A DNA stretch of 64,000 bases from Candidatus Marinacidobacterium sp. (lineage in GTDB: Bacteria > Acidobacteriota > Vicinamibacteria > Marinacidobacterales > Marinacidobacteraceae). This document shows positions 1-64,000 of this stretch, piece after piece. A program made the translations under genes and the position numbers. How positions within the stretch are numbered: the stretch's first letter is position 1; each line of letters starts with the position of its first letter. The stretch is taken from the NCBI GenBank assembly GCA_965262645.1, contig CBDHFO010000017.1, positions 2,616,582 to 2,680,581 of the forward strand. Direction: 5' to 3'. The notes beneath the pieces are model-generated. The model was given only the letters and a program-made list of their open reading frames with translations, did not search any database and was not told the DNA's origin.

Positions 1-16
1 GCCGGAACCCCGTCGA

Positions 17-811
17 ATGAACGCGCCCCTTGCCGCCAGCTCCGGTCAGGAACGGTTTCTCGAACCCGACGATCCGGGCCGGGCGCGGCTTGCGCTGAGC
101 TGGATACCGGGAAGCGACTCGGACGCTCCCATCTGGGTGTTCCTCCACGGCTTGGGCTCCGACCGGAAGGGGGACAAGGCGCGGAGGTTCCGCGACCACC
201 TTGCCGGACGGGGGCCGGGCTTCCTCTCGCTCGACTTCACCGGACACGGCGAGAGTGGGGGCGACTGTCGCGACCTCTCGCTCACCCGCAATCTCGAGGA
301 CATCGGCCGGGCGGTTTCCTTCCTCCGGGAGGAGGCGCCCGGCGCTCCCCTGATTCTCGTGGGATCCTCGATGGGGGGAATCGCCGCGCTCTGGTACGCC
401 GCGCTTCATCCGGCAGGTGTCAGCCAGGTGTTCGCCATCGCTCCCGCCTTCCTGATGGCCGCCCGCTTCGCCGCCAGCCTTTCCGCCGCCGCGCGCCGGG
501 AGTGGGCCGAGCGGGGATTCCTGCCGGTCGCTTACGGGGAGAGCGTCCTCGAATTCGGCTGGGGGGCGGTTGCGGATGAGGACCGCTATGACATGGACCG
601 CCTGGCGGCGGAACTTCGAACCCCTTCGCTGCTGATCCACGGAGCGGAGGACGCGGTGGTGCCGCCGGAGCTCTCACGGGATTTCGCCCATTCCTGTTCC
701 GCCGCCGAGCTGGTCGAGATCGAAGGCGGCGACCACCGGCTGAGCGAACAGAAGGATCTTCTCTTCGAGATCATGTGGTCCGCCGCTTCCGGCGCAGGGG
801 TGGTGACCTGA
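17..811 (+). CDS. alpha/beta-fold hydrolase
   Basis: 264-aa ORF with HGLGSD, GHGESGG, nucleophile elbow GSSMGG and C-terminal GGDH. Its stop overlaps the next ATG (TGATG at 809-813). Confidence 0.8.
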   Translation: MNAPLAASSGQERFLEPDDPGRARLALSWIPGSDSDAPIWVFLHGLGSDRKGDKARRFRDHLAGRGPGFLSLDFTGHGESGGDCRDLSLTRNLEDIGRAVSFLREEAPGAPLILVGSSMGGIAALWYAALHPAGVSQVFAIAPAFLMAARFAASLSAAARREWAERGFLPVAYGESVLEFGWGAVADEDRYDMDRLAAELRTPSLLIHGAEDAVVPPELSRDFAHSCSAAELVEIEGGDHRLSEQKDLLFEIMWSAASGAGVVT

Positions 812-1884
812 TGTCCGCCCTCTTCCTCGCCCTGAGCCTCTACGCGGCGGTCCTGGTAGCCGCCTTCGGCTTTGGGCTCGCGATCGAGCGGGCGGCGCGC
901 GCCTTCTTCCGCAAGAAAGCCGAGAAGACGCAAACCGACTGGGACGACTGGCTCGCCACCGAAGGGTTCCACCTGGTGCCCTCGCTGCTGCTGGCGGTAG
1001 TCGCCACCCGGGTCCTGATGACGATCCGGCCGCCGGCCGACACCGTCGAACCCCTCGTGACCACCGGCCTCCAGGTTGTCCTGGTGCTGGCCGCGATCCG
1101 GGTCGGCGTGGATATCGGCCTCGCGAGCCTCCGCATCCGGCAGCAGCGGCTCGGGCACCAGGGCGTGTCCATCCTCCGCAACACCCTGGTCGGGGTGGCG
1201 CTGACCGTCGGGGTGCTCGTCGTCCTGGACCAGCTTGGGATCTCGGTCGCGCCCCTGCTCGCGACCCTCGGCGTCGGGGCGCTCGCGCTCGCCCTCGCGC
1301 TCCAGCCGACGCTCGGAAACATCTTCGCGGGGATCCAGTTGGTAGCCGCCGCGCAGTTCAAGGTCGGTGACTTCCTCCGGATAAACGACGCCGGGGTCGA
1401 GGGTTACGTCACCGACATCGGGTGGCGGACCACCACCCTCCGGACCCTGCTCGACAACTACGTGATCATCCCGAATTCGCAGCTCGCCGATTCCGTGCTG
1501 ACGAACCTGTACACCCCGAACCCGCGGGTCCGGCTGAGCATCGGCGTCGGGGTTCACTACGACACGGACCTCGACCAGGCCGAGCGCATCGCCCGCGAGG
1601 TGATCCGCGAGGTTCAGGACAAAACGGAAGCCGCGGTCTCCGGTTTCGAGGGCGACATCCGCTGGACGGCCTTCGGGGACTCGGCCATCACCTACGACGC
1701 GATCCTCCAGGCAAACAAACCATTGGATCGCTTCGCGGTCGCCAGCGCCTTCATCAAGACGCTGCACCGCCGCTACGACGAGGCGAATATCGAAATCCCG
1801 TACCCCATCCGGAATCTCTATCTCCGGACCGGACTCGAAGTGACCGGGCCCGGCAGCAAGACGCCCGGTGCGGACCGGGACTGA
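811..1884 (+). CDS. mechanosensitive ion channel, MscS family
   Basis: N-terminal TM helices followed by LGNIFAGIQLVAAAQFKVGDFLRI, the typical MscS pore/beta-domain signature. ATG at 811 is chosen over the upstream in-frame extension. Confidence 0.85.
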   Translation: MSALFLALSLYAAVLVAAFGFGLAIERAARAFFRKKAEKTQTDWDDWLATEGFHLVPSLLLAVVATRVLMTIRPPADTVEPLVTTGLQVVLVLAAIRVGVDIGLASLRIRQQRLGHQGVSILRNTLVGVALTVGVLVVLDQLGISVAPLLATLGVGALALALALQPTLGNIFAGIQLVAAAQFKVGDFLRINDAGVEGYVTDIGWRTTTLRTLLDNYVIIPNSQLADSVLTNLYTPNPRVRLSIGVGVHYDTDLDQAERIAREVIREVQDKTEAAVSGFEGDIRWTAFGDSAITYDAILQANKPLDRFAVASAFIKTLHRRYDEANIEIPYPIRNLYLRTGLEVTGPGSKTPGADRD

Positions 1885-1941
1885 CCGGAGGTCCGGCAAG
1901 CTATCTCCCAACCCTCGCCCCTCGTCTGAAGGAGGTTCTTC

Positions 1942-3702
1942 GTGACAGACGGCAATTCCGCTCGTGCGCGAGCCGGGGGCGGCGGCCCGGAATCTTCGGT
2001 CCGCTACCAGCCGGATGAAAGGCCACCGGAGGCGCTCGCCTTCGGTCTCGGCCTGCAGATGGCGATCCTGCAGATCGCGGGCATCGTCCTCACCCCCGCC
2101 ATCGTGATCCGCGCCGCCGGACTCGGCGAGCCGTACCTCTCGTGGGCGGTCTTCGCCGCGCTCATCGTGTCCGGCCTCTCCACCATTCTGCAGGCGAACC
2201 GCGTCGGCCGGTTCGGCGCCGGGCATGTTCTGCTCATGGGAACTTCCGGCGCCTTCATCGCGATTTCGGTCGCCGCGCTTCGGGAAGGAGGTCCCGCGCT
2301 GCTCGCGGTCCTGGTCCTCGTTTCCTCTCTTTTCCAGTTCGGGCTGGCCTTCCGGCTCACCTGGCTGCGGCGCGTGATCACCCCGACGGTCGCCGGGATC
2401 GTGATCATGCTGATCGCGGCCACCGTGATGCCCATCCTGTTCCCGATGCTGGATGATGTTCCCGAGGGCGCTCCGCCCCTGGCGGCGCTCCTCAGCGCCG
2501 GAGCGGCCCTGGCTGTTTTCGCCGGGCTCGCGCTGCGGGCAAGGGGAGTCCTGCGGCTCTGGGCGCCGCTGATCGGCGTCGTCGTCGGGTCCACGGTGGG
2601 GGTCCTTACCGGGATCTTCGATTTCGAGCCGGTCAGGAACGCCGGCTGGATCGGCATCCCCGCCGGGCGGCCGGGGCTCGACCTGTCGTTCGGGGCCTCC
2701 TTCTGGGCGCTCCTGCCGGCCTTCGTCTTTGTGACCCTGATCGGCGCGATCGAGACGATCGGGGACTCCATCGCCATCCAGCGGGTCTCCTGGCGGAAAC
2801 CCCAGGCGCCCGATTACCGGGTGGTGGCGGGCGCGGTCGCCGCCGACGGCGTTGGCAACCTGCTTTCCGGGATCCTGGGGACGGTCCCGAACACGACCTA
2901 CTCGAACAGCATCTCGATGACCGAGTTGACCGGGGTGGCCTCGCGGCGGGTCGGGACGTGGATCGGCGTCAGCTTCCTCGGTCTCGCCCTCTTCCCCAAG
3001 GTCGCCGCTCTGTTCCTGGCGATTCCGCCGCCGGTGGTGGGCGCCTTCGGCATCGCCCTGATCGGGATCCTGTTCTCTCTCGGCATGCACATGGTCGTGA
3101 AGGACGGCATGAATCTTCAAAAGGCGGTCATCGTCGGCCTCTCCTTCTGGATCGGCACCGGCTTCCAGGCCCGGGCCATCTATCCCGAGCTGCTCGACGG
3201 CTCTTGGGGGGTGTTGCTCGACAACGGAATGACCGCCGGCGGCCTGATGGCCATCCTGCTGATGGTTTTCCTGAACCTCACCGGCGCCCGGCCGAAACGA
3301 CTCGATGCCAGCCTCGACATGTCGGCCGGAGCGAAGATCGAGGAATTCCTGAGACAGCAGGCCGGACGTCGCGGCTGGGATGAGGCCTCGACGGGACGCC
3401 TCGTTTCGGCGGGGGAGGAGGCTCTGCTCACCCTGCTCCCGGATGGAGAATCAGACGAGGCGGGGGCGCGCCAACTCCGGCTCACCGCCCGCACCGGGCG
3501 GCGGTCCGCGGAACTCGAGTTCGTGGCGGCCGCGGGCGGCACGAACATCGAGGATCGGATGGCACTGCTCGGAGACCGTCCCGAGGCCCCCGACGAGAGC
3601 GAGATATCCCTGCGCCTGCTGCGGCACTACGCGAGTTCGGTGCGCCACCAGAAGTACCCCGACGTGGACATCGTGACCGTGGAAGTGGCCGGCCGCGCCT
3701 GA
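1942..3702 (+). CDS. NCS2-type nucleobase (xanthine/uracil) permease with about 150-aa cytoplasmic C-terminal extension
   Basis: GTG start 6 nt after GAAGGAGG. The multi-TM core (LAFGLGLQMAILQIAGIVLTPAIV..., NTTYSNSISMTELTGV) resembles NCS2 permeases. The soluble tail spans 3290-3700. Confidence 0.75.
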   Translation: MTDGNSARARAGGGGPESSVRYQPDERPPEALAFGLGLQMAILQIAGIVLTPAIVIRAAGLGEPYLSWAVFAALIVSGLSTILQANRVGRFGAGHVLLMGTSGAFIAISVAALREGGPALLAVLVLVSSLFQFGLAFRLTWLRRVITPTVAGIVIMLIAATVMPILFPMLDDVPEGAPPLAALLSAGAALAVFAGLALRARGVLRLWAPLIGVVVGSTVGVLTGIFDFEPVRNAGWIGIPAGRPGLDLSFGASFWALLPAFVFVTLIGAIETIGDSIAIQRVSWRKPQAPDYRVVAGAVAADGVGNLLSGILGTVPNTTYSNSISMTELTGVASRRVGTWIGVSFLGLALFPKVAALFLAIPPPVVGAFGIALIGILFSLGMHMVVKDGMNLQKAVIVGLSFWIGTGFQARAIYPELLDGSWGVLLDNGMTAGGLMAILLMVFLNLTGARPKRLDASLDMSAGAKIEEFLRQQAGRRGWDEASTGRLVSAGEEALLTLLPDGESDEAGARQLRLTARTGRRSAELEFVAAAGGTNIEDRMALLGDRPEAPDESEISLRLLRHYASSVRHQKYPDVDIVTVEVAGRA

Positions 3703-3806
3703 TCACTCTCGATGCGGAGCGCCGGAATGACCCGCGGGGCCAAGGGCTGTGGGTGCGTGGCCGGCCGGCCCGGAACGATGGCGACCGCAGCCGGCGGGGT
3801 GCGGGC

Positions 3807-4211
3807 TCAGCGGTCCGCCTGCCTTTCCAGCAGGCGGATCGGTCCCGGGTAGCGCGCGACGGTCCGGTCGGCGGTCAGGAGGGTGATTCCCTCGACCTGG
3901 GCCTGGGCGATCAGGATCCGGTCGAACGGGTCCTGGTGGATGGGTGGCAGGTGGGCCACTGCGGCGGCGTGGGCGCTGGTGATGGGGAGTTCGAAACAGC
4001 CGACTTCGACCAGCGTGGTGCGGAGTACCCCGGGTTCAACGAGGAAATCGGAACGTCCTGTCTGGGACTTGATGGCGACCTCCCAGATGGTCGCCGGGCT
4101 GAATACGGCTGCCGTGTCCGGCGATTCGAGCAAGGCGCGGAGTTCCGGGGTCCGCCGTCCGGGCACGCTGGTCGCCCACAGCAGGACGTGGGTGTCGAGC
4201 AGAAGCCTCAC
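3807..4211 (-). CDS. vapC: PIN-domain toxin, VapC family
   Basis: MRLLLDTHVLLWA start, a conserved acidic residue in the FDRILIAQA region, 134 aa. There is a 4-nt overlap with the upstream antitoxin gene. Confidence 0.85.
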   Translation of the reverse strand: MRLLLDTHVLLWATSVPGRRTPELRALLESPDTAAVFSPATIWEVAIKSQTGRSDFLVEPGVLRTTLVEVGCFELPITSAHAAAVAHLPPIHQDPFDRILIAQAQVEGITLLTADRTVARYPGPIRLLERQADR

Positions 4212-4465
4212 CGGTCATCCTCGATCTTTCCTTTGTACTTGCCCTCGAACATCGCCTGTATCTCGTCGGCGCACATCGTGTCGAAGTCGTCCGGCACCTT
4301 GAAGCGGCTGTCGAGACATCCCACGAGACTCTTCTTCGGGGCTGCCGCCACGGCGCTCACCCGCACCAGGGGCTTCCCGGCGCGGGCGATGATGAACGAT
4401 TCCCCGTTGACGGCCTCTCGCACCAGGCGCGACGTCTTGGCCTCGTGCATATTCACGGTGCGCAT
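4208..4465 (-). CDS. Phd/YefM-type antitoxin
   Basis: 85 aa; MRTVNMHEAKTSRLVREAVNGESFIIARAGKPLVRV matches the Phd/YefM N-terminal pattern. It overlaps the vapC start. Confidence 0.8.
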   Translation of the reverse strand: MRTVNMHEAKTSRLVREAVNGESFIIARAGKPLVRVSAVAAAPKKSLVGCLDSRFKVPDDFDTMCADEIQAMFEGKYKGKIEDDR

Positions 4466-4607
4466 TGCTGGCCTCCCAGGTTAGTCCACTAAGGTTAGTT
4501 TAACATCGCGCCTCACCAGCGCGCCCACTTCGGAGTTGGTGGTGTACGCTCGTTCGGACGCCGCTTCCGGCCCTTCTGGGACACCGGTGGCGAGGGAGGC
4601 GAGACCC

Positions 4608-7600
4608 ATGTTTGTTTCACTTGCATCGTTCGGGAGCACCCGGAGCTGGCGGCGGCAGGCCCGAATCCGGTTCGTCCTTCTCTCTGCACTACTGCTGTTG
4701 GCCGCTCAGCCGGCCGCCGCCCAGACCGCCGAACAGGTGGACTCGGTCCTGAACCGGATCGAATGGCGGAACATCGGACCCGCGATCATGGGCGGCCGGG
4801 TCGACGACTTCGCCGTCGTCGAGTCCGACCCCAAGGTGATGTGGGTCGCGACCGCCTCCGCCGGCGTCTGGAAGACCGAGAACTACGGGATCACCTGGAT
4901 CCCGCAGTTCCAGAACGAGGCGGTCTCCTCGGTCGGTTCGATCGCGGTGGCGGCCTCCGATCCCTCGGTGGTCTGGGTGGGCAGCGGGGAGCCGGCGAAC
5001 CGGCAGAGCAGTTCCTGGGGAAACGGGGTGTACGTCTCCCGGGACGGCGGGACGACCTGGAGTCACAAAGGGCTCGCTGACACCCACCACATCGGCCGGG
5101 TCCTGGTGCACCCGACCGATCCCGACACCGTGTACGTCGCCGCGCTCGGCCATCTCTGGGGCCCGAACGAGGAGCGCGGGGTCTTCCGGACCCGGGACGG
5201 CGGAGAGACCTGGGACAAGGTGCTCTACCACGACGACAACACCGGCGCCGTGGAGCTCGCGATGGATCCCGAGAGCCCCGACACCGTCTATGCGGCCCTT
5301 TACCAGCGGCGGCGGCGGGCCTACGGATTCGCCGGCGGCGGCCCGGGCAGCGGGATCCACCGCACCAGCGACGGCGGGGACACCTGGATGAAGCTGGCCG
5401 GCGGGCTGCCCGCGGGCGACACCGGACGGATCGGCCTGGACGTCTATCGCGGTGACCCGAGGATCGTCTACGCCATCGTCGAGAACAAGGAGGGCGGCGT
5501 CTTCCGCTCCGAGGACAAGGGTCTGACCTGGGAGCGGATGAGCGACACCAACCCGCGGCCCATGTACTACAGCCAGATCCGCATCGACCCGAGCAACGAC
5601 CAGCGCATCTGGGTTCTCGATACCCAGATGTACTACTCCCAGGACGGCGGGCGAACCTTCGCCACCGACTGGGTCCAGGGCATCCATGTGGACCATCACG
5701 CGCTGTGGATCGATCCCGCCGACTCGAACCACATGGTCCTCGGGGGCGATGGGGGCATCCACATCTCCTGGGATCGGGGGCGCGCCTGGGATTTCGTGAA
5801 CACCATCCCGCTCGGGCAGTTCTACGAGATCGGCCACGACATGAGCACCCCCTACCTGGTGTACGGGGGTCTCCAGGACAACGGGAGCTGGGCCGGCCCC
5901 TCGCGGACCCTGTTCCGGCAGGGGATCAGCAATGAGGACTGGTTCCGGATCGGCGGCGGCGACGGCTTTTACACCCAGGTGGTCCCGGGAGATCCGGACA
6001 CCGTTTACGTCGAGTCCCAAAACGGCAACATGCGCCGGCTGAACCGCCGCACCTCGGAAACCAAGCTGATCCGCCCGCAGCCCGAAAACGGCGACGAGCG
6101 CTACCGGTTCGACTGGAACAGTCCCATCGTGGTCTCACCGCACGATCCGAGCACCGTGCTCTACGGCGGGAACCGGCTCTTCATCTCGTCGAACCGCGGC
6201 GACACCTGGACCCGCACCGACGACCTCACCAAGCGCCTCGACCGGGACGAGTTGCCGATCATGGATGTCCCGGTCACCGACGACACCCTTTCGCGCCACG
6301 ACGGGATCTCGAGCTTCGGCCAGATCGTGACGATCGCCATGTCCCCGGTCGAAGCGGGCGTCATCTACGTGGGCGCCGACGACGGCAATCTCCAAAGGAG
6401 CCGGGACGGCGGCGCGACCTGGGACAACCTGACGGGAAATCTGCCCGGAGTCCCCGACCGGACCTACGTGACCCGGCTCGTTGCCTCGGCGCACGCGGCG
6501 GCGCGGGTCTACGTAACCCTCGACGGGCACCGGAACGACGACTACGCCACCTACGCGTTTATGAGCGATGACTACGGGGACAGCTTCCGCTCGATCGGCG
6601 GGACGCTGCCGGCGGAAGCCGCGCTGAACGTGATCCGCGAGCACCACGACAACGAGGACTTCCTGGTGGCCGGCGGCGAGTTCGGGGTGTACGTGACGCT
6701 GGACCGCGGGGCGAGCTGGCACCGGATCGGAGGCCAGATTCCGACGGTGCCGGTGGATGACCTCGCGATTCACCCCCGCGAGAACGACCTGATCCTCGGG
6801 ACCCACGGCCGGAGTGTCTGGATCGCCGACGACATCGCCCCGCTGACAACCCTCGACGCGGCGGTGTTCGAGAAGGACCTGCACCTCTTCCCGGTCCGGG
6901 ACGCGGTCGCCTGGCGGATCTACAACCACAAGGGGAACACCGGCCACAAGTTCTTCATCGCGGAGAACCCTCCCGAGGGCGCGCTGCTGCACATCTACGC
7001 GGGCGCCGCCGGCGAGGCCGAGATCACCGTCAGCGGCGCGGGGGGCGGCGCGGTGCGCACGCTGAAGGCCGAACTCGAGCCGGGGCTCAATCGGGCGAGC
7101 TGGGACCTGCGCCACGACTCCCCCGTTCCGGGCGCCGGCCAGGGCTTCCGCGGCCCGCCGCCCGGCCCGCGGGTGCTCCCGGGCGAGTACACGGTGCGGA
7201 TCGCGAGCGGAGACGCCTCGGCGGAGGGGTCCGTGCAGGTGGCCGAAGACCCCCGGATCCAGATTTCGGAGGCCGACCGCCGCGCCAACTACGACGCCTT
7301 GATGCGACTCACCGGGATGCTCTCCGGGATGAGCCGCGCGCACGAGGCGGCCGAGGCCACCGCCGGCGAGGCGGCGGAACTCGTGACGGCTTTTGCGGAT
7401 GAGCCGGACGGCGAACTGAAGACCCGGGTCGGCGACTTCCAGGAGGCGGCCGCGAAAGCGGCGAAAAACCTTTCCCGGAACGAAGGCCGCGAGGGATTCG
7501 GCGCCGGGCCGCGGCCGCTCTTTGCCCGGATCGGGGGGGAGGCCCGCAACCTCGACGCCTACACCGAGGCGCCCGATGCCGAGGTCCGCGCCCGGATCGA

Positions 7601-7733
7601 TTCGCTCGACGCCGAGTACGACGAGCGGATCGCCGCCTGGGAGGCGGTCCGGGGGCGGATCGACTCGCTGAACGACGCTCTCCGCGGGGGCGGGCCGCCG
7701 CGCCTTACGCCGCGGCCGGGTGGGGTGAACTGA
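4608..7733 (+). CDS. secreted BNR/Asp-box repeat protein (sortilin/VPS10-like, glycosyl-hydrolase-like)
   Basis: ATG at 4608 follows GAGGGAGG. Signal peptide LLSALLLLAAQPAAAQ. Many SxDxGxTW boxes (SRDGGTTWS, TRDGGETWD, SDGGDTWM, SEDKGLTWE, SQDGGRTF, SRDGGATWD). Confidence 0.75.
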   Translation: MFVSLASFGSTRSWRRQARIRFVLLSALLLLAAQPAAAQTAEQVDSVLNRIEWRNIGPAIMGGRVDDFAVVESDPKVMWVATASAGVWKTENYGITWIPQFQNEAVSSVGSIAVAASDPSVVWVGSGEPANRQSSSWGNGVYVSRDGGTTWSHKGLADTHHIGRVLVHPTDPDTVYVAALGHLWGPNEERGVFRTRDGGETWDKVLYHDDNTGAVELAMDPESPDTVYAALYQRRRRAYGFAGGGPGSGIHRTSDGGDTWMKLAGGLPAGDTGRIGLDVYRGDPRIVYAIVENKEGGVFRSEDKGLTWERMSDTNPRPMYYSQIRIDPSNDQRIWVLDTQMYYSQDGGRTFATDWVQGIHVDHHALWIDPADSNHMVLGGDGGIHISWDRGRAWDFVNTIPLGQFYEIGHDMSTPYLVYGGLQDNGSWAGPSRTLFRQGISNEDWFRIGGGDGFYTQVVPGDPDTVYVESQNGNMRRLNRRTSETKLIRPQPENGDERYRFDWNSPIVVSPHDPSTVLYGGNRLFISSNRGDTWTRTDDLTKRLDRDELPIMDVPVTDDTLSRHDGISSFGQIVTIAMSPVEAGVIYVGADDGNLQRSRDGGATWDNLTGNLPGVPDRTYVTRLVASAHAAARVYVTLDGHRNDDYATYAFMSDDYGDSFRSIGGTLPAEAALNVIREHHDNEDFLVAGGEFGVYVTLDRGASWHRIGGQIPTVPVDDLAIHPRENDLILGTHGRSVWIADDIAPLTTLDAAVFEKDLHLFPVRDAVAWRIYNHKGNTGHKFFIAENPPEGALLHIYAGAAGEAEITVSGAGGGAVRTLKAELEPGLNRASWDLRHDSPVPGAGQGFRGPPPGPRVLPGEYTVRIASGDASAEGSVQVAEDPRIQISEADRRANYDALMRLTGMLSGMSRAHEAAEATAGEAAELVTAFADEPDGELKTRVGDFQEAAAKAAKNLSRNEGREGFGAGPRPLFARIGGEARNLDAYTEAPDAEVRARIDSLDAEYDERIAAWEAVRGRIDSLNDALRGGGPPRLTPRPGGVN

Positions 7734-7853
7734 CAACCCCTCCCAAGCGCACCCTTCCCCAAGCGCCGCTGCACCCCGTATGCTCACGCCGGCTGCCTTT
7801 CCCCACCGGCAGCCGGATGACTGAACCCTTCCCCCGCCCGGAGAAAATCGCCT

Positions 7854-9581
7854 ATGTCCCGTCTGCTTGACAAGAACCTGAGCCGCGCCGAATTCCTGAA
7901 ACTCTCGGGCGCCGCTGCCGCTGCGGGGCTTGGAGCCGCCGCCGGCTGCCAGTCGGCGGGATCGAGCCGTCCCGACCTGATCGTGCATAACGCCCGGGTG
8001 TACACCTCGGAATACAGCGAGGGCGCGGAGACGATGGACCAGGCCGAAGCGTTCGCCGTCCAGCACGGGAAGTTCGTGGCGGTGGGCTCGAACGACGAGA
8101 TCATGAACCTCGCCGGGCCCGGCGTCGAGGTGGTGGACGCCGGCGGGATGGCGGTAGTGCCCGGCTTCATCGACGCCCACTGCCACCCCGGCGGGATGCG
8201 CGATCTCTTCGAGGTGAACCTCGACGTCCGGACCATCGACGACATCAAGCTGGCGATCCGCGCCGCCGCCGCCGACACCCAGGCCGGCTACTGGGTGGAC
8301 GGGTTCAAGTACGACGACACCAAGGTCACCGGCGAGAACGGGCAGTACCGGCGGATCACCAGGCAGGATCTCGATGAGGCGTCGACGGAGGTTCCGGTCC
8401 GGGTCTCCCACCGGGGCGGCCACATCTACTGGTACAACTCGAAGGCCTTCGAGATGGCCGGCGTGACCAACGACGTCGCCGATCCGCCGGGCGGCCGTTT
8501 CGAAAAGGACGCGAACGGAGAACTGACGGGCCTCGTCGAGGAGCGGGCCGACGACGTCTTCGACGGGGTCGGGCAACGCCGGGTCTACGGCCGCGCCGAG
8601 TTCCGGCAGGGCGTCGCCCACATGTCCAAGCTGATGACCGCCGCGGGAATCACTGGCGTCCATCAGACCGGCGGGGACTCCGAAGGCCTCCGGGCCCTCG
8701 AGGACGCCTACGCCGCGGGCGAGCTGCGCTACCGGATGTACTACTTCGCCTCCGGGAACTCGGACCTCTACAGCGGCTTGAAGGCCGCCGGGATCCACCG
8801 CGGCTTCGGGAACGAATGGCTCCGGATCGGCGCGGTCAAGTACGGCGCCGACGGATCGGCCTCCGGGCGCACCATGTACATGAGCACCCCGTACGAGGGC
8901 ACCGACGACCACGGCATCCTGACGATGACTCCGGAGGAGATCATGGAGGCGGTCGAGGATGCGCACGCCCACGACTTCCACATCGGGATCCACGCGAATG
9001 GCGACCTCACGATCGGTTACGTGCTCGACGCCTACGAAAAGGTGCTCGCGGACGCGCCGCGGGACGCCCGGCACCGCCTCGAGCACTGCTCGCTGGTGAA
9101 CCCGGAACTCCTCGCCCGGATCCGGGACACCGGCTCCATCCCCACACCGTTTTGGACCTACGTCCACTACCACGGGAACAAGTGGGTGGAGTACGGCGAA
9201 GAGAAGATGAAGTGGATGTTCGCCCACAAATCCTTCCTCGACTACGACATCCCGGTCGCCGGGGCTTCCGACTACGTGCCGGGACCCTACGAGCCGATGA
9301 TGGCGCTCCAGGCCATGGTGACCCGCAAGGACACCCAGGGCCGGGTGTGGGGCGACAACCAGAAGGTCTCGATGGACCAGGCGCTTCGGATCGGCACCAT
9401 CAACGGCGCCCATGCGTCGTTCGAGGAGGACCTGAAGGGCAGCATCAAGGCCGGCAAGCTGGCGGACTTCGTGATGCTCGAGCAGGATCCGCACGACCTG
9501 GCGGAGAACGATCCCGACCAGATCAAGCACATCGGCATCCACCAGACCGTCGTCGGCGGCAAAACCATGCACCAGGCCTAG
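7854..9581 (+). CDS. metal-dependent amidohydrolase (amidohydrolase-3 type), Tat/lipoprotein-like signal
   Basis: N-terminus SRAEFLKLSGAAAAAGLGAAAGC. PGFIDAHCH metal-binding HxH motif, later HANGD and a C-terminal GSIKAGKLADFV motif. Confidence 0.8.
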   Translation: MSRLLDKNLSRAEFLKLSGAAAAAGLGAAAGCQSAGSSRPDLIVHNARVYTSEYSEGAETMDQAEAFAVQHGKFVAVGSNDEIMNLAGPGVEVVDAGGMAVVPGFIDAHCHPGGMRDLFEVNLDVRTIDDIKLAIRAAAADTQAGYWVDGFKYDDTKVTGENGQYRRITRQDLDEASTEVPVRVSHRGGHIYWYNSKAFEMAGVTNDVADPPGGRFEKDANGELTGLVEERADDVFDGVGQRRVYGRAEFRQGVAHMSKLMTAAGITGVHQTGGDSEGLRALEDAYAAGELRYRMYYFASGNSDLYSGLKAAGIHRGFGNEWLRIGAVKYGADGSASGRTMYMSTPYEGTDDHGILTMTPEEIMEAVEDAHAHDFHIGIHANGDLTIGYVLDAYEKVLADAPRDARHRLEHCSLVNPELLARIRDTGSIPTPFWTYVHYHGNKWVEYGEEKMKWMFAHKSFLDYDIPVAGASDYVPGPYEPMMALQAMVTRKDTQGRVWGDNQKVSMDQALRIGTINGAHASFEEDLKGSIKAGKLADFVMLEQDPHDLAENDPDQIKHIGIHQTVVGGKTMHQA

Positions 9582-9632
9582 GAGCGCCGGTCTTCAGACC
9601 GGCATCGCCCCCCGGCAGGGGGGCGAAACTCC
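9581..9632 (+). repeat. double-hairpin REP-like module (solo copy)
   Basis: GGAGCGCCGGTCTTCAGACCGGCATC-GCCCCCCGGCAGGGGGGC-GAAACTCC. It has the same frame as the module in the 40.45-41.25 kb array but a different, still self-complementary second stem. Confidence 0.55.
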
Positions 9633-9844
9633 CGCCGTTGTTCCTCCGCATTGCGCAGCACGCACCGGGGGGTGCCGCCGTCAGTTCGTTTGGATGGGGC
9701 CCCGGTGCCGGACCGCCAGGCGCTGCGCGCCTGATTCGGAACTCCCTTGCGCGCCTCCGGCGCGCGGCGGCGAGTTCCGAATCCTGGTTGTCTTTTTGTG
9801 AAAGGGGGGGTGCCCCCCTTTCACACTTTCCCCCCGGTCACGCC

Positions 9845-9877
9845 GGCAGCGAACGAAGTTCGCTGCCATTGTTTTTT
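9845..9877 (+). terminator. candidate intrinsic terminator
   Basis: GGCAGCGAAC-GAA-GTTCGCTGCC hairpin followed by ATTGTTTTTTG. Confidence 0.45.
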
Positions 9878-9901
9878 GCGCTCGGGGCAGAGCGACGCGC
9901 A

Positions 9902-9949
9902 GGCAAGGGAACGCCGACCTCCGGTCGGCACAGGCCGCCGCAGGCGGCC
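9902..9949 (+). repeat. double-hairpin REP-like module, subfamily 2
   Basis: GGCAAGGGAACGCCGACCTCCGGTCGGCACA-GGCCGCCGCAGGCGGCC. Related copies lie at 57821-57884 (reverse), 21159-21184 (reverse) and 41284-41303 (partial). Confidence 0.5.
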
Positions 9950-10064
9950 GGCAGACAAGGACCCGACTGCGGGGGGGATGGTTCGGCTTCGGCCGGGGCT
10001 TGCCAAGTCACGCATGAAAACCCCCTATGATGCCGGCGGTTACCCACAACCTGGAGGTGGCACC

Positions 10065-11276
10065 ATGGACGTTACGCGCCGCGAGTTCATTGGCAACGTT
10101 TCCGCTGCTGCCGTCATGACCCGGCCGGGATCGGCGAGCCCGATCGCGGTCGATGACGATCCGCTCGGCGTTCGGGGCGACTTCCCGGTGGTCGAGGAGG
10201 GCGTTTATCTCAACTGCGCGTACATCGCGCCGTCACCGGTCCCCGTGGTGGACGCCGTCCGGGCATTCCTCGACGCGAAGACCCGGAGTCCCCTGAGCCT
10301 GGGAGCCATGGTGGAGGAGGCCGACGCCGTGCGGCGCAAGTTCGCCCGGCTCATCGGCGCTGGCGAACCGGAGATCGGATTGCTCTATTCCACCAGCGAC
10401 GGGGAAAACATCGTGGCCCGGTCGCTCGACCTCGGCCCCGGCGACAACGTCGTGATCGACGATCTTCACTTCCAGACCACCTACGTCCTCTACCAGCACC
10501 TCGCCGAAACCAGGGGAGTCGAGATTCGCGTCGTGCCCTCCCGTGAGGGCGCTGTGTCGATGGAGGCGTTCGCGGAGTCCATCGACGAACGCACCCGGCT
10601 TGTCTCCGTGACCTGGGTCTCCAACCAGAACGGTTACCGTCACGACCTCGCGGCCCTCGCCAGACTGGCCCACGCCCGGGGCACCTACCTGTACGCCGAC
10701 GCGGTCCAGGGGATCGGGATGCTGGATCTGGACGTGAAACAGGCTGGTATCGATTTCCTTGCTACCGGGACCTACAAGTGGTTGCTTGCCGGGCATGGCG
10801 TGGCCCCGATGTATGTCCGGGAAGAACTCCTGGATCTCGTGGCCCCGGATCGCTACGGGCACCTCCACGTAGCGGAGACGCTAGGCGATTACCGCTACCG
10901 GCTCTATGACGACGCCCGAAAGTATGGGTACGCGTCCCTGGCCTTTGAATCGGTCTACCAACTGAGCGCGGCCCTCGATTACCTGCTCCGGATCGGCGTG
11001 AAGGACATCGAGCGGCACACCGTGGGTCTGGCCCACCGCCTCCACGAAGGGCTCACTGCCCGGGGGATGGCCGTTTGGACCCCATCCGGCAACCAGTCCG
11101 CCATCGTCACCTTCGAGCCCGGCCGGGACGTCGAGACGGTTCGGCGCTCCCTCGACGAGGCGCGGATCAAGCTGAGCTTCAGGGACGGCGGTGCGAAGCT
11201 CCGGGCGTCGGTGGCGCTCTTCAACACGGCCGAAGAGATCGACCTGCTGCTGGATGTGGCCAGGGGGTGGGCGTAG
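10065..11276 (+). CDS. class V aminotransferase-fold PLP enzyme (cysteine desulfurase-like), Tat-type signal
   Basis: ATG at 10065 gives MDVTRREFIGNVSAAAVM. Candidate PLP lysine in ATGTYKWLLAG, and C-terminal LRASVALFNTAEEID. Confidence 0.75.
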   Translation: MDVTRREFIGNVSAAAVMTRPGSASPIAVDDDPLGVRGDFPVVEEGVYLNCAYIAPSPVPVVDAVRAFLDAKTRSPLSLGAMVEEADAVRRKFARLIGAGEPEIGLLYSTSDGENIVARSLDLGPGDNVVIDDLHFQTTYVLYQHLAETRGVEIRVVPSREGAVSMEAFAESIDERTRLVSVTWVSNQNGYRHDLAALARLAHARGTYLYADAVQGIGMLDLDVKQAGIDFLATGTYKWLLAGHGVAPMYVREELLDLVAPDRYGHLHVAETLGDYRYRLYDDARKYGYASLAFESVYQLSAALDYLLRIGVKDIERHTVGLAHRLHEGLTARGMAVWTPSGNQSAIVTFEPGRDVETVRRSLDEARIKLSFRDGGAKLRASVALFNTAEEIDLLLDVARGWA

Positions 11277-11688
11277 GAGCAAGGCTCACCACCGACCCCC
11301 TGCCGCCGCCGAAAGACCCTCTCTCCGCCACCACCGACCCCTCCTCGGGTGACAAAGTTGGTGTCGTTTATCCGGGACAAAGTTCGTGTCGTTTGACACG
11401 TGTCATTTCCATGGTGGCCGTCAATGGCAGCCTCCCGAGCCCCACCTGAGACGTGATTTTCGTGGGAACCGAGCACGGTTCCCGCTGGGAAAGAGCCTGG
11501 ATATGTCCTGCGTTCCCAGGGCTCCCCTGACCACTGGATTGAGCCGAAGCAACCCGGTCCGCCCCGGTGCTCATGGGAACCCTCCGACAGCCTCCTGCTC
11601 CGCGCCGCCTCGACCACCCGAATCCGGGCGCGCCGATCAAGCCGCTTCAGGTCGCGAAGCGCGCGATTCGAATAGGACGCGCGTTCGC

Positions 11689-11943
11689 TCAGATGCCCAG
11701 CTCTCTCTTCACCTCGTCCGAGGTATGAGTTCGACCGGCCATGCGATCCGCGATCCCTTCTTCGATCGCCCGCACCGCCTCATCGCTCAGCTCGTCCCCG
11801 TCCAGAGGCAGCGCCGCCACCGGTGTGCGCCCCGGACTTCCGCGCCCGGCCAAGGATTCCAGAACCCTCGCCGCAACGGCGGTTTGCGCATCCGGGAGTC
11901 GATCCACCAGATCGTGGAGCTTTTCTCTGGCCGCCGCTTTCAT
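11689..11943 (-). CDS. small antitoxin-like protein (RelB/ParD-like C-terminus)
   Basis: 84 aa; SDEAVRAIEEGIADRMAGRTHTSDEVKRELGI resembles the tails of type II antitoxins. The downstream frame begins YSNRALRDLKRLD (RelE/ParE-like) but has no clean start or stop. Confidence 0.45.
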   Translation of the reverse strand: MKAAAREKLHDLVDRLPDAQTAVAARVLESLAGRGSPGRTPVAALPLDGDELSDEAVRAIEEGIADRMAGRTHTSDEVKRELGI

Positions 11944-11952
11944 GGGTCGAAT

Positions 11953-13041
11953 CTAGTGTGGCGTCCCGCAAATACGAGTTGCTAGTCGTTCCAGCTTCTC
12001 CAGGATGGATTGTGCGGTGGCGACCCAAACGAAGGGGGTGGAGTTGTGGTTGTATTGGTCGGTGAAAGCCATGATCGTCTGCTTCAACTGGGTGACGCTT
12101 TGGAAACTGCCGCGCTTGATGGCCTGCTGGCTGATGAGTCCGAACCAGCGCTCCACCTGGTTGAGCCAGGAGGCATAGGTCGGGGTGAAGTGGAGGTGGA
12201 AACGAGGTCGGCGGGCCAGCCAGGCGCGGACCTTGGGGTGTTTGTGGGTGGCGTAGTTGTCGACCACCAGGTGGAGGTCAAGATCTCCCGGAGTTTCGCG
12301 GTCAATGAGACGCAGGAAGTCGAGGAACTCCTGATGGCGGTGCCGCTGGCGGCAGCGAGCGATGACCTTTCCGGTGGCGGCATCCAGGGCGGCGAAGAGG
12401 GTGGTGGTGCCGTGGCGGAGGTAGTCGTGGGTGTAGCCCTCGACATAGCCCAGGCCCAGGGGCAAGGCTCGCTGGGTGCGGTTCAAGGCCTGGATCTGGG
12501 ACTTTTCGTCCACGCAGAGGACCATGGCGTTGTCCGGTGGATGGAGGTAGAGCCCCACGATGTCCCGGACTTTCTCGATGAAGAAGGGGTCGGTAGAGAG
12601 CTTGAAGGTCCGGGTCAGGTGCGGCTTGACGCCGAACAGGGTGAACCAGCGCTGCACCGTGCTCTTGGAGACTCCCTGCGCGTCCGCCATGGAGCGCACG
12701 CTCCAATGGGTGGCATTGTCGGGCTCTTCCTGGAGGGCATGGTTGATGAGCGTCGCCACTTTCTCGTCGCTGTAGGTGCGCGGCCGTCCCGGGCGGAGTT
12801 CGTCGTGGAGGCCGGTGACCCCGGCCTCCCGGAAGCGGCGTCGCCACTTCCCCACGACGTTGGGCGTGAGGCCGACGCGTTCCGCCACCGCCTGGTTGGA
12901 GAGGCCTTCGGCGCTCGCGAGAATCAGCCGCGCCCGCTGCACCAGTCCGTGGGGCATGGAGGTGGATCGGGACAGGGCCATCAGTTGGCCTCGCTGTTCC
13001 TCATCGAGGACGAGTGGCGACAGGGGGCGTCCTTTCGGCAT
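11953..13041 (-). CDS. IS630-family transposase
   Basis: ATG at 13041 follows [22 protein letters not shown]..., an HTH, then the DDE region ([31 protein letters not shown]). The stop TAG is built from the TA target plus one flanking base. Confidence 0.85.
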
Positions 13042-13095
13042 GGGGACCTCCTGGGAGGACCCCATATTATCATCGCTATTTGCGGGACACCACAC
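11956..13095 (-). mobile_element. IS630-family insertion sequence
   Basis: 19-bp terminal inverted repeats GTGTGG(C/T)GTCCCGCAAATA at both ends. It is flanked by TA at 11954-55 and 13096-97 and contains one transposase ORF. Confidence 0.85.
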
Positions 13096-13097
13096 TA

Positions 13098-13535
13098 GCA
13101 GCCTGTGGCAAAACCCACGCGGCGTTCGACCGGCGATCCATCCCGGCCAAACAGCCGGTAGTGAAACCCACGCGGCGTTCGGCCGGCGATCCATCCCGGC
13201 TGAACCGCGCCGCTCCGCGCCGCTCATCGTTGCGTTTCGGTCGGAATACACACGGGCCAGTTCTCCCGGTGGGGGCTCCGCCCTCACGCGCCTTGTCAGC
13301 CGGGCGCCTCGCCCCCACCGGGAGGACTGGCCAGCCTCGGCGCTCGCGTGGGTTCCACCACCGGCTGTTCACCACTCCGCTTCGCTGCGTTCTTCGTTGC
13401 GTTTCGGTCGAAATACACACGGGCCAGTTCTCCCGGTGGGGGCTCCGCCCTCATGCGCCTTGTCAGCCGGGCGCCTCGCCCCCACCGGGAGGACTGGCCA
13501 GCCTCGGCGCTCACGTGGGTTTCACCACAGGCTGC
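13098..13535. mobile_element. MITE doublet (one full copy at about 13151-13369 inside or beside a second copy)
   Basis: Ends are GCAGCCTGTGGCAAAACCC ... GGGTTTCACCACAGGCTGC. An internal full copy runs ACAGCCGGTAGTGAAACCC ... GGGTTCCACCACCGGCTGT. Each copy carries a long internal hairpin CCAGTTCTCCCGGTGGGGG / CCCCCACCGGGAGGACTGG. Confidence 0.7.
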
Positions 13536-13987
13536 TAACCCTTCGCCCGGAGCTTGGCCGCGATGAACGCCGGATGCTCGACGTGCAGCAGCGTTGCTAC
13601 CTGGCGGATGACGTGCTCTTCCTCCCCGGCGAGCCACCCGTCCGCGAAGGCGACGCGGAACAGCAACTCGATGATCGTCGCCTTGTGCTCCTTCGCGAGG
13701 CTCCGGTCCACCAGCCGGGTGAACTCGTAGAGCGAGACCGCCTCGGTGGACCGCCGGCCGGCTACCGCGACGATCTCGGCCGTCTCTTCCGGCGTCAGTG
13801 CGAAGGCCGATTCGAGGCTCCGGACGATCTCCTGCTTCTCGCGCTCGTCCACGTCGTGATCGGCCGCCGAAACTTCGACAAGCAGCACCGCGGTCGCGAT
13901 CTGGACGTCCCGCGGTGAGGGCGGCGGGGGAGGGGAGTGCTCGGGGCGGGGCCGCCCGCCCTTTACGAGATCGCTGATCCAGCCCAT
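13535..13987 (-). CDS. TerB-family (tellurite-resistance-like) protein
   Basis: 150 aa with two ADG-type repeats (LLVEVSAADHDVDEREKQ, LLFRVAFADGWLAGEEEHVI). The stop TAG is formed by the TA target plus the last MITE base. Confidence 0.65.
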   Translation of the reverse strand: MGWISDLVKGGRPRPEHSPPPPPSPRDVQIATAVLLVEVSAADHDVDEREKQEIVRSLESAFALTPEETAEIVAVAGRRSTEAVSLYEFTRLVDRSLAKEHKATIIELLFRVAFADGWLAGEEEHVIRQVATLLHVEHPAFIAAKLRAKG

Positions 13988-13997
13988 TCAAATCCTC

Positions 13998-14234
13998 CTA
14001 CCTGCGGCGGGGATCCGCGCGGCGGCCGCGCCTGACCCACTCCGCCGGATCCTCGTCCCACTCGTGTCCGTGATCCGGAATGCTTCCCGCCGCTTTCTCG
14101 ATCAGATCCCAGCGGTTTTGGTGTTCGACAGCGGCGCGCACGGCTTTCCGGATGAATGCGCTGCGTCTTCCCGGCCCGGCGATGGCGTCCACTCGCGCGA
14201 TCGACTCGTCCTCGACATGAACATGCAAACGCAT
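13998..14234 (-). CDS. ribbon-helix-helix (CopG/VapB-like) protein
   Basis: 78 aa; MRLHVHVEDESIARVDAIAGPGRRSAFIRKAVRAAV fits a beta-strand/helix-helix RHH N-terminus. Confidence 0.55.
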   Translation of the reverse strand: MRLHVHVEDESIARVDAIAGPGRRSAFIRKAVRAAVEHQNRWDLIEKAAGSIPDHGHEWDEDPAEWVRRGRRADPRRR

Positions 14235-14297
14235 GTTTCAACGATAGCCCACGCCGACCGCGATGACCATGAGATTCCGGGAAGAAAGGATCAGGAC

Positions 14298-15878
14298 CTA
14301 CGCGACCACCGCCGGGCGCCGCGAGCGCCACACCCAGAGCCCGAAGGCGCCGAGGCCGAAGAACATGACGAGGAGAGTGACCATCCCGCCGATGACCGGA
14401 ACTTCCACGGCCAACACGAGAATCCCGAGACCCAGCGCGATCCGACCGATCCGCTGGACGTTCGTGGAAGCCAGCCCGAGGATCGCCTGGCCGATCACCA
14501 TCGCCGCCACCACCCGCGCGGCGAAGAGCAGGAAGAGGTAGAGCGCTCCGACCGCGAAGGCGATCGGCAGCCCGATGAACGTGATCGCGAACAGGATCGC
14601 CGCGAAGGGGAGCCCCACGAACAGCAACAAGCCGAGCAGCAGCGGGGCGACGGGCCTCCCCCCGATGGCGGCCATCGCGCCGAGCGGCCCGGAGGCGAGC
14701 AGCACGAGAACGAGCCCGAGCGCAATTCCCATCCCCCAGCGGGTCAAGAGGCTCATGGCGGTGTCCCAGGCGCTCTCCTCTTCCGGTTCCGGTTCGGACC
14801 ACTCCACCGCGGACGCTCCCGGCTCGCGTTCGGGTTCCGACGGTCCGGTGTAGTTGGCCGATCCGCCGATCCTGGCCCCGGATCCGAGATGGAGTTCCTC
14901 CCCGTGGTACTTGAGGTTCCCTTCGATGGCCGCATCCACCTCCAGTCGGCCTCCGGCGGCGAGCACGGAACCACCGACGGGTCCAGCGACGGTGAGCCGA
15001 TCACCGGCCGCCATTACGCTGCCCCCCACCGAAGCTCCGGGGAGGATCGAGATCTGTTCCCCCGCGGCGGCAAGGCCGCGACCCAGCTCCCCGGCGACCC
15101 GGACCGTCTGGGCCGCGCCCCGCAGGCTGAGTCCGACGCTTCCGTCAATCGTCAGGTCGTTTCCGAGGCCGAACACGTCACCGTCCACCCGCCCGCTGAC
15201 GACGAGGGAGCGGCCGGCGAAGTAGAGATCCCCGTGCACCGTGCCCTGGATGACTGCTTCCTCGCACAGGAGCAGCAGGTCGTCGTTCACCACCTGCTCC
15301 GGGGCGACCCGGCATCCCGCGCCGTCCCCGGTGACGACCTCGAGGGCCTCGGCGGGGGCGCTGAGGGCGCCGAAAGTGGGAAGCAGCGCCGCCAGCAGCA
15401 GCGGCAGGACGCCGGCGCGGGAGCGGCGAATGGCGTTCGAGGCCAGGGCAATACCGAAGAGGGTCATGATGACGATGCCTCCGTAGGCAATCTGAAGTCC
15501 GAGCTGTTGGACGTCCAGCAGGGAGAGAAGGCGGAAACCGAGATCCGAGAGCACGGGAAGGGCGTCCGGCATCGGCGTCTCAGCCGCCGCTTCCTCGATT
15601 CCCAGGAAGGCCCGGCGCAAGGCGACGAGTCCCAGCGAGAGGACGAGGCCGGCGGCGACGACCCAGCCGAGTTCGTGGGAGACCTCGGGCCGTGAGGCCG
15701 TCTCCGGGGCGGCGGCCGCCCGCAGGACGTCGCTTTCGCGGCGGAGGCCTTCGTAGAGCCGGTGGCAGGGAAAGCAGCGGGTCACGTGGGAGCGCGCCGC
15801 GGCCGCCTCGGGGCGGGGCAGCTCTTCGTCCAGCAGGGCGAGGAGCTGGAGTTCCGAGAAGTGCTCGACGGTGGCCAT
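14298..15878 (-). CDS. membrane anti-sigma factor with bactofilin-like (polymer-forming) repeat domain
   Basis: Start overlaps the sigma gene stop (ATGA). zf-HC2-like HVTRCFPCHRLY, TM segments, repeated GDVxxxG/LxIxG beta-helix motifs and a C-terminal multi-TM block. Confidence 0.7.
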   Translation of the reverse strand: MATVEHFSELQLLALLDEELPRPEAAAARSHVTRCFPCHRLYEGLRRESDVLRAAAAPETASRPEVSHELGWVVAAGLVLSLGLVALRRAFLGIEEAAAETPMPDALPVLSDLGFRLLSLLDVQQLGLQIAYGGIVIMTLFGIALASNAIRRSRAGVLPLLLAALLPTFGALSAPAEALEVVTGDGAGCRVAPEQVVNDDLLLLCEEAVIQGTVHGDLYFAGRSLVVSGRVDGDVFGLGNDLTIDGSVGLSLRGAAQTVRVAGELGRGLAAAGEQISILPGASVGGSVMAAGDRLTVAGPVGGSVLAAGGRLEVDAAIEGNLKYHGEELHLGSGARIGGSANYTGPSEPEREPGASAVEWSEPEPEEESAWDTAMSLLTRWGMGIALGLVLVLLASGPLGAMAAIGGRPVAPLLLGLLLFVGLPFAAILFAITFIGLPIAFAVGALYLFLLFAARVVAAMVIGQAILGLASTNVQRIGRIALGLGILVLAVEVPVIGGMVTLLVMFFGLGAFGLWVWRSRRPAVVA

Positions 15879-16504
15879 CAGACGACGTCCTCTCCGGCGA
15901 TTCCCTCTCCGGCGAGTTGGTCCCGCATCCGGCGCCGCCCGCGGAGCAGGAGTACCCCCACGTTCGTGCGGGTGATCCCGAGGGTGTCGGCGATCTCCTG
16001 GTAGCTGAGCCCCGCGCCGTAGCGCAGGGTGAGCGCGAAGCGCTGTCGGAGCGGCAGCCCGGAGAGCGCCTCGCGGACCCGCTCGCGGCGTTCGGCGGTG
16101 ATCAGCCGGTCGAGCGGGCTCGGAGAATCGGACGCCAGTTGGGTCGCGCCTTCGTCGTCCAGGGGTTCGGAGCGGCGGTTCTTGCGCGCCTCGTCCCAGC
16201 ACCGATTGGCCGCAATCCGGAACAGCCAGGGCCCCAGGGGGCGCGAAGCGTCGAAGGAATCCAACCGGAAGCGGGTCTTCATCATGATCTCGCCGGCGAG
16301 GTCCTCGCCCGAGTCGCCGGGCAGCGTTCGGCGGCAAAACGCGAGCACCTGGGGATGGAAGTGCTCGTAGAGGGCGCCCCAGGCGTCCTGGGCGGCAGCC
16401 TGGTCAGCATCCTCTCCGCCGGCCGGCCTCTGCCGGTCGGCTTCCTGGCATACGCGGACAAGCCTCGTGATTTCCTGATCGTGGAGCATCCCTCCGTTTG
16501 TCAT
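15878..16504 (-). CDS. ECF-type RNA polymerase sigma-70 factor
   Basis: Region 2 (EDLAGEIMMKTRF, PWLFRIAANRCWD) and region 4 HTH (LSYQEIADTLGITRTNVGVLLLRGRRRM). Confidence 0.85.
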   Translation of the reverse strand: MTNGGMLHDQEITRLVRVCQEADRQRPAGGEDADQAAAQDAWGALYEHFHPQVLAFCRRTLPGDSGEDLAGEIMMKTRFRLDSFDASRPLGPWLFRIAANRCWDEARKNRRSEPLDDEGATQLASDSPSPLDRLITAERRERVREALSGLPLRQRFALTLRYGAGLSYQEIADTLGITRTNVGVLLLRGRRRMRDQLAGEGIAGEDVV

Positions 16505-16530
16505 ACGTCCTGGCTGCCCTGGAAGTTACA
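16503..16530 (-). promoter_or_regulatory. possible ECF-type promoter (TGTAAC-N17-CGTAT)
   Basis: On the minus strand TGTAAC (16530-16525), a 17-nt spacer, then CGTAT (16507-16503) overlapping the first ATG. This would favour the downstream Met (16489) as the start codon. Confidence 0.25.
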
Positions 16531-16714
16531 GCGCGGGCGGACAGCCGAGCCCTCCCGATTGTGACCCTGCTTCCGCGTCGGGGCAGGTTTCCCGGTTGCG
16601 CGTTCTTCCGGGACGTTTCGCCGTCCGCTGCGCCCTGACCCTGGCGCCCTTCTTGGCGCCCGTCCTGGCGCCCGTCCTGGTGGAGGCCGGGGAGACGCGC
16701 CCGAAACGGGCGAA

Positions 16715-17461
16715 TCAGCGACCCTGAAGCGCGAAATCGGCCCAGACGCCGAAGTGGTCGGACACCCGCTCGCTCCGGTCGTTTCGCTCGGGCCAGATTC
16801 CGATTGGCCCCGTGCGCCTCAGATCCGGCGTGTGGGTGATGTGGTCAATGGCCAGCCTCGGCGCACTGGGAATTTCCCCTTTCGTCGAGATTTCCAGGCC
16901 ATCAAAGGCCCGGCGCAGTTTCTTTTTTCTGGGTGCCCGCACCCGGCGCATGTCCCGCGGAAGCTTTTGATTGAAGTCTCCCAAGACGACCATGCGGTCC
17001 GTAGTGCGCCGCCAGGGAAGCCCTTCGAATGCCTCCAGCCAAGCATGATGGTCCTGCCAATCCGTCCGGCCAAACCTGGCGCGGGCTCCCTTCCAGGGAA
17101 TGCAGGCGCCGATGACGGTCAGAGCCCCGATGGGTGTTTCGGTGACGCCCCTGACGAACCGGCCGCTGGGAAAGTCCGGGGACCCAAGGCAATCCACCTC
17201 GGTCCATGGGGATCGGCTCCAGAGTAGTACTTTCCTGTGGTCTTCGCGCTGCGCGGGGATGCCCCAGTTCCGGCCAGCATCAATGATGTGGTCTTCCCCC
17301 GGCAGCAGACCTGCCGATCCTTCGGTGACGCACAGGATGTCGCAGCCGGGGGCGGCGAGGGAGGTGCTGACGCTAACGCCCTTGGCGCTGCCGGGCACGG
17401 CCCACTTGACGTTCCAGGTGCCGAGACGGACGGTGGCCGGTTCGGTGATCTTCGCCAACAT
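16715..17461 (-). CDS. endonuclease/exonuclease/phosphatase (EEP) family protein, copy 1
   Basis: 248 aa; LGTWNVKW, DILCVTE, VVLGDFN, IDHITHT, SDHFGVWADF. Confidence 0.75.
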   Translation of the reverse strand: MLAKITEPATVRLGTWNVKWAVPGSAKGVSVSTSLAAPGCDILCVTEGSAGLLPGEDHIIDAGRNWGIPAQREDHRKVLLWSRSPWTEVDCLGSPDFPSGRFVRGVTETPIGALTVIGACIPWKGARARFGRTDWQDHHAWLEAFEGLPWRRTTDRMVVLGDFNQKLPRDMRRVRAPRKKKLRRAFDGLEISTKGEIPSAPRLAIDHITHTPDLRRTGPIGIWPERNDRSERVSDHFGVWADFALQGR

Positions 17462-17661
17462 TGAGAACCGCCGAGTCTACCCGCCACGAAGTGAGCGGTC
17501 GTCGGCGCCCGGCCGGCCACGTTTTGAGGGAGGTTCGCCGTGGCCTCATCGCTCCGAGTTTTCCCCAAGCGTCCACCCGCTGAGCAGGAAAACGTCCGAT
17601 TCTCGTCTTTGGGTAGAGAAGGCAAGGAGCCATCCGCCCCGAAGGGCCTGGAGAACGCGGT

Positions 17662-17901
17662 ATGAGTCCGACCACGGAATCCGCCCGCGGAAGCGGCCGG
17701 GTACCCGCTCCATCCGCCTCGTCGAGCGGGAAACCCTCGGCGGAGTCCTCGCCGAAGCTACGCCGCGAGCTTCTTCGCCTGCTGCATTCGATAGTGAAGA
17801 TTCCGGAGCGTGCCCATACTGTCAATGAGGCAATCATGTCTGCGGCCGGAGAGAGCGTGATTCTCCAGCTTCGCTCCCGGGTAGACGTTCTCAGTTCCCG
17901 C
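17662..17901 (+). pseudogene. 5' remnant of coiled-coil membrane protein gene (paralog of 18880-19359)
   Basis: MSPTTES...RRELLRLLHSIV..ERAHTVNEAIMSAAGESVILQLRSRVDVLSSR parallels the intact copy, then breaks at the duplication junction (17902). The 338-aa ORF in the track runs on antisense to the EEP gene. Confidence 0.5.
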
Positions 17902-17925
17902 GGAGACGCGCCCGAAACGGGCGAA

Positions 17926-18672
17926 TCAGCGACCCTGAAGCGCGAAATCGGCCCAGACGCCGAAGTGGTCGGACATGGGCTCGTTCTGGTCGTTTCGCTG
18001 GGGCCAGACGCCGATGGGGCCCGTCCGCTTCAGATCCTGCGTGTGCGCGATGTGGTCGATGGCCCGTCCCCGCGCACCGGGGAGGTCCCCGGCGGTTCCG
18101 ATCTCCAATCCCTCGAAAGCGCGGAGCAGCGCCTGGTGGACCCTCCGGGGTGTCCGAGCCCGCGGAATCGGCTGATTGAAGTCTCCCAGGACGACGGTGC
18201 GCCGCGCGGCGCTCCGATACGGGAGCCCTTCGAACGCCTCAAGCCAACGTTGGTGGTCCTGCCAGCGCGCCCGGTCTTTTCGGCCGGTGCCGACGTGAGC
18301 CCCGTCCCAGGGAATGCAAACGCCGACGACGGCGAGCGGACCGCCGGCGGTCTCGGTGACGCCCTTGACGAAGCGCCCGCCCGGGAGATCCTCCGAACCG
18401 AGGGAATCCACCTCGGTCCACGGCGATCGGCTCCAGAGAACTACCTTCCGGCGACCTTCGCGCGGCAGGGAATATCCCCAGTCGGTGCCGGCATCGATGA
18501 TGTGGCCTTCCCCGGGAACGAGACCTGCCGATCCTTCCGTGACGCACAGGACGTCGCAGCCGGGGTCGGCGAGCGAGGTGCTGACGCGACCGCCCCTGGC
18601 GCTGCCGGGAACGGCCCACTGGGTGTTCCAGGTGCCGAGGCGGACGCTGGCCGGTTCGGTGATCTTCGTCAT
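17926..18672 (-). CDS. endonuclease/exonuclease/phosphatase (EEP) family protein, copy 2
   Basis: 248 aa, colinear with copy 1 (LGTWNTQW, DVLCVTE, VVLGDFN, IDHIAHT, SDHFGVWADF). Confidence 0.75.
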   Translation of the reverse strand: MTKITEPASVRLGTWNTQWAVPGSARGGRVSTSLADPGCDVLCVTEGSAGLVPGEGHIIDAGTDWGYSLPREGRRKVVLWSRSPWTEVDSLGSEDLPGGRFVKGVTETAGGPLAVVGVCIPWDGAHVGTGRKDRARWQDHQRWLEAFEGLPYRSAARRTVVLGDFNQPIPRARTPRRVHQALLRAFEGLEIGTAGDLPGARGRAIDHIAHTQDLKRTGPIGVWPQRNDQNEPMSDHFGVWADFALQGR

Positions 18673-18879
18673 CGTTGAGAGCCGCGGAGCCTATCGGGCC
18701 ATGAAGCGATCGGTTATGGCGCCGGGGCCGCCGCACAGTCTTCAACGAGGTTCGGGGTGCTCTCTTCGCTTCGAGTTTTCCACAAAGGCTCGCGCCGCGC
18801 GAAGAAAGTAGTCCGATTCTCGTCTGTGCGTAGAGGGGCGGGTGGAATCGCCCGACCCGAACGCACTGGAGAACGCTGC

Positions 18880-19359
18880 ATGAGTCCGCCCACGGAATCC
18901 ACACCTGAAGCCAACCCGGCCGCCTCCGCCGCTACGGCCTCGACGTCGGACGGGTCACGGGAGTCTCCACCGAAGCGGCACCGGGAACTCTTTCGTATGC
19001 TCCTCTCGGTCCTCGGCGACCCCGAGCGTGCCTATACTGTGACGGAAGAGATCATGTCCGCGGCGGGTGAGAACGTGGTGGCGCAACTCGGCGCCCGGAT
19101 AGACGTGCTCAGTGCCCGGATGGAGGCGCTCGGCGCCCGGATCGACGCATTTGTGGAGAGCACGAATGCCCGGATGGAAGCGCTCGACGCCCGGATGGAG
19201 GCGCTCGGTGCCCGGATCGACGCGCTCGCCACGATCGTTGCGAGGATGGACGCCCGGATCGAACGGCTTGAGAACCAGCAGTCGCGTCTCATGTGGGGCG
19301 TCCTGGGGCTGCAGGCAACGCTGGTCGTCGCCATCATCGCGTTCCTGCTCTTGGCCTGA
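18880..19359 (+). CDS. tail-anchored coiled-coil protein with ARMEALGARIDA-type repeats
   Basis: ATG at 18880. Repeats are ARIDVLSARMEALGARIDAF...ARMEALDARMEALGARIDAL...ARMDARIERL, followed by the C-terminal TM LMWGVLGLQATLVVAIIAFLLLA. Confidence 0.6.
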   Translation: MSPPTESTPEANPAASAATASTSDGSRESPPKRHRELFRMLLSVLGDPERAYTVTEEIMSAAGENVVAQLGARIDVLSARMEALGARIDAFVESTNARMEALDARMEALGARIDALATIVARMDARIERLENQQSRLMWGVLGLQATLVVAIIAFLLLA

Positions 19360-19895
19360 GCCGGGGCCGTCGCGCCTGGCAGGCGGCATCATCCTCTCGA
19401 TCAGGATCGGGCCCTCCCGCCGCCTCGCACGACGCGTGGATCGGCAGGATGCCGGTGTGAACGCCCCCACCGGGAGAACTGGCCGGCGTTCCCTCCCCGG
19501 CGGCGCACCCTGGCTGGATGGCAGGGGCACCGGCCTTGCGCGGCAACTGACCAGAGTTTGTTTCGCTCGTCGCGCGGACGATGCCGGCTGGCTAACCGCC
19601 GGAGGCCGACAGCGTGGGCCAGGCGCCGCGCACGGAGCCCCAGTGGCGAGTGAGCGTCCGGAATCCATCCGACGACGGATCCGGAGTGGCCGGGCGTCCC
19701 TCGGCGTCGAGGTAGAGGCAGCCGACCTCGGTGGCCGGAAGTTCCGCCACGAGGCTTCGCGCTCGTTCCACCGCCACCAGCCAATGTCGTTTGAGGATGC
19801 CGAGGTCGAGCGGTTTTCGGAGCGCCAGCCGGTCGAGATCCCCCTGGGTATAAGCCGCATGCCGCGCCGTCTGCTCCAGCAGGAAGTCCGGGGTA

Positions 19896-20076
19896 ACAGC
19901 CTGTGGTGGAACCCGGGTGAGCGCCGAGGCCGGCGAGGCGCCCGGCTGACAAGGCGCGTGAGGGAGGAATACCGAGTGTATTTCGACCGAAACGCAACGA
20001 TGAGCGGCGCGAAGCGACGCGGTTCAGCCGGGATGGATCGTCGGCCGAACGCCGCCTGGGTTCCACCACCGGCTGT
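19896..20076. mobile_element. MITE copy (TA-flanked)
   Basis: ACAGCCTGTGGTGGAACCC ... GGGTTCCACCACCGGCTGT, with TA at 19894-95 and 20077-78. Confidence 0.8.
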
Positions 20077-20537
20077 TAAAACCGGGGTCCTTGCCGCAGC
20101 CGGCCCAGGCCAGCGCTCCCAGCGACAGGTAGGTGTCATCGAGATGGAGCACATCGACGAAGTCGCGGATCTCGCTTCGCCCCGCCAGCGCCAGGACCTT
20201 GTTGACCGCGGCGTCGGCATCGTGCAGGCGGTACCCGAAACGGTCATCTCTGGACAATGGATAGAACCTGAAGGCGCTGTCCTGCGCCCACTCGATCCTT
20301 AGCGACCCGGTATGTACCCGCGCGACCGCGCGATGGAAAGCCGGCGCGCGGAGCAGCCAGGAAACCTCGTGACCGGCCGCGCGCAGGGTGGCCGCATCCG
20401 CTTCCGCGCTGCGGGCTACGCTGTCTGCCAGATCGTGAAAGAGATCGAGGTCCACGGAGTAGCGGGGCGTCGTCGCCGCACGGTGGAGCACGGTGGCGCC
20501 CGCGACGTAGCTGTCCGGGCTGCGGTTTCCGGCGATA

Positions 20538-20736
20538 ACAGCCTGTGGTGGAACCCGGGTGAGCGCCGAGAGCGGCGAGGCGCCCGGCTGACAAGGCGCG
20601 TGAGGGAGGAATACCTGGTGTATTTCGACCGAAACGCAACGCAGAACGCCAGTTCTCCCGGTGGGGGGGCGAAGCGGAGTGGTTCAGCCGGGATGCATCG
20701 CCGCTCGAACGCCGCCTGGGTTTCGCCACAGGCTGT
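20538..20736. mobile_element. MITE copy (TA-flanked)
   Basis: ACAGCCTGTGGTGGAACCC ... GGGTTTCGCCACAGGCTGT, with TA at 20536-37 and 20737-38. Confidence 0.8.
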
Positions 20737-20766
20737 TAAGGCGCAGCACCTCCGCCTGGGCGGAAC

Positions 20767-21039
20767 TCAGCGGCATAGCCGGGCCGCGGTGACGAACCCT
20801 TTCCGGCCGCCGTGTTGCCGCAGACCCCGGACGATCTCCGGGACGTCGTCGAGGGTGACGGCCAGGTCGGGGCGAAGGTGCCAGAAGCACTGGGCGTGGA
20901 ACGTGCGGAACGCTCGCCGGGCCTCGCGGACCCGCACCATGTCGCGCGCCTGAGCGGACGACAACTCGCGGCGGCTGCGCATTCCGCCCTTGCGGCCGAT
21001 CCGGGAGAGGTACTCCTTCAGAGCCGCCGGCGGGTCCAT
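20767..21039 (-). CDS. hypothetical 90-aa protein, possible cognate antitoxin of the AbiEii-like gene
   Basis: It overlaps the AbiEii-like start by 10 nt and contains two GRKGG motifs. I recognise no family. Confidence 0.45.
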   Translation of the reverse strand: MDPPAALKEYLSRIGRKGGMRSRRELSSAQARDMVRVREARRAFRTFHAQCFWHLRPDLAVTLDDVPEIVRGLRQHGGRKGFVTAARLCR

Positions 21040-21257
21040 GGCCGCAATCTAACATAAGCGGCTTATGTCCTGGTCGGGTGTCCTGATCCGGGGGACTCTC
21101 CCCAGGTCGCGCGCCATCCATCCGGATCGGCGGTACGCGGTTTCGCGGCCCGGGGGGTGGCGATGCCGGCCTGGAGGTCGGCGCCGCCTCCCGGTGGTGA
21201 CGCCAACTCTGGCCCGCGGTCCCTCCTTGTTCGTCCCCGTCTCCTAGAATCCCGGCG

Positions 21258-22586
21258 ATGCGTGTCCTGCACCGGAGGCTACTCGTTGTCGGAGCAGTCG
21301 TCCTGGCGTTTGTTCCGGTGCTGTTCGGGGTCCGGCTCCTCGATCGGATGGCGCTGGCCTATACGACCGGGCTGCGGCGGAGCCCGGACAGCCCGGGCTT
21401 CGGGGGCGTCATGCCGCCCGCCGGCGGTCCCCCGCCGGGAGTTGCGTTCATCGGCTTTTCGCGGCCCGCGGAAGACGGCGAAGGCTTTGTCATGCGGCGG
21501 GTCACCGCCCAGGGCCGGGAGGCCGGACTGCAGAATGGGGACCGGGTCACCGCGGTGGACGGGGTGGCGTATCGCGACGCGCGAGCCGCGATGGGCGGTC
21601 TCATCAGCACCCGGACGGCGGGAGAGACGGTGGAACTCGGGGTCGTGCGAGGGGGATCGGATCTCACGCTTCAACTCCGGCTGGCGCGCTACGTCCGCCA
21701 TCCCGGCGACCTCGGACTGCCCTACGAAGAGGTCTCGCTGGCCTCGGGAAGCGGCCACGTCCTCCGGGGCTGGTGGATCCCGCCGCCCGCGGACAGCGAC
21801 GGGCGGGCGGTGGTGTGGGTGCATGGCGCCCACTCGTCCCGCTATCAGGCACTCGACCACGGGGCCGAATTCCTGCAGGAGCGAGGCTACGGGATCCTGA
21901 CGATGGATCTCTCCGGCCGCGGTTCGAGCGACGGCGAATACATCACCTACACCTGGAACGAACGCCACGACGTGCGCGCGGCGGTGCGCTACCTGCGCTC
22001 GCGGCCGGACACCGACGAATCCCGGGTGGTGGTCTTCGGCACCTCGAACGGCGCCGCGGCCGCAATTTATGCCGCCGCCGAACTCGGCGATCTTCCGGCG
22101 CTCGCGCTCGATGCCCCCTACGCCGACCTCTGGCGGGCCGCGGGTTCGATGCTGGAGATGCGGGGAGGCGTTCCGGCGCTCCGCGGGCCCCTCTCGCTCT
22201 TCGTCTGGGCGCGGACCGGTCTCCGCATCCGGGAAGTCCGGCCCATCGAAGTGATCGCCGAGATCCCGGGGCCGGTGCTCTTCCTGCACGGCGACCGCGA
22301 CCGCCAGGTGCCCCCGGAGCACAGCCTGGAGCTCCACGAGGCCCGGCTGGCGGCCGGGCTTCCCTCGAGGCGCTGGGTGCTCCCGGGCGGGGAGCACGGC
22401 TTCGACGACTACCCCCCGCCCGGGATCCTCTGGAATCGGGTCGCCGATTTCCTCGACGATGCGCTCGGCGGCCGCCCGGCGGGCCGGGAACTGGGCGGGC
22501 CGGCGCCGGACACCCTCGACGATCCGCAGTGGACCGGCGGCGTCCACCCTCCGGGGAACACAAATGGCCGCGGAGTAGCGCGGTGA
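21258..22586 (+). CDS. membrane-anchored PDZ domain + alpha/beta hydrolase
   Basis: N-terminal TM, PDZ-like GLQNGDRVTAVDGV, then a hydrolase core with GTSNG elbow, LHGDRD and GGEHGF. Confidence 0.75.
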   Translation: MRVLHRRLLVVGAVVLAFVPVLFGVRLLDRMALAYTTGLRRSPDSPGFGGVMPPAGGPPPGVAFIGFSRPAEDGEGFVMRRVTAQGREAGLQNGDRVTAVDGVAYRDARAAMGGLISTRTAGETVELGVVRGGSDLTLQLRLARYVRHPGDLGLPYEEVSLASGSGHVLRGWWIPPPADSDGRAVVWVHGAHSSRYQALDHGAEFLQERGYGILTMDLSGRGSSDGEYITYTWNERHDVRAAVRYLRSRPDTDESRVVVFGTSNGAAAAIYAAAELGDLPALALDAPYADLWRAAGSMLEMRGGVPALRGPLSLFVWARTGLRIREVRPIEVIAEIPGPVLFLHGDRDRQVPPEHSLELHEARLAAGLPSRRWVLPGGEHGFDDYPPPGILWNRVADFLDDALGGRPAGRELGGPAPDTLDDPQWTGGVHPPGNTNGRGVAR

Positions 22587-25081
22587 CGGGCGGATTCCGA
22601 AACCTCGGCGCCGCCGCGCTGGCGGTGGCGCTGTTCGCCGGCTGCGGGGAGCAGGCCGCCCAACAGGCCGCCCAACAGGCCGCCCCGCAGGGCGCCCCGC
22701 AGCCCGCCACCGTCGGACCCGAGTCCGGCTACCAGGACCTGGCGGCCCGGCTCTCCGAATTCGTCGCCGCCGAAATGGAGCACAAACGAATCCCGGCGCT
22801 CGCGCTCGCCCTCACCGACGGCGACCGCATCGTCTGGGCGCGGGGATTCGGCGAGGCGCAGGGATTCGACGGGGCGCAGGGATTCGACGAGGCGCAGCCG
22901 GGCGTACCCACCGATGCGGACACCCTCTTCCGGGTGGGTTCGGTTTCGAAGCTCTTCACCGACATCGCGGTGGTGGCCCGCGAGGCAGCCGGTGAGCTGG
23001 ATCTCGACGCCGAGGTCTCGGAGCTACTCCCCGGCTTCGCACCCGCCGGCGTACCCGAGGAGGGCGGAGTCAGCCTGCGCCGGCTCATGGCGCATCGCGC
23101 GGGACTCGTGCGCGAGCCCCCGGTGGGTCACTACTTCGACGACACCGACCCCTCGCTCGCCGCCACCGTCGAGAGCCTGAACGGCGTCCCGCTCGTCTTC
23201 CCTCCGGGCCGGCGGCAGAAGTACTCGAACGCGGGGATCGCGGTGGTGGGGCGCGTGCTGGAGCACGCCGCGGGGAAGCCCTTTGCCGTGGCGGTGACCG
23301 AGGAGGTGCTCGTCCCGCTCGGGCTCGATTCGAGTTCCTTCTCGCTGGCCTCCGCGCCGGCGGAGCGGCTGGCGCAGGCGTCGATGTGGAGCTACGACGG
23401 CCGGGAGTTTCCCGCGCCGGACTTCCCGCTCGGAATGGCCCCGGCGGGTTCGATGGTCACCTCGGTCCGCGATTTGGCCAAGTTCATGACCCTGCTGGCC
23501 GGAGGCGAGCTCCCCGGAGTGCTTGACCGGGCGTCGCTCGCCGAGATGTGGCGCGTCCAGTTCCCGGACGATCCCGAGGACCCCGAGCCCAGCGGGTTCG
23601 GGCTCGGCTTCAACCGGGGCACGCTGGAGGCCCGAAACGCCGCCGGCGAAACCACCTCCTACGCGGTGGTCGGCCACGGGGGCGCGATCTACGGGTACTC
23701 CACCGAACTCGCCTTCCTGCCCGAGGTCGGACTCGGCGCCGTCGCGGTGACGAACGTGGATTTCACGAATGCCGTGGCCTCCCGGATCGTCCGGCTCGCG
23801 CTCCGGGGGGCGCTCGCCCTCCGTTCGGGAACCGAGGGTGCGCTCCCCCGCTCCGCGCCGCTGCCCGAAGGGCTGGCGAGGCGGCTTCACGGTTTGTACG
23901 AGTCCGAGAGCGCCAGCCGGCTTCGGGTGCTGGCCCGCGGCGGCCGCGCCGAGCTGGAAATCGGGAGCGCCACTCTGGAACTTCGCGCCTCGGACACCCC
24001 GGGCGTGCTCGTCGCCGACTCGCGGCTGTCCTTCGGGCCCGAAGTCACGATCGGCGACGAGTTGGAGGCCGAAGCGGTCGAATCCCTCCGCATCGGCGAG
24101 CGGGAATTCCGCCGCGTCCCCAACCCGCGTCCGCCTCCCCCGCCGGCGGAGTTCATGCCCTTCCTCGGCGAGTACGGCTGGGATCACAACATTCTCTTCG
24201 TCTTCGAGCGCGACGGCGCCCTCACCGTGCTGATCGAATGGCTGGAGCGCTACCCGCTCACTGCCGCCGCCGAAGACCCGAACCGCTTTCACTTCCCGGA
24301 CGGGGGTCTCTACCCGGGCGAGTCGCTCCGCTTTCTCAGGGACGATGACGGGCGGGTGAGGGGAGCGGATCTCTCCGGGATCGTCTTCCCGCGCCGGCCC
24401 GGCCCGGGCGAAGGGACCTTCCGCATCGAGCCCCTGCTACCGGTCTCGGAGCTCCGGCGGCTCGCCGGCGATGCGTCTCCGCCGGCCGAGGAAGGCGACT
24501 TCCGCGATTCGGATCTCGTCCGGCTCACCGACCTGGACTCCACCATTCGGTTGGACGTCCGCTACGCCGGCGAGAACAACTTCATGGGAGCCGCCTTCTA
24601 CGAGGTCGCGGACGCCTTCCTGCAGCGTCCCGCGGCCGAGGCTCTCGCCCGGGCGCACGCCGCGCTCGGGGAGTACGGCTACGGCGTGGTGGTCCACGAC
24701 GGCTACCGTCCGTGGCGGGTCACGAAGATGTTCTTCGACGCCACTCCCGAGCCCCAGCGAATCTTCGTCGCCGATCCCGCTGCGGGGTCGCGGCACAATC
24801 GCGGCGCCGCGGTGGACATCGGCCTCTACGACCGCGCCACCGGCGAGGTGCAGGTCTTCGTCTCGGGTTACGACGAGTTTTCGGAACGCGCCTTCCCCCG
24901 CTACGCTGGCGGGACCTCGGAACAGCGCTGGCTTCGGGAACTGCTCCGAACGCTCATGGAGCGCGAGGGCTTCGCCGTTTACGAGCACGAGTGGTGGCAC
25001 TTCGACTACGGCGACTGGCAGCGCTACGGCATCGAAAACGTCCCGCTCCACCGCATCGGGGAAGCGGACTCCGGATCGTGA
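22583..25081 (+). CDS. lipoprotein fusion: serine hydrolase (beta-lactamase/PBP family) + D-Ala-D-Ala dipeptidase (VanX/DdpX, M15D)
   Basis: GTG overlaps the previous stop (GTGA). Lipobox ALFAGC and an SxxK motif FRVGSVSKLFT. The C-terminal VRLTDLD..IRLDVRYAGENNFMG...HDGYRPW...SRHNRGAAVDI...EWWHFDY matches DdpX. Confidence 0.8.
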   Translation: MTGGFRNLGAAALAVALFAGCGEQAAQQAAQQAAPQGAPQPATVGPESGYQDLAARLSEFVAAEMEHKRIPALALALTDGDRIVWARGFGEAQGFDGAQGFDEAQPGVPTDADTLFRVGSVSKLFTDIAVVAREAAGELDLDAEVSELLPGFAPAGVPEEGGVSLRRLMAHRAGLVREPPVGHYFDDTDPSLAATVESLNGVPLVFPPGRRQKYSNAGIAVVGRVLEHAAGKPFAVAVTEEVLVPLGLDSSSFSLASAPAERLAQASMWSYDGREFPAPDFPLGMAPAGSMVTSVRDLAKFMTLLAGGELPGVLDRASLAEMWRVQFPDDPEDPEPSGFGLGFNRGTLEARNAAGETTSYAVVGHGGAIYGYSTELAFLPEVGLGAVAVTNVDFTNAVASRIVRLALRGALALRSGTEGALPRSAPLPEGLARRLHGLYESESASRLRVLARGGRAELEIGSATLELRASDTPGVLVADSRLSFGPEVTIGDELEAEAVESLRIGEREFRRVPNPRPPPPPAEFMPFLGEYGWDHNILFVFERDGALTVLIEWLERYPLTAAAEDPNRFHFPDGGLYPGESLRFLRDDDGRVRGADLSGIVFPRRPGPGEGTFRIEPLLPVSELRRLAGDASPPAEEGDFRDSDLVRLTDLDSTIRLDVRYAGENNFMGAAFYEVADAFLQRPAAEALARAHAALGEYGYGVVVHDGYRPWRVTKMFFDATPEPQRIFVADPAAGSRHNRGAAVDIGLYDRATGEVQVFVSGYDEFSERAFPRYAGGTSEQRWLRELLRTLMEREGFAVYEHEWWHFDYGDWQRYGIENVPLHRIGEADSGS

Positions 25082-25803
25082 TTCTCGAACTCTTTTCGCG
25101 GGAGGGCCGGGAGGCGGCCCGCATTCGGCGCGCGGCGAAGACGCTCACCGAGCGGTACGCGCAGCCGGAGCCCCGGATGGACGCTGCCGACCGGCTCGTC
25201 CGGGTCGGGACCCCCGAGGCGATCTACCAGCTCGCCCGGCGGTTCACCATCACCTCCGGGAATCTGGAGCAGGACGATCAGGAAAAGCGCTGGGTCCGCG
25301 ACCTGCTGGTCGAGCAGGGCGACCGCGCGGCCGATCCGCTGCGGCGCTACCTGAGGGGCCACGATGACATCACCTGGGCGATGGACGCCCTCTCGAAGCT
25401 CCTGCCAACCGACGAGTTGGCCGAATTCCTCTTCGCAGTGCTCCAGGACGGCGACGCGGTGGCCATCCGGGGACCGAAAGCGGTCCAGATCGTCGGCTTT
25501 CTCGCCGGACTCGACACCGAAGGAATCGCCGCGGGGGTGGCGCGTTGCCTCATGAGCAGCGACGACACCGTGCGGATCGCCGCGGTGGCGGCACTCCGGA
25601 CGTACGCGGAGCCCGCGACCCGGGATGCGCTGCTCGAGGCGCTCGTCTCCGACGAAGAGGACTCGGTGAGGGTCCGGATCGCGATCTCCGAACTCCTGGC
25701 CGACCTGGAGTGGGAAATCCGCGGCCACCGCCCCGGAGTGGAGCGGGTGCTCCCGGATGGCTTCCGGGTCAGCTCTCGCGGCCGGATTCTGCGCGCCGGT
25801 TAA
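25078..25803 (+). CDS. HEAT-repeat protein
   Basis: GTG overlaps the previous stop (GTGA). Helical repeats with D..VR.aA..AL (SSDDTVRIAAVAALR, DEEDSVRVRIAISELL). The stop codon lies at the MITE junction. Confidence 0.6.
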   Translation: MILELFSREGREAARIRRAAKTLTERYAQPEPRMDAADRLVRVGTPEAIYQLARRFTITSGNLEQDDQEKRWVRDLLVEQGDRAADPLRRYLRGHDDITWAMDALSKLLPTDELAEFLFAVLQDGDAVAIRGPKAVQIVGFLAGLDTEGIAAGVARCLMSSDDTVRIAAVAALRTYAEPATRDALLEALVSDEEDSVRVRIAISELLADLEWEIRGHRPGVERVLPDGFRVSSRGRILRAG

Positions 25804-26038
25804 ACAGCCGGTGGTGAAACCCAGGCGGCCCAGTTCTCCCGGTGGGGGCTCGGCCGGCGATCCATCCCGGCTGAACCGCGTCGCTTCGCGCCGCTCATCG
25901 TTGCGCTTCGGTCGAAATACACTCGGGCCAGTTCTCCCGGTGGGGGCTCCTCCCTCGCGCGCCTTGTCAGCCGGGCGCCCACCGGGAGAACTGGGCCTCG
26001 CCAGCCTCGGCGCTCACCCGGGTTTCACCACCGGCTGT
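25803..26038. mobile_element. MITE copy inserted at a stop codon
   Basis: (A)ACAGCCGGTGGTGAAACCC ... GGGTTTCACCACCGGCTGT, with TA at 25801-02 and 26039-40. Confidence 0.75.
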
Positions 26039-26120
26039 TAGACCGGTGCGGCAAACACTCCCGAACCCGGGCTTTCCCGGACGCCGTGGCGCGGAGTAGC
26101 GCCGGCGGCGGTCTCAACTG

Positions 26121-27584
26121 ATGGTTTCGGCTTCCACCGTCCTCGTCGTTGTCGGCTACCTCGCCGGGATCACGGCGTTCGGCATCTGGGTGGGTCGCCG
26201 GGATCGGACGGTCACCGGGTTCTTCCTGGCCGGCCGGTCCGCCCCCTACTGGGCGGTGGCCGCCTGCATCGTGGCGACCGAGACCAGCGTCCTCACCTTC
26301 ACTTCGATTCCCGGGTTCGCCTACGAAGGGAACTTCGGTTTCCTGCAGCTTGCGATCGGGTTCCTGCTGGGCCGGGTAGGGATCGCGCTGGTGCTGCTGC
26401 CGGCCTACTTCCGCGGGCAGGTGGTCACCACCTACGAACTCCTCCTGCAGCGGTTCGGCACCCGGGTGCGGAGCGCCGCCGCCGCCATCTTCCTCGTCTA
26501 CCGCAACCTCGCCGACGGCGTCCGGCTCCACGCCGCCGCGCTCATGGTGGCGATCGTCGCCGGGGTTCCCGAGTGGTGGTGCATCGTGGCGCTCGCGGCC
26601 GCGATGGTCGTGTTCTCGGAGGAGGGCGGGGTCAAGGCCACCATCTGGACCGACGTGATCCAGCTCGGCGTGTATCTCATCGGGGCCGGGGTGATCGTCG
26701 CGGCGCTCTGGCAGGGAAGCGGCCCCGAGCCGCTCGCCTGGATCCCTGCGGCCCGCGAGGCCGGGAAGTTCGCCGTGGTGTTGCCCGCCTTCGACCTCAC
26801 CATCCCCTACACCATCTGGGCCGGGGTGGCCGGCGGGTTCTTCCTCACCTTCGCGACCCACGGGGCGGACCAGTACCTGGCCCAGCGGCTGCTCGCGGCG
26901 CGTTCGCTCCGCCACGCCCAGGCGGGTCTGGTGATTTCCGGGTTCGGGGCCTTGCTCCAGTTCGGGCTCTTCCTGGGCATCGGCGCCTGGCTCTGGCACT
27001 ACTACGACGGCCGGGAGTTCGCCCGTCCCGACGAAGTGCTCCCCACCTTCGTCGCGGAGAACCTCTCCGGCCTCGCCGCCGGGGTCACCCTCGCCGCGGT
27101 GGTGGCGGCAGCGCTTTCTCCATCCCTCGTGAGCCTCGCTTCGACCACCGTGCGGGACTTCTGGCTGCCCTGGAAACAGCGGCGGGGGACGGCGGGAGGC
27201 GCCGGCGGCGACTCCGGGCAGGTCCGGGTCGGCCGGCAGTTCGTGGTGGTCTGGGGGATCGTGCAGACCGGGGTGGCGCTCATGGCCCAGCGGGCGCCCT
27301 CGGCCCTGGAGGCCGGCCTCTCGGTGCTCTCCTACGCCTCCGGACCGACGGTGGGGGCCTTCCTGCTGGCGGTCTTCGCGCGGCGCACCGAACCCACCGC
27401 CGTGCTGATCGGGATGGCCGGCGGTTTCGCGGCCCCGGCGGCGATCCGGCTGGCCGGCTTTCCCCTCGCGTGGACGTGGGACGTCATGGTGGGTTCCCTC
27501 GCCACCGCCGCGGTGGGCCTCCTGGTCAGCCGCTGGGGGACGGGTTCCCGCCGTTGGTTACAATGGGATCGTTCCCATGGGTAG
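26121..27584 (+). CDS. sodium:solute symporter (SSF) family transporter
   Basis: 487 aa, multi-TM. FFLAGRS near the N-terminus and an overall SSF-like helix pattern. Confidence 0.8.
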   Translation: MVSASTVLVVVGYLAGITAFGIWVGRRDRTVTGFFLAGRSAPYWAVAACIVATETSVLTFTSIPGFAYEGNFGFLQLAIGFLLGRVGIALVLLPAYFRGQVVTTYELLLQRFGTRVRSAAAAIFLVYRNLADGVRLHAAALMVAIVAGVPEWWCIVALAAAMVVFSEEGGVKATIWTDVIQLGVYLIGAGVIVAALWQGSGPEPLAWIPAAREAGKFAVVLPAFDLTIPYTIWAGVAGGFFLTFATHGADQYLAQRLLAARSLRHAQAGLVISGFGALLQFGLFLGIGAWLWHYYDGREFARPDEVLPTFVAENLSGLAAGVTLAAVVAAALSPSLVSLASTTVRDFWLPWKQRRGTAGGAGGDSGQVRVGRQFVVVWGIVQTGVALMAQRAPSALEAGLSVLSYASGPTVGAFLLAVFARRTEPTAVLIGMAGGFAAPAAIRLAGFPLAWTWDVMVGSLATAAVGLLVSRWGTGSRRWLQWDRSHG

Positions 27585-27865
27585 TGGTGTTGCAGTTGCC
27601 GCGGCGGGGTCCGCGGCCCATCGCAAGGAAGAATTGAAGGCCGGAGAGGCCGGCTCCCAGGAGGATTCACCCATCAAGGTGCATTCACGATGGGATCTCA
27701 CCCACACGACCTACTGGGTCGATCTTGACGACTTGTTTCGGGCGCAGAAGACGAAAAAGATGCTCGAACTCCTGAAGCGGATGTACGAAGAGCAGGATCC
27801 AATGCGTCGTCCACCGCAGCAAACCGACTGATCGGGACCTCCCGGTCCGATAGCCGCCGCTCGCG

Positions 27866-28618
27866 ATGGAGCTCGGGCTGGCGCTGTTCCCGGCGCTTGG
27901 CGGATATCTCTTCCTACTCGCGTGTAGCCTCACGCGGCCGCGGGTGCAGCCGCTACCCGGGTATCACCTGGTGTTCGCCTGTGCCTTGGCGGGTGTTTTC
28001 TTCTATGCCGTTTCTTTCTTGGTTGCGGTTGGCTTCGATCTGGGTAACGCGCGGGTCGTGAAGGCCGCGCTCGCTCACGCAACGCTCGGCGAGCAATACG
28101 GGACGGTCGTCTCGGCGGCTGTGCTGAGCGTAATCCTCGCTGCGGTTGTCGCTGTCCTCGTAGACGGGTGCGCTCTGGTCGTAGAGAGGTGTGCTTCGAT
28201 CATGTCCGGGCGGGTTCCGCGCGAGATGGCAAACCTTAGAGCGGCGGAACGAGCTGGAAGGCTACGGGAGGTCCTCCTTCACAACGCCATGAGCGAACGC
28301 GGACTCGTGGAGGTCTCTCTGGAAACGGGGAAGTCTTACGTCGCGTTCGTCCAGAAGATCATCATCGGGCAACCGCAGAGTGCGGATGTTCTCCTGGTTC
28401 CCGTGCTGAGCGGTTACAGGCATCCCGAGACACTAAGTCTGCACCTCACCACGAATTACTTCCCGATCATCGAGTGGCAGCAGGCACAAGGGATGACCGG
28501 TGACCTGCCGGTCGGCGTACCCGTGTCGGCGATTGTGTCGGTGCGACCGTTCGATCTCGAAGTTTGGAGTACGTTCCCAGATCCGTCGTTGGCGGGTCCG
28601 CGCGCCGATACGGCGTAG
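27866..28618 (+). CDS. hypothetical membrane protein
   Basis: 250 aa with four N-terminal TM helices and a soluble C-terminal half. It sits in a locally lower-GC patch and I recognise no family. Confidence 0.45.
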   Translation: MELGLALFPALGGYLFLLACSLTRPRVQPLPGYHLVFACALAGVFFYAVSFLVAVGFDLGNARVVKAALAHATLGEQYGTVVSAAVLSVILAAVVAVLVDGCALVVERCASIMSGRVPREMANLRAAERAGRLREVLLHNAMSERGLVEVSLETGKSYVAFVQKIIIGQPQSADVLLVPVLSGYRHPETLSLHLTTNYFPIIEWQQAQGMTGDLPVGVPVSAIVSVRPFDLEVWSTFPDPSLAGPRADTA

Positions 28619-28623
28619 CCGCG

Positions 28624-30159
28624 ATGACCAACTTCCGGACCATCCTGGGCGCCTTCCGCTCCTGGCGGACCCTCTCGGTCTCCCTGCTCTCGTTCTCCTC
28701 GGGGATTCCCCTTGGACTCGTCTGGATCGCCATTCCCGACTGGATGCGCGACATCGGCGTGGACATCCGCATCGTCGGGCTCTTCAACCTGGCGCAGATC
28801 CCCTGGGCGTTCAAGGTCCTCTGGTCACCCTTCATGGATCGCTACGTCCCGGGCTTTTGGGGACGGCGGCGGGGCTGGATGGCGGTCACCCAGGTGGCTC
28901 TTTTGGGCCTCTGCCTCCTGCTCGGGGGTGTCGGGGACGACCCCGACGCCATCTGGGTGGTGGGGGCGCTGGCGCTCGCCCTCGGGATCGCTTCCGCTTC
29001 GCAGGACATCGTGGTGGACGCCTACGCCGTCGAGGTGCTCCGCCCCGAGGAGCACGGGGTGGCGGTGGGCGCCCGGGTGGCGCTCTACCGCGCCGCGATG
29101 CTGGTCGCCGGAGGGGGTGCGATCAGCCTGGCGGCGCTTTTCGGCTGGGGGGTGGTGAACGCGCTGCTGGGGCTGATCTTCTTCCCCATGCTGTTCATCA
29201 CCTGGCGCGCACCCGAGCCGGAGGAAAGCTTCCAGCCCCCCCGCACCCTGCGCGATGCGGTCTGGAAGCCTTTCCTGGAGGCCCTTTCCCGGCCCCGGGC
29301 TCTGGAAATCCTGGCCTTCGTCTTCTTCTACAAGTTCGCCGACAACCTGGCCCAGGCGCTCACCCGCCCCTTCCTGATCGACATGGGATACGGCGGCGGA
29401 CACCGGGGCATCGCGCTCGGCACCGTGGGCCTGGTGGCGGTCATCGTCGGCACCTTCGCCGGCGGGATGTTCACCACGCTGGCCGGGCTCGGACCGGCGC
29501 TCTGGCTCTTCGGCGGGCTCCAGATCTTCTCGAATCTCGGCTACTTCTTCGTCGCCGGCGCCGACGGCAGCCTCGCCTGGATGTACGGGGCCTCGGCTTT
29601 CGAGTTGCTGACCGGAGGGCTCGGCACCGGGGCGTTCTCCGTGCTCCTGCTCCGGATCACCGAAAAGCGCTTCTCGGCGACCCAGTACGCGCTCTTTTCC
29701 GGGCTCTTCGCGCTGCCGCGCCTGCTCGCCGGCCCCTTCAGCGGTTTCGCGGTGGACGCCATCGGCTGGCGGACCTTTTTCCTGTCCACGATGGCGATGG
29801 GGATCCCCGGCCTGATCCTCCTCCATCGCTTCTCCCCGCTCGGGGTCCGCGATCCGGAGATCCGGTTCGGCGGCGGTGACGAACCGGCAGCGCCCCGCCT
29901 TTCCTCCGGCCTCGCCGGCCGTTTTGCGATCGCGGCCCTTCTCGGCGGCGGGACGGTCTTCGGCTTCGCCGTCCTGCTCGGCGCCCTCAAGGCGATGCGG
30001 CTCGAGCCCGAGTCCGGCTTCTCGCTCATCGCGGGGCTCGATCCCATCCTCAATCCGGCGTCCTTTGCGGATTGGGTGCAGGTGGGCGGCATTGTGGTGT
30101 TGGGCCTGATCTCCGGTCTCTTCGGGGCCGCCTTCGCCGCCGCTCGGCGGCGGGGATAA
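28624..30159 (+). CDS. ampG: AmpG-family muropeptide MFS transporter
   Basis: LLSFSSGIPLGLVWIAIPDWMRDIGVDIRIVGLFNLAQIPWAFKVLWSPFMDRY...GRRRGWM is the classic AmpG N-terminus. Confidence 0.85.
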   Translation: MTNFRTILGAFRSWRTLSVSLLSFSSGIPLGLVWIAIPDWMRDIGVDIRIVGLFNLAQIPWAFKVLWSPFMDRYVPGFWGRRRGWMAVTQVALLGLCLLLGGVGDDPDAIWVVGALALALGIASASQDIVVDAYAVEVLRPEEHGVAVGARVALYRAAMLVAGGGAISLAALFGWGVVNALLGLIFFPMLFITWRAPEPEESFQPPRTLRDAVWKPFLEALSRPRALEILAFVFFYKFADNLAQALTRPFLIDMGYGGGHRGIALGTVGLVAVIVGTFAGGMFTTLAGLGPALWLFGGLQIFSNLGYFFVAGADGSLAWMYGASAFELLTGGLGTGAFSVLLLRITEKRFSATQYALFSGLFALPRLLAGPFSGFAVDAIGWRTFFLSTMAMGIPGLILLHRFSPLGVRDPEIRFGGGDEPAAPRLSSGLAGRFAIAALLGGGTVFGFAVLLGALKAMRLEPESGFSLIAGLDPILNPASFADWVQVGGIVVLGLISGLFGAAFAAARRRG

Positions 30160-30196
30160 AGGGTTCCATCGACTCGCCCGGTTAGATTCCCGGTAG

Positions 30197-32389
30197 ATGT
30201 ACCGGGTGCGCTCTGCGGTTGCGGTTCTGGCCGTTCTGGGCTGGGCTGCGTCCGGCTCCGCGTTCACCGGAACGGTGCTCCTCCTCAACGGCGAGCCCGC
30301 GGCGGGCGCCATCGTTCAGATCCTCGGGCATCCCGGTTCAGCCACCACCGACGCCAACGGCCGCTTCGAGTGGCTACCGGACCCGGTCCCCCCCTTCCAC
30401 GTGTTGGTGGTGCTTCCGGGCGAGCGCTACACCGCCCCCGTCGTCGTCGAGTCCTTCGACGGGAGCGAAGTGGAACTTCGCGTCGAGCCGCTCGGGGTGC
30501 AGGAGAGCGTCACCATCACCAGCGGCGCCGTGCCGCACACCGACGCCACGCCGGGAAGCGCCCCGGCGGTCATTTCCGGCGAGGCGATCCGCGTCCGCCA
30601 GGCGCCGCGGCTCACCGACGTGCTGGAGGCGGTTCCCGGAGGCGGGCGCGACAGCGATCTCCACGCCGGGGTCCCCTCGATTCGCGGCCTCTCGGGGGGC
30701 CGGACGGTGCTGCTCCTGGACGGGGCGCGGATCACCAGCGAGCGCCGGGCCGGGCCGAGCGCCACCTTCCTCGATCCGTTCTTCCTCGAAGCCGTCGAGG
30801 TGGTGCGCGGTCCGTCCTCGGTGGCCTACGGCTCGGACGCTTTCGGCGGCGTCATCCACGCCCGGACGCGGCGCCCGGTTCCCGGCGACCCCCTCGCGGC
30901 TCGGGCCCGCGCCACCTGGGGCGCCGGCCTTCCGGAAGCGAGCTTCGGGGCCGAGGTCGCGGGGACCGTTTTCGAGACCGGTCTGCTCGCCCAGGCGCGG
31001 CGCCGGGTCTTTTCCGAGTACTCGAGCCCCGAGGGCAGGGTTGCCCGGTCGGGCGCCGAGGATTACGGATTCCTGCTCCGCGGTTTGCGGGAGGTCGCGG
31101 GCGGCTTGCTCGGGCTGGGGCTCCAGGTCGACGCCGCGCGGAACGTGGGGCGCCCCCGGCGCTCCTCGTCGCTCACTTCCTATCCCTTCGAGGATTCGGC
31201 CCGGCTCGTTGCCGACTACCAGCTCGCCCCGCGCTGGGGGTTCGCGCGGCTGGACGCCACCGGGTTCGTCGGCGCCCACCGCCTGCTGACGCGGCGCGAG
31301 CAGGGCGGGGAAGCCGCGGATTCCGAGGTCGCGGCGCATGATTTCATGCTGCGGACGCGCGGCGTCCGGCCTCTCCGGGACGGCCGCCTCGAACTCGGCG
31401 CCGAGTTCCTGAGCCGTTTCGATGTCTATGCCGGGACCGGCGCTGACGGAATGACGGCGGCCCTCCCGGACGGGGGAGAGTTCGGCTCCGGCCTCGATGG
31501 CGCGGTGCGCCGCGAGGCGTCGATCTACGGCCACGCCGAGCAGCCGTTCGACGGGCGTCTTGCCGGGAGCGCGGGCGCGCGGCTTTCGGCGATCTCCAGC
31601 CGGGCCGGCCCGGCGTCCGGCGGCGCCCGCCCCCGGCCGGAAACGAGCCACGGAGCGCTCAGCGGTTTCCTCGCCCTGCGCGCCGACCTGACGCCCGGGG
31701 TCGCGCTTACCGGCCAGCTTTCCCGCGGCTTCCGCGATCCCACCCTCTCGGATCGCTACTACAGCGGGCTCACCGGCCGCGGCGTGGTGTACGGAAACCC
31801 CGACCTCCTCCCGGAGCGCGCGCTCCAGACCGACCTCGCCCTCCGCTTCGACCGGGGCGCCGTCCATGGCGGGCTCTACGCCTTCCGCTACCGCATCACC
31901 GATCTCGTCGAGCGCTACGAGAACGGTGAGGATCTCTACTTCTTCCGGAACCGGGGCGAGGCGCATCTTTCCGGCGTCGAATTCGAGGTCCAGATCGGCG
32001 CTCCGGGTGACAGCTTCCTGCTGGATCTCGCCGGCGGACTGACGCGCGGCCGGACGGAGGACGGGGCGGCCCTCGACGGAGTGCGCCCGGCGAACTTCCG
32101 TGCCGGGCTCCGCCATCGCCTCCGGGCGCGGAGCTTCGCCGAGGTCGTCCTGCTGGCGTTTACCGCGGACAGCGATCCAGGTCCCACCGAGTCGGCCATG
32201 GATGCCTACGCCCGCCTCGACGCCGCCGTCGGCTTCCCGATTGCCGGTGGCGCCGAACTGCGCGTCTCGGGCCGCAACCTGTTGAACGCGACCTACCCGA
32301 TCAGCGCCGACGCTCGCGCCGTCCTTGCCCCCGGGCGCAGCCTGGTCGGAACCATCGTCTGGACCCTCGGGAGCGACGCCGGTCCCTAA
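30197..32389 (+). CDS. TonB-dependent outer-membrane receptor
   Basis: Signal peptide, CarboxypepD_reg-like GTVLLLNGEPAAGAIVQI, plug motifs (IRGLSGGRTVLLLDGARI, VEVVRGPSSVAYGSDAFGGVI) and a long beta-barrel. Confidence 0.75.
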   Translation: MYRVRSAVAVLAVLGWAASGSAFTGTVLLLNGEPAAGAIVQILGHPGSATTDANGRFEWLPDPVPPFHVLVVLPGERYTAPVVVESFDGSEVELRVEPLGVQESVTITSGAVPHTDATPGSAPAVISGEAIRVRQAPRLTDVLEAVPGGGRDSDLHAGVPSIRGLSGGRTVLLLDGARITSERRAGPSATFLDPFFLEAVEVVRGPSSVAYGSDAFGGVIHARTRRPVPGDPLAARARATWGAGLPEASFGAEVAGTVFETGLLAQARRRVFSEYSSPEGRVARSGAEDYGFLLRGLREVAGGLLGLGLQVDAARNVGRPRRSSSLTSYPFEDSARLVADYQLAPRWGFARLDATGFVGAHRLLTRREQGGEAADSEVAAHDFMLRTRGVRPLRDGRLELGAEFLSRFDVYAGTGADGMTAALPDGGEFGSGLDGAVRREASIYGHAEQPFDGRLAGSAGARLSAISSRAGPASGGARPRPETSHGALSGFLALRADLTPGVALTGQLSRGFRDPTLSDRYYSGLTGRGVVYGNPDLLPERALQTDLALRFDRGAVHGGLYAFRYRITDLVERYENGEDLYFFRNRGEAHLSGVEFEVQIGAPGDSFLLDLAGGLTRGRTEDGAALDGVRPANFRAGLRHRLRARSFAEVVLLAFTADSDPGPTESAMDAYARLDAAVGFPIAGGAELRVSGRNLLNATYPISADARAVLAPGRSLVGTIVWTLGSDAGP

Positions 32390-32972
32390 CCGCCGGTAGG
32401 CCGAGCGGCCCGGTGCCGACGGTGGGGGCCTGGCCGGGAATCCAAGGGCGCCCGATCGGGGTTGTCGAAGAACAGGACACGGTGCGTCCCGATTCGATCA
32501 GGACAAATACCGTCGTAGGTCGCTCGTGCCATTTGGCTATGGGAACCGTTTCTCCAGTGGTACCGATGTCTGCTCTGCCGCGTCCCGTCATGGCGGAGCG
32601 CGCTCTGCCGTGGTGACAGTCCGGAACACGCGGCGAGAGTTCAACGTAGTGACAGATCTAGCTCCAAATGGGACGGCCGTGAATCGGTGGCTGTCGAAAA
32701 CTGTGGGAACCATGATTCCGTTCGACACGTATGGAGTCCGCAATGTTCTTGACATTCGTACGTGACTGGTTTATGTGACATTCATTACACCCTCAAAGTC
32801 CTGGACTTTCCGTGTTCTGAGAGGGTCTGAAGAGCGTTTGTACTGTGAAAGAATGCGAATACGTTCCACGCGCAAGAAATCACCTTTGGCACGCACGACT
32901 GATGCGTCTATTCCGTGCTGTGTGTGACATATGACACTGACACTCGGTTACGGGTGAGATGAGAACATCGCG

Positions 32973-34673
32973 ATGAATCTCACAGTCGCCGAGTTGGCAC
33001 GCGCCGTAAGGAAACACGAAAACTATGTGCGCCAACACATCCATCGGCGCCACCTTGCCGTTCGGAGACAGGGACGGAGTGTTTGTGTACCGCTTGACGA
33101 GGCTGTGAAATGGGCCGGCGCACGTGGCCTTTCTTTTACTCCGCCGAAACGGGTCCGGCTGACAGTCCTGGAAGAGGGAGAGAGGATTGCGCGGCTGACG
33201 GTTCTCGCCTGGAGCCGCCCGGACGGGAGGTCGCGGAATCTGCTCACGCTCCTGCGTCATCGGAAGCGCGAGTCCTTGGGTCCGTGGTCAGGCGAACCGG
33301 AAGCGGTCTGGGCTCTTGAATCACTCGGTGACGAGCTGAGTCTTTTTTCCTTCAACGCTTCGTATGCGGAGTGTCGAAAGCACCTCGACCACATCCTTGC
33401 TTCGGAGACGCTTGAGGTGCAGGGACAGGAGATTCACTACAACCTGGAGGACAAGGCCCGGCATCACTGGGCGTACCGGGACTACCGACGCCGTTCGGAT
33501 GCGTCCATACGCAGCCCGTTCTCGATGCACAGCGCCGCGATTACCGAGTACTGGAGCTTCGAGGACGAACCACACAAGCGTTGGCTGTCTCTACCCGACC
33601 CTCCGCCGACCCGCGTCCGGTCGGGACTTCGTCGCCTCGGGTTCCCCCTGGACCGATGCCCGGAGCGGGTCGGGAACCTGGTCATCGCCGCTGCCGAAGA
33701 CGCGATCACCTGTCGACTGACAGCGCATCAGGACCAGACGCTCCGACTCCACGTAGATGCCAAGGCTCTGTTGCCCGAGACGTATCGCGCGACGGTTTGG
33801 GCGAGCCACAGCGGAGACGAAGTACTGCGTAGGGAGGTGCCAATAACCGGCGGGCAGACAACCATCGAATTGATCTCCGGGGTGGATCGCACCGGTTTTG
33901 CGATCTGCAGAGACGTCGACGGCCAGTACGTGGATCTTGTCGAGAACGTGCCCAATAGCGAGGCAATGCATACCGTGATGCGGGGACACGAGTCGGCGCC
34001 GCGGTCTCCGGGGCCGGGATCCCGCGTTCCGCGTCGCGTCGGCGCTCCCCATTCGGCTTCCACGGCCCCTGGGTATCCCGATGTAACCCCCAGTCGACTC
34101 GACAGGGATATCCGGCAGCAGTGGCTCCATGGAGTGGCTTATCGGAAGGAAGCAGGCGCCAGGCGCGATGCGAACCTCTTGCGCTTCGGTCCCGGCCGGT
34201 TCGAGGAGGCGGCGCGGCACTTCTTGGATCTCGTGGCCAACGACTCGGAGACCGCAGGGCCCATATACCTCGCCGATCCGTGTTTCGTCGGCCACACGAT
34301 GGCGGATGAGGTGGCACAACTGTTCGTGGAAATGTGCGCCGCCATGCAGCGCAGGCCGCTGCGGATTCTGTGTGTCGAACCGGAGGCGGCCGATGCTCCA
34401 CCCTGGTGGGCAGGTTACCTTCGAAAGATCCGGGCAAACGTCACCGTGCGGACGTTCGTGAACCGAAGCGACGAGCGCGGAGGTTTCCACGACCGATATC
34501 TGATTACTCCCGCGCGTGAAATTCTGATGACGAACTCGTTCAACGGGTGGAACAGATTCGGGGTGACCTTCGTGAGTCTTCCCTACGGCGTGTACCGTGC
34601 AGAGGCGCAGCAACTGTGGGCTATGGACATGGATGCGCCAGCGTCGGACATCCTCGTGCGTGAGATCTCGTAG
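32973..34673 (+). CDS. uncharacterised 566-aa protein: N-terminal HTH, C-terminal PLD/MIT_C-like 'HDR' module
   Basis: MNLTVAELARAVRKHENYVRQHI (excisionase/MerR-like HTH). C-terminus GPIYLADPCF...LRILCVEP...GGFHDRYLITPAREILMTNSFNGW. Confidence 0.6.
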   Translation: MNLTVAELARAVRKHENYVRQHIHRRHLAVRRQGRSVCVPLDEAVKWAGARGLSFTPPKRVRLTVLEEGERIARLTVLAWSRPDGRSRNLLTLLRHRKRESLGPWSGEPEAVWALESLGDELSLFSFNASYAECRKHLDHILASETLEVQGQEIHYNLEDKARHHWAYRDYRRRSDASIRSPFSMHSAAITEYWSFEDEPHKRWLSLPDPPPTRVRSGLRRLGFPLDRCPERVGNLVIAAAEDAITCRLTAHQDQTLRLHVDAKALLPETYRATVWASHSGDEVLRREVPITGGQTTIELISGVDRTGFAICRDVDGQYVDLVENVPNSEAMHTVMRGHESAPRSPGPGSRVPRRVGAPHSASTAPGYPDVTPSRLDRDIRQQWLHGVAYRKEAGARRDANLLRFGPGRFEEAARHFLDLVANDSETAGPIYLADPCFVGHTMADEVAQLFVEMCAAMQRRPLRILCVEPEAADAPPWWAGYLRKIRANVTVRTFVNRSDERGGFHDRYLITPAREILMTNSFNGWNRFGVTFVSLPYGVYRAEAQQLWAMDMDAPASDILVREIS

Positions 34674-36817
34674 TGGCTGGCCCGTCCGGGACCGAACTCG
34701 CGCTGTCTCCCGTAATTCGGGCGGCGGTCTGGCGGATCTTCAGCGCCGGCGCGGCGCCCGGGACCAGAGGATCGGCTTTCGAGAACATCGAGCCCGTGAT
34801 CCGGCTGCACGTACCGCGGGCAGACCAGAATCGTGCCATCGGGACCATCCGAAGCTGGTTCGACGCGGGGACGCACGCAAGATGGCTGAATCCGGATCGC
34901 GCGGCGTTGGCTGCGGAACTGGTGCTTGAGGGCGTCGGCCCACGGCGTTCCGAGGATGCGATCTGGGCGATCGCCTCCATCGGGCTCGATCTTTCGGCTG
35001 GCATGATTCGTCGGCGCTGGTCGTCGGGTGAGAGTGACTCGTTTGTCGCGGCAGCGATCGAAGCGCTGAACGGCCTGGTGGCCGACTCTCCGATTGGGGG
35101 TAACTCGGCTGGGGAAGGGGAAGAAGCGGACGACGGAGGCTTTCGAGAGGCCGCATTGCGTGACGGGATGGTGGGCGCGTTCGCGCGTCTTGAGAAACAG
35201 AGTCTCGAACTCGTGAACCAGGGGCTGCACCCCACGGTGGCCAACCTGATCGATCTGGCGGTTGATCTGTCTCCTGAAGGCTCCCCGTTGCTCATCGAAC
35301 GGCTGCAAGCGCCGACGATGCAAGCGAAGGCGGCCCGCCGAATGGTGGCGCGGACGTCTCCACGCGAGCTGCCCCGGATCGTCGAATGGATCACGAACCG
35401 CTCGGTTGAGGCCGCCGTGGCGCTGTCCATCGTGCACACCCTGAGCGCGGTCCGGAAGATGGACGAGGGCCGGTTGGCCGGGGCCATCCTGAAGTCGCCC
35501 AAATCCGTAAGGGACGACGACGTCACCAGGGAGAAGGAGCCCCCGGACGCCGCCGCAAGTTTGCTGGCCCAACTGTTGGGACGGTTGGGACGCCTCGATC
35601 CACCGGTTTGCCTGCGTTGGGTCGGCGAACTTTTGAGCCGGGCGTCGCAAGCACTGTCGGCATCCGGCGATGAAGGAAAACCGCGCCGACTTGTGGAACT
35701 GGAAGAAGGGTGTACAAGACTGGCGGCAGGCCTCTTCCAGGATTGCGCGTCCCCGGATCTGCTCTCTCAATTCCAGTTCGGTCTGCGTCCTGGCCGAAGG
35801 AAGCGGTGGGTCCGCCACCAAACGGGGATTGCCAAGGCGATGCGGGAGCTGAGTCCGAAGCGCGCGGCGGAGCTCGCGCAGGCCACCCTCGATGAACACC
35901 GGCGCCGGTTGGCGGAGCCGTGGGACGGCCACTACCTCGCCTTCGACTGGGGCGACTGGAACGACCGAGAGTGGCTTGAAGGGTTGGGAACAGCGCTCGC
36001 GCTGTCTGGCGAAGAACTCGATCTCCACGTGTGGGTAGCGAATGAGTGCCGAGACCTGCCGCTCAGTGTCTGGGATGCTGAGGAGGATCTCGACTCGTTT
36101 GCGATCTCGGAACAGATCGCCCAGCACTGGTTGCTGGTGGCGCTGCTCGCGATTCCGCGCCGCAGCGAGTTCGGCCAGCCAATCGAGCACTCCCAGGTCT
36201 GTGCCCTGGCCGAAGCCGTGTGGGCGCATTGCAGGTTTTGCCGGCAACACCTCGACAAACACCCGGAAGCATCTGTCGCTGCCGAACTGGCTGCCCGCTA
36301 TGCAATGCAGTTCGGCCAGGCAGACGATCAGTGGGTTCTTGACCAGGCCCGCCGTGAGGGCGTCGGCCCCAGGGCCCTCTGCGTGCTCGTAGAAGAGCGA
36401 CGAGTCCGCCGCCGGCAGCCGGGAGAGGGCAATCCCGGCTACGACGAGATGATCATGGCCGAGCTTGTGCGCATTGCTTCGAACCGGTTCGAGGATGGTG
36501 GCCAGTTCGATCTGGACACCCTGGGGTACTGGGGAAAGCTGTGGCTGTCCCTCGGCGCCGTGGATCAGGCGGAACGCACGGCGATGGCAATCGTCAGTTT
36601 CCCCTTGCGGGCGACGGATCGGAACTTCCGCATTCTGGCGCTGAAACTCCTCGGCCTGGTCGTGCGGACTCGCAAGCCGGCGCGCGGTGTCACGGAGTAC
36701 GTGGCCCCGCTCTACAACCAGCTCTGGCCCGTGTTCGGAAGAACCCCGGCCGAGGAGGAGGTAGGCCGCCAGGAGATCGAGCGGGCGTTCATCGGCTCGG
36801 AACTCATCGCTCTCTAG
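34673..36817 (+). CDS. uncharacterised 714-aa alpha-helical protein
   Basis: GTG overlaps the upstream stop (TAGTG at 34671-75). Long uninterrupted ORF with a helical-repeat-like composition. No Walker or nuclease motifs seen. Confidence 0.55.
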   Translation: MAGPSGTELALSPVIRAAVWRIFSAGAAPGTRGSAFENIEPVIRLHVPRADQNRAIGTIRSWFDAGTHARWLNPDRAALAAELVLEGVGPRRSEDAIWAIASIGLDLSAGMIRRRWSSGESDSFVAAAIEALNGLVADSPIGGNSAGEGEEADDGGFREAALRDGMVGAFARLEKQSLELVNQGLHPTVANLIDLAVDLSPEGSPLLIERLQAPTMQAKAARRMVARTSPRELPRIVEWITNRSVEAAVALSIVHTLSAVRKMDEGRLAGAILKSPKSVRDDDVTREKEPPDAAASLLAQLLGRLGRLDPPVCLRWVGELLSRASQALSASGDEGKPRRLVELEEGCTRLAAGLFQDCASPDLLSQFQFGLRPGRRKRWVRHQTGIAKAMRELSPKRAAELAQATLDEHRRRLAEPWDGHYLAFDWGDWNDREWLEGLGTALALSGEELDLHVWVANECRDLPLSVWDAEEDLDSFAISEQIAQHWLLVALLAIPRRSEFGQPIEHSQVCALAEAVWAHCRFCRQHLDKHPEASVAAELAARYAMQFGQADDQWVLDQARREGVGPRALCVLVEERRVRRRQPGEGNPGYDEMIMAELVRIASNRFEDGGQFDLDTLGYWGKLWLSLGAVDQAERTAMAIVSFPLRATDRNFRILALKLLGLVVRTRKPARGVTEYVAPLYNQLWPVFGRTPAEEEVGRQEIERAFIGSELIAL

Positions 36818-37060
36818 CCGCCCGACGGTGTCCGGAGACGGCCAGGGGTGGGGCAGCCTGCCCGTCCGTGTTACGCCGCGCTGCCTCCGAGGACGCCCTT
36901 CAAGCCGCCGGCTCGTTCCGGATCCTGCCTCGCGGTTGCGCACCCCGAGGTGATTCGCATCGCCAGTCGCAGCCCTTGGGATGCGAAGATCCCCTGCGGT
37001 GCGATCTTCCGCCTCTGACGCTGGCGTTCGGGGCGGCGCCGTGCCGGCGAACAAATAGCC

Positions 37061-37678
37061 ATGACAACGAAACCCGGTGACGGACCAGGCACCCACCAGG
37101 AGCGCATGGCGGCGCTCCAGGCCGAAGTGCGGAAGAAGCGCGCCACCGCCCGCGATCCGGGGCGGGGGCTCGTGCTGGTCCACACCGGGGACGGGAAGGG
37201 CAAGTCCAGTTCCGCCTTCGGGGTGATCGCGCGGACGCTCGGTTGGGGTCGGCGGGTCGGCGTGGTTCAGTTCATCAAGGGCAACTGGAAAACCGGTGAG
37301 CGTCAGTTCTTTGGCCGTTTCCCGGAGCAGGTGGTCTGGCGGACCCTGGGTGAGGGATTCACCTGGGATACCCAGGACCGGGCTCGTGATGTCGAAGTCG
37401 CCGAAGCCGCGTTCGCCGCCGCGCGGGAGATGCTCGTTTCCGGCGATTTCGACCTCGTCGTCCTCGACGAGATCAACGTGGTGATGAGCTTCGACTATCT
37501 CGGCTGCGACGCCGTCCTCGCTGGCCTGAAGGCGCGCGCCGCGCGCACGAGCGTGATCCTGACCGGGCGCGGCGCCCTCCCGGAGGTCATGGACTACGCC
37601 GATCTGGTCACCGAGATGCGGGAGGTGAAGCATCCCTTTGCGGCCGGGATCAAGGCCCAGCGCGGGATCGACTACTGA
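37061..37678 (+). CDS. cobO: cob(I)yrinic acid a,c-diamide adenosyltransferase
   Basis: GLVLVHTGDGKGKSSSAFGVIARTLGWGRRVGVVQFIKGNWKTGE and DLVVLDEIN are CobO/BtuR signatures. Confidence 0.85.
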   Translation: MTTKPGDGPGTHQERMAALQAEVRKKRATARDPGRGLVLVHTGDGKGKSSSAFGVIARTLGWGRRVGVVQFIKGNWKTGERQFFGRFPEQVVWRTLGEGFTWDTQDRARDVEVAEAAFAAAREMLVSGDFDLVVLDEINVVMSFDYLGCDAVLAGLKARAARTSVILTGRGALPEVMDYADLVTEMREVKHPFAAGIKAQRGIDY

Positions 37679-37844
37679 CGGCCGAGACCGGGGATCCGGG
37701 TTGCCGCACCGCCGCCGGGCGCCGCGGCGCCTGCGGAGCCGGGCGACCAGACGGGCGGATTCTCTTCCTGTGGTGTCTTCACGGGTCCGCAGCGGGCGGC
37801 CGGTGGGCCAGAATTGCGCCCGTGCCTCCGGTCGCCCCGATTTC

Positions 37845-38609
37845 ATGAGCGAAAACCTGTCGGTGCGGGGCATCACCGTGACCGCGGGAGGCAGTGCGCT
37901 CGTTCGCGACGTCTCCTTCGACCTCGCCCCGGGGGAGTTCATCGCGCTCATCGGCCCGAACGGGGCCGGCAAGACCACCCTGCTGCGCGCCGCGCTGGGT
38001 CTGCTGAAGCCCACCCGGGGGCAGGCGCTTCTCGGGGGCCGGGACATTCGGCGACTCGCGCCGCTCGAGCGGGCGCGGCGGGTTTCCTATCTTCCGCAGA
38101 CGCGGCCGCTCGTCTGGCCCCAGGCGGTGCGGGACGTGGTGGCGCTCGGACGCTTTGCCTACGGCGTGGTCCTCGGCCGGCTGTCCGGACCGGACGCCGA
38201 GGCGGTGGATGCGGCGCTCGGGGTCTGCGACCTCGTTCACCTCAAGGATCGTTCCGCCGCGACCCTGTCCGGTGGCGAACGCGCGCGAATGCACTGCGCC
38301 CGGGCGCTGGCCGCCGAAGCGCCGCTCCTGGTTGCCGACGAGCCGGTGGCGTCGCTCGACCCGCGCCACCAGTTCGAGGTGATGGGACTCATTCGGGATT
38401 TCGTGAACCGGGGCGGCGGTGCGCTGATCGTGCTGCACGACGTGGGGCTCGCGAGACGGTTCGCGGACCGGTTCCTCTGGATGAAGGACGGGAAAATCGT
38501 TGCCGACGGCTCCGCCGCGGAGACCCTCGCGCCGGAACGCATGGAGTCCGTCTTCGGGGTGCGCGCCCGCGTCGAGGGCGACACCGTCGCGATCGAGGGG
38601 CCGGTTTGA
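37845..38609 (+). CDS. ABC transporter ATP-binding protein (iron-siderophore/cobalamin type, BtuD/FecE-like)
   Basis: Walker A GPNGAGKTT, signature LSGGERARM, Walker B LLVADEP. Confidence 0.85.
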   Translation: MSENLSVRGITVTAGGSALVRDVSFDLAPGEFIALIGPNGAGKTTLLRAALGLLKPTRGQALLGGRDIRRLAPLERARRVSYLPQTRPLVWPQAVRDVVALGRFAYGVVLGRLSGPDAEAVDAALGVCDLVHLKDRSAATLSGGERARMHCARALAAEAPLLVADEPVASLDPRHQFEVMGLIRDFVNRGGGALIVLHDVGLARRFADRFLWMKDGKIVADGSAAETLAPERMESVFGVRARVEGDTVAIEGPV

Positions 38610-39466
38610 GGACGCTGGTCGCAGCGGCCGTCCTCCTGCTGCTGGCCGCGGATCCCGGCGCCGCCGAAGATCCCGGCGCGGCCGAAGATCCCGGCGCCGC
38701 CGAAAATCCCGGCGCCGCCGAGGGGACCAAACCCGCGCGGATCGTGAGCCTCGACTACTGCGCGGACCAGTTTGTGCTCAAGCTGGCCGACCGCGACCGG
38801 ATCCTCGCGGTGTCCCCCGACGCCGGGAAGAGTTTTTCCTTCATGCGCGCGGCCGCCGAAGGTCTGCCCCGCGTGCGCCCACGGGCGGAAGACGTCTTGC
38901 CCCTCGGGCCCGACCTGGTGGTCCGTTCCTACGGCGGGGGTTCCAACATCGCCGCCTTCCTGGATCGCGCCGGGGTCCGGATCGCGCAGGTCGGGGTTGC
39001 CGAGAACCTGGCCGGGGTGAAACGTGTCCTGCGCGAAATGGCGCACGCGCTGGGCGAGCCGGGGCGGGGGGAGGCGCTCGTTTCGGAAATGGAGGAGCGG
39101 GAGGCCGCGCTTCGCCGCCGGCCGGGGACGGAGACGATCCTGTACCTGACCCCCTCCGGGATCACTACCGGCCCCGGAACCCTCGTGCACGAGATGTTGC
39201 GCGCCGCTGGTTTTGTGAACTTCCAGCGCGAGCCGGGATGGCGGCCCCTGCCTCTCGAGCGGCTTGCCTACGAGCGGCCCGATCGGGTGGCGCTCGCCGT
39301 CTTCGGCAACGATGCGAGCCGGGTCGAGGCCTGGAGCGCGATGCGCCATCCGCTCGTGCGGGCACAACTGCGGGACTTGCCGGTGACCTCGATTCCGGGC
39401 GCCTGGACCTCCTGCGGTGGGTGGTTCCTGCTCGACGCGATGGAAGCGCTGGCAGCGGGCGAATGA
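38606..39466 (+). CDS. periplasmic substrate-binding protein (BtuF/FecB-like)
   Basis: TTG overlaps the previous stop. Signal LRTLVAAAVLLLLAA, three DPGAAE repeats, then the cluster-A binding-protein pattern (RIVSLDYCADQFVLKL, PDLVV). Confidence 0.7.
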   Translation: MRTLVAAAVLLLLAADPGAAEDPGAAEDPGAAENPGAAEGTKPARIVSLDYCADQFVLKLADRDRILAVSPDAGKSFSFMRAAAEGLPRVRPRAEDVLPLGPDLVVRSYGGGSNIAAFLDRAGVRIAQVGVAENLAGVKRVLREMAHALGEPGRGEALVSEMEEREAALRRRPGTETILYLTPSGITTGPGTLVHEMLRAAGFVNFQREPGWRPLPLERLAYERPDRVALAVFGNDASRVEAWSAMRHPLVRAQLRDLPVTSIPGAWTSCGGWFLLDAMEALAAGE

Positions 39467-40452
39467 GCGGTCGCCGGCTCCTGGTCCTCCTGGCGGCGGC
39501 CGGGGCGGCGGGGCTCTTTCTCGCGTGCCTGCTCGGTGGGACGCCGCTCTCGCCCGGCCGGGTGCTGGCGGCGCTTCTGGGGCAGGCGAGCCCGGGCGAC
39601 CAGCTCGTGGTCTGGCAGATCCGTCTGCCGAGGGCGCTCGCCGCCTTCTGCGTTGGCGGAGCGCTCGGCGTGAGCGGCGCGGCGCTTCAGGGGCTGCTCC
39701 GGAACCCACTGGCGGAGCCGGGGGTCCTCGGGGTTTCGGCGGGCGCCGCGCTCGGCTCCACCGTGGTGATCTATTACGGGCTCGCCGGCGCCTGGCTCTG
39801 GGCGGTGCCGGTGGCGGCGGTGGTGAGCGCGCTCGCGGTGACCGCGCTCCTCGCGCTCGCGGCGAGCCACACCCGCTCGGTGGTCACCTTGATCCTGATC
39901 GGGGTCGGGATTTCGAGTTTCGCCGGCGCCGTGATGTCCCTGCTCCTGAATCTCGCGCCGAACCCCTTCTCGCTCGCGGAGATGATCAACTGGACGCTCG
40001 GTTCGGTGGCGAACCGGAGCTACGAGGATCTGCGGCTCGCGGTGCCGCTGATGGCGGTGGGGGCCGCGATTCTCTTCCGCTACCGGCGGGGGCTCTCGGC
40101 GCTGACCCTCGGGGAGGAGGCCGCGAGCGGCGTCGGACTGGATCTTCCCCGGCAGCGGATCGCGGTGGTTGTCGGGGCCGGACTCGCTGCCGGCGCGTCC
40201 GTGGCCCTCGCCGGAGTGATCGGCTTCGTGGGGATCGTCGCGCCCCACATCGTCCGCCCGCTGGTGGGATACGACCCCGCCCGCAGCCTCGCTCCCTCGG
40301 CCCTCCTGGCGGGAGCCATGCTGGTCTTCGCGGACATCGGCGTCCGGCTCCTGCCCACCGCGGTGGAGCTGAACCTCGGGGTGGTGGCGGCACTCTTCGG
40401 TGCCCCCGCCTTCATCTGGATCGCCATCCGCCAGCGCCCCCCCGCGGATTAG
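39463..40452 (+). CDS. FecCD/BtuC-family ABC permease
   Basis: ATG overlaps the previous stop (ATGA). IRLPRALAAFCVGGALGVSGAALQGLLRNPLAEPGVLGVSAGAALG is the FecCD signature. Confidence 0.85.
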   Translation: MSGRRLLVLLAAAGAAGLFLACLLGGTPLSPGRVLAALLGQASPGDQLVVWQIRLPRALAAFCVGGALGVSGAALQGLLRNPLAEPGVLGVSAGAALGSTVVIYYGLAGAWLWAVPVAAVVSALAVTALLALAASHTRSVVTLILIGVGISSFAGAVMSLLLNLAPNPFSLAEMINWTLGSVANRSYEDLRLAVPLMAVGAAILFRYRRGLSALTLGEEAASGVGLDLPRQRIAVVVGAGLAAGASVALAGVIGFVGIVAPHIVRPLVGYDPARSLAPSALLAGAMLVFADIGVRLLPTAVELNLGVVAALFGAPAFIWIAIRQRPPAD

Positions 40453-41249
40453 CAAGGAACCAAGGACCGCCAGGAGCGCAAGGAGCGCAAGGAGCGCCGG
40501 TCTTCAGACCGGCATCGCGGCCGCAGGCCGCGAAACTCCGGCTCTTATCGACCCCCATTACGTGGACCCAACCGGGGACGGCGCAACACCCTCCCGGGCC
40601 AACGCAAACAGTCAGGAGCGCCAGGAGCGCCAGGAGCGCCGGTCTTCAGACCGGCATCGCGGCCGCAGGCCGCGAAACTCCGGCTCTTATCGACCCCTAT
40701 TACGTGGACCCAACCGGGGACGGCGCGACACCCTCCCGCGCCAACGCAAACAGTCAGGAGCGCCAGGAGCGCCAGGAGCGCCGGTCTTCAGACCGGCATC
40801 GCGGCCGCAGGCCGCGAAACTCCGGCTCTTATCGACCCCCATTACGTGGACCCAACCGGGGACGGCGCGACACCCTCCCGGGCCAACGCAAACAGTCAGG
40901 AGCGCCAGGAGCGCCAGGAGCGCCGGTCTTCAGACCGGCATCGCGGCCGCAGGCCGCGAAACTCCGGCTCTTATCGACCCCCATTACGTGGACCCAACCG
41001 GGGACGGCGCGACACCCTCCCGGGCCAACGCAAACAGTCAGGAGCGCCAGGAGCGCCAGGAGCGCCGGTCTTCAGACCGGCATCGCGGCCGCAGGCCGCG
41101 AAACTCCGGCTCTTATCGACCCCCATTACGTGGACCCAACCGGGGACGGCGCGACACCCTCCCGGGCCAACGCAAACAGCCAGGAGCGCCAGGAGCGCCA
41201 GGAGCGCCGGTCTTCAGACCGGCATCGCGGCCGCAGGCCGCGAAACTCC
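40453..41249 (+). repeat. tandem array, 142-bp unit x about 5.6
   Basis: The core GGAGCGCCGG recurs at 40491, 40633, 40775, 40917, 41059 and 41201 (period exactly 142). Units are about 97-100% identical. Each unit is (CAGGAGCGC)x3, a double hairpin, then about 70 nt. Confidence 0.9.
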
Positions 41250-41505
41250 CACCACTAACCGCGAAGAAGCGCGGGGACGGCCAGGGAACGCCGACCTCTG
41301 GCCAGTTCTCCCGGTGGGGGCCGGCACGCGCTGCGCGCAGCGCAGCGAAATCGCGGTTCGCGTGACCCGCGTAACCCACAAACCGCCGGCCCGCATCGCC
41401 GCCACCGAGATTACACCTCAACCCCAACAGTGCCATACACTGCCGTGACGACATTACACCAACATTACATCGGAGATTACAGCCTCCGACGACCACATAA
41501 CCACC

Positions 41506-42255
41506 TTGATCCCGCGCGGCGCCAAAGGAGTTGTCCTCGGGACAATTCTCGCTTCCGCCGCGGTGGCCTCCGTCTCCTCGACGGCCCCGCAAGAGACCTG
41601 GCGGGGCCTCCGCGTAGCTCCCGAAGAGCGTTGCACCCGTTACGACTCGGACGACTACCGCTACTCGCAACGGGTCGAAGACGCCATCATCGCGGACCTC
41701 GGCGGGATCTACTCGCCCTATACGGGGGAGTGGTTTGACACGAAGCGGGAGACCGACATCGAGCACCTGGTGGCCCGTTCCGAGGCGCATGACAGCGGGC
41801 TGTGCGCCGCCAGCGCGGACACCAGGCGCCGGTTCGCCAATGACTCGCTGAATCTGACCCTCGCAAGTCCGGCGGTGAATCGGCACCAGAAGAACGACAA
41901 GGACGCGGCCGAGTGGCTGCCGGAAAGGAACCGGTGCTGGTTTGCGAGTCGTGTCGTCCAGGTACGACGGAAGTACGACCTCACGATCGACCGGCGAGAG
42001 GTCGGGGTCCTGGAAGGCCTGCTGTCGGGATGCCGTTCGGTAGCGATGGTCCCTCCTGGGTCGGGCCGCGCGCCAGCTAACCGATCGAACGCGGAACCGG
42101 ACGCGCGACGCCCATCTGATCACCAGACCGGATGCGGGCCTTTCGCCAACTGCACGGCGCTCCGTCGGGTGCACCCACGCGGGGTCCCACGAGGGCATTG
42201 CGCCTATGCCAGCAAGATGGACCGGGATCGAGACGGTTGGGCCTGCGAAAGATGA
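41506..42255 (+). CDS. secreted HNH/DUF1524-type nuclease with C-terminal excalibur domain
   Basis: TTG start and signal-like VVLGTILASAAVASVSS. DIEHLVARSEAHDSG...NLTLASPAVNRHQKNDKDAAEWLP (DUF1524 HNH). C-terminal CTALRRVHPRGVPRGHCAYASKMDRDRDGWACE (excalibur). Confidence 0.7.
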   Translation: MIPRGAKGVVLGTILASAAVASVSSTAPQETWRGLRVAPEERCTRYDSDDYRYSQRVEDAIIADLGGIYSPYTGEWFDTKRETDIEHLVARSEAHDSGLCAASADTRRRFANDSLNLTLASPAVNRHQKNDKDAAEWLPERNRCWFASRVVQVRRKYDLTIDRREVGVLEGLLSGCRSVAMVPPGSGRAPANRSNAEPDARRPSDHQTGCGPFANCTALRRVHPRGVPRGHCAYASKMDRDRDGWACER

Positions 42256-42607
42256 TGGCCCGTTCGTCCGGCAGATCCTTGCCGTCGTCGTTCCAGCTCC
42301 ACTGAAGACAGGCCCTTCCACTCGCAGCTCGCCTCGCGCCGTCCTTCGGAGCGTTGCCTCCTCCCGAGCCTCTAATTACTAGGAGTCCGCTCGTGAGCAG
42401 GGGAACGAGCTGGGCCCACGGCAGCGTCATCGGCGCGTGCGGAGCGGCGGACGACCGGCTTAGGACAATGGCGTAGGTGTAGGTTCTGCGTTCTGTTTCA
42501 CCATAGGGGGCTGAGAATTGCGGGCCCAATTTCTGCGTAGTTGCCTAGCCTTGTTGAGACGTGGCATTTCCCCGGTCTCTCGGTTTGCTTCAAAGCAAAC
42601 TCTCCCC

Positions 42608-42829
42608 ATGACTACCGTCTCCCGCAGCGATCTGGAGGCGTGCCTCTCCAAAGCCTGCGCCTACCATTCCGTGGCGGATTCGGGGGGACAGCCACTGAGG
42701 TTCCACACTTGGCCTGACTGCCCTGCCGGGAACCGCATCGGAAAGGCATACCTCCGGTGCGGGAAGGGGAAGCAGGGCGAGAGACGCGAGGAGTGCTCCT
42801 TTTGCCAAGGGCAGGGCACAAGAGTCTGA
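42608..42829 (+). CDS. possible small Cys-rich (zinc-ribbon-like) protein
   Basis: 73 aa; HTWPDCPAG...CSFCQGQG. Weak evidence based on the ORF only. Confidence 0.3.
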   Translation: MTTVSRSDLEACLSKACAYHSVADSGGQPLRFHTWPDCPAGNRIGKAYLRCGKGKQGERREECSFCQGQGTRV

Positions 42830-43000
42830 TTAGTTCGACTTACGTTGCCGCTCCCCTCGCCCTCTGACTCAATTCCGCGTGCGGGGTCGGTCTCGTCCGC
42901 AGGCACACGGACCGTTGCGGTTCCCTTCGCCTAGGCAGCGCGGTAGTCTGCTGGCTAGAGACCGGCAGCCAAGCACGCGAACACGACAAGGAGCGTTGAT

Positions 43001-43999
43001 GTGTCCGACCCACATTGGCAGTTGCATCCCAATGTGCATCCGTTGACGGTAAGCACGTTTCTCGACGCCATCATGGACCTTGGCCTCGCCGCGGAAGGCT
43101 TGCGGCACAAGAAGTCGCTCTTCGACACCGACGGGGGCTGGCGCGTGCTCCAGGCCGTTGTCCGCCAGATCTCAGTTCCCTTACGGAAGCTCTGCCTCGA
43201 CAAGGAAGGAGCCTTACTCAAGAAGGCCATCGCTAACCCGACCTTCCATCCCCTCGGCGGCCAAAAGGGTCGATACCGCCGCGCCACGCTGTTGTGGCGC
43301 TCAGAACCCCGAGAATGGGTCATGGGCTTCGCAGACGGGAAGGAGAAAACAGTCGTCGTCCCAGAAACCGAGCACGAAATTGAAATTGGCAGGTTGTACG
43401 GCGTCGACTTCCTTGAAGACGGGTGGTGCGCGATTCACCGCCCGTTCGATCTCGCGGCCCACCCAGTTCCGCTGGATGCTTGGCTAGACGCCAAGGCGCT
43501 GCAGGTCAACTCTGTCAGTTACACCATCAGAGACGCGCTAGGGCTCGTAGCCGACTACGAGGGCGCCCACGCCAACGAACTACACGCATGGATTGCGGTC
43601 GGCGTTAATCCCGAGGACATGGACAAGGGCAGGAAAATGAAATACCGCTTGGTCAACTCGGTGTACTTCGGATGCCTGTCGTACGTGCACGTAGTCGCTC
43701 TCTATACGGCGTTGTACCTCACGGGACAGGTGCGGGAGCTTCTTGCCAAATCTGCCAGCACGCTTGCCGGGGTGGATGCTTCCTCTGTCAACCGCTCAAT
43801 TCGGAACATCGGCACCGACCTAGTCCTGCGCGCACGCATTGTCAACGCCACCCAAGAGATGGTCGTTGTCGGAAAGTCGGATATCCCCGGAAACCGCCGG
43901 CGCCGCCCCGTTTACCGCCTCTGGTCAGGTTCGCCGCAGTGGGACGCCCCTGTTCCCGACCCGCCCCGCTCCGATCTGGCAGCAGGTCGTCCAGCATGA
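43001..43999 (+). CDS. hypothetical 332-aa protein (no recognisable family)
   Basis: GTG 7 nt after AAGGAG. Moderate-GC ORF in the accessory region. Confidence 0.5.
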   Translation: MSDPHWQLHPNVHPLTVSTFLDAIMDLGLAAEGLRHKKSLFDTDGGWRVLQAVVRQISVPLRKLCLDKEGALLKKAIANPTFHPLGGQKGRYRRATLLWRSEPREWVMGFADGKEKTVVVPETEHEIEIGRLYGVDFLEDGWCAIHRPFDLAAHPVPLDAWLDAKALQVNSVSYTIRDALGLVADYEGAHANELHAWIAVGVNPEDMDKGRKMKYRLVNSVYFGCLSYVHVVALYTALYLTGQVRELLAKSASTLAGVDASSVNRSIRNIGTDLVLRARIVNATQEMVVVGKSDIPGNRRRRPVYRLWSGSPQWDAPVPDPPRSDLAAGRPA

Positions 44000-44246
44000 T
44001 GCCCATCCAGCCGGACGCCCGGGGCCACTACGGGGCTCGCTGTTGACGAAGTCGCACACTTCCTGTCGTCTCGGAGAGCCAGAACGGCGTCAAACCGCGC
44101 AAGCGCGGGTCCTCCACTGGGTCCGGCCCTAGCTGTAACCCACCGGCCACGGGCACCGAACGCGGGCCTCCTAGGAAGGGCCCCTGCTACACCCGTTCAG
44201 AGAATCGACGGGTAGGAGAGCCGACGCTTCGCCATCTAGTTAGTTC

Positions 44247-44477
44247 CGGTCTGCTGATTCCTGGATCTCTTCGTGGGCGGCGTCGGGATGCGGCGGGGAC
44301 GCCGGCACCCGGTGGAGCTGAGGGCAGGGGACCCGCTGGACTTCTGGCGGGTGGAGGCGTGGGAGGAAGATCGCCTCCTGCGGCTCTCCGCGGAGATGAA
44401 GGTGCCCGGCCGGGCCTGGCTCCAGTTCAAGGTGGAGCCGGCGGAGGGCGGCAGCCGGATCACCCTAACGGCCGTTT
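44247..44477 (+). pseudogene. DUF2867-domain gene fragment F1
   Basis: LDLFVGGVGMRRGRRHPVELRAGDPLDFWRVEAWEEDRLLRLSAEMKVPGRAWLQFKVEPAEGGSRITLTAV. Homology stops abruptly at 44477. Confidence 0.6.
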
Positions 44478-44545
44478 GCACCCGCGCCAACACCTAATCG
44501 GTGTCAACAGCGTCCGTGCTCATCGTACTCCCTCTATCGGTCCGG

Positions 44546-45604
44546 TCACTTCCAGACCTGAGCTGATTCGGCACCATAGAACTGCAGGAACCGTGCGTCA
44601 CGGGCACTTCCAGCCCGGGCTAGTGCGGTAGCTCGTATCCGCAGGGTCGCGTTGCTTGAACTATCTGGATCTCCATGTAGGCCAACGTAGAGCCTTCGGA
44701 TATTTCCACTCTTTATTCTCGTGAGTACGTGGTCATCACTGTCATCGAAGCTATGTCCAAGAACAAACAATGTGTCCTGCTTCCTTCGCATGCGCCGAGT
44801 GAAATGGCGAAGGGAATTGTTCAAGTATGGACTCCTCTTGATACGCCGTAGTTTTTGGACGCTCGTCCCCTCGGCCACGAAAAGAGGGAACATATCTTTT
44901 CGGATCGCAGCCCTGATCTGGTCCATCAGCGGAAGTTTGCCTCCACTCCACTTGTACTTAACGAGTTCCGTACCGGTGTCTAGGAGGTGTAGGGCACCGT
45001 GTAAGTAGTGGATCCTCTGTTTGTTTGTTGTCGTGCTGCCGATCCAAACCAGGTGGTCGCTATTGGGTTCAGGAGACTTTCCGAATCCATCATTCGGCAC
45101 GAGTGAAACCGTGTTTGGCTTCGCCCGGTCCCACATTAGAGCCCAGTAGAGAAGAAGGTCATAGTTGAGCGTGTACACATGGCCCTTCTGATCTCCTCCG
45201 ATAAAGTTAGACAGAAAGTGTTTGCATCGCTGAAAGCGTTGGCCTCCTATTTCGTACGGGTCGGCCGGGTGATGTTGGACGATCGTCTTGATCAGAGTCT
45301 CTCGAATTTCGGAGGCATCTTGTCGGAGGCTCGACGGAATAGCGTGCGAGTGGTTGTACAGTGCGACAAGCCGAGCCGCCTCCTCCAAACTGCGAATACC
45401 GTGTTCGAAGTCCTTGGTGTCTATTGCGTTGAATACACGGTATATGCGCGACGAATCATCTGGAAAAGCCTTTTCGAATAGGGATCTGTATGTAAAGATG
45501 TTCTTGTTGCAGGCAATACTGAAGCCATTGCCGAGTAGGAGGTGCCGAGATCCGGACCCCTCTGAGTCAGCGAGTGCCTGGTCAAACGAAAATATCTGGG
45601 TCAC
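44546..45604 (-). CDS. DUF4917-like (SIR2-superfamily-like) protein
   Basis: 352 aa; N-terminal HLLLGNGFSIACN (the GxGxS motif of the SIR2_2/DUF4917 type). Markedly lower GC than its surroundings. Confidence 0.65.
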   Translation of the reverse strand: MTQIFSFDQALADSEGSGSRHLLLGNGFSIACNKNIFTYRSLFEKAFPDDSSRIYRVFNAIDTKDFEHGIRSLEEAARLVALYNHSHAIPSSLRQDASEIRETLIKTIVQHHPADPYEIGGQRFQRCKHFLSNFIGGDQKGHVYTLNYDLLLYWALMWDRAKPNTVSLVPNDGFGKSPEPNSDHLVWIGSTTTNKQRIHYLHGALHLLDTGTELVKYKWSGGKLPLMDQIRAAIRKDMFPLFVAEGTSVQKLRRIKRSPYLNNSLRHFTRRMRRKQDTLFVLGHSFDDSDDHVLTRIKSGNIRRLYVGLHGDPDSSSNATLRIRATALARAGSARDARFLQFYGAESAQVWK

Positions 45605-45872
45605 TTATAATTGACTTGGAGGGCGTCGGCGGTACTGGAGGTTTCAGATTTTGGGGCGGGTATCCAGCAGCCGCGAGGAGGTCAGCCGGAGAGCACGGGG
45701 AAGTGTTGGCGATGCGTACGTTCGGAGCACGCCGGCGCCGCTCAGGCGCGACCGAACTCGCCGGGCGTTCTGTAGAGTCAGAGGGCGCTTGAACGGGATC
45801 AGGCCTAAAATCACGCGGCCAAACCCGACGTAATTCTACAACGCATCCGTCACACGCGAAATCTTTCGGCCT

Positions 45873-45960
45873 GCGACTCGGGCAGCGGGCGCTCCTCTGC
45901 TGGTACGGGCTCTACCCGATCCACTGGCTGATCTTCCGGCGGATGCTGCGGAGAGTGGCG
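45873..45960 (+). pseudogene. DUF2867 fragment F2 (continuation of F1 after the 1.4-kb insertion)
   Basis: RLGQRALLCWYGLYPIHWLIFRRMLRR matches PLGLGGLLYWYGLYPIHWLIFRRML of the other copies. Confidence 0.6.
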
Positions 45961-45993
45961 GCGGCAGGACCCGCCCCGTGTAACAGTCCTGAC

Positions 45994-47847
45994 ATGCCCA
46001 GATCCGTCACGAACCCGCTCCCGTGCCTTCTCGCCGTAGCCTTGGTCGCCGCGGGCGCGGCCGGCGCCGGCCAGGAAACCCGGGAGCCCCGGATCGTGGT
46101 GGATCCCGACTACCTCGTCAGCCGGGATGGCGACCGGCCTCACGTCGAGATCATGGCGGCCGCGAACCCGCGCAATCCACGCAACCTGCTGGCCGGCGCC
46201 ATCACCTTCACCCGTCCCGACGGCGGGGCCGCCACCAAGGCCTACGTCAGCTTCGACGGCGGCGTTCAGTGGGACGACGTCACCTTCCCGGAGCAGAAGG
46301 AGACGGGTGGGGGCGATCCCCAGGTGGCGTTCACCGCGGCCGGCACGGCGATCTTCGCCACCCTCGCCACCCGGGCGGATGAGACCGGCCGCACGCGGGC
46401 GTTCCTTCACACCTACCGGTCCGAAGACGGAGGACGGACCTGGTCGGCTCCCTACGACCTCGGGGCCTCGTACGACCACCCCATGCTGGCGGCCGATCAG
46501 ACGACGGGGCGCTTTGCCGGACGGTTGTACATGAGTGTCCTCTACGGCCGCGAATACAGCCTCGGCGTCTTCCGCTCGGAAGACGACGGCAGAAGCTGGA
46601 TCGGCCCGGTGAAGTTCCTGGACGGCGCCGGCGAGCGAGGGCTCAACGTGGACCCCACGGTGGTGTTTCACGACGGGGCCGTCATGGTTCCCTTCGTGGA
46701 CTTCCCGTCCAACCCCGAACAGACCGCCAACTGGACCGAATCGCGACTCTGGACGGTCGTTTCGACCGACGGTGGGGTGACGTTCTCCGAGCCGAAGCCG
46801 GGCCCGGTGAAGATGACGGGCGAGGAGACGCGCCTGGCGAGGGAGGGGACACCGCGTTTTCGGGGCGGCTCCTGGACCATGCTCGCGGCGGACCGCAGCC
46901 AGCGTTTCCGGGATCGCGCCTACGCGGTCTGGCCCGACTACTCGGAGGGGCTTCCGCGCGTCGTGATTTCCTGGTCCGGCGACCGCGGTTCCACCTGGAG
47001 CGACCCCGGGCCAGTGGCGTCCCCGGGGGGTCCGGATGTCCAGCAGTTCCAGCCCGCGGTCGCCGTCAACCGGGACGGCGTGCTGGGGGTAAGTTGGTAC
47101 GACACCCGGCAGGCTCCGTCGCGGTTCGCCTTCCACGAGTACTTCGCGGCTTCCTTCGACGGCGGCGAGACGTTCACCTCACCGATCCAGGTTTCGGGAT
47201 CGCTCTCCGAGCCCCTGGGCTCCGGCCATCTGGTGCCCGCTCCGGTGACCTTCAGCGGAACCGAAGGAGAGCTGCGGGTCGCGCTGATCTCCGCGGCTTC
47301 GCGCTGGGTGAATGGTGGCGACTACCTGGGTCTTACCACGTCGTCCGACGGGCACTTCCACCCGGTCTGGGCCGACGCGCGGTCGGGCGCCTATCAGGTG
47401 TACACGGCGGCGGTACGGATCGTGGACGGACCGCCCGCGCCGCCGGCGACGGCCGGGGAACCGGTGGACATCACCGGGCGGATCGAACTCGTGAACGACC
47501 CCGGAAGCTATGACGCCGAGACCGGAGTGGCCGACCTCTGGATCCGGCTACGGAATGTGTCGGCCGCTCCCCTCGCGGGACCGATCGAGGTGGAGATCCG
47601 CAAGTTCGGGAGCGGCATGGGAGACATGTTTTCGGAACTCGCCCCGGAGGTCCTCAACGCAGATAACGGACGGCGCGGAAACGGCGCCGTCTTCCGCTAC
47701 GACGAAGTGCTCGGCAGCGATGGCGTCCTCCCTCCCGGCGGCGTCAGCGGCGCGGTCCTCTGGCGTCTCAAGCTCGCGGAGCCGGTCCGCATTCCCAATC
47801 TGCACCTCTACATCACCGGCCGCGAGGTGGTCGCGGAGCCGCGGTAG
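45994..47847 (+). CDS. secreted BNR/Asp-box six-bladed propeller (exo-alpha-sialidase-like), copy 1
   Basis: Signal CLLAVALVAAGAAGAG. Asp boxes SFDGGVQW, SEDGGRTWS, SEDDGRSW, STDGGVTFS, SGDRGSTWS, SFDGGETFT. Confidence 0.75.
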   Translation: MPRSVTNPLPCLLAVALVAAGAAGAGQETREPRIVVDPDYLVSRDGDRPHVEIMAAANPRNPRNLLAGAITFTRPDGGAATKAYVSFDGGVQWDDVTFPEQKETGGGDPQVAFTAAGTAIFATLATRADETGRTRAFLHTYRSEDGGRTWSAPYDLGASYDHPMLAADQTTGRFAGRLYMSVLYGREYSLGVFRSEDDGRSWIGPVKFLDGAGERGLNVDPTVVFHDGAVMVPFVDFPSNPEQTANWTESRLWTVVSTDGGVTFSEPKPGPVKMTGEETRLAREGTPRFRGGSWTMLAADRSQRFRDRAYAVWPDYSEGLPRVVISWSGDRGSTWSDPGPVASPGGPDVQQFQPAVAVNRDGVLGVSWYDTRQAPSRFAFHEYFAASFDGGETFTSPIQVSGSLSEPLGSGHLVPAPVTFSGTEGELRVALISAASRWVNGGDYLGLTTSSDGHFHPVWADARSGAYQVYTAAVRIVDGPPAPPATAGEPVDITGRIELVNDPGSYDAETGVADLWIRLRNVSAAPLAGPIEVEIRKFGSGMGDMFSELAPEVLNADNGRRGNGAVFRYDEVLGSDGVLPPGGVSGAVLWRLKLAEPVRIPNLHLYITGREVVAEPR

Positions 47848-47879
47848 CTCGCGCGGATCGGCGGTCGGCTCACGCACCG

Positions 47880-48131
47880 AGCGCGATCCAGTGGTGGGTC
47901 GAGGCGCTCGTGAAGGACCGACTACTCCGGTTGCAGGCGGTGACGCAGGTCCCAGGACGAGCCTGGCTCCAGTTCAAAGTGAAGCCGACGGAGGGCGGCA
48001 GCCAGATCACCCAGACGGCCGTTTTTGATCCGCTCGGACTGGAAGGGCTCCTCTACTGGTACGGGCTTTATCGGATCCACTGGCTGATCTTTCGGCGGAT
48101 GCTGCGCGTAGTGGCAGCGCGGAGGTGTTGA
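47880..48131 (+). pseudogene. DUF2867 fragment F3 (divergent)
   Basis: KDRLLRLQAVTQVPGRAWLQFKVKPTEGGSQITQTAVFDPLGLEGLLYWYGLYRIHWLIFRRMLRVVAARRC*. Confidence 0.6.
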
Positions 48132-48594
48132 GCGGCTTCGACCCCTCCTCGAATGAAGGAGCCCTTCCTGAGTCGCCTCGGTCACCACCTGGATCTGGGT
48201 GCGTACCCTGTTACGTCAGCAAGAGCCCCGACACCCACGTCCATAGGCGAGATGTGTTGCGCCGCCGCCGCCCGAGGGCTACTCGCATGGATCCGAATCA
48301 GGTCGCTCAGCGGCCATCACCAAGCACCTAGCCTGTGGATGACGCGTAGGGTCTGACGTCAATACATCGAAGACCCGAGCGGCTGATCGGCCCGGTACCG
48401 AGAGGCGAGTAACGAAGCACAGCGCAACATGTGAGCGGCACCTTGTGCCCATGCAGTGCAGATAAGTCGGCCGTCCGCCGCTACTCAACGTACAATAAAC
48501 ACGCTCCGGTGGGCGTGGAGCCTCCCATCACGACAAAGACACCGGGTGGGCGGCATGTGGCCTCCCTCACACTGGTTCGAGAGGCTACCGAAAC

Positions 48595-49581
48595 ATGGCG
48601 ACAGCTGATCACGTCAAAGCGCTAGTCCAAAGCCATGCCGCCGGCGACGAGGAACGCTTCTATGCCGTTGCCATGCAGGTGGCCGCGCAGGCTGCCCGCC
48701 AAGGGCACGTGCGATTCGCGAGAGACCTTCGCACTTTGGTCGATGAGGCGAAGAGCCGCTGGTCGGTAGCTGAATCTGGGCAGCAGACGAGGCCCATCCC
48801 GATAGTACAGCCGCGCGGAGAGTTGGCGGGACTACTTTCCGCAGAGTTTCCAAAACTCCGAATGTCCGACATGGATTTGGACTTAGCCGTTCGATCCAAG
48901 ATTGACCGGGTACTGCTAGAGCAGAGACAGCGCGCGAGACTTCTAGGACACGGGATGTCCCCGTTGCGGAAGACCCTGCTGGTCGGGCCTCCAGGTACAG
49001 GAAAAACCATGACGGCTAAAGCTCTCGCCGGCGAATTGAGTGTCCCGCTATTCACGATTCAACTCGACGGTCTGATCACCCGGTACCTGGGTGAGACTGC
49101 CGCCAAGCTTCGTCTGGTATTTGACGCGGTTCAGAGCAGCCGCGCCGTCTATCTGTTTGACGAATTCGACGCCTTGGGCGGAGACAGGACGGTCCGAAAC
49201 GAAGTAGGAGAAATTCGCCGGATTCTGAATTCCTTCCTTCAGTTTCTGGAGAATGATGAATCGGACAGCATCATAATTGCGGCTACTAACCACCCGAGCC
49301 TATTGGATGTTGCCCTCTTCCGTAGATTTGATCAGCTCATCAAATATAGCCTGCCATCTGATGCAACCACTAGGAAGCTGATCTGCCGCTCATTGAGGCT
49401 ACTGGGTGCGTTGCGGGTCGATTGGAGAGAAGTCCTCGCTGCCGCCGCAGGCTTGAGTCATTCCGATGTCGCGAGAGCATGCGAACAGGCGCTCAAGGAA
49501 TCCATTCTTGATGAGCGAACGTTCGTCGATACAGCACGGCTCGTGGACGCGCTGAATGTCAGGCAAACACTCTACCGTTAA
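48595..49581 (+). CDS. AAA+ ATPase, IetA-like
   Basis: Walker A GPPGTGKT, Walker B VYLFDEFD, sensor region IIIAATNHP. It lies 17 nt upstream of the S8 protease gene. Confidence 0.75.
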   Translation: MATADHVKALVQSHAAGDEERFYAVAMQVAAQAARQGHVRFARDLRTLVDEAKSRWSVAESGQQTRPIPIVQPRGELAGLLSAEFPKLRMSDMDLDLAVRSKIDRVLLEQRQRARLLGHGMSPLRKTLLVGPPGTGKTMTAKALAGELSVPLFTIQLDGLITRYLGETAAKLRLVFDAVQSSRAVYLFDEFDALGGDRTVRNEVGEIRRILNSFLQFLENDESDSIIIAATNHPSLLDVALFRRFDQLIKYSLPSDATTRKLICRSLRLLGALRVDWREVLAAAAGLSHSDVARACEQALKESILDERTFVDTARLVDALNVRQTLYR

Positions 49582-49598
49582 AGCGAGACTCTCTTTCC

Positions 49599-52142
49599 GT
49601 GCCGTCCAAACGCAACCGTAGGCATATCCTCGTTCCGAGGAAACCGGCGACCGAGCCCTACCAGCCTCACCCACGAGACATCGATCCGCCAAGCCATCCG
49701 GAGCCGCCGGATAGACGGCGCCACGCGGCAACACTACGTGGCGCTCTACTACAAGCGCAGCAAGAAGGGCTAAACCGGCGCCTTGCCAGCCCGATATCCG
49801 TGGGCGGCGCCCAGCCGGGCCTCTACATAGAGTTTCGCAGCTTACCGGGCGGGGGGCTCAAGCTGGAATCATTGGAAGATCGGCGTTGCGGGATCGAGCT
49901 GGTGGCGGTCCAACGCGCTCGAATGCACCAAGAGGACGCACCTGTCGAGATCGCTACGGTTTTCGTGCCAGATGGTGCACTTAAGAGATTCTTCACCCGT
50001 TTCCGCGAATACGCGGAAGAACTCACCGGGACGGGGCAGCCTCGACACCGGGAAATGGTGGACCGTATTGCTGGTCTCAGGAGAGCAACCCTGCGCGCGC
50101 TGTGGACGGACGCGAGTGATGTCTATCCGGCGGAAGACGAGACAATGTGGTGGGAGGTGTGGCTGCGACGTCAAGACGGGAAAGAGGTAGCTAGGCTGGT
50201 TGAATTCGCAGAGCAGTCTGGGCTCCGCATTGGCGATCGACACCTAGGGTTTGCGGAGCGCATTGTAGTGCTTGTTAGTGGCTCCGTCGGTCAGCTTTCG
50301 GGATCGTTGGACGTTCTGGGTGACGTGGCTGAGGTGCGAAAAGCGAAGGAAAGCAGCGCCTTCTTTGTGAACGCCGACCCGGACGAAGAGGCGGATTGGC
50401 TCGTCGACTTGAAGAGGCGAGTTCAACGAGCAGAACAGGAAGCACCCGCAGTTTGTCTGCTAGATACGGGCATTACACGCGGACATCCGCTGCTAGTGGA
50501 TCTTGTGAGACCTGAGGACGCGATGGCAGTGGATCCCACGTGGGGCGGGCACGATGACGGAGGGGGTTCAGCTGCTATAGGCCACGGTACGCAGATGGCA
50601 GGCTTGGCCGCATACGGAGATCTCACATCGGTGCTATCCGGGACGGGCCCTGTCTATTTGCGGCACGTCCTGGAATCGGTGAAGATCCTGCCGCCGAGGG
50701 GTCAAACTCCGCGGCAGCTGTACGGGGCGGTCACGGTACAGGCAGTAATGCGCCCGGAGGAGATGACTCCGGGCCGGCGGCGCGTTTTTTCTATGGCCGT
50801 GACGGCTGCTGACGATCGAGATCGTGGCCAGCCCACGTCGTGGTCAGCGGCGATCGATGCGCTTGCGGCCGGGCGTGCGTTCGACTCGACGGCGAAGGGG
50901 CTGACCTATCTTGATTCCGCAGAGGATGGCGCCCAGCGGTTGTTCATACTCAGCGCGGGAAATGTTCCGTCGGTGCGGATTCAGAAGGATCACCTGGGCC
51001 GTAGTGATCTAGAGCCTGTGCACGACCCGGCACAGGCGTGGAACGCACTGACGGTGGGTGCGTTCACGGAAAGAGCAACGATGCAGTCGATAGGACATGG
51101 AAACTGGGCACCGATAGCTTCGGCCGGCGAGTTGTCTCCGTGGAGCACGACCTCACTGACTTTCGAGGAGCGTTGGCCCAACAAACCAGACCTTGTCTAC
51201 GAGGGCGGCAATGTTGCATCAGATGGACAGAACATTGAGGAGTCGAATCCAGACTTGTGTCTGCTCTCGACACACTATAGGCCAACCCAGAGAGCCTTTT
51301 GCTTGTCATGGGCAACCAGTGCTGCTGCGGCCCAAATCGCGAGAATGGCGGCGGTCATCAGTGCCGACTACCCAGAGTTTTGGCCGGAAACTATCCGAGC
51401 ACTCTTGATTCACACGTCGGAGTGGACTCGCGCCATGGGCAGCCATTTGAATCCGGGGAGCGGCAAGAACGCGAGGGCTAGGCTGATTCGCAGATATGGC
51501 TTCGGGGTGCCGCGCCTGGAAAGAGCCTTGCGCAGTGCGAACGATAGTCTCACTCTGATTTCCCAGGCCAGCATGCGGCCCTTCGTCAACGGCAAGATGC
51601 ATGAGATGCATTTGCATGAGCTGCCGTGGCCTAAGGAGGTGTTGAGGGAGCTGGGAGACGAGGAGGTCACGCTCCGCGTGACCCTGTCATACTTTGTGGA
51701 ACCGAATCCAGGGCGACGAGGTTGGAAGAAACGGCATCAGTACAGCTCACACGGATTGCGGTTTGATTTGAAGCAGCCTACGGAGACTGTAGATGACTTC
51801 CGCAAGCGGCTGAACAAGCTAGCCCTGGGAGAGAAGGAGAAGAAGCCGCGAACAGGAGGGGGTTCCTCCGAATGGGTTGTCGGTGAGGTCGCACGGAGCA
51901 AGGGCTCGGTGCATTCTGATCGCTGGAAGGGAACAGCAGCAGATTTAGCGGAGCGAGGAGTGGTGGGAATCTACCCGGTGTCGGGATGGTGGAAGGAGCG
52001 CCGAAGCCACGGCGCGACCGAGGGAAGAGGTCGATATGCACTGGTTCTCTCAATAGAAACGGCGGCGGTCGGCGTGGACATTTGGACGCCGGTAGCTCTT
52101 GAGGTTGGCGTTCCGGTGGAAGAGGAAGTCAGCGTCAGCTAA
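49599..52142 (+). CDS. S8 (subtilisin-like) serine peptidase, IetS-like
   Basis: Catalytic triad contexts CLLDTGI (Asp), GHGTQMAG (His) and SWATSAAAAQIA (Ser). 847 aa. Confidence 0.75.
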   Translation: MPSKRNRRHILVPRKPATEPYQPHPRDIDPPSHPEPPDRRRHAATLRGALLQAQQEGLNRRLASPISVGGAQPGLYIEFRSLPGGGLKLESLEDRRCGIELVAVQRARMHQEDAPVEIATVFVPDGALKRFFTRFREYAEELTGTGQPRHREMVDRIAGLRRATLRALWTDASDVYPAEDETMWWEVWLRRQDGKEVARLVEFAEQSGLRIGDRHLGFAERIVVLVSGSVGQLSGSLDVLGDVAEVRKAKESSAFFVNADPDEEADWLVDLKRRVQRAEQEAPAVCLLDTGITRGHPLLVDLVRPEDAMAVDPTWGGHDDGGGSAAIGHGTQMAGLAAYGDLTSVLSGTGPVYLRHVLESVKILPPRGQTPRQLYGAVTVQAVMRPEEMTPGRRRVFSMAVTAADDRDRGQPTSWSAAIDALAAGRAFDSTAKGLTYLDSAEDGAQRLFILSAGNVPSVRIQKDHLGRSDLEPVHDPAQAWNALTVGAFTERATMQSIGHGNWAPIASAGELSPWSTTSLTFEERWPNKPDLVYEGGNVASDGQNIEESNPDLCLLSTHYRPTQRAFCLSWATSAAAAQIARMAAVISADYPEFWPETIRALLIHTSEWTRAMGSHLNPGSGKNARARLIRRYGFGVPRLERALRSANDSLTLISQASMRPFVNGKMHEMHLHELPWPKEVLRELGDEEVTLRVTLSYFVEPNPGRRGWKKRHQYSSHGLRFDLKQPTETVDDFRKRLNKLALGEKEKKPRTGGGSSEWVVGEVARSKGSVHSDRWKGTAADLAERGVVGIYPVSGWWKERRSHGATEGRGRYALVLSIETAAVGVDIWTPVALEVGVPVEEEVSVS

Positions 52143-52234
52143 GAATCTGAACGAAAATCTAGGACGGATCGATTGGCGAGCGGCTGGCGCGCCGCGATGC
52201 CGAGTTGGTGATCGGGGTGCGTTTGCCTGACCGC

Positions 52235-52342
52235 GCCTAGCGGTAGCTTCTCGGGGAGGCGCTTCCAGCGCGTAGAGATGTAAGCGGTACGACCGTCACT
52301 CTATCCGGGCGCTCGTAGCCAAACCCCGTACCGGTCACCACG
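52235..52342 (-). pseudogene. 3' remnant of a DUF4143-type ATPase gene abutting the IS256 end
   Basis: LVVTGTGFGYERPDRVTVVPL compares with VVVTGTGYGYERPDGVTVVPV at 63629-63700. DNA identity is about 80% over about 60 nt. Confidence 0.5.
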
Positions 52343-52343
52343 A

Positions 52344-53731
52344 GAGCTATGACCGAAAGTGGGTGACGGCGAGAGAAGGGGGTGGCGTATCGTGGGAGTA
52401 ACCAACCTTCCACATCTCCAAAGAGGAGTGATACGCCATGACGGAGAGTACCGTTGTTTTCCTTCCCTCAGCAGAGGGAGTTGAGGACCCGCTGACGGAG
52501 GTTCTGCGAGCGGGGGCCCGGCAGTTGGTGAGGCACGCGGTGGAAGCGGAGGTGGCGGCGCTGCTGGCGGCCTACGCCGATCATCGGACCGAGACCGGCC
52601 GTCGGCGCCTGGTGCGTCACGGGCATGGCCCGGAGCGGGAGATCCTGACGGGGATCGGGCCGGTTCCAGTGCGGCGGCCGAAAGTACGGGACCGCGGAGG
52701 CGGGGGGGAGGATCGGATCCGGTTTTCCTCGACGATCCTGCCCCGTTTCGCGCGCCGGACGCGCTCGTTGGACGCGGCGCTGCCGACGCTGTATCTGCTG
52801 GGAGTGTCGAGCGGGGACTTCGGGGAGGCGCTGTCGGAGCTGGTGGGTCCGGGGGCGTCGGGGCTGTCGCCGGGTGTGATCGGTCGTCTCAAATCGGCAT
52901 GGGAGGCGGAGCACGAGCGTTGGCGTCTCCGGGATCTCTCGAGACGGCGGTATGTCTACGTTTGGGCGGACGGGATCTACCTTCAGGGTCGGCTGGAAGA
53001 CGAGAAGCAGTGCGTTTTGGTGTTGATCGGGGCGACGCCGGAGGGCCGGAAGGAACTGCTGGGGTTCCAGGCGGGGTTCCGGGAGAGCGCTCAGAGCTGG
53101 CGGAAACTCTTGGAGGATCTGAAGGGGCGTGGCCTCACGATCCGCCCGGAACTGGCGATCGGGGACGGGGCTCTCGGCTTCTGGAAGGCGCTGGACGCGA
53201 GCTTCCCCCAGACGCGCCGCCAGCGCTGCTGGGTGCACAAAACCGCAAACGTGTTGAACGCGTTGCCGAAGGCCCGGCAGCGGAACGCGAAGCAGGACCT
53301 GCACCAGATCTGGATGGCGGCGGGCCGCGCCGCGGCGGAGAAGGCATTGGACACCTTCGCCGCCAAATACCAGGCCAAGTATCCGAAGGCGGTCACCTGC
53401 CTGACCAAGGACCGGGAGGAGCTGCTCGCGTTCTACGACTTCCCGGCGGAGCACTGGCAGCACATCCGGACCACGAACCCCATCGAGAGCGTCTTCGCCA
53501 CAGTCCGGCATCGCACCGTTCGCAGCAAGGGCTGCCTCTCCCACCAGACGGCGCTCGCGATGGTCTTCAAGCTGGTGACCGCAGCCAGCAAGACCTGGCG
53601 CCGCCTCAACGGCTATGAAAAGTTGCCCCGGGTCATCCAGGGCGTCAAATTCACCAACGGCATTCCGGCCGACGAAACCGAAACCCGCGCCGCCGCCTGA
53701 TCATGTCGTCACCCACTTTCGACCATAGCTC
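52344..53731 (+). mobile_element. IS256-family insertion sequence
   Basis: Imperfect terminal inverted repeats GAGCTATGACCGAAAGTGGGTGACG (left) and CGTCACCCACTTTCGACCATAGCTC (right). No clear target duplication seen. Confidence 0.8.
52438..53700 (+). CDS. IS256-family transposase
   Basis: 420 aa; EVLRAGARQLV..AVEAEVAALL, YVWADGIY, RQRCWVHKTANVLNALP, TTNPIESVF. Confidence 0.85.
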   Translation: MTESTVVFLPSAEGVEDPLTEVLRAGARQLVRHAVEAEVAALLAAYADHRTETGRRRLVRHGHGPEREILTGIGPVPVRRPKVRDRGGGGEDRIRFSSTILPRFARRTRSLDAALPTLYLLGVSSGDFGEALSELVGPGASGLSPGVIGRLKSAWEAEHERWRLRDLSRRRYVYVWADGIYLQGRLEDEKQCVLVLIGATPEGRKELLGFQAGFRESAQSWRKLLEDLKGRGLTIRPELAIGDGALGFWKALDASFPQTRRQRCWVHKTANVLNALPKARQRNAKQDLHQIWMAAGRAAAEKALDTFAAKYQAKYPKAVTCLTKDREELLAFYDFPAEHWQHIRTTNPIESVFATVRHRTVRSKGCLSHQTALAMVFKLVTAASKTWRRLNGYEKLPRVIQGVKFTNGIPADETETRAAA

Positions 53732-54008
53732 CGCCGTTCCCAAGGAGCGCCGGTCTTCAACGGGCCCAGTGCACTTCGCGCAGCCGGCCGATCCTGTCCC
53801 GGTCCCGGACCGTCGCCCATTCCCGCTCTTCAGACGCCTCCCTGGCGTAGAGAACGCTCAGACCCGTCATCAATCTTGGCTTTTACGATATGTCGCTCCG
53901 CCTTCTAGCCGTTCTCGGACGGTTCGTTTTGCCCCGACCTGGTGCCGGACCGTCCCGTTCCCTCGCGACACCCCGCCCAATCTTCGACCTTCCTGCCCAT
54001 CCAACGCG

Positions 54009-55361
54009 TCACGCCTCAAATCGATAGCCCTTGCCCAGCACGACTTCATCCCAGTTCGGGAGCGCTCCCTCCCTCACCATGTGCAGTATTGCCCCCCGGC
54101 AGAACTCCTGGGCTCTACCGACCGTGCCGGCATCCTCCTCTCGGTTTTTTCTCTTTAGGCCCCTGCCATGCAGGACACTGGATGCCAGTCCATACCCCTT
54201 CCGGAGGGTATCGAAACAGGCTTTGCGCTCGTCATAAGTCTCCCCGAGAAGCCATGCCCCTCTTGTAGCGATACGAAACTGAATTTCAGACGAGTTTCCG
54301 GAGTCGCCGGCCAGCAGCACCGATTCCAGAGCTATTCGCAGTTCCACAAGCTGTTCCTCAAGCGGTCTGCCCCGTTTCGATCTCCTCCACCTGGCTATCG
54401 CGACATCGAGCGCCGAGAACCTCCTTAGCCGTCCCTCAATTTCCAAGCTTCGCGTGAGTTGCTCGTCTGAGATCGACCGTGGCGACCCGCTGCTCGTCTC
54501 CTGCAACGACGCCCCATGGCCTGGGTTAAGGAAGAATGCGTCGATGTCCCCGTAGTTCGACCAACCTCGAAACCAATCCACGTTGTTGTCGATTTCGAGC
54601 GACATCGCCCGGCAGAGACCTGCGACGGACACCTGCGACAGTTCCGGATTCCTGATTCGGGGCCGCGGAACATCTTCGGAAAACTTCTTCTTTTCCGCAT
54701 CGGGGCAATAAAGCGCCGGTCCGACCTCGGTTTCGAGCGACAGCATCGCCCGCCGGCCATACTGCTCGTACTTGATGTCACCAGCATCCAGTTGGACATA
54801 AAGGGATCTCGGAAACTCCTCGCCGTTGCCCGACAGTGTTTCCAGAACGAGCCCGTTCCTGGGCGATATCCGTCCGTCGTTGAGCACCCCCTTGAGCAGG
54901 AAGCATTGCCAGACCGGGATGGGCTGCCCTTGGACCCAGCCGCAAAATGTTGCCGCGGTCCGTTCCGGCCCGATTCGGGCCGATGCCAGTACGAGTATCC
55001 GGGCATAGTCTTCGACCGAGGGCAGCCGAGGAGAAGCCGACGCTCCCGTCAGCCTGTAGAGACCGTTGCCGACTGCGCCCGTGTCGGACGCCCGATAGGG
55101 CGCAAGCATCGGAGCGATCGCCGAAACGAGACCGGCGAGCTCGCCTTCGGGCACGGCGACCGAATTGGCGCCGTTAAGCCGGTAGTCATGATGACGCTTC
55201 CCGGAATAGAGTTCGTGCATCTCACTCGCACCGAAACTCCGTCTCCAGACATTGCGGAACTGCGTCCGGCGGAGGGCCCATTGGATACATTGCTCCAGGC
55301 GTTCACGCTCCACGACGTTCGTCTCCTTGCGCCATGCCGGCGTCTCGCGCGGGAACGTCAT
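54009..55361 (-). CDS. Apea-like HEPN-domain protein (ApeA-like)
   Basis: The C-terminal 130 aa, LRIALESVLL...EIQFRIATRGAWLLG...LRKGYGLASSVLHG, fit the HEPN helix pattern. However, the RSxxxH position reads ASSVLH. Confidence 0.55.
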   Translation of the reverse strand: MTFPRETPAWRKETNVVERERLEQCIQWALRRTQFRNVWRRSFGASEMHELYSGKRHHDYRLNGANSVAVPEGELAGLVSAIAPMLAPYRASDTGAVGNGLYRLTGASASPRLPSVEDYARILVLASARIGPERTAATFCGWVQGQPIPVWQCFLLKGVLNDGRISPRNGLVLETLSGNGEEFPRSLYVQLDAGDIKYEQYGRRAMLSLETEVGPALYCPDAEKKKFSEDVPRPRIRNPELSQVSVAGLCRAMSLEIDNNVDWFRGWSNYGDIDAFFLNPGHGASLQETSSGSPRSISDEQLTRSLEIEGRLRRFSALDVAIARWRRSKRGRPLEEQLVELRIALESVLLAGDSGNSSEIQFRIATRGAWLLGETYDERKACFDTLRKGYGLASSVLHGRGLKRKNREEDAGTVGRAQEFCRGAILHMVREGALPNWDEVVLGKGYRFEA

Positions 55362-55480
55362 CGCGACGAGCCGAAACCGGCTTCCCGAATACTATAAATG
55401 CCATGCTATGTAGGCGCCCTGCACCTGTCCGCCGCACCATCCCGGTCAGCGTGTCCTCCACACCGCGCGTACCCACACTC

Positions 55481-55891
55481 CTAAAGCCCCAACTCCATGG
55501 CGTTGGTCCAGGAACCTTCAAAGGTCCAATCGTCGGGAAAGGTTTGCAGACGTGCGCATTCTCTTACTGAAAAGTACCTTACAGAACCGTCTTTTGGTCT
55601 GACTGAATTCTCGCCACCGGGCACTCCGTTGTCACCGGCCTTTGGTGTCTTAGATGGTTCATCCCATTTACTTCCGTCATGACCGGGATAGGCGCGAACT
55701 CCGGGATTCAAAAAGTGATTGGAATCGTCAATTGCAGTTTGTCCCTCTTCTATGGAAGGTAAATCAGATATGGCATCGCGAACTGTACGCCATGGTACTC
55801 CTAATCGGTCTGAGCTCAATGCAGAAACCCTCGCTATTCGGTTCCGCCGCTTGGCGCGCGGTCCCGAGTTCCTCGCCGGGGCCGCTTTCAT
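55481..55891 (-). pseudogene. C-terminal relic of a DNA (cytosine-5) methyltransferase
   Basis: TVRDAISDLP...AYPGHDGS..DEPSKT...RYFSVRECARLQTFPDDWTFEGS (TRD and motif IX). The N-terminal catalytic half and the final QIGNAVP motif are missing. Confidence 0.65.
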
Positions 55892-55977
55892 CCCAAGGCG
55901 GCCGTGGTCCGTGGTGATGTCCTGATCTCGGATCCCTCAAGTCCGCGCTTCAGGGTGTCCCTCAGGTTGCCATGCCG

Positions 55978-57603
55978 TCAGGTCGTGCCCTTACGCCGTT
56001 TGCGAACGCCCGCGCGCTTGGGAGTCCGATTGCGAATGAAGCCGAAACTCGCCTCCACGGTCATGAGCCGCATGTGTTTCATGACCCGCATCAGACTGAT
56101 GCGAGAGAACAGCGGTAAGTTGTCGGACTTGAACCGCTTGTCCTTGTGAGTCACGATGCCAAAGACCACGCGCCAACGCTGTTGCAAAAATGGGCCAGTA
56201 AATCGCGATTCCTCTTGTGGAGCTGCTTTCGCTGTAAGCAAAGCCTGCATTCTTTGTGTGGCGAGAGGTTCCATCCTTAGCAACTCAATCGAGCCTGCGC
56301 CCTGATTGAACAAGTGACTGAGCTGAGACGAGAAGGTAGATATCTTTATGTGGTAAAAGATGGCTGTCGCATCGCGAACCGTGTATAGATCACAGGGCTC
56401 AACCTGAGACTGACCGGCAGGTGCAATATTGGTTCTATCTAGGCACAATACCGTGGACGATGCCTGCGCCGTGCTGGTGTTGTAGTCCGCTTCGTTAACG
56501 TGTGTATAGTCGGGTAATGGTATGTTGCAACATAGTGGGTCCAAAAAGCCCTTGAGCCTTTGAATGTAGTTCTCGTCGACTGAGTACCATTCCCCTTCAT
56601 TCAGGTGATAGCTCCGTCCTGACTGGCTAAGCTGGGTGTCGAAAACGAGGCACTTAAAAACTTGGTACGACCTATAGATAACCCCGGAGGCATCGGTGAG
56701 GAGCAGTCGGTGTTTCTTGAGATGGTCGATCGTCAAGGTGTGGCGAAGGATTGCGTGTGATTTCAGATATTCATGGTACTTGTCGAGAAACACGTCGTCG
56801 TAGATCAAGCTCGATCCGGCGCCAGAAAATCGTGCACTGGTGACATTCATGTTGTCGACAATCGCGGGAATCGCCAAGTAAACGTTCTCGGTGTGCTCCC
56901 TGAGGTTGGACACGAGTCGGATGTTGAGCTGCCTGATGACCTCGGGGTCACGGACTGGAGTTATGCTCCCGAGGTCGGGAAATGTCTCGAGGTAAGTTGT
57001 TCGCTCGTAGAGGTCCAGGAGACGCGCACAGAGTTCGGCCCAACCAGTTGGGTCACAGACGATACTGATGCGTAGACTCGAGGAACCCGTGGCATGTCTG
57101 AACAGGTGAGAGTGTTGGTCGCTGGTGTAGCCGGTGAGCTGTTTCAGGATGGCCGTGTCACGATCGAAATCGAATGCCGTGAGGTCCGAAAAGTTGGGGA
57201 TTTGTGTGCGACGTCGGCGCGCGGCACCTGGCTCCAGGAGGTCGGTGCTCCGGAGCTTCTTCGGGTCGACGCTGTTTAGCGTGACCCGCAGTCCAAAATC
57301 GTGTTCGTAGCTCTCATCATTCAGATAGTGGTGGACGTGGCCGAAAGAGAGAGCAAATGTGCGTCGACCGACAGGGAGAAAAATCAGTGCTCCCTTATGT
57401 ACTTGATGGAGCGCCTCTTGGATGCCGAAGCAGTCTTTCCACCACGGTTCCTTGGGGGGAGCGTCAAGGAGGAACAGTGACGCGTTCGCAGGAAGCGTCG
57501 ACCCGTGGCTGGGGGTCAGACGCTGCTTTGGATCCGCGAGCGCGGTCGTGGGATCAAAGTGTGGTTTAAGGAGGAAGATGGAGAAGGGATGGCTCTTTGA
57601 CAT
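55978..57603 (-). CDS. TIGR04141/DUF6119-like sporadically distributed protein
   Basis: MSKSHPFSIFLLK..., FALSFGHVHHYL, DFGLRVTLNSVDPKKLRS, NEGEWYSV, EPCDLYT...FYHIKISTFSSQLSHLFNQGAGSIELL. Confidence 0.6.
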   Translation of the reverse strand: MSKSHPFSIFLLKPHFDPTTALADPKQRLTPSHGSTLPANASLFLLDAPPKEPWWKDCFGIQEALHQVHKGALIFLPVGRRTFALSFGHVHHYLNDESYEHDFGLRVTLNSVDPKKLRSTDLLEPGAARRRRTQIPNFSDLTAFDFDRDTAILKQLTGYTSDQHSHLFRHATGSSSLRISIVCDPTGWAELCARLLDLYERTTYLETFPDLGSITPVRDPEVIRQLNIRLVSNLREHTENVYLAIPAIVDNMNVTSARFSGAGSSLIYDDVFLDKYHEYLKSHAILRHTLTIDHLKKHRLLLTDASGVIYRSYQVFKCLVFDTQLSQSGRSYHLNEGEWYSVDENYIQRLKGFLDPLCCNIPLPDYTHVNEADYNTSTAQASSTVLCLDRTNIAPAGQSQVEPCDLYTVRDATAIFYHIKISTFSSQLSHLFNQGAGSIELLRMEPLATQRMQALLTAKAAPQEESRFTGPFLQQRWRVVFGIVTHKDKRFKSDNLPLFSRISLMRVMKHMRLMTVEASFGFIRNRTPKRAGVRKRRKGTT

Positions 57604-57820
57604 GGTGATCGGGGCTATATGGGTGAGGTGGGGCCGCACGGTATTTTGGCGTAGGGAGCGGACCGGGGGAGTTGTGGGCGCTATGGCTGGAGTGAGTGGC
57701 GGATGCCGGGCCGTCGGGTGGTGGACCGGTATCCCGTGCTGAGGGGCGAAGAGCCACTAACGGGACCAAAGGCGGCCTGTCGGGTTGCTTCAAAGTCACC
57801 TTGTCGCGTTCGACATGGGT

Positions 57821-57884
57821 CGGCATCGCGATTTCGCCCGCCGACGGCGGGCGATGCCGACCTGGAGGTCGGCGGTCCCTTGCC
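57821..57884 (-). repeat. double-hairpin REP-like module, subfamily 2 (reverse orientation)
   Basis: The reverse complement reads GGCAAGGGACCGCCGACCTCCAGGTCGGCATC-GCCCGCCGTCGGCGGGC-GAAATCGCGATGCCG. Confidence 0.5.
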
Positions 57885-57924
57885 TTCCGTCCGCCGACCT
57901 CAGGCCACGATCAGTGGACGGAAG

Positions 57925-58040
57925 GCCTTCGGCCCGTGCTCGCTCCACGTACTCCGCCGTGTTGTAGAGGTGGGGCGAGAGGCGGAATCCCCCGGAGCTT
58001 GAGCCCGCGATGCCGTGATGGTCGTTCATCCGGGAAAAGA
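57925..58040 (-). pseudogene. C-terminal remnant of a class V aminotransferase-like gene
   Basis: GIAGSSSGGFRLSPHLYNTAEYVERA resembles the RxSxHxYNTxEE tail of this fold (compare the gene at 10065-11276). Confidence 0.35.
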
Positions 58041-58042
58041 CT

Positions 58043-58237
58043 TCGCGGCTCTCGGGGAAGATGAAGGTGCCCGGCCGCGCCTGGCTCCAGTTCGAGGGTG
58101 AGCCGGCGGGGGACGGCCGCCGGATCACCCAGGCGGCGGTCTTCGACCCCCTCGGGTTGGGAGGGCTCCTCTACTGATATGGGCTCTACCCGATCCACTG
58201 GCTGATCTTCCGGCGGATGCTGCGGGATGTGGCCGCA
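58043..58237 (+). pseudogene. DUF2867 fragment F4 (uninterrupted reference for the F1/F2 junction, contains an in-frame stop)
   Basis: EMKVPGRAWLQFEGEPAGDGRRITQAAVFDPLGLGGLLY*YGLYPIHWLIFRRMLRD. Confidence 0.6.
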
Positions 58238-60127
58238 GGACCCGTCCCGTGTAACAGTCCGGAAATGCCCAGCTCCGTCCCGAACCCGCTCCCGTGCCTT
58301 CTCGCCGTAGCCCTGGTCGCCGCGGGCGCGGCCGGCGCCGGCGCCGGCCAGGAAACCCGGGAGCCCCGGATCGTGGTGGATCCCGACTACCTCGTCAGCC
58401 GGGATGGCGACCGGCCTCACGTCGAGATCATGGCGGCCGCGAACCCGCGCAATCCACGCAACCTGCTGGCCGGCGCCATCACCTTCACCCGTCCCGACGG
58501 CGGGGCCGCCACCAAGGCCTACGTCAGCTTCGACGGCGGCGTTCAGTGGGACGACGTCACCTTCCCGGAGCAGAAGGAGACGGGTGGGGGCGATCCCCAG
58601 GTGGCGTTCACCGCGGCCGGCACGGCGATCTTCGCCACCCTCGCCACCCGGGCGGATGAGACCGGCCGCACGCGGGCGTTCCTTCACACCTACCGGTCCG
58701 AAGACGGAGGACGGACCTGGTCGGCTCCCTACGACCTCGGGGCCTCGTACGACCACCCCATGCTGGCGGCCGATCAGACGACGGGGCGCTTTGCCGGACG
58801 GTTGTACATGAGTGTCCTCTACGGCCGCGAATACAGCCTCGGCGTCTTCCGCTCGGAAGACGACGGCAGAAGCTGGATCGGCCCGGTGAAGTTCCTGGAC
58901 GGCGCCGGTGAGCGAGGGCTCAACGTGGACCCCACGGTGGTGTTTCACGACGGGGCCGTCATGGTTCCCTTCGTGGATTTCCCGTCCACCCCCGAACAGA
59001 CCGCCAACTGGACCGAATCGCGACTCTGGACGGTGGTTTCGACCGACGGTGGAGTGACGTTCTCCGAGCCGAAGCCGGGCCCGGTGAAGATGACGGGCGA
59101 GGAGACGCGCCTGGCGAGGGAGGGGACACCGCGTTTTCGGGGCGGCTCCTGGACCATGCTCGCGGCGGACCGCAGCGAGCGTTTCCGGGATCGCGCCTAC
59201 GCGGTCTGGCCCGACTACTCGAAGGGGCTTCCGCGCATCGTGATTTCCTGGTCCGGCGACCGCGGTTCCACCTGGAGCGACCCCGGGCCAGTGGCGTCCC
59301 CGGGGGGTCCGGATGTCCAGCAGTTCCAGCCCGCGGTCGCCGTCAACCGGGACGGCGTGCTGGGGGTAAGTTGGTACGACACGCGGCAGGCTCCGTCGCG
59401 GTTCGCCTTCCACCAGTACTTCGCGGCTTCCTTCGACGGCGGCGAGACGTTCACCTCACCAATCCAGGTTTCGGGAGCGCTCTCCGAGCCCTTGGGGTCC
59501 GGCAATCTGGTGCCCACCCCGGTGACCTTCAGCGGAACGGAAGGAGAACTGCGGGTCGCACTGATCTCCGCGGCTTCGCGCTGGGTGAATGGTGGCGACT
59601 ACATGGGTCTTACCACGTCGTCCGACGGGCACTTCCACCCGGTCTGGGCCGACGCGCGGTCGGGCGCCTATCAGGTGTACACGGCGGCGGTACGGATCGT
59701 GGACGGACCGCCCGCGCCGCCGGCGACGGCCGGGGAACCGGTGGACATCACCGGGCGGATCGAACTCGTGAACGACCCCGGAAGCTATGACGCCGAGACC
59801 GGGGTGGCCGACCTCTGGATCCGGCTACGGAATGTGTCGGCCACTCCCGTCGCGGGACCGATCGAGGTGGAGATCCGTAAGTTCGGGAGCGGCATGGGAG
59901 ACATGTTTTCGGAACTCGCCCCGGAGGTCCTCAACGCAGATAACGGACGGCGCGGAAACGGCGCCGTCTTCCGCTACGACGAAGTGCTCGGCAGCGATGG
60001 CGTCCTCCCTCCCGGCGGCGTCAGCGGCGCGGTCCTCTGGCGTCTCAAGCTCGCGGAGCCGGTCCGCATTCCCAATCTGCACCTCTACATCACCGGCCGC
60101 GAGGTGGTCGCGGAGGCGCGGTAGCGT
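58144..60127 (+). repeat. about 2-kb direct repeat, copy B
   Basis: See copy A (45873-47850). Identity ends right after the stop codon in both copies. Confidence 0.9.
58265..60124 (+). CDS. secreted BNR/Asp-box propeller (exo-alpha-sialidase-like), copy 2
   Basis: About 98% identical to copy 1 at the protein level, with the same Asp boxes. Confidence 0.75.
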   Translation: MPSSVPNPLPCLLAVALVAAGAAGAGAGQETREPRIVVDPDYLVSRDGDRPHVEIMAAANPRNPRNLLAGAITFTRPDGGAATKAYVSFDGGVQWDDVTFPEQKETGGGDPQVAFTAAGTAIFATLATRADETGRTRAFLHTYRSEDGGRTWSAPYDLGASYDHPMLAADQTTGRFAGRLYMSVLYGREYSLGVFRSEDDGRSWIGPVKFLDGAGERGLNVDPTVVFHDGAVMVPFVDFPSTPEQTANWTESRLWTVVSTDGGVTFSEPKPGPVKMTGEETRLAREGTPRFRGGSWTMLAADRSERFRDRAYAVWPDYSKGLPRIVISWSGDRGSTWSDPGPVASPGGPDVQQFQPAVAVNRDGVLGVSWYDTRQAPSRFAFHQYFAASFDGGETFTSPIQVSGALSEPLGSGNLVPTPVTFSGTEGELRVALISAASRWVNGGDYMGLTTSSDGHFHPVWADARSGAYQVYTAAVRIVDGPPAPPATAGEPVDITGRIELVNDPGSYDAETGVADLWIRLRNVSATPVAGPIEVEIRKFGSGMGDMFSELAPEVLNADNGRRGNGAVFRYDEVLGSDGVLPPGGVSGAVLWRLKLAEPVRIPNLHLYITGREVVAEAR

Positions 60128-60221
60128 TTCTCTCCACCGGTAGCGGTGGTCATCTGGCCCGAGACGTCTTCCAGTGGATGCTCAGGGGAATCGGCGCTCG
60201 GAGGCAGCGAGAAGGGCAGCG

Positions 60222-60719
60222 TCAGAACGCGAAGCCCATGACATAGAGGGCAAGGCCGGTCGCGCAGGTGAGGCACAGACCGAGGAATGTCAGTTGCCCC
60301 CACCCCCGGTGATGGCGACTGAAGGTCCCGGGAAGAACAAAGGTATAGCGCCTCCAGGACACGGTCACCAGGATTCCCCACAGCAGGAATGTCGGGATGG
60401 CGATCGCCAGATGGACTCCGAAGAGACGACTCATGGCCGGCGTTCCGTAGAACTCGCTCGACAGGAGTCCCTTCGCGCTGCCGAGCTGGAGACTGGTTTC
60501 GAGAAGTACCACGGCGCCAAAACCCAACAAGAGTCCGACCAACTGAAGATTGCGGTGTTTCAGATACTCCCTGCCTGCCGCGAACGTCATCGCGTACCCC
60601 ATCAAGATCGGCGTCGCGGTCAGAACCACCAGGGAGACGTCAATCAAGCTGTCGGCTCGCGTTCCCAAAAAGCCCGTTGAGTCAAGCACCGCTATCTGCC
60701 TCCCCGAGTTCCCCGCCAA
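60222..60719 (-). CDS. small integral membrane protein (DUF420-like?)
   Basis: 165 aa with four predicted TM helices. The family assignment is tentative. Confidence 0.5.
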   Translation of the reverse strand: MAGNSGRQIAVLDSTGFLGTRADSLIDVSLVVLTATPILMGYAMTFAAGREYLKHRNLQLVGLLLGFGAVVLLETSLQLGSAKGLLSSEFYGTPAMSRLFGVHLAIAIPTFLLWGILVTVSWRRYTFVLPGTFSRHHRGWGQLTFLGLCLTCATGLALYVMGFAF

Positions 60720-60811
60720 GTCCTACCGGCGTGGAGTCCACCGCTCCCAGCTCTCAGGACTGACCCGACCCTCTCGGCCTCCATCAATGGTATTGCACAA
60801 AACAGATCCTG

Positions 60812-61261
60812 GTGCAGGCTGAACCCGCCCGTGCTTTCGCGCCCGTTCAGCGGATCGGGGGACGGCAGGGTTGGTATTTCGCCACCTGGCTCTGGTACCT
60901 ACGGGGCTTCCTCGATCTTCTCGTGGGCGGGGTCGGGACGCAGCGGGGGCGCCGGCACCCGGTGGAGCTGAGGGCAGGGGACCCACCCGACTGCTGGCGG
61001 GTGAAGGCGCGGGAGGGAAATCGCCTCTTGCGGCTCTGCGGGGAGATGAAGGCCCGGCCGGGCGTGGCTCCAGTTCGAGGTGGAGCCGGCGGAGGGCGGC
61101 AGCCGGATCCCCAGACCGCCGTTTTCGATCCGCTCGGGTTGGGAAGACTCCTCTACTGGTACGGGCTCTACCCGGTCCACTGGCTGATCTTCCGGCGGAT
61201 GCTGCGGGGACTAGCTGCGCGTCCGGAGGGTCGGAAGACTACGGCGCCGGTTGAGCGATGA
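60812..61261 (+). pseudogene. DUF2867 fragment F5 with compensating frameshifts
   Basis: Covers FAPVQRIGGRQGWYFATWLWYLRGFLDLLVGGVG...FDPLGLGRLLYWYGLYPVHWLIFRRML. Relative to F1 it lacks 2 nt at GAAGG^CCCGG and 1 nt near GGATCCCCAG, so about 25 codons are read out of frame. Confidence 0.55.
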
Positions 61262-61692
61262 CGAGATCAATTCCGAGCGCTACGCGCGCGATCTCTTGAG
61301 AAAACAGGAGGTCCTCGACGACTTCCCACTCTGACCGACTTCGGTCCCGACCATCTGGCACCATGGCTCGTGTTTCGCGAATTCTTTTCCGTATTGCGGG
61401 CTCTGCATCTTGGAAGCGTGGTGGTAGGAATCGCAAGACATTTGACCGGATGCTCTCGGCGGCCTTTGCCAGGGTCCGATAGCGAGGCTCATCGAAGCCG
61501 CGAGACACCCTCTCGACAATCTCCCCGAACCGGAAGGCCGGAATCTCCATTGGTTCGCACAGGAACCACCCATAGCTGAGGTCACCGCGATAGGCGATGA
61601 CGTGCTGTTTGTCATCTGGCAAGGGCCGGATGTCTTGAGGTGAGAAGAAGATCGTTCTCTTGTGCACCTCTGCCCTGGTGTAAGCGGCGTTA

Positions 61693-63210
61693 ACAGCCTG
61701 TGGTGAAACTCTGTCGGGCGGAATTGAGTCGAACCGCGGGACTTCGTAGAATTTCCGCATGGCTATGGGACGCCGCGGCACGCGGCAGCAAGCGTTGTGG
61801 ATCGCTACCGAGGCGTTGCCGCGGAGCAAGGGGGATCCGTTCTACGAGCGTTTGAACGAGATTTTGGGAGGGGGCGGTTTTGACGAGTTCGTGGAGAAGC
61901 GTTGCGAGCGTCACTACGCGCGGGACGGTCGTCCTGGGCTTGCGCCGGGGAGGTATTTCCGTTGTCTGTTGGTCGGGTATTTCGAGGGTCTGGACTCGGA
62001 ACGGTTGATTGCGTGGCGGGTGAATGACTCGCGCAGCCTGCTGCGGTTTTTGGGATACGGGCCGGCGGACAGCGGTCCGGATCATTCGACGATTTCGCGG
62101 ACGCGTCGTCGGGTGAGTGAGGAGACGCACGCGGAGGTGTTCGGCTGGGTTGTGGAACGGGTGAGAGGAGCGGGCCTTTTGCGAGGGGAAGCGCTTGGCG
62201 TGGACACGACGACCCTGATGGCGAACGCTTCGATGCGGAAGATCGTCCGTCGGGACAGCGGCGAGGGATACCGGGAGTATGTGAGGACGTTGATGAAGGA
62301 GTCGGGGATCGAGGCTCCGACAGTTGAAGAGGTGGCGCGCTACGACCGCAAACGCCGGAAGAAGCTGTCGAACCGCGAGTGGGCGCATCCGGTTGATGCG
62401 GAGGCTTGCATCGGTCGGCTGAAGGATGGTCGGACGCGGATGGCGTACAAGGCGGAGCACGCGGTGGATCTGGAGAGCGGAGCGATAGCGGCGGTCACGG
62501 TCCAACCAGGGAGCCGGGGGGACACGGAGACGCTGCCGCAGACACTGGACGAAGCGGAGCGCCATCTCGGGAGCGGTGACGCGGGGGCCCGGGAGCCGGC
62601 GCCGACGGAGGGTCGCCGGAAGGGGGAGAAGCCTCGGTCGCTGGTGTGTGACAAGGGGTATCACAGCGATGCGGTAATCGAGCAAGCGCGGGAGCGCGGC
62701 TACCGTTCGTACATCGCGGAGCCCACGCGCGGGCGCCGGCGCTGGCGGGGTCGGGAGTCCCTGCGACGCGCCGTCTACGGGAACCGTCGGCGGGTTCGCG
62801 GGAATCGCGGCGCCCGGTTGCGGAGACGGCGCCACGAACTGACGGAGCGTTCGTTCGCGCACTGCTACGAGACCGGGGGGATGCGCAGGGTGTGGTTGCG
62901 GGGAAGCGGGAACATTCGAAAACGCTTGCTGATCCATATCTCTGCCTTCAATCTGTCGCTGCTCATGCGGCAACTGACGGGGATCGGAAAGCCAAAGAGC
63001 CTGCAGAACCGGGATATGGATGGGGTGCGGCGTCTCTTGCGGCCCGGCGGGGCCTTCCTGGACGCCATCCTGGGCATGTGGGACCGTTGTTCGGCGGCGT
63101 TACTCGTCTTTCGAGCGCACCCACGGTCCCGGCCGTGTCGCCACACGTGGAAACGGCCGCCGCTTCTCCATGCCAGAGAAGCCCCCGGAGCCCTTTCCAC
63201 CACAGGCTGT
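61693..63210 (+). mobile_element. IS5/IS1182-superfamily insertion sequence, candidate autonomous partner of the MITEs
   Basis: Terminal inverted repeats ACAGCCTGTGGTGAAAC ... TTCCACCACAGGCTGT, with TA at 61691-92 and 63211-12. 1518 bp. Confidence 0.85.
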
Positions 63211-63213
63211 TAA
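61759..63213 (+). CDS. DDE transposase (InsH-N/DUF772 N-terminus, IS5/IS1182-like)
   Basis: GRPGLAPGRYFRCLLVGYFEGLDSERLIAWRVNDSRSLLRFLGY, CDKGYHSD, ERSFAHCYETGGMRRVWLRGSGNIRKRLLIHISAFNLSLLMR. The stop TAA lies outside the element (TA target plus A). Confidence 0.85.
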   Translation: MAMGRRGTRQQALWIATEALPRSKGDPFYERLNEILGGGGFDEFVEKRCERHYARDGRPGLAPGRYFRCLLVGYFEGLDSERLIAWRVNDSRSLLRFLGYGPADSGPDHSTISRTRRRVSEETHAEVFGWVVERVRGAGLLRGEALGVDTTTLMANASMRKIVRRDSGEGYREYVRTLMKESGIEAPTVEEVARYDRKRRKKLSNREWAHPVDAEACIGRLKDGRTRMAYKAEHAVDLESGAIAAVTVQPGSRGDTETLPQTLDEAERHLGSGDAGAREPAPTEGRRKGEKPRSLVCDKGYHSDAVIEQARERGYRSYIAEPTRGRRRWRGRESLRRAVYGNRRRVRGNRGARLRRRRHELTERSFAHCYETGGMRRVWLRGSGNIRKRLLIHISAFNLSLLMRQLTGIGKPKSLQNRDMDGVRRLLRPGGAFLDAILGMWDRCSAALLVFRAHPRSRPCRHTWKRPPLLHAREAPGALSTTGC

Positions 63214-63628
63214 AGCAACACACGTTTTCCATCAATGGTGCGGCGTAGTAGACAGATCTCGGCGATGTTGACTCCAAATTGATCAACAGCTGGTGTTGGC
63301 GGGAATGATGTCTCCTCATCAAGGACATGCGGAAGAAATTCGTTCTGATTCCGCGTAGCGACAGCGCGGCGATCTCTCGTGCGGTGTCCCGGGTCAGAAT
63401 CTCTGGCAGCTTGTACTGAAAGTAGAGCGGTTGGCTAGGCAGGTCGATCCGGACGTCATACCCGAGCCTGCCTTCCTGTACTAGGTTGGGAAAAACCGGC
63501 GCGCCGGAGGGAGATATCGGTGTGGAACGAATCAGATTCTCGGTAAAGGCGTAGCCGAAGGAGAATTCTGTGTAGCCGAGCTTCATGCCAGATCAATTCG
63601 TGCTTCGGCCATGCCTTGACTCGCCGAA

Positions 63629-64000
63629 TCAGGGGCGGAGCGCTCCGACCGGGACTACCGTCACGCCATCGGGACGCTCGTAACCGTACCCCGTTCCGGT
63701 CACCACGACCAGCTTCGGCGGGTGGCCGACCCGATCTGTATCCACTCGATCCCGCAGCCGTAGAAGGTTCCGGGCCGCCTGATCGATTTTGGCGGCCCCG
63801 CCGAGCTTTATCTCGATTGGCATCCACCCGCCTTGGGCAGTCTCGAGGATCACATCCACTTCGAGGCCGGTGTTGTCGCGATAGTGGCTCAGTTCGGCAT
63901 CGTGCGCCTGCGCGTAAACCCGCAGATCCCGAACAACCAACGCTTCGAACACGAAGCCGAGGTAGAGGAGGTCGCGAAGGAGCTCTTCGGGTGAGGCGCC
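63629..64000 (-). CDS. DUF4143-type AAA+ ATPase, C-terminal part (gene runs off the window)
   Basis: FEALVVRDLRVYAQ...SHYRDNTGLEVDVILE...MPIEIKLGG is the DUF4143 restriction-endonuclease-like tail. Confidence 0.65.
   Translation of the reverse strand, partial: GASPEELLRDLLYLGFVFEALVVRDLRVYAQAHDAELSHYRDNTGLEVDVILETAQGGWMPIEIKLGGAAKIDQAARNLLRLRDRVDTDRVGHPPKLVVVTGTGYGYERPDGVTVVPVGALRP

Follow-up and report, generated by a model that had tools for sequence, protein, structure and literature searches.

The window, as we call the whole stretch of 64,000 nucleotides analyzed here, contains two direct repeats in its right third (Table 1). BLASTN of the window against itself showed that they are 97.3% identical over 1978 alignment columns, 9 of which are gap columns, and that they are spaced 12,274 nt from start to start. 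Each consists of the 3' part of a DUF2867 gene followed by an intact gene for a BNR/sialidase-like protein (BNR1 and BNR2). BNR homologues number 396, part of them named sialidase family protein. The true starts of the two genes are ATG 45994 and ATG 58265, the N-terminus is signal-peptide-like in both proteins, and the BNR reading frames do not overlap the DUF2867 reading frame. Differences between the repeats are clustered and include a 3-nt and a 6-nt indel, and the DUF2867 tip (45883-45963) is only ~85% identical between copies. The likeness stops at 47848 and 60125, one base past the stop codons (47845-47847 and 60122-60124). GC content is patchy at 0.51-0.64 in the interior versus 0.67-0.71 in the repeats. 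A preliminary description of this DNA had proposed near-identical direct repeats made of a DUF2867 3' fragment and a sialidase-like gene, identity ending right after the stop codon, and a patchy interior of lower GC. The alignment, the Pfam matches, the two intact BNR frames, and the GC values agree with it on each of these points. An exact-sequence look-up of BNR1, BNR2 (with two start codons), and the IS5 transposase found no identical record.

Table 1. Features of the locus, with positions in the window.
Feature	Position	Strand	Evidence
DUF2867 copy 1, 5' part (fragment A, residues ~18-112)	44192-44477	+	PF11066 E 1.3e-14; tblastn
1.4-kb insertion splitting DUF2867 copy 1	44478-45872	-	
PDC-S21/DUF4917 SIR2-like gene in the insertion	44546-45604	-	PADLOC PDC-S21 E 1.3e-107; Pfam DUF4917 E 1.6e-62
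DUF2867 fragment B (3' tip, copy 1)	45873-45963	+	
Direct repeat copy 1 (fragment B + BNR1)	45877-47848	+	BLASTN
BNR1, intact, 617 aa, predicted secreted BNR/sialidase-like	45994-47847	+	Pfam BNR_2 E 6e-11
DUF2867 3' fragment C (residues ~69-145), left edge of IetAS module	47892-48122	+	Pfam E 5.8e-11
IetA-like AAA+ ATPase	48595-49581	+	PADLOC IetA PDLC02196 E 2.3e-71 (residues 3-322); Pfam AAA E 7e-31
IetS-like S8 protease	49599-52142	+	Pfam Peptidase_S8 E 7.7e-59; PADLOC IetS E 9.1e-37
DUF4143/AAA_14 gene 3' end relic (64 nt)	52285-52348	-	83% identical to window 63650-63708
IS256-family element, 44-nt imperfect terminal inverted repeats	52344-53731 (transposase 52438-53700)	+	
450-aa gene, uncharacterized family (earlier "Apea-like HEPN")	54009-55361	-	
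C5 cytosine methyltransferase relic	55481-55891	-	PF00145 E 5.1e-7, profile positions 256-300 only
DUF6119/TIGR04141 gene, intact	55978-57639	-	Pfam E 1.3e-135, full profile; NCBIfam TIGR04141 E 2.4e-129
Aminotransferase (Aminotran_5) 3' relic (residues ~365-406) + downstream spacer	57805-58045	-	BLASTN, tblastn
Head-to-tail junction: aminotransferase 3' relic joined to DUF2867 residue ~76, CGGC-type microhomology	58041-58049		Three-way alignments
DUF2867 3' fragment D	58045-58237	+	tblastn
Direct repeat copy 2 (fragment D + BNR2)	58151-60125	+	BLASTN, tblastn
BNR2, intact, 619 aa	58265-60124	+	
DUF420 gene, conserved right neighbor of BNR in relatives	60222-60719	-	Pfam E 1.3e-9
Near full-length DUF2867 copy E (residues ~4-145)	60810-61221	+	Pfam E 1.1e-19
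IS5-like transposase (DUF772 + DDE_Tnp_1)	61759-63213	+	
Right-copy DUF4143/AAA_14 gene, 3' part, runs past window end	63629-64000	-	

DUF2867 sequence recurs across the region in fragments, searched by tblastn with a 155-aa reference, that start at scattered residues (~4, 18, 37, 69, 76, 83, 94, and 110). The 1.4-kb PDC-S21 insertion that splits the leftmost copy is also present in the related locus L039 at 96.9% identity. With this insertion disregarded, the homology of the repeats extends ~130 nt leftward (44345-44477 versus 58010-58142). Fragment C is 93% identical to its counterpart in L037-L041. To the right of the second repeat, the DUF420 gene is 94-97% and the DUF4143 gene 88-91% identical to those of L001/L005/L006, and the arrangement BNR2-DUF420-copy E is contiguous in L003, L004, and L030.

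Genes between the repeats

The IetAS anti-phage system is reportedly formed by an AAA+ ATPase, IetA, and an S8 protease, IetS. The pair found here resembles it in that the two genes are adjacent, co-oriented on the + strand, and 17 nt apart, with matches to both profiles and a complete S8 domain. Unlike that system, the pair scores far under the NCBIfam equivalog cut-offs (200.2 bits versus 510 for IteA and 50.6 bits versus 900 for IteS), and the N-terminal 280 residues of the IetS-like protein match no IetS model. These scores identify the pair as a distant relative for which "IetAS-like" is the proper term, and its anti-phage role is putative.

Profile searches supported the IS256 element, which has no 8-bp target duplication at its ends. 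Relatives carry IS256 inverted and 274 nt deeper into the DUF4143 relic; inversion in place, with a flank common to the relatives' copy, was dropped as an explanation because the flanks differ. The 450-aa protein had been described as an Apea-like HEPN protein, a call for which the searches gave no support. It had no match at E <=0.01 in Pfam, PADLOC, or NCBIfam, including ApeA_NTD1 and HEPN_Apea, and its best BLASTP E value against the ApeA of L002 was 1.3. None of the 219 homologues in its family has a precomputed Pfam domain. AF2 modeled it (pLDDT 85) with a C-terminal domain (residues 299-442) that is entirely helical and contains conserved R and H residues, and a Foldseek search of this model against the PDB gave no match below E 0.89. 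The DUF6119 protein had no PADLOC match, and a literature search on DUF6119/TIGR04141 returned nothing relevant.

The other genes listed in the preliminary description were recovered: the IetAS-like pair by PADLOC and Pfam, IS256, the DUF4143 and aminotransferase relics by their similarity to relatives, the DUF6119-like gene over its full length, and, weakly, the C5-methyltransferase relic. PADLOC, proposed there as a check, matched IetA and IetS but neither the 450-aa gene nor DUF6119. The only recognized defense system inside the bracket is IetAS, the 450-aa gene not being demonstrably ApeA or HEPN, and a defense role of the bracketed segment would depend mainly on the IetAS-like pair. Profile scans of ORFs found no recombinase between the repeats besides the IS256 transposase, and no tyrosine or serine recombinase domain in any ORF scanned, which covered about 42-64 kb of the window.

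The duplication junction

The 64-nt DUF4143 relic is 81.5% identical to the 3' end of DUF4143 in L001/L006. The aminotransferase relic comprises 175 nt of the gene's 3' end, and the BLASTN matches are colinear with L001/L006 at 14219-14291 and 14454-14636. Between the repeats, the DUF4143 relic, spacer, and aminotransferase relic thus stand in the order found in these single-copy relatives. At ~58045 the aminotransferase relic runs straight into DUF2867, which marks this point as a head-to-tail duplication junction. As in a tandem duplication, the two copies have the same orientation and are linked by a novel end-to-start junction. These comparisons show two copies of an ancestral block, DUF2867-BNR-(DUF2867 fragment)-DUF420-DUF4143-aminotransferase, of which the left one breaks off within the 3' end of the aminotransferase and is joined at a microhomology to the DUF2867 of the right one. 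The repeats are two copies of a conserved housekeeping-type core block (DUF2867-BNR), duplicated head to tail. Because both relics are colinear with single-copy relatives, the interior appears to be the remodeled remainder of a duplicated core segment rather than genes acquired as one set.

Related genomes

Five more distant MAGs have a single copy in the synteny cobO-DUF2867 (149-155 aa)-BNR-aminotransferase-NaH-M20. Close relatives (L001, L003-L007, L030, and L037/L040/L041) have one BNR with varied contents around it. Among genomes with a BNR at least 92% identical we found at least 9 architectures, most of them with one BNR. The flanks are constant, with cobO, FecCD, and nuclease genes on the left and aminotransferase-NaH-M20 on the right (L001-L010, L022, L030, L032, and L037-L046). 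Defense systems found at the site across the lineage include IetAS, PDC-S21, MmeI, ApeA, a Multi_ubiq/E2/E1 set (Bil-type, ubiquitin-like), and SIR2 genes. The same flanks across strains and species, together with a variable content that includes known defense systems, are what define a core defense hotspot.

A second, independent two-copy genome (L039+L043) has, in order, fragment A, PDC-S21, B-BNR-C-IetAS-DUF4143 relic-IS256-HATPase_c-SIR2, a 586-nt aminotransferase relic, and DUF2867-288aa-BNR-DUF420-aminotransferase. It and the window are unlike in the right half of the interior. The aminotransferase relics of the window and M39 are only ~77% alike over their common 175-180 nt, which leaves a common origin of the two duplications probable rather than established. 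Contigs of at least 4 other assemblies carry the IetAS module at 97-99% identity. Since the module also occupies this chromosomal position in strains that have one BNR, its presence does not require the repeats.

The locus had been proposed to be a recombination-assembled defense island and comparison with single-copy relatives suggested as a check. Such relatives exist and mostly have one BNR, and the region is indeed recombination-built, variable, and rich in defense genes. However, relatives carry IetAS without the repeats, and the repeats do not delimit a discrete island; the island extends past both of them (PDC-S21 on the left; DUF420, DUF2867 copy E, and the IS5-like element on the right).

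Support for the assembly

The preliminary description had asked for verification because repeats of this kind can mislead assemblers, and a single BNR locus of two co-existing strains could in principle be stitched into a false duplication. The source metagenome does hold several strains of the species with alternative layouts, depth varies by segment, and one loose end occurs at 60800. Against this, unitigs from the source sample covered all four repeat/unique junctions with no mismatch (44430-45936, 47809-52382, 57854-58210, 58197-58333, and 60086-60775); this read support comes from Logan k-mer contigs, in which the same junctions would be expected of a one-copy chromosome accompanied by a 12.3-kb circle. 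Only a two-copy layout can contain the relic/DUF2867 junction, which zero-mismatch unitigs covered in four to five source-sample runs (X1-X4 among them); a junction unitig (57934-58093) was also found in X20, an independent sample of another study. BNR depth was 86-99x versus 41-51x for unique parts of the island in X2 and 34-48x versus ~17x in X4, an approximately twofold copy number given that these are contig k-mer depths. Physical linkage of both copies is probable, with indirect support from the 4.5-Mb source contig and from an analogous, independent long-read contig of 1.27 Mb that follows the same two-copy logic, with two BNR copies around IetAS. The two-copy arrangement is very probably real, with misassembly unlikely, and we give an artefact of two stitched strains almost no weight.

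A 555-nt unitig inside BNR had a chimeric SNP pattern that is best read as bubble popping, and it was not used as evidence. Joints of 90% likeness in other samples, considered as excision products, were rejected since they reflect other haplotypes of the locus. The sole new feature of the predicted deletion product would be linkage across 1.9 kb of BNR, which is invisible to k-mer contigs.

Sequence exchange between the BNR copies

BNR1 and BNR2 are sister sequences (98.4%). They share a difference-free tract of 578 nt (P ~3e-4), and the repeat alignment has no difference between positions 46060 and 46631. In alignment columns 1200-1350, by contrast, BNR1 and BNR2 are only 92.6% identical; here BNR1 is 98% identical to copy 1 of M39 and BNR2 is 100% identical to L005. 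The identical tract shows gene conversion between the copies, and such conversion means that the copies do interact. The repeats are long and similar enough, with their 578-nt identical tract, for RecA-type recombination, so the deletion or circularization of 12.3 kb that had been predicted is possible.

Discussion

We consider it likely that two diverged DUF2867 3'-BNR copies lie head to tail in a strain-variable defense hotspot of sponge-associated Vicinamibacteria ('Ca. Marinacidobacterium'). As in relatives, the site would have the cobO-ABC importer-nuclease genes on its left and, beyond position 64000, a predicted aminotransferase-Na/H exchanger-M20 peptidase block on its right. The second copy may be the product of recombination, either unequal or illegitimate, or else a second haplotype of a related strain that was inserted one-sidedly with the help of homology, and the event would be older than the divergence from at least one other strain. 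The left-copy interior would later have been remodeled, with IetAS taking the place of DUF420 and an IS256-associated rearrangement replacing most of DUF4143 by the 450-aa gene, the methyltransferase relic, and DUF6119. The BNR copies still swap sequence by gene conversion, and the same homology could allow RecA-type collapse of the duplication, by which IetAS and the rest would be lost as a 12.3-kb deletion or circle. Several orders of these events are compatible with the data.

In bacteria, tandem segmental duplications undergo RecA-dependent collapse or conversion. The locus resembles them in its head-to-tail arrangement, the fusion of the unit's end to its start with microhomology, the ~2x depth of the duplicated part relative to its flanks, and its gene-conversion tracts. 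Unlike classical tandem duplications, the copies are old and diverged (~85% at the DUF2867 tip), foreign genes have displaced the original interior, and the arrangement is kept in at least two strains and is not transient. Homology-facilitated illegitimate recombination is said to occur on uptake of foreign DNA, and the locus is similar to its products in having homologous core DNA as the anchor on one side and a microhomology join at the opposite end. This process would explain copies that resembled different alleles from the outset. DUF2867 tips at ~85% versus BNR genes at 98% would fit an inter-strain origin better than a simple in situ duplication; an in situ duplication with subsequent allelic recombination accounts for the data equally well.

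Other origins can be imagined for the repeats. The fragments might be att-site scars of serial site-specific integration into the 3' end of DUF2867, where each integrase island brings a replacement 3' end and the BNR repeat belongs to one such element. The window does have five DUF2867 3' fragments in one orientation with the natural 3' end retained; a tyrosine integrase gene of L001 is 50 nt away from a DUF2867 fragment, and in a Gemmatimonadota MAG the BNR orthologue has a 61%-identical integrase at a distance of 4 kb. However, the fragment starts are scattered with no single core site, a check of boundary cores was largely negative, and the window has no integrase at 42-64 kb. DUF2867 and BNR are adjacent ancestrally in distant relatives, so a fragment upstream of BNR requires no integration event, and at 58045 DUF2867 is joined to the aminotransferase relic rather than to element DNA. 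We regard serial integration as improbable, and the missing recombinase domain in the ORFs scanned at ~42-64 kb and the scattered DUF2867 boundaries speak against an integrase-mobilized genomic island.

Still less probable, in our view, is a discrete mobile unit in which the 12.3 kb of repeat and interior, composite-transposon-like or circularizing, ferries defense genes among genomes. Long direct repeats could give a circle, the interior has lower GC and an IS256, and the IetAS module recurs at high identity in other assemblies. Yet the repeats are core genes in conserved synteny and not IS copies, IetAS sits at the same chromosomal place in single-BNR strains, and the right half of the interior is unlike between the two two-copy genomes. 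There is also no target duplication and, among the loci fetched, no copy in a different genomic context. A composite transposon in particular is not supported, since the repeats encode DUF2867/BNR core genes and the lone internal IS256 lacks an 8-bp duplication. The bracketed segment is a variable region between duplicated core genes and not a self-mobile element.

A more speculative reading, to which we assign a low probability, is that the DUF2867-3'/BNR block, with DUF420, is a portable homology "handle" for defense cassettes, which would move with pieces of these boundary genes at their ends, allowing integrase-free capture in which one homologous and one illegitimate crossover per event each time leave a 5'-truncated DUF2867 copy. 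If so, the duplicated BNR would be a maintained feature for gaining, shuffling, and shedding cassettes, and the locus an integrase-free cassette-accretion system rather than an accident.

Under the duplicated-core reading that we prefer, the locus is similar to cDHS1 and cDHS2 of Pseudomonas aeruginosa (PMC10250203) in that the site is fixed between conserved core genes and its content varies by strain, is rich in known defense systems, and has a GC content below that of the genome. Exchange through the conserved flanks by homologous recombination was proposed in the discussion of that study. Unlike cDHS1 and cDHS2, here the DUF2867-BNR boundary block is duplicated so that 2-kb direct repeats enclose part of the variable region, DUF2867 as a boundary gene persists as many 5'-truncated copies, and the host is an uncultured sponge-associated acidobacterium.

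The locus is a clear example of island remodeling by recombination, though an ordinary one, with no new mobile element, and current views are not overturned by it. For annotation, it provides an IetAS-like pair remote from curated models and two uncharacterized genes (the 450-aa family and DUF6119) in a defense context. With at least 9 natural variants of one site, it is a base-pair-level record of how a defense hotspot is rebuilt in an uncultured sponge symbiont, through duplication of boundary core genes, microhomology junctions, IS256-associated replacement, cassette swaps (DUF420 to IetAS), and gene conversion. It also teaches that 2-kb repeats around defense genes need not signal a mobile element.

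A duplicated block containing the DUF2867-BNR pair

Comparison of the window with itself gave one strong direct repeat with 97.3% identity over 1978 alignment columns (9 gap columns) and a repeat-to-repeat spacing of 12,274 nt. A preliminary description had reported near-identical direct repeats of a DUF2867 3' fragment and a sialidase-like gene, with identity stopping right after both stop codons and patchy, lower GC between them, and these observations hold. In each copy the DUF2867 3' tip is followed by an intact gene of the BNR/sialidase-like type (Pfam BNR_2), the likeness ends one base past both stop codons, and GC is 0.51-0.64 and patchy in the interior versus 0.67-0.71 in the repeats. 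The likely ATG starts of the two genes, BNR1 (617 aa) and BNR2 (619 aa), are each followed by a signal-peptide-like stretch. Base-by-base alignment of the copies revealed three zones: the first ~90 nt, at the end of the DUF2867 reading frame, are ~85% alike, 46060-46631 has no difference, and 46632-47601 has scattered substitutions with a dense cluster at ~47184-47326.

Features of the repeats and the interior
Feature	Position	Remark
PDC-S21/DUF4917 insertion	44478-45872	SIR2-like, single gene
Repeat copy 1	45877-47848	BNR1 start 45994
DUF2867 3' fragment C	47892-48122	after BNR1
IetA/IetS		after fragment C; position of DUF420 in relatives
DUF4143 3' end	52285-52348	relic, 64 nt
IS256	52344-53731	after DUF4143 relic
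450-aa gene	54009-55361 (-)	after IS256; place of DUF4143 body in relatives
C5-methyltransferase relic, DUF6119		after IS256; place of DUF4143 body in relatives
DUF4143-aminotransferase spacer	57805-57875
Short element	57840-57885	~35-45 nt, at spacer edge
Aminotransferase gene, last ~175 nt	57871-58045	relic
Duplication junction	58041-58049
Repeat copy 2	58151-60125	BNR2 start 58265

One set of reference proteins was mapped on 40 related loci. Five Vicinamibacteria MAGs that are more distant (L002/L008, L009, L010, L022, L032) share the order cobO - DUF2867 (149-155 aa) - BNR - aminotransferase(-) - Na/H exchanger(-) - M20 peptidase(-). Because this order is conserved, DUF2867-BNR is an old, adjacent, single-copy core pair and not cargo. 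The site is very plastic in close relatives, whose BNR nucleotide sequences are 92-98% identical, with a single BNR in each of L001, L003-L007 and L030. The layout is nuclease-BNR-DUF420-DUF4143-aminotransferase in L005; L006 has a DUF2867 fragment between BNR and DUF420, and in L001 the L006 type is extended on the left by an integrase plus a DUF2867 fragment. In L003/L004 it is nuclease-DUF2867-[Multi_ubiq/E2/E1 set]-BNR-DUF420-DUF2867 fragment-DUF420-aminotransferase, so that the fragment is flanked by two DUF420 copies; the ubiquitin-like conjugation set (L003 1759-5736, L004 1-1431) comprises Multi_ubiq, Prok-E2_E, ThiF, BubE and SDH_protease. L007 and L030 are further variants.

Homologues of the BNR protein number in the hundreds among Acidobacteriota and Gemmatimonadota MAGs, of which many come from sponges. 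Orthologues with 73-78% amino acid identity occur in Longimicrobiales/Gemmatimonadota sponge symbionts (L011-L029) without DUF2867 or acidobacterial neighbours, which suggests transfer of the gene across phyla. At one of these loci, L012, an integrase lies 4 kb from the BNR orthologue and shares 61% identity with the one in L001.

Comparison with related genomes carrying a single sialidase-like copy showed that the interior between the repeats is colinear with the single-copy locus of L001/L006, and the DUF4143 and aminotransferase relics noted previously fall into this order. The aminotransferase relic is joined via CGGC-type microhomology to DUF2867 residue ~76 (fragment D), which runs on into BNR2. 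A join of this type, from the end of one unit to the start of the next, is characteristic of head-to-tail duplication. From there the right copy continues as BNR2 - DUF420 - near-complete DUF2867 (E) - IS5-like element - DUF4143 to the window end, and BNR2-DUF420-E is contiguous also in L003, L004 and L030. Downstream of BNR2 a DUF2867 3' end of ~35 nt is what remains of a mostly deleted L006-type fragment; BNR1 and fragment C meet at a different breakpoint.

The DUF2867 gene of copy 1 is nearly complete (residues 18-144) and is interrupted by the 1.4-kb PDC-S21 insertion. This insertion is ~97% identical in L039 (5888-7290), the other two-copy genome, and not present in L037, L038 and L040. 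Its right end (…CTTTCGGCCT|GCGACTCGGG) resembles the interrupted target (…GTTTTCGATCCGCTCGGG). The short element at the spacer edge has a k-mer depth of ~150-475x versus 17-51x alongside and, in every sample, numerous loose ends; it is probably a copy of a REP-like dispersed repeat.

Cargo genes and IS256

Several gene assignments made from sequence alone were upheld. IetA and IetS matched PADLOC models well (E 2e-71 and 9e-37) and contain AAA and S8 domains; we call this putative pair IetAS-like because both score far below the NCBIfam equivalog cut-offs. The DUF6119/TIGR04141 gene is full length, with no PADLOC match and no relevant result in a literature search. The C5-methyltransferase relic was recovered, but as a weak partial match. 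The label "Apea-like HEPN" for the 450-aa gene was not sustained: its family of >200 proteins from several sponge-symbiont phyla has no member with a Pfam domain, its confident AF2 model (pLDDT 85) has no PDB fold match, and it has no similarity to the bona fide ApeA of L002. Members come from Deltaproteobacteria, Acidimicrobiia, Chloroflexota and Gammaproteobacteria MAGs, and 51 positions are invariant among 27 of them.

The IS256 element is present as described. Because it has no 8-bp target duplication in the window or L039, and in relatives sits in the opposite orientation 274 nt further inside the DUF4143 relic (L037-L041 14029-15416), it would mark the breakpoint of a rearrangement rather than a simple insertion. 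Exchange of the interior's right half appears to take place at this breakpoint. Cargo after IS256 differs from strain to strain, and metagenome depth indicates many copies of the element.

Reality and dynamics of the arrangement

Misassembly of the repeats is unlikely. In X1-X4, four metagenome runs of one sample, probably the source, every repeat/unique junction was covered with zero mismatches by k-mer contigs that cross the junctions but stop short of spanning a whole 2-kb repeat (44430-45936, 47809-52382, 57854-58210 across the duplication junction, 60086-60185 and 60156-60775), save for one differing base in 58197-58333. Depth in X2 was 86-99x for BNR versus 41x for PDC-S21 and IetAS, 51x for DUF6119, 51x for the junction and 49x beyond E, with similar ratios in X3 and X4. 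A junction-only search also found the duplication junction in a run of another study (160-nt contig, 57934-58093, no mismatch, ~3x), and the window lies on a 4.5-Mb contig. One chromosomal BNR copy with a 12.3-kb circle would yield the same junctions as a two-copy chromosome; against this stand the roughly equal depth of the unique island parts and an independent 1.27-Mb contig from another assembly (L039 + L043) in which IetAS lies between two BNR copies (96.3% alike). This contig argues most tellingly for a real two-copy layout. Its order is DUF2971 - DUF2867|PDC-S21|tip - BNR - C - IetA - IetS - DUF4143 relic - IS256, followed by HATPase_c - SIR2 - aminotransferase relic - DUF2867 (175 aa) - 288 aa - BNR - DUF420 - aminotransferase - NaH - M20. 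Its aminotransferase relic (586 nt, 86% to the intact gene of the same contig) is longer than that of the window, the interior differs in its right half, and the window junction looks like a further deletion of this older type of arrangement. In place of the window's 450-aa gene and DUF6119, L039 (15569-18606) encodes an HATPase_c_3 protein and a 450-aa SIR2_2 protein, which may be another two-gene defence candidate.

BNR1 and BNR2 are sisters in a tree built from BNR coding sequences (98.4% identical, support 0.92), whereas the two copies of L039/L043 are not. Both window genes are intact, and of their codon differences 14 are synonymous and 14 non-synonymous. They share a 578-nt identical tract (P ~3e-4 if differences were evenly spread), which is not simple conservation because, in the tract part compared, both copies are 2-3.5% different from L005, L001 and L003. 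In alignment columns 1200-1350 they are only 92.6% alike; there BNR1 groups with L039 copy 1 (98%), and L005 does not differ from BNR2. Such a mosaic is the product expected of patchy gene conversion acting on an older duplication.

Five other long contigs carry the IetAS module, with fragment C and the DUF4143 relic as part of it, at 97-99% identity; the three followed to the right-hand flank have a single BNR. Minor strains with other layouts exist within the source sample. Other strains part from the window exactly at 60800 and 47991: a minor strain in X2 (~17x of 67x) has other sequence after DUF420 from 60800, and X5, X9 and X20 have different DNA ahead of the IetAS module up to 47991, within fragment C.

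The proposal of a recombination-assembled island thus stands as to a real structure built by recombination but not as to its limits, which the repeats do not set: the structure is a core block that has been duplicated within a larger defence hotspot. The proposal was also right that recombination could collapse the structure. Scattered fragment boundaries and the absence of an integrase among ORFs scanned over 42.5-64 kb of the window make integrase-driven accretion at DUF2867 unlikely; a self-mobile unit is also unlikely. The hotspot is of the same kind as those of Pseudomonas (PMC10250203), except that here the boundary genes are copied and eroded. The significance of the locus is modest, and its main value lies in the well-resolved series of natural hotspot variants that it offers.
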